NCBI RefSeq assembly: GCF_964204645.1
Contig: NC_134030.1
Span: forward strand, 9,637,222 to 9,701,221
From: Tubulanus polymorphus
Lineage: Eukaryota; Animalia; Nemertea
Length of the DNA stretch: 64,000 bases
Reading direction: 5' to 3'
Positions 1 to 64,000 of the stretch are shown here, one piece after another. A program made the translations under genes and the position numbers. The notes below the pieces were generated by a model. It saw only the letters and a program-made list of their open reading frames with translations, was not told the origin of the DNA and ran no database searches. Every line of letters starts with the position of its first letter. The stretch's first letter is position 1.

Positions 1-1123
1 TGTGAAACTGGGCCCTGGAAATATCTTTGAATTTTGACTAGGACGGGTTCTGTATAATTTGATTGAGAGTTTATCAAGATGTAACTGATAAAGATTATTA
101 AGACATCTGGCCTTCCGTAAAGGGGTATCAAACAAAATATATAATCATTTTATGTTATTTTCGGCGTGTAAAGCCACGTAGAAATATATTCGATTGGTAT
201 TGTTCGTTCCCAAAAATGAACATTTCCAAAAATCGTACGTGCCCGATAAAACGTTATCGGTCGTAATCATTTCTACGTAAACAGTTTATATTTTTCTCTA
301 AATCGTCGCAGGTATTTCGACTGAAAACCATATAATATTCCTTTTTCTAGATTCATCGGTTCATTTTTTTCTATTCACATCGGTATGCGTATATAACGCT
401 TCTTTTTCGAAGTAACTGGTTAACGTAACAATCAAAAGCTTTTTCAATTACGGTTTTCGATAGAACGATATTTCGATGGGCCACATTCGTCGACGATTCC
501 CCATTATGTCGTCGATCTTTTACGTCAAAGCCACGGCATGACATTCTGTCACAGTCACAGTGGTTCTTTTGTGTTAGATTTCGTCAGAAAACTGGATTGA
601 AAAAATACAATTGTTACACATGTTCACGTCGTTTTATGTATATAAAGTGATTATTTTTGTAATTCGAAAGAAAAATAACCACTAGATATACCTAGCGCCA
701 TATAGATCTGTCAGTCATTCCTCTGAACGAGTTTCAGTTTTCTAGTATTTTTGCGCGTTAAGATCCGCCGATTCATTCAAATAGCTGATGGAAGAGGTCA
801 GGGTTAAACAATAAACACGTGACCTAAAACAGCACTACACTACAATCCGAATTCGAATCCACATGCTCCAATCCAATGAGTATCCACACTTGAATTGCTG
901 ATATCGACGCTTGTCGAAAATAATACACACAGGGTCGGAGTCGGTCTAGGTGGGTCTATCACGAAAGAAGGCAAGCCCATACTTTTGTCTTAAGCAATCG
1001 CCACGCTTCAACGGTACCAGTAGTGTCCAAAAGGTAATAGATTAAATTTATAGTGTATGTCTATATACGTATGTTTATGTAATTTGCCCATCTATGTATG
1101 TATTCACACATGAATTATAATTT

Positions 1124-1990
1124 TGTAAAACTTTAAGATTCCTGAATCCTCCAAACAACCAAGATCAATCCGCAAAGAGACACGTTAGTTTACGAGTATG
1201 ATGATGATTCCAGTTTATTGACGATAGTGAAAGTGTCGAATCGAGAGTCAGATCGAGAGTGACCCCGAAAACATATTACAAATCCATTTTATACATTTCA
1301 ATGAAGTATAAACAAATACTGTGTAGTCATGGAGTTGGTCAACGACTGCCTGATCATGCTAATCGCGCATAATCTGTTTGACCATCTCCATGACTATAAT
1401 ACTAAGACTATAAGAAGCTTAACAAATATATAGTAAATACGGCTTATGCCTAACATAGCCCTCCCCTTTCTTAAAAGTTCGACTCGAACTTACAAATAAA
1501 AAAATTACATTAAAATGAAAGCATTATACAAGTTTTATAGTTGAGGAAAGGGGGGTTAAAAAAAAAGAATTTTAAATACAAAAAAAAAACAATTTACATA
1601 AACAAAAAAAAAGGTAATAATATAAAATACATATGTAGATAAAGATAACGAATATGCCAAATATAAAAGAAACTGAGTACCCAAAGACGGATGAAGTAAA
1701 TTAACGAAATAAGTAAACGTTAGTTTACGAGTATGATGATGATTCCAGTTTATTGACGATAGTGAAAGTGTCGAATCGAGAGTCAGATCGAGAGTGACCC
1801 CGAAAACATATTACAAATCCATTTTATACATTTCAATGAAGTATAAACAAATACTGTGTAGTCATGGAGTTGGTCAACGACTGCCTGATCATGCTAATCG
1901 CGCATAATCTGTTTGACCATCTCCATGACTATAATACTAAGACTATAAGAAGCTTAACAAATATATAGTAAATACGGCTTATGCCTAACA
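1124..1990 (-). mobile_element. Internally deleted LTR retrotransposon (Gypsy-like or TRIM-like): complete LTR 1124-1455, truncated LTR 1717-1990
   Basis: 274-bp direct repeat (1182-1455 = 1717-1990) with no mismatch seen by eye. The left copy extends to TG at 1124 and both copies end in CA. 4-bp TSD ATTT at 1120-1123 and 1991-1994. Minus-strand polypurine tract AAGAAAGGGGAGGG abuts the left LTR (~1459-1472). Minus-strand AATAAA lies inside the LTR. No coding sequence remains. Confidence 0.8.
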
Positions 1991-3244
1991 ATTTTGTAAT
2001 TTGTTTCTGCGCTCTAAGCAAATGTCTTTTTGTTGAGCAAAATAAACTAAACTAAAACTAAACTAAGGAAAATCGGGAGGCCGGCGTACGTGTAAGAAAA
2101 GGTTTTTTTCAGATAAAGCAGATCTGATGATATCGGTGAACTGATATCAATCTCATAAAAACCCACATTATATGTGTAGAAAAGTTTATTTTCTAACAGT
2201 TGCGGGATTATTTCTAAACTCCATCATCATCAGGTTGAAACGGTCTTTGTCGTGACGAGAAGAGCAACCCGAATGGGAAGGCCGGGGTCAGGAACCCCGA
2301 GACCGCCCCCCCCCAAAAAAATCCGTCCCTGTACGCAATCACACGATTTTCATCGCATGCAATTAATTCCCAGAACAAGAACACGTTTTGAGAAGTTGAG
2401 AGCAACATACAAAAATGCACCAGCCTCGTCAACACCGATAACTAACAACAGTGGGATTGAATTCACCTTTGTTTTACTTTCTGTTCTGTATCGCGGCGGC
2501 TCAGTTTATGTATCCCGTCGCTCGGGACGACATTCTCCTGGATAGTAAATGCCGTCGTTGTTAATAAAGGGTCTGTATTGACCCGGCTCATGTCATAGGC
2601 TACGTTACACGACGATTACACGGCATCCTATTGCAACCGTTGGAGAAACCTACTGAGGATAAACGTCGAAACTTCGAGGGTATGGACTGTAGATGTGTTT
2701 TTGCGTGTAGCGACTGCTGATGTACTTTTGAAGATTATCAGGGCGATGGGATAATTAAGGTAATGAAGTATACCTATCAACTCGTATGCTTTAGGTTATA
2801 CAGTGCGAGCATTGTTTGCAAATACTTATCTCCAAATTGAAGGGTGTTTCAGGCACTCGAAGTTTTATAGCGAATCGTAATCATCGTTTGTAACTAACTG
2901 TAACTTTATTTCTTCGGGGATTGAAGTGCGTCAATTTTGCGAAGGAAATACTTTACTGTTATTCCCTTTGATTAAAATGTAATTTGCGTCGACGATATTC
3001 GCGAGCTCGATGAAGTTCGGGTTCGTCGTAAGGTTAATCGCTTTCCAGAGCGCATTTTTCATTTCGTAGCTATCACGGCTATAGCCAGCTATTTGACATT
3101 AATTGATTTACATCATTATCACGATATGATATCATATCCGATCTTTATTCGTCGATGTATTATGATTACTCGTAATATGGCGTGCATAACGGTAATATCA
3201 CGGACGGCATAACGATGTACAAATATTGAATGTTTCGTTTCTCG

Positions 3245-3700
3245 TCAACGAGAAACCGCTGCCTTTCCCTTAACGTCCTTATGATATATTTCCCTGTTTC
3301 TCATGATTAGATTGTGAGATCTAGTGCCCAATAAATCTGTGAATTTGAATAGGGATAGATTTTGACTAAGATGTTGTTGGAGCAAAACGTACTTGCTGAG
3401 TCGTTCGCATACAGCATGATACAACGTGGTATTCATCCTCAATTTGGTTATTCTTACACAAAGCACTGATACCTTTCTTGGGGTCACTCGCCTGGCCCTT
3501 CTGCAACATAACTATAAGTAATGGTTTCTGCAGCGGAATTTACCGAGAAAATTGACCATTTGCCTGTTATGCAAATCGAGCTAATTTTCATATTGGAAAG
3601 TTTGTTTAAATGTTTTTGATAAAGGTAACACTTGGGGCTATTTCCCGTTGTTTGTACCCGTTTGTCACAACCGATAAATCAGTTGTTCTACGCTTTCTAA
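3245..3700 (-). mobile_element. Degenerate non-LTR retrotransposon (LINE) 3' fragment; related copy at ~19960-20400
   Basis: Minus strand reads NNQIEDEYHVV..C and ..FKFTDLL, resembling the Cys/His-rich C-terminus of LINE ORF2. Similar sequence (TTTCCCTGT..CTCA.GATTAGA.TGTG.GA.CTAGT..CAATAAATCTGT.AATTTGAATA) recurs near 19965. Confidence 0.55.
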
Positions 3701-5868
3701 AATCATATGAACACGTTATCAACTCACGTCAGAAATCACCCCAAGGGTTAAGAGTTTTTGTTGAGATGAAATAGATTTACACGAGAATTTTGCGGCCCAT
3801 AGGTAAAGCTTGTACTCAATATATTGAAACTGCGTAAGATCAAGAAAAAAGTTCCCCACAGTGATAATAATACGTATTCATAATTTCACCATTTCCACCT
3901 ACGCATGTAGATTAAGTGGCTACGCTCGTGATGCAAACATTCCTGCCACTGTACTACCATATTGTCTTACGCACATTGAGTTCTAGTCAATTTTTGCATC
4001 CGTAGAACAATAACTTTATTCTATGAAAGAAAAGGCTCGACGTAAAATGGGCATGTTTTTAGACTATAACTTTCGTCTCTCGAAACGCGGGTCAAATTGC
4101 AGCCAACAAGATCTATTCGGCCCCAAACTGCCACTGTTTTTATATTTGGTTTTTAATACGCGGAAAGCCACAATAGTAATATCTTTATCTACGAAAACCC
4201 GCGGGCGCTCTAGCGTAATGTCGAAATCTTGGCTCGCTCTGAGCGATCATTGACGGACGCGTAAATGAACGGGACGCGCGCTCGAGAGCATAGATCTTTC
4301 TGAACGTAGCGCGGACTTCGGAATTACATCGTAGACTTAGCAACTGCGTGAAGTTAGTTTCATTTTTCGAGTGATGGAAAAAGCTCAATAAGATGGTGAG
4401 TTTTACTCGGCTTCCGGCTTATTTTCCATCGCCAGATGAGATTTCTCCTAAAATTCCTCCAATAAATTTCCGAATAATTTCCAAACCGCGACTCAGTTAT
4501 TTTGGAAAAAAAGAATATTATTTGAATATCAAAGCGAAGCGTAAAATGGAACCGTATCTTTCGTTGCTGCTTTATGACTATTTTCTAAGGTGGTCAGAAG
4601 TATATCTTCGATATTCAACATTCGGAGAATACTTTCGAATTTTGGTAATATAGTTTCGGATATGATTTACTTTACGAGTTAGTATATGATTAACAAAAAT
4701 GTACACGGTATATCATACGCAATTTCTTAATTCTAAACTATTGTCTTTTTGTACTTTGAAATGTTCGAAATTATTATAGGCATAACGGTATCATAGCAAA
4801 GTCAAAATGCCCTATGTCGTCCACTAGTCGTACGCTATGTTAATTGCTTTATTGACAAAGATAATTTCAATACTACTAAAAGGCCCTCATGAGCGAAATC
4901 CATTAGGCGTCAAGTGCGTTTATTTTGCAATTTACCCGAGTCCTAAGAAACGGCAACTGTTTTCAGTGTATAGATTTCTTCATGCGAGAAGATCTCCAGT
5001 GTTTATTTCCTCTTACGAAGCCCCCGACGAGTGTGCCTTGCCAATGGTCTCGAGGTGATGCGTAGGTCGGCTCGCCCGTTTACGATTATTGTCCGAATAT
5101 TTTAGAGCACCGACGCACCCCGGGTGGGAATGGGTCTTGTGAGAAATAGCAGGGTATTCATTTGTGTTGAGGGTTTTGTCGGTTTACCGATTAATACGAT
5201 ATTTCTTGATTTAGATAGAATGCACCGAAATGTATATCTACATTATATGTTGATTTTATTCGAATATCTTCTTTCGACACATATATGTATTTCGACCTAT
5301 AAGCAAAAACCGGCGGTATTAATTCACACAATATTTGATACAATATCTATAAAAAGAAAAACCGTCAATGTACGTCTCTATTGTGGCCATTTAAGCAAAT
5401 CGTACCGATTAAATTGGAATGTTCCAATTTCGCTGAAGGGAAGTTGTTTTTTTTAATGAGATAACGAACTTTTTAATGGTATAATGCGCGCGCTAGTTCG
5501 TGCTTTGATTCATCGTCGTTGTCGTTCATTATACAGGTGTGGGTATTCAAGACTCGTTCGGGGAACATATTCTTCGATGTTTCTTTTTCAATAGCTTTGA
5601 ATACCCGCCATATTCGACGCGATGATCGCGTCTACACAAATAAATCATGCGAATTAATGCATCGATGACAAACATTTTTTCCTATTACGTATTATACATT
5701 TACCATTTAACCAGATCCTAATCACAAAACCTGCCCTAACCATCTGTATAGTTCCCAAAACCGCATTCCTTTCAATGAAATGGCGTTCGAGTCTTGTTAT
5801 CAATTCCGGATATCGTTTCTTTCTCGTTGCAGGCTAATCCTTCATCGACGAACCCGAATCCGATCGTA

Positions 5869-8800
5869 ATGACACAGGAAAAAGACCAGAAAGAGCCGAA
5901 GGCGCCTTCGCCGGCTATGGAGGAAAAATCGAAGTAGGTTAAGATTACTAACGTTCGAACGTTGGAGTAAGCAGACTGATAACTCCTTGGAGTAATAATT
6001 TCAAATGATTACTGCAAATTCTTATTTACTATTTATTTTTTTCAATCATTTCAAATGATTACTCCAAGATTACTCCAAGCTCTAACATACAAGCACGCAT
6101 AACGTTTAGACGAATAACATGGAATGACTCTTCAAACAACGTAGGATTCGTATATTCGATGTAATAAGACATAATTTAGATACGGAGATTCTACTTCAAT
6201 GATTGCATTTTCCACCTGATGATAGAATCCAGTAACTCATTCGAAAAGACATTCTCACAATTAAGACTTTTTTGATATGAACATTTTAGTCCAAATCGGG
6301 GTATAGGACTTCTTCAGTAACCATAATTGTGTTTTCGTTACACTCTTGGTGCTCTGATTTCATTCGTCAGTTTATTAATTGTGTGCTTGATGTGTGAGTG
6401 CGATGAATGTAATATGGATGATTTGGGTGAGGCCCAGATAGACTGTTTCAGTCGCTCCGTATAGCCTCCATTATTCTGCTTCATTTTTCTTCCTTATTCT
6501 ATATGTATAACATCATCCAATAATGTGACACTTTTATGAAAATGAATTTCAATTTCAATGTTATTCTCACGGATTAAGCGAAAATCAGGAATACGTTCTA
6601 GAAGGAACGCTATCTTACAACATAGGATTGATAGGTAATGGAACATATTGTTATAGTTTACACTACAAAGCCTAGTAAATGTATTGAACACAAGACGCAT
6701 AACATCATGTCCCATTAATCAACATTATTATGCCGTTCGGCCGGTGAAAAAATACTCGCGTCGTGGCTTTGACTTCGTGGCGCATATTAAAAGCGTTTTG
6801 AAGTCAAGTTTTGCCTACGCAGATCAAAGATATAAATGCCTTATATCAAAGTATTTTTACATGTGTGTGTTCCTTCGTTCTGATTCTGCTGTATAGAAAG
6901 AACGTTTTTAAGAAAAACGGCTGAAACATTCTCTTGTTGACCGATATTCCTAATTTCCATACACCTTGAGCTATTGTTCATACAAATGGTATGTTCTATT
7001 CAATTCTTCTCTTTTTTTCTAGGGCTGCTTATTCTCGTTTGTACACGCTAACTGTTGCTTCAAAGCAGTCCTTCATTTAATACTATAACAGCCTTAATGT
7101 ATATTGTTTATTCATTAATCCTGTTGGAATTTCATATAGAAAAAATCATATCGTATCAAACCAATGTGTAGGGACTCGGTTAGCGGCGTGATGTAGGATA
7201 AGGCCACATAAAATCCTAAATCAATTCAGTTTTTTTTGCTCCATTCATACGTATTCTATACTTCGTTATCTAAAGACTATTAGAAATACATCGATTGGGC
7301 TTCCACAGCAATACACTCGTAGTAGAATCTAATCGATTCGCCACGCAGTTGCCGTCGGTAATTCTTTTTTACTCAGTAGACAATATCGATTTTTGACAGA
7401 CATTTCATGTCGTGAATCTTCGGCGTGTGACATATTTCGGTTGGTCTTTTTAATTATTCGGATTAGCGGGTAGCTGTGGGGGTAAATAAAATCTCTGCCG
7501 CGCAGACCGTGCGCTGTTTTGCGGGCATTTCCTACGTCGGTGTGTTGATCGCATTAGTTTCGGATTAATCGGTTGACGACGTGCCCCCGAAGCCGGTAAT
7601 GGCGTCGCGTTAGCGGCGTAATTCCGCTGTATCAACAGTTGCAGGAGATACAGCCGATCGATTCGAGATTATGCGCCGATGAAACGAACGCTAGCGCAGG
7701 TCTCGTATATTCGACCGGTCGTGACGAGCGCATTTCCGGAGCAATTATCGTTCGAATTACGAGACGTCATTTTCTCGATGATTAGCACCAGTCTGAGTGT
7801 GTTCGTCGTCGTGGCGGACTTCTTAAAATAGATCTAACGAAACGAATATTTCATGAACTTACACGTCTCAAGATGTACTCCAAAATGGACGAGTTTCCTT
7901 AGATTGGTCTACCGACAAGATAGAGCCAGGTACACGTACACGGTTCAACATGCGTTGCAGCGATGAAAGGAAGACGTGTCTTTGTATTTGGTTACTTTGT
8001 TTACTTATGCCTATGGCTCATCCTAGAGCATAGGCCATCAAATAAGTCAACTCTGGTTTCTTCTGTCTCTACCTGTGTTTTCTACTTGGTGGTTCCACGT
8101 GAGGCCCATGTTTTTCAGGTTTTTAAGAAGATCTCGTCATCACGTCGGTATCGGTATTTTTTTCCATTTTGGAGGGTAACACCCCTTCAAGATATAAGCT
8201 GCGATCACACGAGAGTATCTTTGGCCCGACCAAAACCGCCGAACCAGGCCCGAGCAAAATTTTAGTGAGTTACAATTGAAAATTTGCGTTGATCTACTTC
8301 CCTAACGTCTCCGAGATATACCGTTATTATTGATCAGTGACGCTTTAGGTGACATACCTTCCAGTGATAAGTGATAAGAGCTCATTGGTTCCCCGACCGC
8401 ATAGCGAGATTCTCTAGATAAGTCATGTAATTCGTAAATTCCCTTATTCGTTAGTTCGCGTACTGGATATATGGATATTCTATGTAATGGCTGACGAGTT
8501 TTCAAAATTGATGACAAGTCTAGGAACACGAACATTAGATGGTTTGTCGTAAGTAGGCAGTCGTGAATATATATATTGCATGGCACACGCTAAACGATTG
8601 CGTCATAGTTTTTCCAAATTTCGGAAAAAGACTTAAAACGAAAAATGTGCTCGGCAAAAAATCTGCCACGAAACCGCTGCAATAGGTGAACATTTGAACC
8701 GTAGACGTAAATACGTAAATGTGACCGAAGCAAGTTTTAGAAGTTGACACGCTAGCCGGTGGAATCAATATTCGTTAAGTCGAGACTGATTTATCAAATA

Positions 8801-11800
8801 TTGATTCTCAACTCTGTCGGCGTTAATCAAAAGTCAATATGCAGAGCTAACCGAATACGATGTTAGTAGATGGAAAGTCTAAATGGGAAAATTCAATAAC
8901 GATCGTTTCTCTGACATCGTCGCCTGACCACGAGGAAAGCAATTATCATCGGAGTTCAAAATATCGAATCTTAATCGTTGAAGGCAACAGTCATTTTGTA
9001 TTATTCAGACGTACACGTCGCTCTGGCAGCAGCCACAACTAATTAAACTTACATCATCGCTTCTCGAACTTCATTATCTTAATGCGTCTCCTGGTATCAA
9101 TATATGATAACGTAATTCGTTCATTCTCTAACGTTTTCTTTGTAACGCATATTTTGTTCTATATAGATGCTCCACCTCTGTAGCGGACGAAGAAATCACC
9201 GACGAAACCCAGCAGATGTCACGCATGGACTTGTACATAGACATACCTAGTCCTGAAAACATTTTACCCCATATTGATCTAATAAAAAGGTTAACTCACT
9301 AACCACTCACTCAAATTTAGAATCTCTACTTCACTTACGACTTCTCAAAAATGGAATTCTTAATTTCCAGCACGCACTTAATGAACACATTAATTGGCAT
9401 TGTTTTTAACTACTTATGCACATATCGTTACGTCACGCGTTCGTGTGTAAACAAATACCAAAGCGTTTAGCGTGATCTATATGTGAGTGATAAAAATGTC
9501 TCGCCTTCTTGTCATGCATGTCCTATCAGCATTTACGTACGCGTTATCCTTTGCAAATGGATTGATCTACATTACTTTCAGGGCACGTCGTCATATAATG
9601 CAAATTTGAATAGTTTGTAAATACATGTATATATCATACCATCGTGTTGCTACGCATTTGAACCCATGGTCTTATTTTGAAATATTCCGTATAAGGTTTA
9701 ATATGTATAGTTATCATTTTATGGTAAAATACTCATTATACTACTTGTAGGCAATAGCCTTACATGCCTATTTACACAGTTTAACATATCGTCGATGATA
9801 GAGTTGGAACACGAAAATTTCATTTATAATGTTGCAATATTGTTAAGGTCATAGACGGACAATTTCAAACTTTGGAAATGATTTTGATAACGACGCTACA
9901 AGTTGATTACACCGTCAACACGGTGTTTGTCGCATGGCTTTGGTTAGCAAAGTAAAGTATTCGACACTCAAAGTTCTTCTTATCTATTTCATTCGTTGAT
10001 GAATTCAAATGTTGGCGCGGATCGTGTATGGCTGATCGATTTCATAATGAATTACAATTGATGAACCTTTCCGTATTTTTTTACAGAATGATTATGGAAG
10101 TAACACCGCAGAAGAAAGGCGGCACCTTTCACTTCCCATGGGGAGGCGGTATTGTAGTGCCGTTCGGGCTGTTCGGGAAGAAAGAGAGCATCGTAGCTAA
10201 GATGATCGCTCCCTCGGAACGCCACTTGCATATTCCAAAAATGAGACCAGACGAGAAACTCCTTAGCGAGGTTAGATTGACAAATTTACATAAAAGTAGT
10301 TGAACACTTAAAACCTATTTTCCCTGGGTAATATAGTTCTCTAGACTGGTGATCAACAACTCGGGTTTTCTCTAATGACATCATTCTGGGATTCCGATCG
10401 GGTGTTGGTGCCTGCCCTTGACTCGGTTCAGCAGGTTATTCCAAACATCAGAGGAAACCCCAGTTGGTGAACAAGTCTAGATAACTAGATGAATGCTCCA
10501 GTAGGTTAAGCTTTAGCATCCATTAAAAATTAATTTAAATGGTTCAACTATAACAAGAAACCGGGATAGAAGAATCTGCACAATTCTATGTTTAATATAA
10601 TATGCTTTAAATATATTATGTAATGCTTTTGCATTCTTGAAATTGGATATACGTAATGATGTACGCGCGCAAATTCTCTGCATTCTGCTCTTAAAGTACG
10701 CATGATCAGCATAAATAAGACTTTGTTTTGTGTCACTGGGTTATTCATAGATGAAATATCAATGATTTATTCATCCAATGCGATTTATGTCATTATGCCA
10801 TCTGTATCGATCATGTAACCGCGCGACATCCGCCTCCGACAGTGCCACACTACGGCACAATACTCACCCGCAATACCACACGTACGCACGTTCATAGAGT
10901 CTTTTTTAAATCATTTCAAAAATAAATTTCATATTGCAATATGCTTAGTTGCTATGCTATGCTCATTAGCTGTTATTGCTATGATGCTACGAAATCATAG
11001 TGACTTTTCATGCTGTCATCGAAATACAAACCAATGCATACGGGATATAAAAGCAGGGTGGATCCGGGATTAGACATAGCGGGATTCCGAGGTAAATGTT
11101 AATCAGCTATGTAGCAACTTTTCGGGAGATTTCTTTTTTGGGGGTTAGGAATTTGAAAAATAAAAGCCTCCAGATGCATTTTCCTGCATTAAACCAGTTA
11201 ACGAGATTAACATTTAGTGACGGAGGCGTTACTACTGATTTGGAATAGCAGTGTTAAAAGAAAAATAATTTTTTTCAGAGGGGAGGGGATTCCACCTGAC
11301 ACCCGGAATCCCCTCCTGGATATATCCTGCATATGAATGACGTAGCATTTCGAATTCGTTTTGTAGGTTTATCTGATCGCTTCAAAGAACTACACGTTCA
11401 AGAAAGGCCTGACGATCGAAATTCCCGTGTATGACGAAGATCTGACACTTTTCGAAATGAGACTCATGTTTAAAAAGAATGGATCTGAAGAGGATTGGAC
11501 ACAATTGGATTTCACCTTTAACGTAAGCTCCTAAAAAACGTACCTAGTCGCGTAACTACTTTCAACTGATTAAACTGGTTTTTTCCGAGTTGGCTATCTC
11601 GGAGTAAAACTCTAGAACTTTTTTTGACGCCATGAAAACCGTAACAATAATGTTTATATACATTGATGGAATGAGTTATCTAAGGGGTACTGTTTGAGTC
11701 GATGTGCACTGCATCATCAATATTATCGTAATAATTACGATTGTGAATTTTGGTAGGTTATTTTGTAATTGAAAATAATTCATAGTATCTAACTTTGATA

Positions 11801-14800
11801 ATCCTTTTTGAGAAGATGTGTACTACGTCATCAATATATTGGGGCTAGACTGGTTGCCGATCAATGCAATTCAATTAGATATATCCAAGCTCTGAATAAC
11901 TTTATTGATCCTAAATGTTATATGATGTTCTATCATATGAAATGAAATTCCATTCAATTTTTTTCTAGAGTCGGTGAGATAATCAGTTTGAATAGATCAA
12001 TTGATTTAAAGCCCATTTCATCGGAATTTAACACCTAGATTATTATGCCTTGATGGATGATTGGTTATAAAATCCGATAGAAAGAGCGAAAAACTGGTAC
12101 TGTTACGCGGTTCATTCCTTTTGTCTTATATCCGCATTCTCATCGACAGGCTAATTCGAAAAACGTCAGTTTGATCACCGATAGCCTGGGGATGTTTGTC
12201 GTGACGTCACGGCCAAAAGCTGAACGATTCGAAGTGTCGCCGAACGGAATACTGTACAACGCCAAAATCAACCATCTGATCACTGTCCGATTCCCGAAAA
12301 AGACCGTCGACAAGCCGATGAACTGCGAAATACAAGTAAGTATAGAGATCTCGCACGTGTGAAGCAAAGTCGCTTCATACATGAAGGAGTTGCTGATAAC
12401 TTATTGATTATCACTACAAGTATATATGACTTAAAAACTCTCTAGTGGGCGAATGTTTTTTGAATGGTGTTGAAGCATTTTTTGCTTTTTGTTCACTTTT
12501 ATCAAAGTTCTTAAGCGAGCGCTACTTTCAAACGACTGTATGACCGCTTCCTTTCAACACAGTAAGACATCTCTAGAGCGTACTGATGCAGGTTGAGCAG
12601 TCAGCAGGTTTGACTTGTGGAAATCGAAGTTATGAGTCTGGCACCTGTCAGGCGACCACCCTTGAAAAATCATCGATTACATCGTCCAGCCCCATTTGAC
12701 AACGACAGTGAAAGAGTTTTTTAATATCGATATTTCTATCACGCACCGATTGTGTTTGACCAATGAATTATATCAATTGACGATACTTTAATCATGAATT
12801 AAGATACTTCCTCAATGTACTAAATTTGACAACAAAACTACCAATGCAGCAAACAAAAGTCGAAAATATTTACAATAAGTGAATGACCCCCGCACGGTTC
12901 CCACTTATGAAACTCTGAAAAAAATGCTCATTGATGATGAAAAGTCCATTAAAACACAATTTCGACCTAAATACATATTGTACACTCAATATAGATAAGA
13001 ATATGAAGAATACCTATGATAGCAACATAATTTGGATACAAATATCAAACACATGCTCGGGTATGATTGAAAGGACAACCCCAAGCCGAAGGGTGAACTA
13101 ACCAGATATAAATGTTTTGTTTGTATGCATTTACTCTCTTATATATAGCCTGTCGTATGCATTCGGTGAAATGAATTTGAACATTATGATGAAAATGCAT
13201 TTTTTGCTAAATAAAATGATATCGCATTTTTTAGATTCACAAAATACCACACGAAAAGATCGAACTCGCTAAACAGTTGTACGGTAGCGAATGCAACGAC
13301 GTGCTTTCGATATCCGAGTTTTACGACGTGCAATGCCCCGACGAGTTCTATCGGGAATTTCGTCGAGCCGTGTCCATCAAGATACCACTCCTACGACACA
13401 GCGACAGCGCCGATATCGAACAGGCGACGACGCTAGATGGCGAATGCGTCGACCGACCGGGAACCGGGCAGACGGAAGAAGACCTTGAGGGAATGGCGGT
13501 TATGCAGAAAAAGAAGGACGGATGGGAACTCGTCGAAAGCAATTTGAAATTCACACGGTCGACGATTACCTTCGATACAAAAGCACTGGGCCGGTAAGCG
13601 AATGTATACCTTTTAGATATAGAATATAACAGTGGAACCTCGTTACAGCGAACCTCAAGGGACGAGAAAATAAGTTCGTCATTGGAACAATTGCATTATC
13701 TTTTTTTTTTCATATGAAGTTTATGATCAAAAATACCAATACACGAATACAGTATACACACTAGCAAAGCGTCAATCTGACATTTTATGCCGTGTTGAAT
13801 AAAAATAGTTTTACATAATATATTGTCACGATGTTTTGAAATATAAAAATACAACAGAGTGTTAGTTGTGTCATTTACGGGTTAAGGTGGTTGTTTTCTG
13901 TGCTCATATTTCCAGGGACGGGGTAAATATTCATTACATATTATTCAGATTTTTCCGAATGAAATTGGCAGTATTTGATTTTTACTTATTGTTCGACATT
14001 GTTCGAAGTTGAGATATTTGTCGCCATGAAGAAGAAAAAAGCATTTTGATTTGATATTAAGGGTGTCAGATATACTGAAAAGATTGTTCTGTTCAAAAAA
14101 GAGATAGAGTTGGAGAATTGCAGTTATTGCATGATTGCGTTTGTATTGTTCGGTAAAAGCGACAGTTTGTTTTAAGAAATCCTTAAAATTGTCCTTTTGG
14201 AATGAAATCCTATGTTCGTAATAACCGATGAATGCTAGTCTATCCAAGGCCGTATTAACGAGGTTCCACTATACGAATGTCGATATACTTTATGGATGTA
14301 ATTTGTCATGTATATTCAATTTAGATTCTGTATCGTGCGATGCAAGCCCGGTCGCAAACCCAGACTGAAATTTGCGCTACCGCATATAGAAAGCCTACAA
14401 GAGAAAATACGAGGGGAAATACTGACTTTCGTGCATATACAACCGAAACTATGGCGAATGCTGTTCGAAGTTGTCGATTCCGAACTAGAGGACATTATCA
14501 CTACCGAACGAACAGAAGCCGGTTGGAAGCGCGTCCCGAAAATACAAAGACCGCCGGAAATCAACGACGAACCCGAATTCCAATCGAGACGAATGCGACG
14601 ACACCGCGCATCGATCGCTTCGAATTCGGACTCGCAATCGAACGAAACCGACGCGTTGGCGTTGGTGAACGGTTCCACGTTCATGGTGGCCCTCGGCAAC
14701 GGTATACAGATACGCGAGAATACCCCCGATGAGCGGAAACTTCTTCAATTTCACCAAAAAATGACCGACAACTATACGTACTTCGAGGTCGTACCGGATG

Positions 14801-15828
14801 CGCCGAAGCCGAAGCCAAAACGCGTCGAGTTCGCCGACGAGCTCGCCAACGAAAACAAGGAGAACAATAACCTCGACCCGCTTGCCGCTGCTACGACGAG
14901 CCAGAAACACTGCAGCGGCCAGCTGGCGGTGATAAATATCTATCAATACGACGCCGAGGAAGAGCAGAAAAAATTCCCCAATCGCAACGTGATTCGGACT
15001 TACAATCTGAGCATGAACGACGCCGATATCGCCGAATACCATCGGCCGCCGACCCCCGAACCGGAGCCGCAACAAGAGGTGAAAGCCCTCAACGAGGTTA
15101 TACACATGCCTCAGACGAAGACAATCGAAAACGAGACGGCGACAGTCACCAATAATAAAGTGAGGAACTTCAACACGCCGTCATTCGCTAGATTGACCAA
15201 GACACAACGTCCAGTTCAAAAGGGTATGTATCTTCATTGGCAATATCATCAGCACATCATGAGGGTGTATGCCGAGTAGGAGATATGTGAGAAATGTCGT
15301 TATATTACAGATATTACAGCGAATATACCTATATACAATGTTCCTCCCAATCGACATTGTCGGTTACTTCGTGGAACAAAGATTAGAAATTCAAATCACA
15401 TTTCTAGATATTTTGATATTGATTCCCGTTCAACGATATCCGGCATTCTTCACCTCTAATTACATATTGTGTAATCTCGTTTCGTATTTTCAGTTTCCAA
15501 AGAATCGAAAGTTCTCACTAGCAGAAGTATGCAGATCTTGGCGCGGGAAATCGAGCAGGGCCTGACGTTAGCCGTCCACCTTGACCTTCCCGATTCGGCT
15601 ATCACGGGGATCGGGTTCGATTCGCTTTCGAATGGACACAGTCTTGTAGACGTTACGTACAAGGTGTTGTTGCGCTGGAAACGCTCTTTCAAAAGCAAAG
15701 ACAGAGACCAACAGGTCGATAACCTTGTTCTCGCGCTGAAAGAGATGGGCCGATTCGACATCGCGGCAGTCGTAATGGACCGACACCGACAAAACGCTGA
15801 GCTTTCTCCCGATTGCTTCAAATATTAA
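5869..15828 (+). CDS. DTHD1: Death domain-containing protein (ZU5-ZU5-UPA-like-DD; DTHD1/PIDD/ankyrin-type architecture), ~768 aa
   Basis: Exons 5869-5933, 9167-9289, 10087-10270, 11367-11522, 12150-12335, 13235-13593, 14325-15223, 15494-15828. All are GT-AG and phase-consistent, total 2307 nt. ZU5 signatures: KGGTFHFPWGGGIVVPFG..LLSEVYLI..LTIEIP and VSPNGILY..VRFPKKTV..VSIKIPL. C-terminal death domain: LAREIEQGLTLAVHLDL..YKVLLRWK..LVLALKEMGRFDIA. The symbol reflects architecture, not tested orthology; the first exon is the least certain. Confidence 0.8.
13630..14271. mobile_element. pogo/Tigger-like MITE in intron 6 of the death-domain gene
   Basis: Terminal inverted repeats CAGTGGAACCTCGTTA ... 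TAACGAGGTTCCACTA with non-coding interior. Confidence 0.65.
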
Positions 15829-16229
15829 AAGATCGGACCTGTTTGTGATGGGGTGACAGTTTAAATAGTTCTCAAACATTAGTGATATACGTCTCACGTC
15901 GAGGATTTGTCAATTGCAAAATATCAAACGAACAAACGTGCTCATCGAAATGGATTCATTTTCCGATTCGAGACGACCGTCGTATAAGGCAGGATGATAC
16001 GAGTTATTGTGATGATAGTTGAATATCAAGTGACGCTCAGCGCGATAGTATTCATAAATTTCCGGAGTAGAACCTATACGCAGATTTATCTTTAATGTAA
16101 CTTGTAAACCGATTTAAGAGGAAATAAGCACAAATAAGACGTCGATTCGTCGTGTGATAAACTACTGAAATAAAAGCATGCCTATTGTGATTACCATTGA
16201 ATTATTATTACGCTTTTTATTAATGATCC

Positions 16230-16567
16230 ATCCTCGCTTGCCAGGGTTTGATTGTCTCCCGCCGGAAGCTCACGCTAACACAAACCCTTCATTGGTCTAT
16301 TACACTGCCAAAAGATTGAGCGGATAGGTTCCCGCTCAGCACCCACCAGTCTATGTATCTATCCAATTGGATCGTGGTATTTATAGAGCAAACGTCGTGT
16401 CGGTAAAACGCATCTAATTGGCGAGATATATATAGACTGGTGGGCGCTAAGCGGTAACCTGTCCGCCCAAATCGTGGGCGATGTGATAGACCAATGAAGG
16501 ATTTGCGGTCGGGTTTGTGTAGGTGTGAGCTCCAGCGGGCGGCAATCAAACCCTGGCAAGCGAAGAT
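16230..16567. mobile_element. Foldback MITE family A, copy 1 (other copies ~46092-46409 and ~53737-54067)
   Basis: Long imperfect inverted arms: ATCCTCGCTTGCCAGGGTTTGATTG..CAAACCCTTCATTGGTCTAT / ATAGACCAATGAAGGATTTG..CAATCAAACCCTGGCAAGCGAAGAT. The same motifs occur in all three ~330-bp copies. Confidence 0.85.
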
Positions 16568-18852
16568 ATTGTTGATCTTAAAATAGGGATTGACCCTCCT
16601 ATTTATTTAATTGGTAGACTTCGTTTGATTTTTTTGGTGTTCCTTTCAGCATTTTTCTCTTTAAATCGATAATTGGACATTTCGGTTCCGGTTCATTCAA
16701 ACGATCTCCCAACCAGCCTGAACCGGCAAGCGACTGATTGGGCGTATCTTCTCGTTAACGATAGTAACGGATTCGACAGACCCGGAAGCAGTTTCTTTCG
16801 ACGTTTCTTGGTTAAATTAAGCTTGAGACAGAGTGAAACGATTTTTTTTACCTAGCCAAATCTTAACTCATGGCCGTCGAACTCGGTTCACGACGCTGCG
16901 TATATGACAATCTCGTAGTCCATACATATGACACTCACTAACAGTAGCGTCATTTTCGTAATATCTTGAGCTATGATAATCTATATTCAACTTCATTGAC
17001 GTAAGTGAGCGGAACTGTTGTTGGAAATTGCGCATTTTTCGAAGTCACCATCTTCCCGTTGTTATCTATGTTTATCAAGGAAATGCCACCTAGACCACTT
17101 ATATATGATTCTAAATTACTGTTTGTGCAAAACCAGGTAAGTGCGATATGTACCCCACACCTACACAAATGAGGATTGCATACCACACGTGAGAGGGGTG
17201 ATTTTGAAGTGAGAATTGAATGTACTGTTATCACTGACGTGCATTCTATTAAATTATCACCCCAAAGTCGAATACCATTTCAACTATCAATCATCGATTA
17301 GGGGAAGATGCTATGAGAAGGGTACATACGAACTTTGTTTATTATCTACTCAAAATGTCCTCCTAAGTAGCTGTACTAACCCGCGAAGGGCCATGGACCT
17401 TAGGGACGCTTCTTGCTGGATGGGAATAGCTGGTAAACTAGAGAATGAATAAAATTACCCATTTGCGTTTCATCGACACAGTGAGGTAATATCATAATCA
17501 AAGAATCAAGACACACAACGTTTAGTCCAGAATTCAATTCAATATCCGCTAGAAATCATTCTCAGAATAAAATGAATTCGCCCAAGAATAAAGATAATGA
17601 ATCTATTTATCCGTAAGAAAAACCGAACTCGCAAAAATGGCGATAGTATTTTTTTCATCATATTACAGAAGGTTTTTTGACGCCGTAAAAACCGTTATGA
17701 TGACGTTTATAATTTTCATGGCCATTAAAACACGGAAGCGCTCAGATACATGATGATTTATGATTACATTTCAATATTCCACCCTTGAGCACTGACCTTA
17801 ACCCACAAAAGATTGATTTAATTCATAGATGATGAATAATCAGTCATACACCAGGTAACATATTTTCTGAGACACTTACATATGTATTATTTTTCAAGGG
17901 GTCAATAAATTTTCAAGTTAGTTTTCTTGTAAAACTAATTAGAAATTTGCGCGCTTATTATTTGTTTTTGCGTGGTAAGATTTGTTTGTGATCGTTCTAG
18001 TGGAGGATGAAAAAAAAGAATACTAATATCTACCAAATCAGCCACCATAATATTCAGAAGGCATCGCATCGCAAGCGCAATCCCTGCGTATCGGTGAACA
18101 CGAGCCACCAAAAATGCATTCGATTTTCATGAAAGTGGAACTTTCTGTAAGGTGCCCAAGCAAACGTCGGGTCGTGAGAGTACTCACGCAGGAAATTTTT
18201 GAAAAAAACACCTTAAGTGCAACAATTTCACTAATTCTATATGTTTTGGGGAGAAGGTTTTCCTTATTTTCGTACAATTTTTCCAAAAATCAAGTTTTGA
18301 AGTATGCGCATATTTCGAGCTTGTACGAATGAAAAAGTTTTATCAATGAGTAAATCTTTTCAAATCGATGCTCAAATTTTCAGATGTTTTGATCGGTGAC
18401 CCTTACAGTCCCACCTGCCGGGGACGAAACATGGGGTTTGATTTTGAAATATTAATGATAGTAATTAATAATAGTGTAGATATATAGTTGTGTGATCGGC
18501 TGTCGAATTTTGTTTAAATCGAAGTACATAATTGGAAGATGCTAATGCAAGTTATTATGGTGTGTTTGAAATGAAATGAATCCTCAAACGAAATGAATTC
18601 AACAACTAAACTATTGTTCAAACTTGGCCTCTTTATTCAAGACTATTAACAAACTAGTGCCGCGAAACAAAACCGTAATAATGTCGCATAGTGCCGGTTT
18701 GCCAGAAAAATTGGAAAGGAACAATCAAGTAATTCATCTACTTAAAGCGAGGAAAACTGACAAATTTCAAATCAATTAAAAGTGAAGCTACTGTACACTG
18801 GTAGCGAAAGTTCGTGCGTCAAATATACTAGTTAACATCTGAAGTACTACTC

Positions 18853-19108
18853 CAGGGGCGGATCTAGGATTTTCCATGGGGGGGGGGGGGGGTGTCCAAT
18901 GAGAGAAAGGGGCACTTTTTACGAAACACCACATAATCTGAATACTTCCACAACATTTTAGGGGGTGCTTTCGGTCATTTCATGCGTTGAAAAAATATTA
19001 TAGCTGGAAAACCTTGGTCAAAAAAAATTTTGTGGGGTGACATTTTGAGGGCACTTCAAAGTTGAGGGGGGTCTGGACACCCCAACATCCCCCCTAGATC
19101 CGCCCCTG
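18853..19108. mobile_element. MITE with CAGGGGCGGATCTAG termini (related degenerate copies ~11054-11330, 19285-19520, end at ~52386-52400, 62631-62888)
   Basis: TIR CAGGGGCGGATCTAGG / CCTAGATCCGCCCCTG, flanked on both sides by the 5-bp direct repeat TACTC. Confidence 0.8.
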
Positions 19109-20752
19109 TACTCGTCCTGTTGTATTGAACATTTACCAAAACTATCGCTCCTAATAGCAAGAATGTATTCCTCCACAAACTCAACTGCGAGTGAAACTCT
19201 ATGTATGGTGTGAAACACCATCAGGTACTTAATAACGATTAAGCGTGAATGAGTTCGAAATGAAGAGCTATAAATCCTACAGCGCAGGGGCGGATCTAGG
19301 GGGTCCAGAATATTAAATAAATTCTTCTAATTTTGTTTCAGATATCAGATTAAGCAACCATATCATAGGCTTCTAGCGAGGTTTTAGATATTTTCATAGA
19401 AATGCATCGGAAAACATGCAATTTCCGAAGGTTTGCAGGTGTTTTAACGAACTATATGTTTTGATGAAAAGAGCAAGGGCCCGGGCCCCCCTTGCAGGAT
19501 CATCCCCAAAATCCATCTCTTAAAGTGCTAATCTAAATCAAAGATATTAACCAAATTCTAAAGGAAACCGTAGCAAACCGGACTTCAACTTACAACATGG
19601 TGCCGGGACATCGTGTAACAATATTCGTCGGCGTATTCACCAACACGTTTCATTTCATAAAGATAACCATTGGCACCGAAGACTTTCAAAATCAGTATTC
19701 TCTTTATTAACGAATAATCTTAACGAAGCTTTTACAAGATAAATGGCATGGTACGCGTTTGGGTGGAGATATCTAACCTTCATTATGCGCCTGTTTAAAG
19801 TAATAATGGAGTACTTTGATGAATAGATATTAAATATCAAGGCTACAAGTTCGATATTAAACATTTATTCACCGAAGTACTACAATTAACTGTACAGCCG
19901 CACAATATCGATTTTAACAATATCTCTCGCTACCTTTCGCTTATATAATACCGCTTATAAGGCATTTCCCTGTTCTCACGATTAGAATGTGGGAGCTAGT
20001 ACTCAATAAATCTGTAAATTTGAATACAGCCGGATTCGGATTCTAGCTAAAATATCGCAAGACAATACGTTCCTTTCTAAGTCGGATCGCATATATTCAG
20101 TTACAGCGTAGTATTTTCAGTTACTTTGGTTGTTCACGCATTCGGTTATAGATACGGCCTTTGTGTGCGGTTAGTGGCGTAGTTCATTTGCCACTTTCTT
20201 AAGTTGTGGCTTCAGAATTGACTGCGACAATTGACAATTTTTTCATCGTGAAAAACGTGATCATTTTCATGGAGAGATTGTTTACGTTTTAATAAGGTAA
20301 CACTTTGGGCCATATTTCATTGGCTGTACTCATATTTGCATGTACTAATCTTTGATCCTTCGTTCTACAGTTTCTAAGGTATATATTCAATTTGCTGTAA
20401 CAACCAGATATTGCCGAGGTTCACATTATTAAACTCTTCGCAATTCAGGAACCCAGTTCACGATAATTGAACTGGTTTGCATTTCATCAAATAGAAGTTA
20501 ATTCACTCACCGCTGCGATGTCCGGTGAAGTGACTTCAAAATCAATATAAGTTATTGAAAAAAGTCAACTACTTGCAGTTGGGCATCAACGCTAATGGAA
20601 AACGACCAATTCACAGTACAAAATTGCGTACATTAATCGGTACTTACTAAATCATTATTTTAGAATAGATTATATCTACTGACATCTAATTTCATCATAT
20701 TACTATGGTCATGAAGGATACTCTGTACGACGAGAATATAGGATGACGGTTT

Positions 20753-20907
<155 letters not shown>

Positions 20908-21068
20908 GTATACAGCGATTGTTACAACAAAAATGCTTCCTGCCGAATATCCTATCCAATGCACCAGTCAGCGAACATTTTAGCGAACATGGTAGTATTT
21001 CGCAAGTTTGACAAATCATCCCATGTCTTTGTTATGTCAATCTTGCGCAAAAACGGGGGCTGGTGAAA

Positions 21069-21376
21069 GCGAGTTCGTGAGCGATACTGGACCCCTGGTA
21101 AGCGAGGAAGGACACATTGAGGACGCATGTAGAAGTAAACGTGCACAACTGAAACGACATTCAGAATTCCATCAAAATCAATGGAAAAAGTTCCTAAAAG
21201 CCTGAAATAATGTCCGAAATTATGTCTAAACCTGCAGGTGAATGTATTCTTTCAATCCATACCAAGAACACCCATTTCCAGTGTCATTCACCGGGATCAT
21301 TCGCGTTTCACAGAAAGCGAATAACTCACTTTCTACGATATATAGATATAAATCCTATAATCTTGTATTGGACGAA
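21069..21376 (+). repeat. Dispersed ~310-bp repeat; second copy at 28219-28531
   Basis: GCGAGTTCG.GAGCGATACT..CCCCTGG.AAGCGAGG..GAGGACGCAT.TAGAAGTAAAC..GCGTTTCACAGAAAGCGAA..TCTTGTATTGGACGAA is shared by both copies. Confidence 0.85.
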
Positions 21377-21657
21377 ATTTGCGTAAACAAATCGACCCGT
21401 CGTGGGACATTTCTTTAGAGATTAGTGGACATAGTGGACAGGAACGTGGTCACCAGGAAAGTCTTCAAGGCTGCCCATTCGACTGTTGCAGTCACCGCAC
21501 AATAGGACTTTTCCGCGTTATCCAATCTAGTTGTATGATCTATCAAATCGTCAAAGGTTCGTGCTGAACGGGATATTGTCCGGACAACCTCATCCGCCGT
21601 ATCTAATATATGCTGGCCCAGGTATATGCTTGCCAGGTCATAAAGGTTTCGATAGCG

Positions 21658-22863
21658 TTAGATGTTCGTATTATCATAACACGTACTTTTCCTTGCAGAA
21701 TTGACTCGAACCTTCGTTATCTGTTTGCTAGATGACGATTCACCACTGTCGCGTAACTGACTCGCGGAAGGCGTCGTCGTTGCGAAACGATCGACCCCTG
21801 GAGATATCACGTTACTCGCCGAAAAATACATCGTCGGATTTCTCGGGACGAGCGTTTGACTCGTCTGCGCCGACGTCAACGCGACTACACCATTCGACAG
21901 CTGAGGTGACGTTTCGTTCCTCATTAAACATTTGAAGGCGTCTCGAAATGCTTGGTGATAATTCTTGTTACAGAAAACGTATATGATCGGGTTGATGAAA
22001 GAGTTCGAGTAAATGATCAACATAACGCTATGCCTTGCAGCGAGGTCAAGGTTTTTACCTTCGCTTTTGGTCATGGCCTTCCAATACAACGCCAAAAACG
22101 GCGTCCAGCATATTATCGAAGCGAACACTAACGCGCACGTAGTTATAAGAGTCCTTTTCAGATAAGCGTTCGATTCTCTATGACTCGGTATATTCATACC
22201 CGTATTTCCTGCTATTACTCGATTCTGTTTGTACAATATGCGTATCATGTCCGCGTTAAGGGTCAAAAGACCCAGAATCGGCACGGTTAGCGCTAACGTA
22301 TTAGTCACGTGATTTGCCACGTTGCTTACCGCTATGTAGTGACAACATTTCGGGGCCGGGTCTGCTGATGTCATACGCCCCATCACGTACACCGTCGGAA
22401 TGAGCCAACCAATAACGATTGTCATGGTCGTTATTCTATCGGCGTGTTTTCTGTAGAAAGTCGAACCTCTGACTGCTATGTATCTGTTAACGGTAATGCA
22501 TAGCACGTTACAACACGAGGCCATTAACGAGAAAGTTACTAACGTGTGCATCGCCAAGCACAATCTGATACTCGCGTTTCCCGGTTCTGATGTAAATAGC
22601 TGGACGAGCGGAAATATGACGATACCGACGATCGTGTCCGCAAGGGAGAGACTCACCAGAAGGCGATCGAAGCGCGTTCGTAGGTTCTTATACGCTATAG
22701 CAAACGCCAAGACTAACATGTTGCCCGTCAACACGAAAAAGGCCATGAAAAACATGGTGAGCAAAACGATGTGTTTCATTCCCGACCCGGGCGGTAAGAT
22801 GTATCTGGAACAATTCACTCGGCTGCCATTTCTTACCTCGTCAACGTACATCAGACTTCCCAT
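21658..22863 (-). CDS. Class A (rhodopsin-like) G protein-coupled receptor, orphan/aminergic-adenosine-like, 401 aa
   Basis: Single-exon ORF with seven hydrophobic segments. Motifs: GN in TM1, LSLAD in TM2, TM3 Cys with an NRY motif, W in TM4, CWTP in TM6, NSFINPIIY in TM7, helix 8 YHQAF. N-terminal N-glycosylation sequons (NGS, NCS). A likely 5'UTR acceptor (TTGCAG) lies at ~22913. Confidence 0.95.
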   Translation of the reverse strand: MGSLMYVDEVRNGSRVNCSRYILPPGSGMKHIVLLTMFFMAFFVLTGNMLVLAFAIAYKNLRTRFDRLLVSLSLADTIVGIVIFPLVQLFTSEPGNASIRLCLAMHTLVTFSLMASCCNVLCITVNRYIAVRGSTFYRKHADRITTMTIVIGWLIPTVYVMGRMTSADPAPKCCHYIAVSNVANHVTNTLALTVPILGLLTLNADMIRILYKQNRVIAGNTGMNIPSHRESNAYLKRTLITTCALVFASIICWTPFLALYWKAMTKSEGKNLDLAARHSVMLIIYSNSFINPIIYVFCNKNYHQAFRDAFKCLMRNETSPQLSNGVVALTSAQTSQTLVPRNPTMYFSASNVISPGVDRFATTTPSASQLRDSGESSSSKQITKVRVNSARKSTCYDNTNI

Positions 22864-23229
22864 CGTGAACTAGTGTAGATTTACGATGAAATCCCGATAT
22901 ATTCGTGTATTCCTGCAATGTACGAAACATGAATGAAGGAATCGTTGCTTTTTTCGTTACTATTTTCTGTCGTTACTTAACCCTCTAGTGCCTGGGCCTG
23001 AAAAATGTACGATATCTCTTATTGAACTTATGTTTTCCGCATCGTCTAGCAGCATACGGCACGAATTCAGTATCAATTTGGAAACATTCACAAATTTCCT
23101 CATAATTTCAAAGAACTATGAGGACATAAAAGTGTAGGTAAAAGCTTTAATTTATGAAGTAAGTTAGTATAAGTGAAGTTTATTCTGACCTTGAATTAAG
23201 TACAAGAATGCTATTAAAATATGTTAATG

Positions 23230-23600
23230 CAGCATATACAATTGACGCTTTTTCACATTTGTCTCAGTGCTTAAAAACAGGAATCCCTTAGTAATCTGGA
23301 TATAGACGAATGGAAGTGCAATCTTTGCAATTCTGGTGACATCAATGATGAAATGCATTATCTCCTGTGAAAAATCCTCAATGACGAGTATGGCCACACA
23401 AACCTGGCGCCATCTATCATGAAAACTATGTACAAAGTGTCGAGGAGCTTCCCAGGCAATTACTTTGGATACTTTGATAACTTGAATGGCAGCTAATATT
23501 AGACATATTTTTGTCCACGTGTGTGGACCGGAGGTCAAATTATCAAATTATTCACAGTTCATTTTTCTTCTGTTCAGACTTTTTTTCAAAAACCAATTTG
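23230..23600 (+). mobile_element. Degenerate LINE 3' fragment
   Basis: Plus strand reads KCNLCNSGDINDEMHYLL, the Cys-x2-Cys..DE.H motif typical of the LINE ORF2 C-terminus, then hits a stop. Confidence 0.55.
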
Positions 23601-24848
23601 TCTTATGCATTTACGTCATCGCGGTTAAGTCGACGAAAGTATATGCAATTTTCATGCAATCCTATGATTATGTCGTCTCGGAGTCAATACGGTTGTATAT
23701 CATATCGACGATTGAGGTTGAAATGACGTTTTGTTTCGACAGTGTATGTTTATTCTTAAAATTCTAAAATTTCGGACGAATCGATCTAGGAAATTTGGAA
23801 GGCCGGGGTACGAAGAAAATAAAAAGATTTTCTCGAATAAAGCAGCCATTTCATAGGGCTACTAACTGGGTCCCGACCTCGTTATTTGATATTCTGGTCC
23901 ACTACCTTGGAATTCACTCGATCCAACTTTAAAGGAGTCGAAGAGTATCTACGTTTTTAAAAAGAATTTCAAACATCATCTGTTAATGGGTCACTCTGTT
24001 TAATGTATATTGATCTGAATTTATTGTGCCTTGTCATGATTTCCATGCGTGTGCTTGCCCAAGTGTGATAGTTTGGCGAAAGGTTGTGTGCATGTGTGTG
24101 CGTGTGTGCGTGTGTGATTTTCATGGGTACCAGGGCCCTGTTTTATGGTTACAAGTGTTTTACTTCTCCTGGTATCCATCGACTTATAATTACCATATTA
24201 TTTTGTGTAATTTCCTAATGTAATTTAATTTGTAAATAAAGAATAATAATGATGATAATATTTTAGAAGAAATGTGCGCGGAAAGATGAAATTTCCGAAA
24301 GGATGTGTTTCAAATAAGCAGGTTTTTACGATCTTTGGCCTGGCGAAAAGGGCAACCTCAATGGAAAGGCATGGGTCCGGACCCCCAAGACCACCTCCTA
24401 AATCCGGCTGGCTATATTATACGGATGAAATAGGACAGTAGACATATGGTAGGCAACAGCGGAATAATTAAAGCAAGCAACATTTAGTTCAAGAAGTGAA
24501 TAACATCCTTGGATAAACACTATTGTGTTCAAAACGCGGATTTCATTTTTAAGAAATCGACAACCTGCCAATACGCAAAATCTAATCCTGGACCTAGTAT
24601 TCGCGTGATCGCTTCAATAACCACACGACCACGCAGAATATGCTGACTTCATCCCGATAGGCAAGACTGGGTTTGGTCTCAAGTCCCACATATCCTGATG
24701 CCATCACGTGACTCGCCGCTGCGCCCGTGCAGTGCCATGACGTCATTATCGGCCAATCATATTGGAAATCACGTTTTATTCCAGCGCAGGTTATTCTACA
24801 GAATACATACGTGAATTTTCCTCAGCGATTGCCAGACTAATAGGTTAA

Positions 24849-25220
24849 GCTTCGTCCACACTTGCTTCTAATATCGGAATTACGCGTGTACGCTACGATC
24901 GAAAAACGGGATCAATACATAGTTTTCCGCAAAACCCGGGTTTTAGAAAAAGAAAAAGAAGGGTACACTCCTCATTGAACCCGCGTCCGCCTACTATTAG
25001 GACTGTATTTTGTATAGTGTAGACGGTAAACCCACGTTCAATGCAGCGTTCGGGCGCTACAATTGACATTGAATGCGAACTTCGTGGATTCGTACTACCG
25101 AAGGCGGGTTAACGTGTAGATGCTACTCACTACGAGTACATTACACGGCGCCACTCACCCGGGTACATTGAAACCCGGGTACAGTGAAACCTGGGTTCAA
25201 CGAGCTAGTGTAGACGTGGT
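24849..25220. mobile_element. PIF/Harbinger-like MITE (degenerate)
   Basis: Imperfect TIRs GCTTCGTCCACACTTGCT / AGCTAGTGTAGACGTGGT, TAA/TTA flanks, internal repeated AAACCCGGG palindromic motifs. Confidence 0.5.
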
Positions 25221-26089
25221 TTATGTGATGTCATCAGGTTCAAATCCCTGAGACGCATTTCCCAAGTACTGCCGCGTTTTGAAGGATCTCATCTTTGAAT
25301 CGAATTTACGTATATTATAATCTCTATCTGGACACTTGAAACCAGGGCACTCCAACCAGGCTTTACGCACGCGTGAAATCACGCATCGAAGATCAATTTT
25401 GCCGGGAAACATGGGATTCGAAACCACGCCCAGGTGTTTGTATTGTGATTACGTCATGATTTCCCGTAGACATGTGATTCGTGAATTTTCCGTCGTTGAT
25501 GAGATCTAAAGTCTCGGATGGTACCTATATTGCTTGAACGAAATCTTATGCCTAGAACGAAATGTCACTTCTTGGAAGGTTTCAAACCTAAAATCCGCGT
25601 TTTGGACAGAATATCCTATATCTTGAAATGAAACAATCATTCTTCCTTGAATTATGGATATAACGTCAAGCATTATTTCTGCTTTTGTGGCGTAAAATAC
25701 AAACATCACATGGAAATATCAAAGCGATTTTAAGTTCCATAGGTTTAATTGCGGGAGAGTTTAATACTAAATTGTTAAATACTAAATAATAGCAAAACGC
25801 AACTATCAAAAATTGATTTTAAATTTTAAAAAAAACCATGATTTTACTTACATGATTCGGTCAATCGATTTCGACGCATCTCTTCGAGTCCTTTTCGAGT
25901 CCTTTTCACGAAATGAATAGATACAAACTAGCAACACTACTGTGGCAAGCGGAATTCCACCATAATCCACCAGGTGTCGCTAGTGTACAATACGACGTCA
26001 TTCAAAAATTTAATCAGGCAATGAATATCGATCCAACACCTTAAACAAGCTAGCGTATTTCTTTGGAGTTTTGATTAAAAATGAAAATA

Positions 26090-27099
26090 CAGGGTGTCCC
26101 ATTAATTACTATACATAAAGAACTGCCTGTCATTTTCAAACCGCTTGAGATAAATCAGCCAAATCGTCAGGAGAGATGGACTATAATAATACTTTTCACC
26201 ACAAAAATTACTTAACTAAAATCAAATTACTTTACAAAATATGCTGGATGGGAGAACCTTTCAATTTTATCACATGATTCAGTCTATTGTTGAAATTTCT
26301 CAGTACATTGACAATCATCTGTGTTATTGCAGTTGTTTCTCTTTAAATCATCAATAGTTTCTGGCTTGTTTTGGTACACTGTGTCCTTCAGCTAGCCCCA
26401 CATGTATCCAGTGGATTTAAGTCAGGCGAGTATGGGGCCCAGTCGTTTACAGTTTGGAGCGCTAAGATTCTGTCACCGAAATGCCTATGCAGAACATCAA
26501 TTGTTTTGTGTGCTGAAAGACATTGCACACCATTCTGTCGGGACCACACAGGATTGAAACATCCTCTAGACATCTACGAATTTTGTAATGGAGTACTGAA
26601 TCAGCATCTTATGATAGCTGGCTCCATTCATAGTCAGCATTTCCTTTTTTGTCAAAAAGGTATGGCCCGATTATAGGCCCACTGGATGACCTACTGTATG
26701 GCAAATCCAAAGATCACACCTCGTAGACAACAGACAGCTCACTTGATGACATTGATAAAGTGGCTTCTCTGCAATCAAATAGGGATTCTTGACACCAAAA
26801 TCTATGGTTCAGACTGACAGAAAGATTTGGTTTCCTAAAACCAGCATACCATCTAGGCTTTTTGTTTCAGATACATAGATATGATTTAACAGTGATATAT
26901 TCTTAATCACAATTATACAAAATCACTACAACAATTTAATCACTTGCTAGGAAATCACTAAGCAAATTACCATAGCAACCACGATAATAATCAAAAAGTA
27001 CTGTTACATCTATCATTTGGTGGAAAATCGAAACATTTCATTAAGAAATGTGGAGGATACAGGCAGTTCTTTATGTATAGTAATTAATGGGACACCCTG
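26090..27099 (-). mobile_element. Tc1/mariner superfamily DNA transposon remnant (defective transposase)
   Basis: Perfect 41-bp TIRs CAGGGTGTCCCATTAATTACTATACATAAAGAACTGCCTGT (26090-26130 / 27059-27099) with TA target duplication. Minus-strand fragment contains WAPYSPDLNPLD, the transposase catalytic motif. Confidence 0.93.
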
Positions 27100-30000
27100 T
27101 AACTATGATAATAAATTTAGTTTATTTCACTTTGTACTGAAGTTTATTTTGTTAGTCAACTGGGCCAATGCCCACACGTAGTATTATGTATATTATGTTA
27201 GCTTGGATGTGCTCCAAGATACTAGTTATTGTTAAGAGTATCTCCTTTTTGATTTAGACTTGTCATAGAAAGAGTTCCTCAGGAACTCCTGTTTTCTTTT
27301 AAGTAAAAAGACAAATGTAAAAAGTGTCTTAGATATTTCCTCAACCTTCAGTTTAAAGTCGGAGTGTGAACAATATTCAACATTCTAGGAAGTAAAGAAT
27401 TTTAACAGAAAACAAAACTATCGAGCAAATGATGTCGTCCCGAAATTTTGACATTCGAGAAATTACTGCTGACCTTACGTTAACGTAATTTTTTGTACTT
27501 ACTCGTTCGGTTCCGGATCTAGGAGCTCGATAAATCGCTTTACTGCCGCCTGACGAATGAACAAACGCGCATCTTCACGTCTCCGATAATTGAGATTGTA
27601 TCACCCGTAAGTTACGGCTTTAGTGAACCCGGCGCTGCTGCAGTTGCCTTAGAATAGCGCGATGAGACAACGCTTCTGTAAGTGACGAATATTGTTGATA
27701 CATTAATGTCGCGAGGTTTGCGTGTGAATGTGTCGAATGCGCCATAACCAGCCTTTTCTTATTTCTATGGAAATCCTTCTCAGCGCGAGAAATGATAAAT
27801 TAACAAGTTTACCCGGTCTGATTACGAAAGTCATGACGTTTAGTCACGCTCATCGGTGCACAGAGACTCACGTTTCTAGGATCAGAGGCTCACGTTTCTA
27901 TCACCGTGCTTATATTTAAGAGAACCAGAATAGCCTAGTTAGCCGAACCCCATAGTCGAAATCCATGAAAATAGATAATCCGTTTTTAGTCCGGCGTATG
28001 TAAACCAGAAGGGCTCACGAATTATGGAATATCGTTTGCGAGGAATTTGATAAATGGCTGAAATATTCACAGGGAGTTGAATACGTTCTGGGGTGTACAA
28101 ATTAGTCTTTACCATGGGCAACAATTGCACTTTTGCTAGAATCTGTTGTCAAAGTTTTACTACGTTGATGATTCCAGGACCTTTTCCATCCTGTAAATAA
28201 GTTTGATTTATCTTTTAAGCGAGTTCGGGAGCGATACTAGCCCCTGGCAAGCGAGGATGGATAAATATGAGGACGCATATAGAAGTAAACGCGCACATGT
28301 AGAAGCGACCGTTAGAATTCCATCAAAATTAAATGGAAAAAGTTCCCAAAAATCAGAAGAATATAGAAGCCAGCCCGAAATCCTGTTTAAACCTGCAGGT
28401 GGGCGTATTCCTTCAATCCATACCAAGAAACATCGGCCTTCACCGAGATCGCTCGCGTTTCACAGAAAGCGAAGAACTCTCTCACATAAATGATATTTAG
28501 ATCGATGAATCTAAATCTTGTATTGGACGAACTTTATCGTAAAATCAACCCAGTTTATTTCTGTCATATTGGACATACCCCTTTTAAATCGTATGGAAAT
28601 TCCGTCGATATATAGGTACCCATTCTCGTGGACGGGCTAAGATAATGATACAATATATAGTCATTTTCGAACGAGCCATCTTCGTCAAAAGTGAGATTTT
28701 TTTTGACGCCTTATAAAACGTTACCATTATGAAATCTAAACAATGCTAACCATTCAGCGTCATTTTACAAACGACAACCGTAAATCGATGTGCAAAACGT
28801 CACAGGTTTATGTGTACACATACAAGCCATTTGGCAAAATATTATTGATAAAGATGTAGAATGGCTCCCTGTGATTATATAATGACCTATATTTTAACGT
28901 CGAAATGTTATATTGTATTGAATATCATGAGAAGACGTATTGTAATAGTAAAGGATGTATGATTATATCAGGAGCGTCAGGCATAATAGAAATGATAAGT
29001 AAATCGGATTATTCGGTTAAATGGCGGATGTATACACGATTTGGAAGTCTGATATAAAAGTCAGACCCTGACATGGGGATGCTAGTGGAATGACGAAGCT
29101 ATCTACGATCTGAGTAGGGCCGGCGTGAATTTCATCGGCGGCTACAAGCGGTCTATATAAAAACGTGTAAACATATAATTTCAATATTCAAATGTTTTAG
29201 AAAATATGTTCGATATTAGAGGTATGCAGGTTTCATGAGATTAGCAATTTATAATAGCATAACTGTCATATCTCATTCGCGGGGGATATATTTTTCATTA
29301 TCCATTCAATCTGGGGGAATTAATTTTTTCTTCATATTTCAATGTAAAGGTCGATACATTTCCAGTGTAGAGACCCTCCTAAAACCAATATCTGTTATGA
29401 AGCTAATAGGTATCTCTACCAGAAAATGTTAGTTATAAAAAGTTTGGACCTACGGGTGCAAGGTAGGACCCCCCAAAACCTGAGGTCAAGTTGAGGTCAC
29501 GCAACAAAAAAAAGTCGCCGACAACCAGTACATACTGCCTGTGTGTGTAGAGTATATACAATCGCTTGTGAGCTCTCTATAGAGCATGCTGACTCAGTGT
29601 AAGCAGCCAGACTCGACTAGTTTGCCATCTATCGGGGGTAATAGGAACCGTCACTTGAGACGTGACCACGCCCCAGTCTCTTTGTTTTAGCTGTCACCTG
29701 AGGCGTGACGACGCCAACCGTAGAGATATACGGCTCCGCGTCCACTGATGGCATGTGTATAAGGTGACAATTCAATTCAATACTTTATTGATCCTTATTT
29801 CATTGAAATTCCGGGATAAAATTCCCAAATTCAATAAAGTTACAAATTTTAAACTAAGAAAATACAAAATACAAGACACACGGGTAATTCATACAGAATA
29901 ACATGAATAAGTTATTTAAATGACAACTTCAACCCAGACTCAAGTCTAGGATATCGAGTGACAGCCAAACCGGGATCCCGGTCGACCGGGCCGGCTGGCT

Positions 30001-31390
30001 ACACGATATGCTCGAAGTCATGATGAAGCAGACATCAGAAGAGCTCTTTCTTCAACCATGGAGGCAATGAAGTTGCAGACCAGCTTAGAGGCAAAAATGA
30101 ATCGAAATCGGTCACAAGTTGACAATTTTTTTTAAAAATTAGACCAGTCGAAGACTGTATCATCTACCCAATCGCCAAATCTCATAATTCCCCAAATTTC
30201 TTAAAACTTCGATTTCAAGTTTGCAATTCCACATTAGCTTATCCCAGAAATTTTTCGCAGGCGTCAAATAATTTATTAAAGTTAATTTTCTTGTTAATAC
30301 TTTTTGGCACTTCTGTTCCAACTCACTAAATTTGATAAGGACGTTATGAAAATATATATGCAATGAATGTTAAACAACATATATATAATTATGAAGCATG
30401 ATAGGGGCAGTGCCCAACCTAATCTGTATTGCTCTAGTCCTATCGTTAACCGCTCATTGTAATGATACTATTACTAATTATATTAAAGGCTTTATGCAGA
30501 GTTAGAACGAATAAATGATTTAGAAGATTTATTCCTTAAGATAGAAAGTGTTTTCCCTAATTTGCAAAAATTTGTTGAAATTTTTTTCATCCGACCTCCC
30601 AAATTAGCGTGAGGGCCATAGCAACGCGCTTAACAACGAAATTACGCAATTCGTAAATCGCACGTAAGCGTATCCCTTCTAAAAATCTCAGCCATATATT
30701 ATGTCTGGCAAACGAAATTCCAAATTTCGAAAAAGCAGCCGTGCTGAACGAAAGTATTATGGGCAACTTCGCAGAAAGTTGTATAAAACTCCGACCTGCG
30801 ATTGTGACAAATTATGGTTCAAACTTAACGTGAAAAAACATTAAACTTTATCAGGGTACATGTCACAACGTCGGATACCGCACAACGTTCAAGTCGCAAG
30901 TTGTTGGCATCTGTGTGAGTGGAGTTTTTTGCACCCTTTATCCATGGACATGTACACATGGTGATCATAAGTGATCTTAGTGCCTAAAAATGAAACACGA
31001 GTGAGTCTATATATTGTCAAAGTTTCCTCCAACGTTTTCAATTGTGAAATGAAATGATGTCGACGATGTATAATCTGCTTATAATATACACCATCTGCGG
31101 ACCATATGGCGCTGTTAAAAAAAAATAAAATCGGACCCCGGCTCGGAAACAACACATTTCCATTTTACGTCGAGTTACCCATCGTATATAAACGTAATCG
31201 GATACAGACTATGCCATAGTTCAATCGAGGTGCACGCGGGACGACTGGGATTGTGGATATTAAGTCCTATTTTCTTGCTTGCTGCTACAAGGAAAAGAAA
31301 AAACGCAAAAAAGTAAATATTGAAACACCATTGATGAGACTATATCCGCATTGTGAAGATATTATTGCGGAAAATCCCACAATATAGACG

Positions 31391-31433
31391 TATTCCTGAA
31401 GATGACTATTTCTAGTAGTCGAAACGTTGAATA
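31391..31433 (+). ncRNA. Minimal type I hammerhead ribozyme motif in a Penelope/retrozyme-like short repeat (~31335-31510)
   Basis: Helix I TATTC/GAATA; core CTGAAGA(T); stem II GACTA/TAGTC; GAAA; palindromic ACGT helix III; predicted cleavage after GTT. AATAAA follows. Confidence 0.7.
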
Positions 31434-34400
31434 AACTACAGTCCAGCTCAAGGAAACATTTTCGAACTTTATTTTCGTCAATATTGTAGGATTTTCGTAA
31501 TACTAAATTTCATAGAATATTTTTTGCAGAATCTTTTATTGATATTCGCTTAAGCGCATGGTGTATATACATTAGCCCTGAATAGACCGGAGTCAATCGT
31601 TCGGCTACGCAAACTTAGTGACACAGTACAGCGTGAGTATAGTTCAGACTACATCTCTTTGGGCTCCACGAAGAGTCACCGCGTCTCTCCTTGTTATCGT
31701 AACCATCATGGTCTACAAAAAGCCACCCCTTCTCTTTCGATAAAATAATCTAAAATAACCCAAGCTTCCTCGATAATTTTTACGTAAACGCAAAGGTTTC
31801 AAGATGAAACCATACATAAACGAGACGGATTTCTAAGAAAGTATTCTCTAAAGTAGTACTGTTATACGAGGTCCCGGGAGCTATATTTGGGATGTCCCAG
31901 GGGATTAAAACTTCACAGTGAGCCGATATTTCCACTAAAGCACCTGAGCGAGAATAACAAAGGACTTGCCTGGACAATGCTTTATTCACAAGAGAACGAA
32001 CGTTTACACAAATATACGAATTCCAGATCCGGACCCACTTACCAGGGGAGTCTCATCACAGTACTATAATCTTATATAATAATACCTAATTGTCGAAACC
32101 GACTGCTCGGTCGTTACTGCATGTATCGCCCTGAAAATTTGCCCGGTGGTAGTGGGCCCCTACTCAATTCACGTGCATTGAATTTATGAGTCGAAAATTC
32201 TACGTTTAAAAATCACCCTTGTTTCCACGAGCTTTCCACCAGTAAAAATGAATAAACTGTGATAATTAAAGTGGATTTTAGTAGGCGTTCCGTTCCGCAA
32301 ACTACAGTTACCCCTCGTGAAACTGTATTTCCCGGAACGGAGCGGAACAAGAAAAATTGAATCATGTTGATATGGTACTCTGTGTAACAAAAACGAATAA
32401 ATCAGCGCAATATACGCTAATGAAAGTGGATTTTAGTAGTGTTCCGTTCCGTTCCACAAATTACAGTTACCCCGTAGTGAAACTGTATTTTACAGATTTA
32501 AGGTCACCGGCTGCTTGAAATACAACTGTAGAGCTGCCACAAAGCCATATTTTTTGCTGATCACACAAAGGGGTGGGAGGGGGATGGGACGACCCCCTTT
32601 TTGAACCAAATTGCCCTTTTAGAAATGGTAATGACGTAATTTGTCCACTATGACGAAAATCGTTTCGTTCCGTTCCGGTAATTACAGTAAGCCCATGTTA
32701 CAGTACAATGTAGGTACGTAACATACGAGTTGTAAACATCTTAATGCTTAATCTAGCTGTTACATGACGTTTATTTTAAATCGAGTTGTAAACATCTTAA
32801 TGCTTAATCTAGCTGTTACATGACATTTAGTTTAAATTTATTAGCATGTCTGTGCGTACACATTAGCTCTGTCCTCATGAAATCACAGGACTATGAATCC
32901 TTATTAATAGATTTAGTAAAAGAAAATCATAAGAAAGTACAAAAAATCATCAGCCATTTTGGGAGATATCTCCCTCTGTGAGCATCTTCCTCCGCAGCTT
33001 AGATGATCTCATTATCAGCCCATCAGATAGCTATCCCGTTTTATTTTAGCCTGGGGTTAATTCCCATTTATAGCTCTGCCGTGAAATTTATTTACCTCAG
33101 CGATTATACGATGAGCAATGTGATTGGTGCCGTAAGTTTTCGTGCACCAAAGCTGCGCGTGTACCTGCGCACCCTGTCTGCTGTGGCAGAGGTTCGTGCC
33201 GTGGCTGAGTGTAGCGATGCCATTAGGTTCGAATCCCTGCCGTGGGAGGATGCTCATCGAGGGCGGGTCTAGGATTTTTGTAGGGACGGTGTCCTCAAAG
33301 TAAAAATGGACCATATGAAATGTTGCTGTATAAGGACGACGCAAGCTGCGTAGTTGCATAGCCCTTACGGCCAATGGCCGTGAGAGGGTACTCAAGGGGA
33401 TCTCCTGTACTCGCCAAAAGAAATTTTTAAGAAATTTTGAGGAGAATTCCGTTAGATTTCCACGAGGTTGAACAATGAAATCCATGAAATTAATCATGAA
33501 ATACACAAAACCACATTGTATACCATTGTATATTCATCATTTTCCACTTCTTTTTGTTTCATACTTACCTCAATTGAAAAGGTCACTTTCAATCCACCCC
33601 TGTGTAATATTTGGCAAAATTCCGCTTAGAATTCGGTGTTTCGGCGTTTCCCTAGATAATTTTAAGCAGGGGGATACATCTACCGAGAAACTGAGTGTTA
33701 AATACAGTCTACATAGTAGTTTTTGAAAGTGATTTTTAAAGATGCTTTTCCTGATGCTTTATTCACTGAAATACGGTTTCAGTGCTTATACACAATCCCA
33801 GAAAGTATACTTTGTTTCTCATCACATTCCTTATGCAATCCAAGACGATCGGTGAGAAGTATTCATTTTCAAGAAGTTAAAAAACCCGATATAAGGGCAC
33901 AAAAAGACTACCTAGTTTCTCAAGAAAGTCAAATGCCACCCGCGTCAGGAAATCCCTAATTGAAATTTAAAAGACAAATGCGCTCGCCCGCATCGGCAAA
34001 GCATCGGTCGTCTTTTTTTTAATAAGAATTAAAACCCGCTCGCCCGCATAGCTGAATGGTATAGTGTAAATCAGTGGTTTATTTCTGCGGGCGTTTGTAT
34101 GCTCATCCTCGACGTACTGGTAATCCACATCTAGTGAAAATGATTGTCTCAGTTTCGATTAAATGAGTCGATATAGTTTGATTTTATAGGTTTTGAGGAG
34201 CTACTTAATTCTGAATTACTCGCATAACTGGCATTTTTTGGCATTAGTAAAAAAACTTCCCTCTCGCGGCTGTTCTATAAGTCTCGGGTTGAGCCTTTTA
34301 CTTGAACCTTTTTATTAAAAAAAAGCAATAAAAATAAAATTCGCCCACCTTCGTCACTTTCCAGAAAAAAAAATCTGATGAGAAACTAGGGTATTTCTTT

Positions 34401-34744
34401 GTGTGGCCTAAAATCTTCGCTTGCTCATGCATTTCAAGATGCGCGAGCTGTCCCATAATACATTATTAGCACTGAAAACAAAATCATAGCTTTTCTCCTG
34501 TAAATACCTCTTAATAATCGAATGACACAGATTTATTCACAACGAGAAAATTCCATCAACAATGAAATAGACAACAAAATAACCATCAATTCAAACCAGA
34601 CATACGTTTCTCTCAATGTCTTAAAACATATATATTTCTTACTGCTTTTAACTGAATGCTGATGTCTGTATAATTGATGAGAAACTAAGATATATTTTTT
34701 TTGCCTATGAATCTACAGTACTGTATTTCAATTTACAGAAGGAA

Positions 34745-37480
34745 ATGTTGGCTAGAGCCTTGTTTCGGCCATTCGCTCGCTATGTTGCCGTGTTTGTTCT
34801 TGGAGCAGTAATGGGATTATACTTCGGTGTCATGATGGGCGCGCAAGATCGAATATTCAGTTGGAAACGCTACCGAAGATCAAATTCAAATGTAACTGTA
34901 CTCACAGTTGAAAGTATACCAGGTATTCCCGGTGATCAAAACACTATCGACAATAATGGTAACAACTCAGTATTAAGACGAGCACAAACATGGGACGATT
35001 ATCGCGAGAACCATTCCAAAGGTATTGTTCTTGGATTTTGCTATCGTGTCAAACAATTGCACTCAAAAGTTAGTTACGAGGATTGGAAAGCCCGCCGCAC
35101 ACGGCACCGAAAAAACGGGGAAGTCATTACACAAAACACCGAACAGAAAAACGTTTTTCGCGAAACAAGCACTGCTTGATTTGCGAAAAACGTTTTGTGT
35201 AGTCGAAAACGTATTTCGTCCCGTGTGCGGTGGATGTTTTGTGTTTGCAAAATATCCACGGCTGAATAACCAATCTGCGAGCAATAATGTATAACATGGC
35301 ACTACAAAAGTTGATGTGAATAACTGCCGTGTCCGTTGAACGTTTTATCGTTTGCGGGCAAAACGTTTTACGAAAAGCGTTTTGTGAAAACGGTGAAAAA
35401 CGTTATTTTCCGTTTTGGCAAAACAAATGCTATACCGTGTGCGTTAGGGTTTAGGCTCCATCTAAATATCATAACGATCTCGATTAATAAAACACTATAT
35501 CCGAGTTGTGACGATAATGTAGAGAGAATCCCACAATAATAACGAAAAACAGTCCGAAAATAATTCTGGAGCTAGTCGAATAAACTAATAGCTGCAGTTA
35601 CATTTTCGGACTGTTTTTCATTATTATTGTGGCCATGGTCTCCGATCCATCGGTCCCAATAGTGGCATTATAAGGTAAATTCATCACGCCACCATTAAAA
35701 CCGTATGCCTTGCAGTCATATTCTTGCATCTTACGTTTTAGACGATCGAACTGTCGCCGACACTTTGTTCGAAAAAGTGCGTGTCTTCTGTTGGGTCATG
35801 ACTTCGCCGATGAATAGGGACAAGAAAGCCGTGCACGTGAAAGCAACGTGGCTCAAACGATGCAACGGCTACGTTTTCATCAGCAGTGAAGATGACCTAT
35901 CTTTACCAGCTGTCAAATTGCCAGGGGTGAAAGAAGGTCGCAGGTATTTGTGGGGTAAGACTAAGGCGGCATTTAGGTACATCTACCAGCAACACTTGAA
36001 CGACTACGACTGGTTTCTGAAGGCTGATGACGACACGTACGTTATCATGGAAAACCTTCGCCATTTGTTGAGTTTCCACAACAATTCAGAGCCTGTCCAT
36101 TTCGGCCGCCAATTACGTTCACCTAGGGAAAGGACCAAACAGCCGTATATGAGCGGAGGTGCCGGGTATGTGTTAAGTCGTGAAGCAGTTAGAAGACTAG
36201 CCGAACACGGACTTGGCGCCAGTAACAAATGCGAGTCAATCGAAAGCATTCCAGAGGATTTCAATATGGGCAAATGTTTGGGGCTTATCGGTGTAGTTGA
36301 CATTGATACGAGGGACGAGTTTCAACGAGACCGCTTTCATCCTTTTCGACCAGAGGTCCATTTGTTTAAAGGTTATTTGCCAAAAGACTTCTGGTTCTGG
36401 AAATACATCGTTCATCCTTCAGAAATAGTGAGTATGCCTAACCTACACCCATGGAAAGAGAATACATAACTAACTGATAAATAGTCAAAATTTAACGTTT
36501 ACGATAGATATAATGCTACGTTATACTCGGTTGTTTTCTAAAATGAATGGTCGGATAATGTTGTGAAATCCAAATCTTCTTGCAATTCCACCCAGTAACT
36601 ATTTTATCCTCGGCCTTATTCGTTCTACGAATGTTCCGAATGTTTCACACTTCTATCTTTTGTGATCTCTCTTTTAGTGTTATTGTCTTTACAGCTACAT
36701 TTCGTTCCACTCTTCGTCTTAGAACCGTCGATACATTCATTTTGTTTTTCCTCGAAGTCAAAACCTGAAACTTATATTCTGATTTCCTACATTCACAAAA
36801 TTCCAAAGCTAGTAGTCCATTCCCATTTTAGTAATATTTATAGTTACCAGGGCCGTACCCCGAATTTTAATCATTTTTGGGAAAGGCAGAGATACCCGGA
36901 AAAATGCAGTTCTATGGGATATAACAATATAACATATATTTGCAAAAAGGACACATTTACAAAATTTCTCGGGGTAGGCAACTGCCCTCTGTCTTCCGCT
37001 AAACAAGGCCCTGCGTCCAGTTTTATAGACTGGTACCATCTCAAACCCAGGAGTTAACTCAACTGAAATTGAAATGAGTTGGCCCCTGGGTTAAAGTCAA
37101 CACCAGTCTGTAAAACCGGGGTTACTAATAGCTCTTATTATTTCCGCACAAACGCCCAACTTGAGCCACTTCTTAGTGTGCGCAACACGGTGTGGGTACA
37201 GTGCAGTTACCTCTGACCAACCCATTCCACTATTGGCCCAACAGTATAAACTTGCAGCATTGAATGTATCCTACCTATATCATTTCAGGGACCAGGATGC
37301 TGCAGCGATTTCACTATCAGTTTTCACTACATCCAACCGAGCAACATGTACGTCATCGAATTTTTCATATACCACTTGCGGCCGTTCGGAATTTCGAAAC
37401 ATTATTCTCTTCCCCCGAACTTCGAAAGCAAACGTGAAACGACGATGGGAGTGAACGGCGAGTTTCGTAAAACGCCATGA
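34745..37480 (+). CDS. C1GALT1: Core 1 beta-1,3-galactosyltransferase (T-synthase, GT31), ~384 aa
   Basis: Exons 34745-35021, 35742-36427, 37289-37480, phase-consistent, 1155 nt. N-terminal TM. Motifs VRVFCWVMT, WGKTKAAF, DWFLKADDDTY, YMSGGAGYVLSREA, EDFNMGKCL, GPGCCSDFTISFHY..YHLRPFG. AATAAA at ~37579. Confidence 0.96.
35090..35450. mobile_element. Harbinger-like MITE in C1GALT1 intron 1
   Basis: TIR-like GCCCGCCGCACACGG / CCGTGTGCGTTAGGG with internal AAAACG/CGTTTT subrepeats. Confidence 0.55.
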
Positions 37481-38516
37481 AAACGGCAACAACGTTAATA
37501 ATACGATTGACTTGTTCGGCAATATTGAGCAATAATTTGTATATTCTATTTCATTTGTTTTTTTAATCTCAAGCTATCAATAAAGTTTCCAATTAGTTTT
37601 CTCGTTACTAATCGCCTTCCAACTTCTTATCCTTACATCGTTCAACATATTCATCGTTTAACATTTTCATGTTTCACGTGTCCATCTTTAACAATTACGT
37701 CATCGTAGCACACCCGTTAGTCTTACGATTATATTTTCTTTATCTGTTAATCACCTTTCGAATCAATCATTCCGGAGGTTTTCACCCGCCACCATAATCT
37801 CATGTCTGGAGTAGACGGCGGCACACGTGATCTGCACGCCCTTTGTTCGTGGTTGAACACATCTGTCGCGATGCTCAATCATGTCTTATGTCCCACATAT
37901 GCATCAGTATATACAGCACACAGGCGTTATTACATACGTATCATAACGTACCAGATTCATAGGAATGTACGTATTACTTGCGTATGTATCATATTACGTA
38001 CGTATCATGCTCAAACCTCATCCTCTACCGCGTTCATTGCTATATACACGACATTAGTCATTAGATCATTGGTAGCTTGTTTCGCCTTCATTCACCGACA
38101 ACCAGTTCCAGGATCCTGGTTCCGTAGTTCTAGGTTCTATTTTTGACATTAGAAAGTTTGAAATAAATTCGATCCTAACTGGGGTGCATGATATAAGGCT
38201 GAAAAATGGATTGATACCTTGTTTCTCCTTTCCGATGAGCTTAAAAGTTGACCCGGCCGGCCGCCTATCTACCATGTACATGTCATACCATAACATACGA
38301 TAAAAGACCCGGCAGTTAAATGAACTGATTACAAACTTTCTTGCAGTTTACAAAATGATCCGGTCGATTAGGGAAAACAAGGTATCATTTTTAGTCTAAT
38401 TGTATAGCTTGATCTATCCCATCGTCTTCATCAAACCAGCAATTTAAGTACATATTCGTACTCCGTCTAATGGATATAATAATATATTTACAGATACCCT
38501 AAACATGTAGGCCTAC

Positions 38517-39467
38517 ATGGCCAAATGGACCAAACGGAAAAAAATGTCGCGTAATATGAAATATCTGATATTGCTGGTAGTAATCAACGTAGTAATAATC
38601 ATTACGATAGTATGTCGGTTTCAAAACATTCAATCCATAAACAACACCCAACGAGGACAGCCGTTACTAACCTTGTTTACGTCGATGGGTAACGAGAGAT
38701 TCTACGCTCTGAAGTATCAGAACGCGTTGCATTTATGGCCAAAAATCGACCCGAAGATTGTACCAGTACTATTTACGGACAATGACATTCTAACGGAAAC
38801 CGCCATTGAGAACGGGTGGAAGGTACTTCCGATTCCCCGCAAAGCTTCAAACCGCCAACCGTATCTGAAAGACATGTTCGTCAAGGTCACGGAGGAATTC
38901 GATTCATTGTTTTACGGGTTTGCCAACGCCGACATGCTGTTTGACGGCACTCTGGTGGATACGCTGATATGCGTAGGCAACAAAATTGTCGAAAACAGTG
39001 AATTAATGTACAACAACCTGATTATTGGACAACGCCGCAACCTGGTCGTCACCGTTCAGAAGATCAGTACAATCGGTGAGGTCGAGCGACTGTTCATCTC
39101 CGACTCGACGGAGTTCGCTACAAACACTCAGGATTACTTTATCACGACTCGTACCGGCTATCCGTGGAAAAGTTTGCCCTATCTCGTGCTGGGAAGGCCG
39201 GGAATCGATAACTGGATAGTATACGACGCGAACGCAAAAAGCGTCGTCGTCATCGACGCGTCTAAAACCGTACACGCGTTACACCAGTCCAGCCCCGAGG
39301 GTCATTACAACGGATTCGCGCAGGCCGACGCCGACGTCAATCGGATGAAATTCTATAACTTAGGATTCAACGCCAACATGGGAACTACCGATTGCGCCGA
39401 GTTGGAAACTGAATCGCAACTCGGCATTGTGGCGCTTATACCGAAGAGAAATAAGATATGTAATTAA
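38517..39467 (+). CDS. Uncharacterised type II membrane protein, putative GT-A-fold glycosyltransferase, 316 aa
   Basis: Single-exon ORF preceded by acceptor TTTACAG (~38493). Basic cytoplasmic tail, one TM segment (ILLVVINVVIIITIVC), then a lumenal domain with LTLFTS, FYGFANADMLF (DxD-like), QDYF, GRPGIDNW, HALHQ. The glycosyltransferase call is inference. Confidence 0.85.
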   Translation: MAKWTKRKKMSRNMKYLILLVVINVVIIITIVCRFQNIQSINNTQRGQPLLTLFTSMGNERFYALKYQNALHLWPKIDPKIVPVLFTDNDILTETAIENGWKVLPIPRKASNRQPYLKDMFVKVTEEFDSLFYGFANADMLFDGTLVDTLICVGNKIVENSELMYNNLIIGQRRNLVVTVQKISTIGEVERLFISDSTEFATNTQDYFITTRTGYPWKSLPYLVLGRPGIDNWIVYDANAKSVVVIDASKTVHALHQSSPEGHYNGFAQADADVNRMKFYNLGFNANMGTTDCAELETESQLGIVALIPKRNKICN

Positions 39468-39479
39468 TCCACGACCAGA

Positions 39480-39905
39480 TGTCTATGAAGAACAATTTCA
39501 GCATAATCTATAGACCATTGCCGCGTATATATCGATTGTCCAGTCATTTGTTAAATAAAACTATAGGAAGCTAGGAAAACCTTCCAAGCAGAGAAGGGAG
39601 ATCTATGTACAGCTCTCTGCGTCCAATGTTTATAAAGAACAATTTTTAGCATAATTCATAGACCATTGCCGGTTATATTTTGATTTTCCAGTCCTTTGTT
39701 AAACAAAGTACAGAAAACCGTTCAAACAGAGAAGGAAGATCTATGTACATGTACAAATTTCTTCGTCAAGTGGTTAATAAGAATTTCAGCACAATCAAGA
39801 GATCATTGTAGACTTTTTTGTCCTGTGTTAAACAAAACTATTGACAGCTAGGAAAACCTTTCAAACAGAGGGGGAAGACCTATGTACATGTACATCTTTT
39901 TACGT
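39480..39905 (+). repeat. Three degenerate ~145-bp tandem repeats downstream of the GT-like gene
   Basis: AAGAA(CAA)TTT.AGCA.AAT..AGA.CATTG ... GTTAAA.AAA ... AAAACC.T.CAA.CAGAG..GG.AGA.CTATGTACA occurs three times. Confidence 0.8.
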
Positions 39906-41053
39906 CCAATCATTTTGATTCGGGTCCTAGTGCGCACAGCGCTTTTCATCATTAAAGCTATAGTGTATGGTTTTAATATTTCGTTTCAAAACGGAACAAT
40001 TCTAGAGCAACTGAAGGGTATCTACATGTACATATAGCATTCATCGCATTTCATACAAAACACAGAATACGTACACGGATCGAATTCAAATTGCGCTGCG
40101 AAATATACAATGGATCGGATTCATTGTAACAAAAGAAACACCCAACTGATCTCGCGCGAAGCGACTACATGTACGAAAACCCCGATGAAACAAACACCAA
40201 AATCTAATCCAAAATTTATTTTTACTGTCCTAGAAATATGGAATATTCAAGTCGTGCCTATTTCGGATCAAACGATTAATCAAAGGAACCGATAAACCAG
40301 TATATAATAGTTTTAAAAACACCAATTATCTTTATGATATTATTGTTATCATTATCATATACATAAACAACTATTTCGGAATAGTAGCAGTTTCTAGTAA
40401 CACCTAGCGTAAGTCGGATTTTTTTGGACCAAGAAAAATCCTGTGACTTAGGACAAGTCACATTTTTAGCCTATTTCCGAAAACTACGACTTGAGAATTA
40501 ATTTCTGTTAACGGAAAAATTATATCAATATCTACAAGAAATGATTTAAAAACGATGAAACATTTTGGGTTTATTTTTCTATTCTAATACGCTAACCGCA
40601 ACTGAAATAACGACTGGTTGACATGTATCGTCGATTTCGAGCCAGAAACAACAGGATAATATGGTATCTCTGTCGAACAAAGTTTCTTAATTTCTAGAGG
40701 AATTTCTTTACTTTTGCGCATGTCTATAGGGGTCCGAACAAGGAAGCAATCAATCAGCAATGGGAAGAAAAAAGTCATCTGACTTATGACGGGAGATTTA
40801 GTGATATTTTATTCAGGTATTAGAAGTACTTCGACTAACATTATCCGCCTTTGGAATATAAATGTCTTTGGAAACGAGAAGGAAAAATCGGGACGATCTT
40901 TAAACATTGATTAGGATATAAGCGATTATCCGACTTTCGCCGATCTGACTTACGCAAGGTCTACTGTAGTCAGCTAGCAAAGATTGGGGGCCGGGAACCC
41001 CCTAACTCTGTCCTGACTCCGAGTAAACGTTAGTAAGTTTATTCATTGTTATT

Positions 41054-44000
41054 TTAGGGATTTACTCTTCGGAGATCTTCCGCCGAAATATTTGACCTCT
41101 TTATCATTTTCTCTTTATCTTCGTCGCTGATAGGATTCACGTCGAAAGGCGAGTCCTTCCATTTTTTGATCAGGCGGCAACGTTTTCCCGATTCCGAATT
41201 CTCCAGGACGAAAACGCTTATCTTGAAGAATGGGTAGACTCGTTCGCGATAGATGTTCAAAGTGCCCCAGTGTGAATTACATTTGACGCATGCAATTTTT
41301 CCTCGTTCGTCAATCTCATCGTAGCGCTGCGCTTCTCCCTTTCTATGACGGTAACGGGCATCGATTTCATCCGTCAATATGGTGAAACCGGAGCAGACCT
41401 TGCGAAAATCACTCGAGTCGCAAACGTACATGTCACAATAGCTACAGTAAACGCGATAGAGGCCCGTGTCCTTTTTTGACTTCTTTTCAATGCTTAATTT
41501 TCTCAGCCGTAACTCCTCTATCTGTAGATTTCTCAAATCCAATTTAAAACGTGCATTATCCTCTCGATATTTCCTCGTTATTTCTTGAATTGCTTTACGC
41601 ATTATCTGTTCCCTCATTTCATTGACTTCTTCTTTACGAGTCACCTTTTCTGCCAAAGCGATCACGACATATCGGCTGCCTTCTTTCCTCGCACGGCCTG
41701 AAAATATTTTTTTCATATTTTCAATGTTATTTTTCTTGATTATCTAAGTTAAAGTACAAAAGTTTATTACGTGAACATAACGACCTACCTCTAGTCTGAA
41801 CCATGGCGATCTCGTTTGTAACGTGATTATAGCGAATCACCAAACTACACTGTTTGACGTCTAAACCCTCTTCAGCGACAGTCGTGGCAACGAGAACTTT
41901 GTGATCACCGTCGCTGAAGTACTTCAACACATCTTCCTGTTTGGATTTAGTCATTTCTGAAAAGTAAATAATACGAGTAAATTTCCAACACTTTGCAACT
42001 ACCGACAACTTACGCCCGCCGTTCTCACCCTGTCCGACCAGAAACTTAGCATTCAACTGCTTTAGCTGTTCGTCTTCATTCATCCAGTCCTCCAGAATTC
42101 TGGCTAACTCTCTCGTCTTAACGAATACGATCACGCGACATTCCGACTGATATTTGTGATAGCTCCACGTCAGCAAATCTTTGAGTTTTGTCATCAACGG
42201 ATTTGTATAGCGTTCGTCATCGACTCTCGTCGACAATGCTTCATATACACCTAAAAACAGACCCATCGACATGATAACTTTATCAAACGTTGGTTTTCAT
42301 TTTTCATGTTAGGCTGACTTACGTCCATAGGATTGCTGCAAGAACTTATCCAATTTACACGGTCTACCTTGAACATTTATCGTCGGTATAGTTGCGGCAA
42401 GAAAACCCAGTGCATCTCTCGACCGGGATTCAAGATTCAACAACAATGATTGGTGATAGTACTGGAAGCGTAAAATAGTGTTCCTTTATGTACGTTATAT
42501 CTTAATAGGTCTGCTTCTAATTCAGCCAGAATTTGATAACGTGAATAATAACTGTAATACATTACCAATACCTTAAGGTACTTGATGCACGCGTTCAATT
42601 GTTTCCGAACCTTTTGCTCATAGATTGTGGGAAAAATTTTCTCCATTTCGCTAACCCATTGCGTGTACTGGCATTCTTCTTTGCCTGCGGGGCAACTGTG
42701 AAGCCGCTTGCAAAATCCCGGTATCTCTCGATCCATGTCATCGTCGATACCTTCACGAATGAAATGATAATGCTAAATGAATCTGCGGACAATTTTTGCG
42801 CAATTCTAAAGAACTATGATATGATCTTTTCGACCGTAAGTAGATTCATTGCATAATTATGCAAGGATGAAATTACAGAAAGTGAATCAAATTGTATGTG
42901 TCGACAATGATACGCTGACTGGGATATCACATTCGAGATCAAGCAGTTGGAAATGGACCGTTTATACGATTACCTTTGATTTTTTTCATCTTTCCTTCAA
43001 TCGCAGTCATGACTTCCAATACGCATCGTTGAAAAATATCTTCCGCTCGCGGCTCGATCCTTCTCAGCTCTATAAAATAGTCATACCTTTCGTCTAAACA
43101 CCAAAAGTCATTATTATATCGAAGCAGTTTCATTTTTTTTTAAATCAGCTATATCAACGACCCCTTTTCCATATAATAGTTGACTCCTCCTGAGCGCCTG
43201 GTAATTGCTCGAATGTTACTTTTCCCCAGGGAGAGATGACTGATACATGGATAGAGATATAGGCTGGGGGTAATATAATACCAAGTTTGGAGCGCATTTG
43301 AACATACTCTAGTTTCGATACCTGCGCTATATAAATGACAATTATTATCAATTATGATAGTTGGTTCTAATGCTCCCGTTGATACGTAACCCTTATGTTC
43401 GTACTGTGCTCGTCCATAGTAAGTCGATCTTGATGACACTTGGGTACGATGTTAGTGTATGTCTAGCTGTGCAGTGCAAAAATGGGCACAGCTGCATGAT
43501 CTTGAAGATGACCTCGTAACAGAGGAACGGGGTTGAAATTCAAAAAGTTGTCAAGGCAAATCACCATTGATAAAACACTTAGTGTTTTATCAATGGTGAT
43601 TTGCCTTGACAACTTTTTGTAGTGACTACATCCGTGTTGTGACGATTCTCCATTCCTGAAGATGACTACTAGAATATAGTCGAAACGTCGAATAAACTCC
43701 TAGCTCTAGGAAACATTTTCGGACTGTATCGTTATCATTGTGGGATTCTCTGTAATGCCTAGGAAAAATCATTGTGGGATTCTCTTTATACTGTACTAAA
43801 GCATGGGAATTTCGGAGTAACAGATTTGAGCCTAAGCCCGAGAACCTTTTGTCACCTGTGGCTCGTCTCTATGCAACCCCACCCCTTGAAAATTAGAATA
43901 ACCATCGATCCCGCCCTTTCTGAGCAAAGATTAACCTGATTTGATTTTGTTGAGGTCGCTGGTATTGTTCGGATCCAACGGTGGACACACCATGAGTGAA

Positions 44001-47000
44001 TCGAGATTTGCACACATCCTCATGATGTGCTCGACTGCTTTCTCCAATGTATTCGATTTGTTGGCACCGGGAGAAGCGGTGAGTCCAATTATCTAAATCA
44101 TAAATCATACATCAAGCGCCAGAATTCAAGTTTCAGGAGGCAGAGAGTGAGAGAGAGACAATGAATAAATACCTGCGGCAGATATTTGGATTTCTTCTCC
44201 AGTTTTTCTGTCATATACAGACACATAATTTCATTGTAAGGGTGGCCCTTGTCCGTGTGGTGACACTCGTCGAATACGAACATAGAAAACATATCGATAG
44301 ATACCCTCGTTTCGTTTTCGCTTTCCATCATTGCGTTCAGAAGAACTTGTGCGGTCATGACGAGAATACGGTAATTTTGCACGAGTAAATGAAACGGCCC
44401 GTGGTCTCTGGTCTCACCGCTAATACCGAGGCTTTTGAATTCACCTAAGTATTCCTCAAAACGTTTGTGCTGTTGCAAAATCAGCGAAACGCTCGGCACA
44501 AAGAATATAAGTTTGTTTTGTTCATTTCTTTCCAAATGTTTCTGAAAGTAACAATTACGCGTAGTTTTTAACATTCTTTCCATGCGCAATATCACCTGTA
44601 TGCTTGACCAGCTCCTTATCAGTTTACGTAATTAAACGTGGAAGTACAGCATTAAGTGGTTTGTGTCCTCAGTGTGAACTTATTCATATTTTAACGCGTC
44701 TCTTCTTATACATCTTTCTATTCTTCTCATATACTCATTTGACAGGGTGTATAACGAGTTCGAAACTCGGGAAGGACAGATATATCTTCCTGTTACATAC
44801 ATTCTATAAACAGGGCCGGCAAAAGAAAGTTGGCGGCGCTAGCGTTAACCCTGCAAAAATAGGTGCCTATTTTGTTTAAGGGCTTCATGTACTGGAGAAA
44901 TATTCGTAAATGGTTGCATTTCTAAGGCTTATGGGCTATTTCAGACAATACTTTTCTGGTATAATGATTCAGGTTACTTTGTTTAAGACGCTGCGGCTGT
45001 TTTAGAGTCGATCACAAATACGTTGACACAAAAAATTCATCATCGGCAAAATTATTGGCCTGGCCAAAGCCCCCGCTGCGCCACCCCTGATAGACTAAAT
45101 CAAAAACTTTCAGGAAAAAAATTAGATTCATATAAAAACAGCGAAATTCGTTGTAACGTTTACCTTGCAAATGTCCAAAGCCACGAACGTTTTACCGTAG
45201 TTAGTTGGAGCTACGATGATCGTATTTTCCCCGCTGTTCCCCTTTTCGGCTAGAGCCATCTGATGCGAACGCAACTGCAATTTCTTTTGCGTGGGCTTAC
45301 TTTCGTTCCCTGTAAAACGTTGATGAAATGAATGAAAAAATTACAATCAGAAAGATGTTTGTTGTGCTAACGTGAATTCTATTAATAGGTCGCGTAACAC
45401 GATTCACCTTCGTTAAATTGACCGCCAACGGCGTTTGAGAAACTCGGGATTGCCTCGTCATCGTCATCATCGCTGCCATAATCGGTGCTAGAATCATCTG
45501 GAATGAACGACGTCAACGGTTTCTTAAACTACAAATGCAATCGAAGCTATTAAAAAAACAATAGGCTAAACAATTATAGCTTGTTTCTCCAAATCGGCCG
45601 GATCTTTTTGTGAAAATGCAACGAAATTTGTAATCCCCTCAGTTTACCTATATAGCTTGCGCGGGTCTGTTATGGAAAAATTGAATGATGAACTTAAAGT
45701 AATGTACAGGGTAGAAAGGTGGCCGCTCGGGTCAACATTTAAGCAGAAAAGGGAAAAAAGGTATCAATCTTTTTAACCTAATTCCAGAACAAAATATGCG
45801 ACATCTTACCATCACCCGCGTCATCGTCAGACAGTTGGAGTTGAGAGAGATTCAACGTTAGTGAACCACTGCCGAGACCATTAGGCTGAGGTTGGGTAAC
45901 GCCGCGTTCACGTTCATTTTCATTATTAACCTGGGGATCATCACTTCTGCGCTCGCATGTTTCGTCTAAACGTTCGCCTTGGACCCTTTCGATGTCTTTG
46001 TTACCGGATTTAGCTATACACGTGCAAACAATGAAAGAAACTGATTTTGGTATCGGACAGAACAACCGACCATTCACAGATTTCCCATCTTCACTCGCCA
46101 GGGTTTGATTGCCGAAGTTCACACCAACACAAACCCTGTCCGCAAACCCTTCATTGGTCTATTGCATTTCCCGATATTTCTTCGGCGGACGGGTTGCCAC
46201 TGAGCGGCTACCAGTCTATACCCTAGCCAATCTGAAGCGTAGAGAATCTACCGGTGAAAAAAGAACGCATCTGATTGTTTTAATACATGGACTGGTGGCC
46301 GCTGAAAATTTTGGGCAATGATTTAGACCAATGAAGTGTTTGTGAGGGGCCAGTGAAGGGCCAGTGTGTGAGCTTCAGAGGGTGGCAATCAAACCCTGGC
46401 AAGCGAGAACGCAAATTTGATTTGAACACTTTATTTTTCAAATATAATTTACAGCATAGTGTACAAAGCATGATACAAAATACAGTAAATTAGACCTGGA
46501 GGGGCCTGTAGAAACTAAGGAATAGTTTGTATAAAACAGGTCCCTCAAAAGAGAAAAGAAAAAAAAGAGAAATGCAATAAAGAAAATAATATGCTCACAG
46601 TCAACCCTTAACACACAAAATGCAATCAAAGTAAACTATGATAACAGCTTGATTAAGATATAATCATTTAATAAGCCAGTTATTTTCTGAAATATTCCAA
46701 AAACAATAATTTTAGTTCGAATAACTGTATGATAAAATCAAGCACAAAGTTGCTTTCTATAATTTCTTAGGAACAGTTTAGAATTTTCCATGTTTTTTAG
46801 ATTTTCACTGATGTTATTCCAAAGTAAAGGGCCGGATACTTTTACTGAAAATTTTCTTCTTAGACTATTGAAAGAAAGTGTTTGTAAATCTTGACGTCGC
46901 CGAGTATTGTGACTGTGGATTTGAAAATTTTGGTTCCAATAATTTTCGAATGATTTCGGTAATTCGGAGTGGACAGATCTGTAGATAAAAGTACCTAGCC

Positions 47001-50000
47001 GAAGTTTATTAATATCTTTGAGCTAGAGGATATTAAGAGCTTTGAATATAGGGTCAGTGTGCGCCAAATAATAGGAATTAGAAATTAGCCTGATAGCTCT
47101 TTTTTGCAATACAATTAATGGCTGAAGTTTATTTTCAAAATTTCGTCCCCAAACTAAGTTACAATACTGGAGGTAAGGATCAATAAGCGACAAATAAAGG
47201 GTACGAAGAGAACTCACTGGCAGCTTATGTCTTACTCTATTTATTATACCAATGCTTCGAGAAACTTTTTTTTAACTGATTTTATTTGATCGTCCCAGGT
47301 TAAATTTCTGTCAATAAAAACTCCAAGAAAATTTGTGACATTGACTTGTTTGATCTCTATATTGTTAATTGATATTCTCAAGTTATGTTTCAATAGTTTA
47401 CCGAACACCATAAATGACGTCTTCTTTACATTCAATGACAGCTTGTTTGTTTGAAACCAGGTATACAATTTTGATAATTCAATGTTTACTGTACGTACTA
47501 ATCTGTCTAAATTAATGTCACTATAAAAGGCATTTGTGTCATCGGCAAACAATATAAGTTTTAACACATTAGAAAATTTAATACAGTCGTTTACATATAA
47601 TAAAACAAGCAAGGGACCTAAAATTGAGCCTTGGGGTACTCCAGTTTTAACGGTACATAACGAGGATTTATAATTTTGAATTTGAACAAATTGTTTTCTA
47701 TTCTTCAAATAGTTTTCAAACCAGTTGTTAGAGATGCCTCTTATTCCATAAAAACATAATTTTCTTAATAAGATTTCGTGATCAACGGTGTCAAAGGCTT
47801 TTGATAAATCTAAGAATACCCCAATAGTTGATTTGTTTTCTTCTAAATTTTGTGAAATTTCATCAGTTATCAATGTTAAGGCCATGGCAGTTGAATGGTT
47901 CTTTCGAAAGCCGAACTGGTTTGGTTGAATGATATGAAACTTGTTACAATATTCGGTTAATCGATTATACACTATCTTTTCGAGAATTTTAGAAAAGCAA
48001 GGCAGTACGGATATCGGTCTGTAATTATCAAAAGAGTCATTATTGCCAGCTTTATAGAGTGGACGTATTCGCGCTACCTTCAGTTCAGCCGGCACTATAC
48101 CGGAATTTAAGCTACAGTTAAATATATGAGTTAGCGGGTATTTTACAGAATCAATTATTTTCTTAACTACTTTTACAGAGAAACCATCAGCACCAGCGCC
48201 TTTGCTGGGTGAGAAATCATTTACAATCTGACTGATTTCATCAGGGTGGGTCGGGAAAAAGAAAAAGTTTTCATTTACTGGATCTGTCAGATATTTACTG
48301 AAGTGGACACCTGTATCTGGTATTTGATTGGCTAGGTTGCTACCAATATTTACAAAGAAAGAATTAAATTCATTAGCGATATTTTCATAGCCGTTTACAA
48401 CGATACCGTTCCTTTTGAAAGAGCAAGGTAATCTACACCGATCATTGGAAGATTTTCCAATTAGACTGTTTAAGATATTCCATGATTTTTTCATGTCGGA
48501 TTTGGCTGCAAGTAATTTAGTCTCATAATACTTTTTCTCAGCATATTTGAGTGTACGAGACAAGGTACGTTTGTAATTCAAATAATTTTTCAAATGTGAT
48601 CTATTACGCAAAGATTTTCTGTACAAGCGATTTTTGTGTTTAATACATTTCAATAATCCAGATGATAACCACGGTTTATGTAATTTATTTTCGTTTATTT
48701 TACGGGGAGTTGAAAAAGGAAAACATTCATTATATAATTCCATGAATTTAGTGTTAAATGCGCTGTATGAGAGTTGCGGGTCTGCGTTACTATAGATATC
48801 CGACCAATCAGTGGCCAGAAGAGCTCTATTGAATTTTGAAATGTTACGTTCACAATAGTTTCTGTTCGAAGTCACCTCTTGGTCAATTTTGGGCTCAACG
48901 TGATTTTAGACAGTAAAAATAGGAAAATGATCCGAAATATCCCTGCTCTTTTCGATGACTACACGCCTTTTGAATTAATACGTGAAGCATTCGTGATTTA
49001 TACATAATTTGCATTATCAAGAGCGCGAAACCAACTGTACGCACTACAATACTTACCTGCCATAGTTTGTTGGACATTTAAACGATTGTAAGCTCCATCG
49101 GGTGCTCGGCACTTTCTTTGCGTTTCTTCATTACTACTCACCGAATGATTAGCGGCGAGTTCTACAGAGAAAGATCCAATTAGAGCGCAGTAGAAACAAT
49201 TGTGAATAGCTTTGTTAAAATACGTTTTTCTAAGTAGGCCTAAATACAATTATATTTTGAAAACAGGCCGGGACATGTTGAAATGGAGATAATGTGCAAG
49301 CCAAAATTCAATAGACACTGAAATTGCTTCTTGGGAATTGCTTCTTAGGGATTCGAACCCGATGGTATCGCCACGGCATGAACCCCTGTCACACTAGACC
49401 GAGTACACAGGCTCATGCGCAGGTTGGCTGCATGAAAACTTATGCACCAATCAGATTGCTTGTTGTATAAGCACGGAAAGAACTATAAATGGGAAAACCC
49501 GGGCTGAAATGGGACAAGCTGTGCATGCAGGGTTTCGTACCGTGGCAAATTTCGATGCCACCGGGTTCGAATCCCTGCCGGGGGAGGAGAGGATGGGGTA
49601 AGTATAAAGGAGCCAGATGATTCAGTGCAAAGGTTAACAGTGCAACCTTATACTGGATTCTAGCAGAAACGGGTAGCCAGTGAAAGTCCCGATGTGATCA
49701 AATTTCTGAGTCCTCGATATCAAAGCTGAATTTTGGAGAATTTGAACTCGTTAAGTCTGCAGATAATCCTATCAATAAGCTGTTGCGATAGTCAATGCGA
49801 GATAGGTGCCTGGACAAGAGATTCATTTGCTTCAGTACTCCAGCATTTGACTGTCAGTGGTCATTGTTGCTTTTAATACGGAATGAAGAATGCAGTGTAA
49901 CGTAACACACGGACTAGTGACACAGTGACTTAGATTTTCTTTTGAGATATTTAAACCGTTTACCTTGGTCGTTGTTCATGTTATTCGTGTTTCGGTCATT

Positions 50001-51753
50001 TTTATTTTGAGCACCAGTAACGACATTGGAAGCACTGGGAACCGACGTCGCATCTCTCTCGCCAGATTCGGAAACTAGGTAAAAGTAGTATATATCATTT
50101 GCATTATCTGAATAATGTAATGGTATATTTTCAATGGCTTGTCGCTTGTCATCTACGACGATAATTGGAAACAAACAAAACAGTTATACTGTCAAAAAAC
50201 GTGGGTACTTACAACAAACAAAGTCTTCACGAATGCTCCCCAACTCGCTATCGTCTAAACTCGTGCCTGCTTAAAAAAGTGATGTACATGTAATATTGTA
50301 TATCGCCAAACAGCGAATTAAATGATTGAAACCGGTTTTCATTGAGTTTTGGTGAAAATTATCTAAAAATAAAACTAGTCCTGAAGTATTATAAATACCA
50401 CGTTGTAATACGGAAGCTGCTTCTGCTTGTTCTTTATGCCACTGTTGCAATGTGTCGGAATTCGCAATGTCTAGATCAGTATTACCATCTTCAAAAACCA
50501 ATGATTACAATCGAATGAAGGTAAACTCGCACCCGCCGAATATATATCTAGTAGACATGAAAAGACGTTTTTAAATACCTTTTCGCATGAATCCCGCTAA
50601 TTTGTCGTACAGCGAATTGCAGCCATGCTTTTCGAGGATTCTCAGAAACGAAACCGGCCAATCTGACTTCGTTCGCGCTACAAACGCCAACAGAACATCC
50701 ATGGCTGAAATTCATATATGATTCCATTGAATAGTTATATCTAAATATCAATTTCAAAGTTCGTGACGATACGTTCATCAAAATAACTCACGGATACCTG
50801 AAGTGTTTCCATCGTTCTCCAAAGTTCTTTTAACTTTCTCGTATTGGGTTCTGTTTAGACACTCGTTCTTTAAGTCCAACAAAAGGCCACAATTTGCATC
50901 CAATTGAATTGTATCGCAAGCTTCATCGAAATTCAAACGAAGCAAACCTTGGAAACAGTCGTAACAATACACATCTTCATTCAATAACAATTTCCGAATG
51001 GTTTCATACTCTGAAATATGACCACTTGTAAATAAAACCACTAGAAGTTCATCATCTATGATCTCATACGTAAAAGTGTACGAGTAATAAATGGTCAGAA
51101 ATTCGAATTTTTGCCATGCCGTGTCAACCTGTTTCCTTTAACGCATCGATTAGGGCGGCAAAAGAGCCCTTATCCCAACAATCCAACAGTCCATCCACAA
51201 ATGATTCAGCGGCATCTTCATTTCGGCCCGCTCGTTCATGTGACTGGATCTTACGTACCCATTCTGTTAGAGGAATAAATGCATTGAAATACCAAAATGA
51301 TACTGATGGACCTAATTTTGCAGGACAGAACTCATTTTCAACATATGCGGTTCCATACTCCCAAATCAGCAGTCTAACATTTCTCCTCCCTATCAAGCAT
51401 ACCATACCCAAAGCGGGGAACAATGTATGCGTTCTTTTTCAAGCTTTCAAGTACATAGCCTACCTTTGCTTAAATGATGCGGCATGTAGCAAGTAAGGTG
51501 ACTAGGTAAATGGATATCCCGAAACCGATCTCTGAACAATTCTATCATCAATTTCTGCTCTAAAATTAGATTCTATAAGCGTATTTATATTATCAATGAT
51601 TGATATCATATCAGATGGTTCAGTTAGACGAGGTCATTGTCCGTTGATGCCTAATGTATTATACGTTTTACATGGTTTATACGAACCCCTTTCGAGTCGA
51701 GTGTTGTCTATGTTCGGAACGCTGTTATTTTCGAGACCCGCAGCGCTATTCAT
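41054..51753 (-). CDS. RIG-I-like receptor A (RIG-I/MDA5 family: 2xCARD, DExD/H helicase, Zn-binding CTD), ~1142 aa
   Basis: Twenty phase-consistent exons: 51753-51687, 51559-51464, 51263-51129, 51010-50798, 50704-50579, 50488-50399, 50269-50213, 50074-49964, 49161-49057, 46013-45810, 45497-45408, 45309-45164, 44541-44173, 44092-43936, 43069-42974, 42750-42572, 42461-42323, 42250-42014, 41956-41789, 41697-41054. Motifs [45 protein letters not shown]; CTD CSYC..CVKC..WG. CARD-like AAESFVDGLLDCWDKGSFAALIDALKETG. The first exon and linker exons are less certain. Confidence 0.92.
43541..43619. repeat. Perfect 39-bp inverted repeat with 1-nt spacer in an RLR-A intron
   Basis: CAAAAAGTTGTCAAGGCAAATCACCATTGATAAAACACT-T-AGTGTTTTATCAATGGTGATTTGCCTTGACAACTTTTTG. 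Confidence 0.97.
43652..43693 (+). ncRNA. Minimal type I hammerhead ribozyme motif (second copy of the repeat family, ~43625-43790)
   Basis: Helix I ATTC/GAAT; CTGAAGA(T); stem II GACTA/TAGTC; GAAAC-GTC (cleavage triplet GUC). AATAAA follows. Confidence 0.72.
46092..46409. mobile_element. Foldback MITE family A, copy 2 (RLR-A intron, abutting the LINE 3' end)
   Basis: CTCGCCAGGGTTTGATTGCC ... GGCAATCAAACCCTGGCAAGCGAG; homologous to 16230-16567. Confidence 0.85.
46410..48945 (-). mobile_element. 5'-truncated, defective LINE (CR1/L2/Crack-Daphne group) with reverse transcriptase, in RLR-A intron 9
   Basis: The end of the APE domain (DISDHFPIF, ~48942) is followed by an in-frame TAA. ORF 47244-48875 contains NYRPISVLP, QFGFR, FLDLSKAFD, GVPQGSILGP, FADD. 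There is a frameshift in the A-run near 47270, a premature TAG at 47023-47025, and a further reading frame to ~46740. The 3'UTR ends in AATAAA (46430-46435) plus TTCAAATCAAAT. Confidence 0.95.
49348..49576. mobile_element. Foldback repeat with B-box-like GGTTCGAATCCC ends (related pieces ~25225-25430, ~33190-33245)
   Basis: GGGATTCGAACCCGATGGTATCGCCACGGCATGAACCCCTG and CAGGGTTTCGTACCGTGGC..CGATGCCACCGGGTTCGAATCCC are inverted copies. Confidence 0.55.
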
Positions 51754-51844
51754 CTTCGTGTCCAGTCCTGATCCGCCACTCAAGGAGAGTATACTTTTTT
51801 AAAAGATATTCACTACAATGAATATAGCAAAGATGCGACTCCTA

Positions 51845-51855
51845 GAAAGTGAAAC
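51845..51855. promoter_or_regulatory. ISRE/IRF-binding element candidate GAAAGTGAAAC in the shared RLR-A/RLR-B upstream region
   Basis: Matches the IRF-E/ISRE core GAAANNGAAA(C); the minus strand reads GTTTCACTTTC. It lies ~92 bp upstream of the predicted RLR-A ATG. Function not shown. Confidence 0.55.
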
Positions 51856-53209
51856 AAGGCGCGGTCCAAGAACTTTGTGGCCCAAAACTGCTAAGATGAT
51901 TGTTTATAAGCCGACTTACGAATAGTTTCCAATGAAAACCAGGAACACGAATGCGCACCTGGTGAAATGCTTGACAATCTGGCAATTTCAATATTCAACA
52001 CCCTCTGGTGATTGTGGGTTTCAAAAATGCCTAGGCACCAGTATCACGGAAATACTACCATGTCATTCTTCAACACCCCCTGGTAAAACTCCCCACAATC
52101 ATAGAACATGTCACGAGCTACGAATTTGAAATTCTATTCATGTACCGTATATATTTGAAGTTCCTCTAAAATTGATAAACTCACTGCTGTTTTGGTTTAA
52201 CGTCGTAGCCTATTGGTTGCGCTTATTTAAGATCACCGAGCTGCGTGAGGATATTGCGGCACCGATTGGGGCTCAGGACTACGACTTTCAGCTAATCATA
52301 ACCCCAACGCCTTAATGCGCCTCCTTAGAATTCCAAGTTCTAATTTGTCGGCCTCCGCCACCACCATGTGAACCCAGCTAAATTTATGGATCCGCCCCTG
52401 ACTACAAGTCCTCAGTACATGAACAATCAATTAATATTCACTTATATTATAGGCTTACAAGTGGAATTATTTGATTGCAATTTTACACTAAATGGTTCTA
52501 GTTCTTATAGGCCTATATGCCATTGATAGGCCTCGTTAATATGATTAGGAATGCCTGATGACCCAGCCATGTAACTGCTTACCTTGTCTCGTGTGTACGG
52601 TACTGCGTCTCGCGTTATGCTGAGAGGCGTCGCAATACACAGTATAAGGTTATGCGCGGTTTACAGTACTTGGTAATCGGTTTTCCCCAGTCGTATTTTA
52701 ACGACACGAGTTCCCAGCAATCGATTGTACGCATTGAAAAATTGTGTAGATACAGGCCTATATCAGTAGGAAATGATAGCGCTACCTAACAGGACATTTT
52801 GATGATCTCATTTATTGTGTTAACATCCATCGGTTTGGCGAGTATTCCACATCTGCAAGTAGAAACCTACATATCACGCTGACTCTAAGAGGTAGGCCTT
52901 ATTTTTTAACAATTCCAGGTAATGATAGGGCACCTTGTCAAACGAACCTTGATTTCTAAATTTAAATGATAACGCATATAACGTAGGCTAGATTTGGTTG
53001 GCTTAATCAGAATATAAGCTGGGTAAAAGCAATAACTAAAAGACCCAATTTAGTCCTAATACAAAGGCCTTTTGTTAAGGTGAGAAAAAGCGAATTTCTA
53101 CCAACATCGGTCTGGTGTCTCTTGTCATTTTCTATTGTCAAAGCGATTGAATTATGTGGAAATGTTAAATTCATTTTTTTAAGTTTGTATTGGTGGTATT
53201 ACCTACAGT

Positions 53210-56200
53210 ATGACTTGCGCCGGTGAAACGAGAACCCAGCTGGGAAAAGATGGCGAAGAAAGCTGTTGTACGTATATTCGAATATTCTCCCCAAATAATC
53301 GACTCCGTTGTTGCATTGGGAGGTGCTGGCATACATTGATTTTTCTGCCCCTGATAGTGAGTCATGGGAAAAACCCATTACCATGTCATCGTAGAACCTT
53401 CATATATAGGCCTACTACAGTGGCGTGTAGCTAACTCGCTCGTGTGTGGAGATAGATATGTAACCCATAAATTACGACTCGTCTCTTTGTAAAGATTACA
53501 TCACGTACCTATATCGCAAAGAACAAATTGATTTTTTGTACTCAGTTATCCTACTGGACCCATGGTCTTTATTTGCTGATATTTGGTATTTCTCATAGTA
53601 TTTCGGATAAAAACCAAGCACCTGGGCGCTTGGTCTTTTCGCATTGCACCTTATTTTCTGTTGCGAGGTTTTTTTGAAGAAAATATAAATCAACAGGTTC
53701 TAACTTAAAAGTCTCGATATTTAATTATTGTTCATATCACGCTTGCTAGGGTTTGGTTGGCAACCCCAACACAAACTCTGGCCGCAAACCCTTCATTGGT
53801 CTATTACATCACCTTAAATTTATTGGGTGGACAGGTTGCCGCTAAGTGGCCAAGTCTATCAGATGCGTTGTACCGATAGAGCGAATCAACCAGTAAAAAA
53901 CAACGCATCTGATTGGTTTAATACATGACTGGTGGTCGTTTAGCCGCAAAGCAGCCACCTGTCTGCCCAAGAAATCCTAGACAATGTAAAAGACCAATGA
54001 AGGGTTTGCGGCCATGGTTTATGTTGACGTGAGCTCGGCGGACGACAACCAAACACTGGCAACCGTACATGATTATTGCTAGGCTTACACTGTCATAGTC
54101 TCCTTACATGAAATTGCGAATCCCCAGTTTTTGTTCTCGCCATCGGAAAATGGATATAGAATATTTAATTGACTAACCACAATCAATTGCGCAAATGTAA
54201 CTAATGACGTGTTCCGAACCGTTCGATGATTGTGGTGAGTTTCACGGTTTTGATTACTGCAATTTTGAATATTGAAATTATGCATTTTCCCTGGACCACT
54301 AAATGTACTTCAAAGGTTACTGCTAAATTGTCACGAATGTTATCGCTAATTTCTATACAAAATCTGAAATATGTTTGAACGTACTATGATATATAGATTT
54401 TCTTATCGCTAAATCATTCAGGGCAAAAATATCTGATAGACCATGTGTACAGAGATCGATTTCAAGATATACCTATCCCTAGCTTCGTTACCCACTTCAT
54501 GCCGCATCATATAACCGAAGGTACGTACGCCTACGTCGGATTGTCGTCCGTTGAAAAAATGTGTGTTTAAAACTATTTGTGGGGTGATAAATACCAAAAC
54601 TTTTGGTATCCTTTTGGCAAAATAGCTGTCTGCCCAAAGAATTTTTTTCAGCATTCTGTTGTTTAGATTATAAATTGATTGTAGAATGGATATTGAAGAT
54701 ATTTAAATCTGAAGAGGCAGGCAATCACGAGGCTGCTGCGAAGCTATTTGTGGATGGAGTGCTAGAATGCTGGAAGGAAGGGTCGTTTGTTGCCCTTATC
54801 GGCGCGTTGGAACAAGCAGGTATAATTTCGGCTATTGAATGATCCGAACATCTTGATAAGCTCTGAATGTAGGCGGATTTACATTTCTTGTTTCAGAAAA
54901 CGAAGTACTTTGTCAATTGCTCAAGAATGATGACGTTTTCAATTATGATTGTTTCCGAATATTGGTCAGCTTGAACATGAAGCAAATCTGCGAAACCGTG
55001 CAGCTAGACGTTAATGCTGGTTTGATGTTAGATCTGAAGCAGCTGTGTCTAACTGAAAGCCAATACGAGAGAGTTAGAAAGGTGTGCGAGAAACAGGGAA
55101 ACACTGCAGGTATGACAGTCTGGTCCTTAATAGCGGGCACCATCCTCGGCCCATTACGATTGTCATTTGCCACACATGTACATTCGATATAATTGAATTT
55201 CAGCGGTGAACGTACTCGTGACAGATTTGTTTATATCTAGAACAAAACCGAATTCGCCAATGAAATTTCTTGACATACTCAAAAAGAATGGCTGCGACTT
55301 GATGTATGACGAATTGACAAAGTTCATCGGAAAAGGTAGCTTATAATTTAGCTGTAGTTGACGGTATTCATGATATTCCCACTCCGCGAGAAATGGGAAA
55401 CGACGAGCTTCGTTTGAAGCAAAACAAATAAGACATGTAGTTGATTGATGAAACTCTAGTGAGTATAGATTTTTTGGTACTGAAACATTTTTAACGAAAA
55501 GTTTGGCCAAAAATCGCCAGATATAGTATGAACATATGATATCCACAACTTAAGTATTGTACGTATTTACATAAATACGGTCGGTCCCTGGAGGGAAATC
55601 CTTTTTGAAATCGCAAGGGAATGCTTGTCTTCGATGTCGGAAGGAGCGGAGGCAAAGCGTTACTGACAATCGATAAGTATCACGAGGCTCCACGTGATCT
55701 CGGAAAACATTTGATCAGTTCTCTACAATAATAGAATTACATATGCATTTTTTTACAGACGATACCGATCACTCGGCCAAGTTGGACAAGTGGGAAATGT
55801 TGCAAACAGAAAAATCTCGGAACGCCGAACCTGAATCAGATCAACATATAGACACCAGTGAGTTTTCTCGTTTGAATTTAAAGTTATGATTTATATATAA
55901 TTCGTTTTTGAATCAATACTAATTCAAGAATAACAATGTTATCAAATATCTATATATCAGGTTGCGGTGAAACATTATCTGTGGACGTGGCTGGTGAGAA
56001 TTCAGAAGAAACGCAACGCAAGTCCCTCTATGATTCTCCGTATGAGGCGGAGGCAACTCATATCGATACGCCACAAAATGCTAACAACGTAGCGACGCCT
56101 GGTCAGCATAAATATCCAATCGTTTATCAGTGATCTTAACTTGCCAAATATTTTTCCAAAGGCTCATGAATTTATATTTTCTGGCAGGGATTAGGGGACG

Positions 56201-59200
56201 GTCTCGGGGGTTCGGACCATTCAGGTTGCTATTTTCATCAATTTAAAGATCGTTAGAAGCTTCAAATTTGATGCTCATCCTTTCGGAGATGGCATATTTT
56301 CGGGGTTTTTTCTTGAGTATCTATCTACCACTGTAGTAGTAGCATATGACATGGCTGCTTTATTCGAAACATGCCTCTCCTGTTCTTCTGAACCCGGCCT
56401 TCCAATTTTCCTTATATAGATCCATCCTTAAATATTGTATTTTACTCGTTGCTTATCGGTTTATATTCCACTATCTTATACTCATTGACCTGATAAAATT
56501 GCTATGGTTAGTTAATATCAACATATCGAATAAAACATAGAGCTAGGTAGGAGTCGTCGATATTGTTAAAATGAAAAACATAATATGAATGAAATACATT
56601 TTACAGACGAAGAAGAAGATCCAGTGCAGATTAAACAACTAGAATTGCGTGCTCAACAAACACGCCTCGCTGAGTACGGTAACAGTGGCAAAAATGTTAT
56701 CATCGTTGCTCCAACTAACTTCGGTAAAACGTATGTTGCTTTGGATATGTGTAAGGTAAAAAGTTGTTTTTCGTAATAAGACGCATTTACACGGCTGTAC
56801 GTGTTAAGGTCTCTGTAATATTTCATTCGAATACCTCGTTTTTATTTTAAGAAACATCTGAAACGAAATGAACAAAACAAGCTGATATTCTTTGTGCCTA
56901 GAGTTCCCTTGATTTCGCAACAGCACAAACGTTTTCGTGAATACCTAAGTGAATTCAAAAGCATTGGAATGTGTGGTGAGGCGGGAGATCACGGGCCGTT
57001 TCATTTACTTCTGCCAAAATACAGAATTCTCGTGATGACTCCCCAAATTCTACTCAATGCAATGAAGGACGAAAATAGAATGGAAACAAAGGTGTCGATC
57101 GATATGTTTTCTATGCTCGTATTCGACGAGTGTCACCACACAGACAAGGGCCATGCTTACAATGAAATTATGTCGTTGTATATGCACGAGAAATTGATCA
57201 AGCAAGCGAATTATTTACCTCAGGTAAAATTTACATAATCGAATGGCAGATGTTTTAGCCTTTTTTTTTCAAAAGTGAAGGCCTTGAAAATCATTTTGGT
57301 AATAAACTTTGTTTATTTGACTAGATAATCGGACTCACTGCTTCTCCCGGTACCAACAAATCGAATACAATGGAGAAAGCAGTCGAGCACATTATGAGGA
57401 TGTGTGCGAACCTCGATTCGATCATGGTCTGTCCAAATTCGAATGCGGAGAACTTGCAAAACGATGAAATAAAAACAGGTACGTCATAATTCTACATATA
57501 ACGCTGGTCGAAAAGGTGTTAGGTTGGATAGCAAATAGTTAATGAGTTTAAACTGTAGTGCTATCACATGGCGAAGTGTAACTGGATTTCGGGTTGAAGA
57601 TCCGAACACAAATATAGTGTCGTCGTGTATTATCCAATATCGTGTATTGCCTCACCACCCAAGAACATATTAAACATGTACCTGGCCTGATCAATGCCTC
57701 CTGAGTGCCGAGTACTGTAGCCAATGATGTAGCATCTCCTCGTGGAGAGACAAGGATATATCAAACAAGGGAGGGGTAATGATACCCGTATGAATGTCAC
57801 TGGTCACAGGCGCTTCGGGTATATCGGTACTTGCGCTTAATTTTGTATACACGTATTATCAATTTATCTTTGAAAATGCGGTGAAATCTTCAGAACTAAG
57901 AACAGTCACTCCCCGTAAGCATGATATTTTTCAACAACGCATAACTGATGTCATGATCCGGATCGAGTCGAAAATTAACACCTTCGCCGGTAATGCACAT
58001 TTTAATAAATCTTTTTAAACAATTCGACCGTTAGTTATTCCGTGTGCTCCTAACAGCATTCGTGTCGATTATTTGCTCAGGTGTCAATAACGAAACGGCA
58101 TCAAAGATTCCCGAATACATCAATTTGCTTCGGAGTTGTCCTGCCGCAAAGAACGACTGCCAATACACGGGATGGATCAGTCAAATGAAGAAAATCATTC
58201 CCAAGCTCCAAAATCCACTTTTGAACGATTGCGTCCAGTATTTGATGGTATGAATTTAGTATTTGCGTGGCTGCACTACTTTCTATTATTTGAATTGCAT
58301 TTTCGAGTACATGTTTTAAGTAGATTTCAGTAGCGGTGTTTGTTCCTTGTAGCATTATCATGATTCGTTGTTACTGAATGATAAATGCCGTTCAAGAGAC
58401 GCGCTAAACGACCTCGAGAAACATTTACCTTTAAAGCTGTTGGACATGCCGATGGAAACCCATCGGTTTCTGGAGCAGTCCTATAAAGGTAAGTTTTAAT
58501 ATTAAATTCGTACGTAGATGAAAAATGGTTGATCGAACAACGAATAATGGGATCTTACGTGCGCGTTATTATGTGCTATTTAGGATTACACGAAGAATTA
58601 CACTCTAAAGTCGATGAGGAATGTTACACGAACCCATTGATGAAACTTCTTAAAGATTTGTTGACGAAGAGCTATTCCCAATATCAGTCGGAATGTCGCG
58701 CAATCGTATTCGTCAAGACGAGAGAGTTAGCCAGAATTCTGGAGGAATGGATGAATGAAGACGGACAACTAAAACAGCTGAACGCCGCGTTTATGGTTGG
58801 ACAGGGTAGGTACAACTATTGGAGTGATAAATTAGTTAACAAGTAGTTTGCATAACAGGGAGGGAAGCCAGAGTTCAGGGCAGTGGCTGAAGTTAGTAAA
58901 CAACCTACGTAGATGCTTACGTCGCACATAAGACACTGAATAGAAGATAGGTGAAAGTATCGGATTAATCGGAACCCACAACGACAACACGAGGGGAGAA
59001 CGCAACGTGGCCCCCACAACACAACGACCAGGATAGTGCCAAACTATGCACAAGCCGCTGGAAACTTACTCGCTTATATACCTTTTCAGAAATGACCAAG
59101 ACAAAACAGGAAGAGGTATTGAATAATTTCAGCAACGGTGATCACAAAGTTCTTATAGCCACGACTGTCGCTGAAGAGGGTTTAGACGTCAAACAGTGCA

Positions 59201-60026
59201 GTTTGGTGATTTGCTACAATCACGTTACAAACGAGATCGCCATGGTTCAAACTAGAGGTAGAACTATAGGAACTATATATATCTTTTCCATATTCCGAGA
59301 CATGAGATAATCGTAAATATTATCATAATATTTACGATTATCTCAAACATCATAATGATGACCTATGATCTATATATTTAAGGCCGCGCAAGGAAAGAAG
59401 GAAGCAAGTACATAGTCATTGCCGTGGAAGATAAGATCACGGCCAAAGGGGAACTCAATGAACTGAGGGAACAGATAATGCATGTAGCGATTAAATTCAT
59501 CACGAGAAAGTACGAACGAAATGAGGAGCAATTCAAAACTGATTTAGAACGCTTGCAGACGAGGGAATTAAAGCAGAAGCAGCTTAGCCTCGAGAAAAAG
59601 CCGAAAAAGCAAGAAGATCCGTTCAAAGTTACATGCATCAATTGCTTCACGGATGTCTGTGAATCGGTTGATTTTCGGAAGATTGCTTCTGGTTTCACGA
59701 TAATATCCGATCACATCAATAAGCGTTACAAACGCAGAGCTGCAAAATCAAAGACGTATTGCAACATCGAAGAGCGGGGAAAGATCGAGTGTGCCGCCTG
59801 CGGACTATTGTGGGGATCTTTGAACATCTATTGCGAACGGGTGTATCCCTTCTTCAAGATAGAAAATTTCGCCCTCACGAATTTGCGAACTGGCGAGACC
59901 TCCCCCCGCATAAAGAAATGGAAAGACTCCCCGTTCGCTGTGGAACCCGTCGGCGATGAAGATATAGACAACATGATAAATAAGTCTACTATTTCGCCCG
60001 AAGAACTCCGTCGACTAAATCCCTGA
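53210..60026 (+). CDS. RIG-I-like receptor B (2xCARD, DExD/H helicase, Zn-binding CTD), ~994 aa; paralog of RLR-A
   Basis: Fifteen phase-consistent exons: 53210-53267 (tentative), 54422-54520, 54685-54819, 54897-55109, 55204-55335, 55759-55857, 55961-56101, 56607-56755, 56852-57223, 57325-57478, 57894-57989, 58081-58247, 58353-58488, 58584-58805, 59090-59257, 59383-60026 (counting the tentative first exon gives 16 segments; 2985 nt). Motifs [55 protein letters not shown]. Several exon lengths are identical to RLR-A (135, 213, 96, 168, 644). Confidence 0.92.
53737..54067. mobile_element. Foldback MITE family A, copy 3 (RLR-B first coding intron)
   Basis: CGCTTGCTAGGGTTTGGTTG..GCCGCAAACCCTTCATTGGTCT / AGACCAATGAAGGGTTTGCGGCC..CAACCAAACACTGGCAA. 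Confidence 0.8.
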
Positions 60027-60661
60027 GCGTCGACGTCTGGATGTTTAACAGTTGTGCCGTTAGTCCCTAATTCCTCGATAACTTGCGCTGACCGAATGAA
60101 TGAACAAATTATCATAATCATCATTAGCAATTCAGTGCCTTTCAATTCGATCCAATTTTAGGTACCAGGTACCAGTATAGCAACGCATGAAAATTATAGC
60201 GATCTGTGTGTATCAAATATGTTTTCCAATTGGAACAAGGTTTTTATGAATTATGTCACCGCGTCCGGTTCAGTGATCGGAGAGGCTATCGTTAGGTGTG
60301 GTACAGGTTTGTTCGAAATAGAAAAGACCCGTCTGACTTGAATACTTCGGTACTGGAAAAAAAGTATCTTAGCTTGGCGGCTTAGGATGACATACTAATG
60401 TCGCCTAGAGGATGTTATTATCATTCATCAGGCAAACATATTTTTCAGTACGTGTAACCCGGTTTGCTTCTCTTTTGATTTGCAGCGTTTCGAGTCCTAA
60501 CTTTATTTTGAAAAAATACCTCGTGTGCAATAATCACAATAATCACAATAATCGTGGACAATTATTTTGAATTTAAACGCTTCAATAAAAACATGTATCC
60601 GAATTCATCGTTTAGTACATTTATTTCAATTGACATAGAATTGCATGTGGACCGACCGAAT

Positions 60662-62995
60662 TCAATCTTTGCAAGGTCGTCGGAACATTTGACCGGCTTC
60701 GTGTATCCATTTGTTGGCCACTGAAAATGAAAGAGAAGCTTATAATTTGACGTTAAAGTTGAATTCATTCCTGACTGCAATTGCTGCGAATAAACCATTT
60801 TACAGTTGCTAGCCGCCATTTTGTTAGGGTACTTTTGTCCTGTATTGTTGGGTCATTATTTTCTCCATTTTAGAAACTATTTGTGATGCGTGTTTTATCA
60901 TATCTCATCTGTCCCTGGATGGATTTTGACAGTTTTAGCAACATTTAAACCGTGTGAATCTCTAGTTTTTTTTTTTGCAAAGATCATTTTTCAAATTTGC
61001 AACAATGCGACATGAGAGCGATATAAAAACCCTTTACCCCATTTTGTCCCCATTAATATTGGACATCCGCCGTGTGTTGTACTGAAATCTGGTGTCCCGT
61101 CGTCGAAAAGGTCGTACCAGAAGGCGGCCGCTCCTTTCGTCGCTGGTACGTATAAGTCGATATCTGTGAAAACAGTGGCGCCCCCTGCAGTGACATCGTT
61201 CAGCTAGAAAATACGATTGATCGATAAAGTCAAATGAATTGGTAGATTCGATCAACTATCCGGCTAATATGGTGGCTGCAGTAACGTAACATTCCGGGTA
61301 TGCAAATGGGGGCACCAGAACGCCAAAAACACGAAAAGGAACGGCGAATTTTCTCTAAAACTCCGCAAAACCTACGTAAAACATCCAAGTTGCCATTCTG
61401 TTTCCGGAACCGCCGAAAAATCGTGTTTCACCGCCAGTGTCCTAGGAGAAACATATACGTATTAATATTGCAATATGCAAACGCAATGATGGAATATAAT
61501 ATTGCATGGGAACTTGAAATAACGATATTTAAGTCGATAGTTACGAAGAAATCGTGATGGGGCGTGAATAGGCCACCGATGCCATAGTTTACGACCTGAA
61601 ACGTACGTTGTCGAATGTTAGCAAAATCGCGTTTCAAAATATTATCGAAACAAGTTTACTTAATCGTTATCACCTCAATCATAACTTAAATATAACTTTT
61701 AATCGACCCAAGTACATATAGGCTTACAACCTCTAGAGGGTTGGCATCCCTTTACGGTACGCATGTATTCACCGAAGAATCGTCTGGCAATTTTGTTACG
61801 CAGGATCTCCATTAAGGAATATTCTTTATCTTTCGATAGGGATTAACATTTTTATTCATTTGATTGATAGACTTCTTAGATACAGTACAGATACAGTCGA
61901 GTGTGATCGGCGGTCGAAATTACACGAATGTTTTTGAGATCAAACAATCTTCCATCAGCCCAACCGGCAGGCGACTGATTGGGTAGGCTGCTTATTTGAT
62001 ACATTAAAATTTTAGCGATAAATATACTACATGCAAGGTTGAAGATCATGTCAAATGTGACTCGGATTGCGGTTTTACGACATTCAAAAATTAGCATTAG
62101 TGCACAACTGATGTTTTATTAATAGCAATCGGTATCCTTTAATAGTGAGAATCTTCACGAAAGTGTGCTATAAATGTGGAATGAATGAAATAAACTTTAT
62201 AAATAATACATGTAATAAAAAACAGATTTGTAGACCGCACTATAGGCTACAAAACAGATTAACATCGCTAAAACAATGTGCTTATCCTTTACATATTTCA
62301 GAAAGTCCTATCCGATATTTTTATTATTCGAAGTTTTAGGATGCCAACCCCCTTCGTCTGTTCATCCAAATGATTTTGTGTTGCAATAAATCAAGATACG
62401 AACCTGCAATGGCTCTGCGTGTGGAATTCCGGGGCTCAGCGCTACGCTTAGTCCGGTAACTAGCATTATTCTGTTGGAAAGTTTTGCAATGAGACCGCTA
62501 TCCGCTAACCAAGCCCTAAGACAAAACGAGCGAATATGAATATCATGAGAAACCATCTTTTTAGACTTCGCCGAGTTCGATTAGATTCACCGATTTTGAC
62601 CGATAACGACAGGACGTGTTCCTGCCCGTACAGGGGCGGATCCAGGGGGTTCGCTAGTTGCCGGTGATGCAGTAGATTTTTAAGATCTGCCTTCTCTGGA
62701 CTAAAGGGTAGAACGAAATTATGAATTTACTAATTATGTAAGCTTAGTGACCCGCTGTAATTACTTCAACCAATTAGGCCCATGACCCAATCAATACATA
62801 ATATCAGAAAGCATCTCGCAAAGCTAATTCTTAAGGGCTTTCAGTCAACTGCCATTTGAATCAGTGTGAACCCCTGGAACTGCTCCTGCCATGACTTAAT
62901 TAGATAGAACATGTTTTGTTAACTCACGTTTGGCTGATCCTGTAGTCAACGTCGACATGTATATTAGTACCCTGGCGAACTGTGGATTGTTCAAA
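60662..62995 (-). CDS. P4HA: Prolyl 4-hydroxylase subunit alpha, 3' portion (upstream exons not identified, probably beyond the window)
   Basis: Exons 62995-62928, 62515-62404, 61595-61545, 61441-61376, 61203-61038, 60720-60662 splice to RISQTAWL..AEPLQVVNYGIGGLFTPHHDFF..GNRMATWMFYLNDVTAGGATVF..KGAAAFWYDL..HGGCPILMGTKWVANKWIHEAGQMFRRPC. HxD..H iron ligands and the 2-oxoglutarate-binding Lys are present. Confidence 0.95.
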
Positions 62996-64000
62996 CTGGA
63001 AAAAAACCAATGTATATTTATCAACTATTGACTCGGATTTATGCTGTAGATGCAAACCATCTACTTCTGGTGTTGATAGTGGTGGTTATCGAGCGGTATC
63101 TAACGGTTGACTAGGTAAGATCCCCCGGTAATCCCCGGCAAAAAATCCCTATTCCCCGTTGAAAATTTCCACTGGGTCCTCTAGATGGTAAGAATTCGAA
63201 TTATTTTGCGGTACGTGTGCGCGTGCGTGAGATAGAACTGGCTACATTCATTCAGAGACAGTTTTGACGAAGTTAAAACCGTTACATACGATGGCGTCAT
63301 GGGGACATTAATTTATTTTTATTTTCATTTTTCCATCTACGTATTTATCTGCGCGTTTACAAAGCCAAAATTACTTCATTAATCCTTGATACGTGTATTA
63401 ATTGATCATATTGTATTTTATTCATTGTCGACAATATCTAACGCAATATCTGTTAGTTTTCAACGCGCCAATAAACTTTCAGTTCGTTTTCTCGTTGTAC
63501 CATGCGGAGGGTATGTCTATATCACTACTAATCCGTCCAGATGTCAACAATGGATTTAGTTTTTAAAAACAACACAAAAGCTAAAGGATTTTTGTTCGCA
63601 GCCAGGGATTATACCGTTCGTAGTTGGAGCAATATGCGAGTGTATAAGCTATTGAAGAAAAATTCGATAGTTGAACTGTGTATTCACATGTGTATGTATT
63701 TTAACAAATAGACATAGACTATTGAACAAATTAGTACACATAAGAAATATACGTGCTAAACAAATCCGATAAAAAAGTTTTGAAAACATCGAGAAATTGC
63801 GCTAACGCATAACACATTATTTCGTAACTATAAGTGTTAGATCTAAGGAGGAGCTAACCATTTTAAATGGATAATGGATGCAACTGAATATGCATTCCTT
63901 ATCTTCTAACGGCGTAAAGACACAATAAATAAATTGCAAGGTGCTTCAGACAGCAGTAAGAAGCATTTCAGGCGTACGCTATTGTGTAAGAATGGACCAC

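Follow-up and report, generated by a model that had tools for sequence, protein, structure and literature searches.

The locus analysed here raises the question of how two RIG-I-like receptor (RLR) genes, lying divergently in the nemertean Tubulanus polymorphus, are related to each other and in what manner their products may act. The window, which denotes the whole 64,000-nucleotide stretch of DNA analysed, contained two intact 2xCARD–helicase–CTD genes in divergent orientation (A and B, Table 1). A preliminary description had proposed such a pair, and both of its predicted start codons (51753 on the minus strand and 53210 on the plus strand) were correct. With a probability of roughly 60%, A and B are functional RLR paralogs, which arose as old inverted tandem duplicates, make up the complete detectable repertoire of the animal, and are coupled and act in parallel with divided ligands.

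Table 1. Positions of the features of genes A and B in the window.
Feature	Position	Strand	Remark
Gene A coding range	stop 41054, ATG 51753	minus	RefSeq 'DHX58-like isoform X2', P0151, 1136 aa
Gene A coding exons, 5' part	51753-51687, 51559-51464, 51263-51129, 51010-50798, 50704-50579, 50488-50399	minus	common to both models
Gene A coding exons after linker	45309-45164, 44541-44173, 44092-43936, 43069-42974, 42750-42572	minus	common to both models
Gene A final coding exons	42461-42323, 42250-42029, 41956-41789, 41697-41054	minus	common to both models
Gene A linker region	45406-50264	minus	located by identical P0151 peptides
Gene A isoform X2 linker exons	~50264-50214, 50072-49965, 49162-49058, 46014-45811, 45498-45406	minus	splice ends approximate
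Gene A tandem CARDs	50579-51559	minus	coding exons 2-5; CARD_2, 2 stretches, E 9.5e-22
Gene A last exon	41054-41697	minus	pincer and zinc-binding C-terminal RNA-recognition domain
Gene B coding range	ATG 53210, stop 60026	plus	RefSeq 'DHX58-like', P0001, 994 aa
Gene B coding exons 1-8	53210-53267, 54422-54520, 54685-54819, 54897-55109, 55204-55335, 55759-55857, 55961-56101, 56607-56755	plus	
Gene B coding exons 9-16	56852-57223, 57325-57478, 57894-57989, 58081-58247, 58353-58488, 58584-58805, 59090-59257, 59383-60026	plus	
Gene B tandem CARDs	54422-55335	plus	coding exons 2-5; CARD_2, 2 stretches, E 1.2e-16
Gene B last exon	59383-60026	plus	pincer and zinc-binding C-terminal RNA-recognition domain
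Shared segment with non-coding exon 1 of A and of B	52583-52891	both	RNA contig
Gene A intron 1	51813-52582	minus	770 nt, in 5' UTR
Gene A exon 2	51687-51812	minus	start codon 51753
Gene B intron 1	52892-53183	plus	292 nt, in 5' UTR
Gene B exon 2	53184-53267	plus	start codon 53210
Rel/NF-kB-like nonamer GGGAAAACC	52679-52687	minus	mid-segment of shared exon 1; lead only
ISRE-like decamer	51845-51854		in gene A intron 1
Dispersed repeat, ~73 nt	51940-52012		in gene A intron 1

The exon model of gene B encoded 994 residues, and its translation was identical to the public protein P0001. The short model of gene A encoded 996 residues and was the same as P0151 outside the linker. At the 5' ends of the genes, 13 introns were confirmed by spliced RNA contigs, every one of them GT..AG. 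The junctions of gene A were supported by RNA down to 50488 and were set by homology and GT..AG ends downstream of this position, and those of gene B were supported by RNA up to 55961. The reading frames were open and the splice sites were all GT..AG in both genes. All 15 coding introns agreed in position and phase between the two 16-exon models, as had been claimed; the agreement did not extend to the linker, which in the RefSeq form of gene A is acidic and of low complexity and has four exons more than in gene B. Linker exons of gene A inside a retrotransposon, which were favoured by the splice-path search, were replaced by the mapping of the RefSeq protein. The large intron of gene A contains a retrotransposon. 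No Rfam family was matched across 41000-60100. A haplotype mis-assembly was ruled out, given that the nucleotide identity of the exons was just 68-84% and that an RNA contig with 0 mismatches ran through the junction in the order of the assembly.

The domain content was evaluated in single exons and in whole proteins. Two CARD_2 domains, DEAD/ResIII, RIG-I_C (Hel2i), Helicase_C, and RIG-I_C-RD were matched by Pfam in A and B, and all matches exceeded the curated cut-offs. The E values for Hel2i (PF18119) were 2.3e-13 in B and 2.3e-11 in A, and those for the CTD (PF11648) were 5e-21 in A and 3.5e-21 in B. Against PDB sequences, the CTD exon matched MDA5 with E values down to 2e-17 and RIG-I with E values from 1e-13 to 9e-15. 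The four zinc cysteines were retained in A and B and were invariant across the eight RLRs compared. Hence, the features that define an RLR by sequence, namely, the tandem CARDs, the DExD/H core, Hel2i, and the four-cysteine CTD, were present in both proteins. Both genes are existing RefSeq entries named "DHX58-like", which is an automatic name. LGP2 is an RLR without CARDs, and the LGP2/DHX58 identity carried by the name was rejected because A and B each carry two CARDs.

Motifs II (DECH), III (TAS), and VI (QTRGRAR, pattern QxxGRxR) were intact in A and B. Motif I in both was APTN[Y/F]GKT, in which the lysine of GKT was retained and N replaced the usual G, and the aromatic residue preceding the glutamine of the Q motif was substituted in A and B alike. 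Given the unusual Walker A and Q motif, the ATPase behaviour may differ from that of the vertebrate RLRs. The RNA-end-binding loop of RIG-I, whose residue roles are those seen in RIG-I structures, aligned with a CTD loop in which gene B retained two lysines, with Glu and Gln in their place in gene A.

The divergence between the two copies followed the pattern that had been described, with a conserved helicase core and diverged CARDs, linker, and CTD. The amino-acid identity between A and B was 78% in Hel1 and 81% in Hel2, whereas it was 51% in CARD1, 50% in CARD2, 42% in Hel2i, 54% in the pincer, 54% in the CTD, and 24% in the linker. The alignment, the translation, and the dN/dS calculation were performed on the joined spliced models. 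The overall dS was ~1.3, and the comparison of dN/dS per domain, which had been suggested as a check, gave values of 0.16-0.31 in all structured domains, indicating that both copies are under purifying selection. Because Hel2i, the CTD, and the CARDs have diverged, including the charge changes in the CTD loop, A and B may differ in RNA specificity and in adaptor surfaces.

It is highly improbable that one copy is decaying or has moved from antiviral sensing to another role, for example, that of a small-RNA or RNA-metabolism helicase. The non-canonical motif I and Q motif would be in line with such a change; however, these substitutions are common to both copies, and the N variant of Walker A was also found in several bivalve RLRs. 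The long acidic low-complexity linker of gene A, with its isoforms and the retrotransposon in the large intron, also points in this direction, but the open frames, the GT..AG splice sites, the dN/dS values, and the expression and correct splicing of both genes argue against it.

The introns and exon 1 of A and B showed no alignable similarity, except for 32 nt in intron 14, which were branch-site and 3' splice-site sequence. A recent gene conversion spanning introns was rejected since the introns were unalignable. Among conserved four-fold sites, 38% differed in Hel1 and Hel2 vs 63% elsewhere (Fisher p = 0.0013). This synonymous likeness of the ATPase core points either to RNA-level constraint or to gene conversion involving the two inverted copies.

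The origin of the pair was explored by phylogeny and by searching the 268-Mb genome in full. The RIG-I CTD, the Hel1 exon of A and B, and the CARD exons were found at this locus only, and A and B are the whole RLR repertoire detected in the T. polymorphus genome. No CARD-less member of the LGP2 type was detected in this search. No MAVS-like partner was found in the genome with the CARD_2 and CARD-exon queries, which are weak and easily miss exon-split, fast-evolving CARDs. A and B were 66% identical to each other and at most 35% identical to anything else found. In the trees, they formed a sister pair (100% support) on a long stem branch, and they fell outside a clade with 99% support that held deuterostome RLRs, including vertebrate RIG-I and MDA5. 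They were placed beside the molluscan RLRs, and the nearest sequence found was ~35% identical in a comparison set without the RLRs of other nemerteans. Orthology to vertebrate RIG-I or MDA5 was rejected because A and B lay outside both clades. The inverted duplication that had been postulated was supported by this mutual closest relationship, and in the phylogeny, which had been proposed as a check, the pair lay outside the vertebrate RIG-I/MDA5 clade. An old, lineage-specific inverted duplication is supported by these results, together with a shared bidirectional promoter, for which the evidence is as follows.

The distance from ATG to ATG was 1456 bp, in agreement with the shared upstream region of ~1.45 kb described earlier; this interval is not promoter throughout, and it comprises, for each gene, the 5' untranslated part of exon 2 and intron 1 (770 nt in A and 292 nt in B), as well as the 309-bp segment that contains both exons 1. 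The left edge of the segment is a minus-strand splice donor belonging to gene A, and the right edge is a plus-strand donor belonging to gene B. A single RNA-derived contig (1746 nt, 0 mismatches) linked gene A with gene B; its joints were 51812/52583 (CT..AC) and 52889/53182 (GT..AG), and the exact GT..AG ends were then refined. Slight background read coverage could let such a contig bridge two first exons that do not overlap. The mRNAs of A and B were both present and correctly spliced in one RNA run (X2), and no sequence of the locus was found in the RNA run X5; the expression basis is one RNA data set in the form of assembled contigs. Both genes are expressed, as judged by the mismatch-free contig and the outward-facing donors that bound the shared segment, and the spliced contigs matched both copies with 0 mismatches. 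The first exons of A and B probably overlap or abut within 52583-52891. The start sites therefore overlap or are separated by no more than about 0.3 kb, and the genes form a head-to-head pair on opposite strands, with a distance of <1 kb between the start sites. The location of both first exons inside one segment agrees with the claim of a shared promoter region and supports 52583-52891 as the core of a bidirectional promoter. A and B are probably switched on together because their transcription starts inside this one 309-base segment.

It is also conceivable, though rather unlikely, that the arrangement is incidental, with each gene driven mainly by its own intronic or flanking elements and with expression that is not meaningfully coupled. 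The two sides of the promoter showed no detectable sequence symmetry or common motif block, exon 1 and intron 1 of the two genes were unalignable, and the motif matches were close to the chance level. The Rel/NF-kB-like nonamer had 9 matches in 64 kb vs 5.4 expected, which corresponds to ~0.03 expected matches per 309 bp, uncorrected for the several motifs considered. A CpG-island reading of the promoter was rejected since the observed/expected ratio of CpG was already 1.23 window-wide. The single expression sample also leaves room for uncoupled genes. On the other side, a single 309-bp segment contains both first exons, the mRNAs of both genes occurred in the same sample, and co-expression is common among head-to-head pairs whose start sites are separated by <1 kb.

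The favoured mechanism, in which A and B are coupled parallel sensors, would begin with an old lineage-specific inverted tandem duplication that gave rise to both genes, whose expression would be coupled by the shared promoter. Each protein would work as a standard RLR, in which the CTD and Hel2i would recognise RNA, the ATPase core would clamp and proofread it, and the tandem CARDs, once released, would signal to a CARD adaptor. Like RIG-I and MDA5 in vertebrates, A and B may have come to serve different ligands and perhaps different signalling contacts. Parallel action of the two is more likely than an obligate complex.

Head-to-head plant NLR pairs, such as RRS1/RPS4 and RGA5/RGA4, are asymmetric and combine a sensor bearing an integrated decoy with a helper. 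A and B resemble these pairs as divergently oriented paralogs that encode innate immune receptors and share a short promoter. An obligate unit of the same kind, in which the two would form a heteromeric sensor or one would act as regulator or helper of the other in the way that LGP2 aids MDA5, is improbable. The head-to-head genes with their shared promoter and co-expression, the status of A and B as the sole RLRs detected in the genome, and CARDs that are ~50% identical yet under purifying selection are compatible with it. However, the domain sets of A and B are identical, unlike those of the NLR pairs, with the catalytic motifs, the zinc sites, and the CARDs intact in both; no domain was integrated or lost, and the sole structural difference is the longer acidic linker of gene A. 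The sensor/executor asymmetry of the preliminary description was not borne out, as the two proteins share one architecture and keep the motifs and zinc cysteines, and the mark of the plant NLR type was also missing, as no additional or degenerate domain occurs in either protein. The heteromeric system that it considered is supported by nothing found. A more elaborate scheme is similarly doubtful: first exons overlapping in antisense would give the two mRNAs complementary 5' leaders able to pair and, together with a foldback in an intron of gene B that may be A-to-I edited at 53973-53991, the locus would make its own dsRNA, which would tune or license the sensors, or else A and B would form an obligate hetero-oligomer through their diverged CARDs.

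The pair was compared with known systems. A and B share the order 2xCARD–Hel1–Hel2i–Hel2–pincer–zinc CTD with vertebrate RIG-I (DDX58) and MDA5 (IFIH1), which are likewise a pair of paralogs whose ATPase core is conserved and whose modules for recognition and signalling have diverged. In contrast to the vertebrate genes, which are unlinked, A and B arose by an independent duplication, are sisters outside the RIG-I/MDA5 clade, and lie head to head with their first exons in one 309-bp segment; moreover, no CARD-less LGP2-type member accompanies them, and their Walker A has N for the usual G. Classical bidirectional paralog pairs include COL4A1/COL4A2 and histone H2A/H2B. A and B are similar to these and to other head-to-head genes in that the start sites, on opposite strands, are separated by <1 kb and the products belong to one pathway, whereas their first exons may overlap in antisense.

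The pair would represent a compact natural two-sensor system for antiviral RNA recognition, with an origin independent of RIG-I and MDA5. All RLR genes detected in the animal lie within 19 kb, grouped about a single promoter. No new kind of molecule or mechanism is revealed by it. The pair may serve as a model of duplicated innate sensors that divide ligands and signalling surfaces and keep a common motor, and of whether gene conversion between inverted copies maintains this motor. It may also be useful as a model of a bidirectional promoter that coordinates immune receptors in a spiralian that, to our knowledge, lacks interferon.

Expansions of lophotrochozoan RLRs have been attributed to local tandem duplication (PMC8998645). 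A and B are similarly a lineage-specific local duplication in a spiralian, but in contrast to the arrays of 6-19 genes reported there, the locus holds two genes only, with canonical 2xCARD architecture and no grafted N-terminal domains (PMC8998645). The terms "head-to-head" and "bidirectional" are absent from the text of that study, and orientation and shared promoters are not discussed in it (PMC8998645). The RLR gene of Sinanodonta spanned 57 kb, no neighbouring gene lay within 10 kb of it, and the best short CTD-only matches in other species were located on contigs of 1-1.5 kb.

When ORFs were listed and individual exons were scanned with Pfam, the RLR exons fell into two sets, one on each strand, and both sets matched CARD_2 (weakly), DEAD/ResIII, Helicase_C and RIG-I_C-RD (E values of 5e-21 and 3.5e-21 for the last). 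The whole proteins of gene A and gene B each contained two CARD_2 stretches, DEAD/ResIII, RIG-I_C (Hel2i), Helicase_C and RIG-I_C-RD, all above the cut-off. Both genes were already annotated in RefSeq, gene B as "ATP-dependent RNA helicase DHX58-like" (P0001, 994 aa) and gene A as "DHX58-like isoform X2" (P0151, 1136 aa). This name is misleading because LGP2 is without CARDs and both proteins have two CARD_2 stretches. P0001 was the exact translation of the gene B exon model, which had been built before P0001 was seen, and P0151 was identical to the 996-aa gene A model outside the CARD–helicase linker, where it had four exons more than gene B. The junctions were RNA-supported and homology-guided GT..AG; downstream, beyond 50300 (gene A) and 56200 (gene B), they were based on homology and the RefSeq proteins.

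In the short model, both genes had 16 coding exons, the positions and phases of 15/15 coding introns were identical, and the exon lengths were equal or differed by a multiple of three. The exons had 68–84% nucleotide identity and were open and alignable over their full length in the translated comparison; otherwise, the nucleotide comparison gave only one repeat common to two introns. No alignment of the introns was possible except for the final 32 nt of intron 14 (z 7.1 versus shuffles), a likely branch site plus polypyrimidine tract. The divergent pair reported in the preliminary description was thus confirmed and sharpened by Pfam, gene models and transcripts; its predicted ATGs coincided exactly with the start codons within exon 2 of the spliced RNA models, and its matching introns were borne out. 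The large linker intron of gene A also contained a 543-aa RVT_1 ORF (E 7e-36), a non-LTR retrotransposon fragment on the gene A strand.

Coordinates of the features of the RLR locus and its surroundings
Feature	Position	Strand
Divergent RLR pair	41054-60026	
Gene A, ATG to stop	51753 to 41054	minus
Gene B, ATG to stop	53210 to 60026	plus
Shared first-exon segment	52583-52891	
Gene A linker exons in P0151	~50264-50214, 50072-49965, 49162-49058, 46014-45811, 45498-45406	minus
Hel1/Hel2 exons, gene A	42029-45309	minus
Hel1/Hel2 exons, gene B	56607-59257	plus
Motif I (Walker A), gene A	45188-45211	minus
Motif I (Walker A), gene B	56703-56726	plus
Conserved 32 nt of intron 14, gene A	41957-41988	minus
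Conserved 32 nt of intron 14, gene B	59058-59089	plus
RVT_1 ORF	47244-48875	minus
Rel/NF-kB-like nonamer	52679-52687	
TATAAG	52643	plus
~73-nt repeat	51940-52012	
Second, partial copy of the repeat	52060-52084	
Gene B intron with foldback element	53268-54421	plus
Foldback element (~330 nt)	53739-54066	
A>G sites in foldback element	53973, 53984, 53988, 53990, 53991	
Rhodopsin-family GPCR	21658-22863	minus
Fringe-like glycosyltransferase exon	35705-36469	plus

The transcripts were examined in the assembled contigs of the sequencing runs. X2 was an RNA run with spliced contigs, whereas the other two runs of that sample, X3 and X4, were DNA-like and unspliced; run X5 had no sequence of the A/B locus among its contigs. 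In X2, a single contig (1746 nt, 0 mismatches) spanned both genes, with exon 5 of gene A at one end and exon 8 of gene B at the other. All of its gaps to the left of the shared segment were CT..AC, i.e., GT..AG on the minus strand, and all of those to the right were GT..AG. The contig covered the segment between these gap ends; hence, all 309 bases were transcribed. The left border was a minus-strand donor and the right border a plus-strand donor, and such outward-facing donors place the non-coding exon 1 of each gene inside the segment. The 5' UTR introns were 770 nt (gene A) and 292 nt (gene B), and the ATG of both genes was in exon 2. An unstranded assembler joins two transcripts only through common sequence or gap-filling background reads; the first exons of the two genes therefore overlap or abut. 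Under either arrangement, these unstranded contigs put the start sites at most ~0.3 kb apart, and the genes form a head-to-head pair by the usual definition. Both copies were expressed, as seen in the spliced contig, and their start sites are near each other, which answers two of the objections foreseen in the preliminary description. The proposed inverted duplication with shared regulation was supported structurally.

No inverted symmetry or common block was found when both sides of the promoter were compared, and the CpG ratio was uninformative in the Tubulanus polymorphus genome. Candidate elements, to be taken as leads only, were a Rel/NF-kB-like nonamer midway along the shared segment (~0.03 expected there by chance), a TATAAG, and an ISRE-like decamer whose distance upstream of exon 2 of gene A is 33 nt. 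A dispersed ~73-nt repeat was located in the gene A 5' UTR intron; the genome has at least 428 candidate copies of it, and its depth in X2, X3 and X4 was very high.

The divergence between the two proteins was uneven across domains.

Amino acid identity and dN/dS between genes A and B
Region	Identity	dN/dS
CARD1	51%	0.26
CARD2	50%	0.16
Linker	24%	
Hel1	78%	0.16
Hel2i	42%	0.31
Hel2	81%	0.19
Pincer	54%	
CTD	54%	0.23

The likeness of the helicase exons and the divergence of the CARDs, linker and CTD, noted at the outset, were thereby quantified (Hel1 and Hel2 versus 24–54% elsewhere). Overall dS was ~1.3; the duplication is old, and both copies are under purifying selection throughout. Synonymous divergence was lower in the Hel1/Hel2 exons than in the CARDs, Hel2i, pincer and CTD: 38% versus 63% of four-fold sites differed at residues conserved between A and B (Fisher p = 0.0013), and 27% versus 49% of all synonymous codons differed (p = 8e-7). 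Therefore, the likeness of the helicase exons exceeds protein-level constraint alone. In this comparison of two sequences with no outgroup, one reading is that the ATPase cores of the inverted copies underwent gene conversion long ago, and the other is synonymous constraint on that core. Because Hel2i separates Hel1 from Hel2, the divergence forms a mosaic, as two old tracts of gene conversion within the inverted pair could have produced. This mosaic divergence of the pair is new.

DECH, TAS and QTRGRAR were present in both proteins, and motif I was APTN[Y/F]GKT with GKT kept. Its N also occurred in several bivalve RLRs (Mercenaria, Mactra, Ruditapes, Dreissena and Mya). Two features were unique to the pair among the 81 sequences compared: the aromatic residue that follows this N, and H or Q in place of the aromatic residue that precedes the Q-motif glutamine. 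The four zinc cysteines of the CTD were invariant. In the CTD loop aligned with the RNA-end-binding loop of RIG-I, both proteins kept the RIG-I-type aromatic residue and lysine, whereas two more lysines were kept in gene B and were Glu and Gln in gene A. The roles of these residues are known from RIG-I structures. This difference is the one concrete sign that ligand preference may differ, and different specificity of the two proteins is a reasonable reading of the sequences. The suggested sensor/executor or heteromeric system found no support beyond the orientation because the proteins were symmetric in every feature tested.

Searches of the 268-Mb assembly for the RIG-I CTD family, the Hel1 exon and the CARD exons gave matches at the A/B locus only, apart from one distant helicase exon elsewhere. 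The entire RLR repertoire detected in the genome is a single divergent pair whose first exons lie together in 309 bp, and this arrangement is new. An exhaustive profile search with the CTD exon returned gene B (55% identity), and no further match exceeded 35%; word searches with P0001 returned molluscan RLRs at ~35% and MDA5s at ~30–32% over the C-terminal half. In trees rooted with Dicer helicases (FastTree, 81 sequences; IQ-TREE with PMSF, 45 sequences), A and B were sisters with full support on a long stem (0.84 versus 0.22–0.28 for the tips). They fell outside the 99%-supported clade of vertebrate RIG-I, MDA5 and other deuterostome RLRs, and adjoined molluscan RLRs, a placement that was weakly resolved. 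The pair thus arose by a separate duplication in its own lineage and is not a counterpart of RIG-I/MDA5 by descent. Gene orientation and shared promoters were not discussed in PMC8998645, on lophotrochozoan tandem RLR duplications, and no account of RLR genes in head-to-head orientation came up in the literature search. No other immune genes were evident in the flanks, where a rhodopsin-family GPCR (a single 401-aa ORF) and a Fringe-like gene, neither immune-related, were located.

The gene B intron that follows exon 2 contained a foldback element predicted to form one long hairpin (MFE -156 kcal/mol, z -11.4). Clustered A>G changes occurred in X2 RNA at five sites, of which 5/5 are A and 4/5 pair with U in the stem, and none was seen at these sites in the DNA-like X3 and X4. 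The element is multi-copy, and the changes may have come from a paralogous copy of it; nevertheless, they resemble A-to-I hyper-editing, here of a double-stranded element within an intron of a dsRNA-sensor gene.
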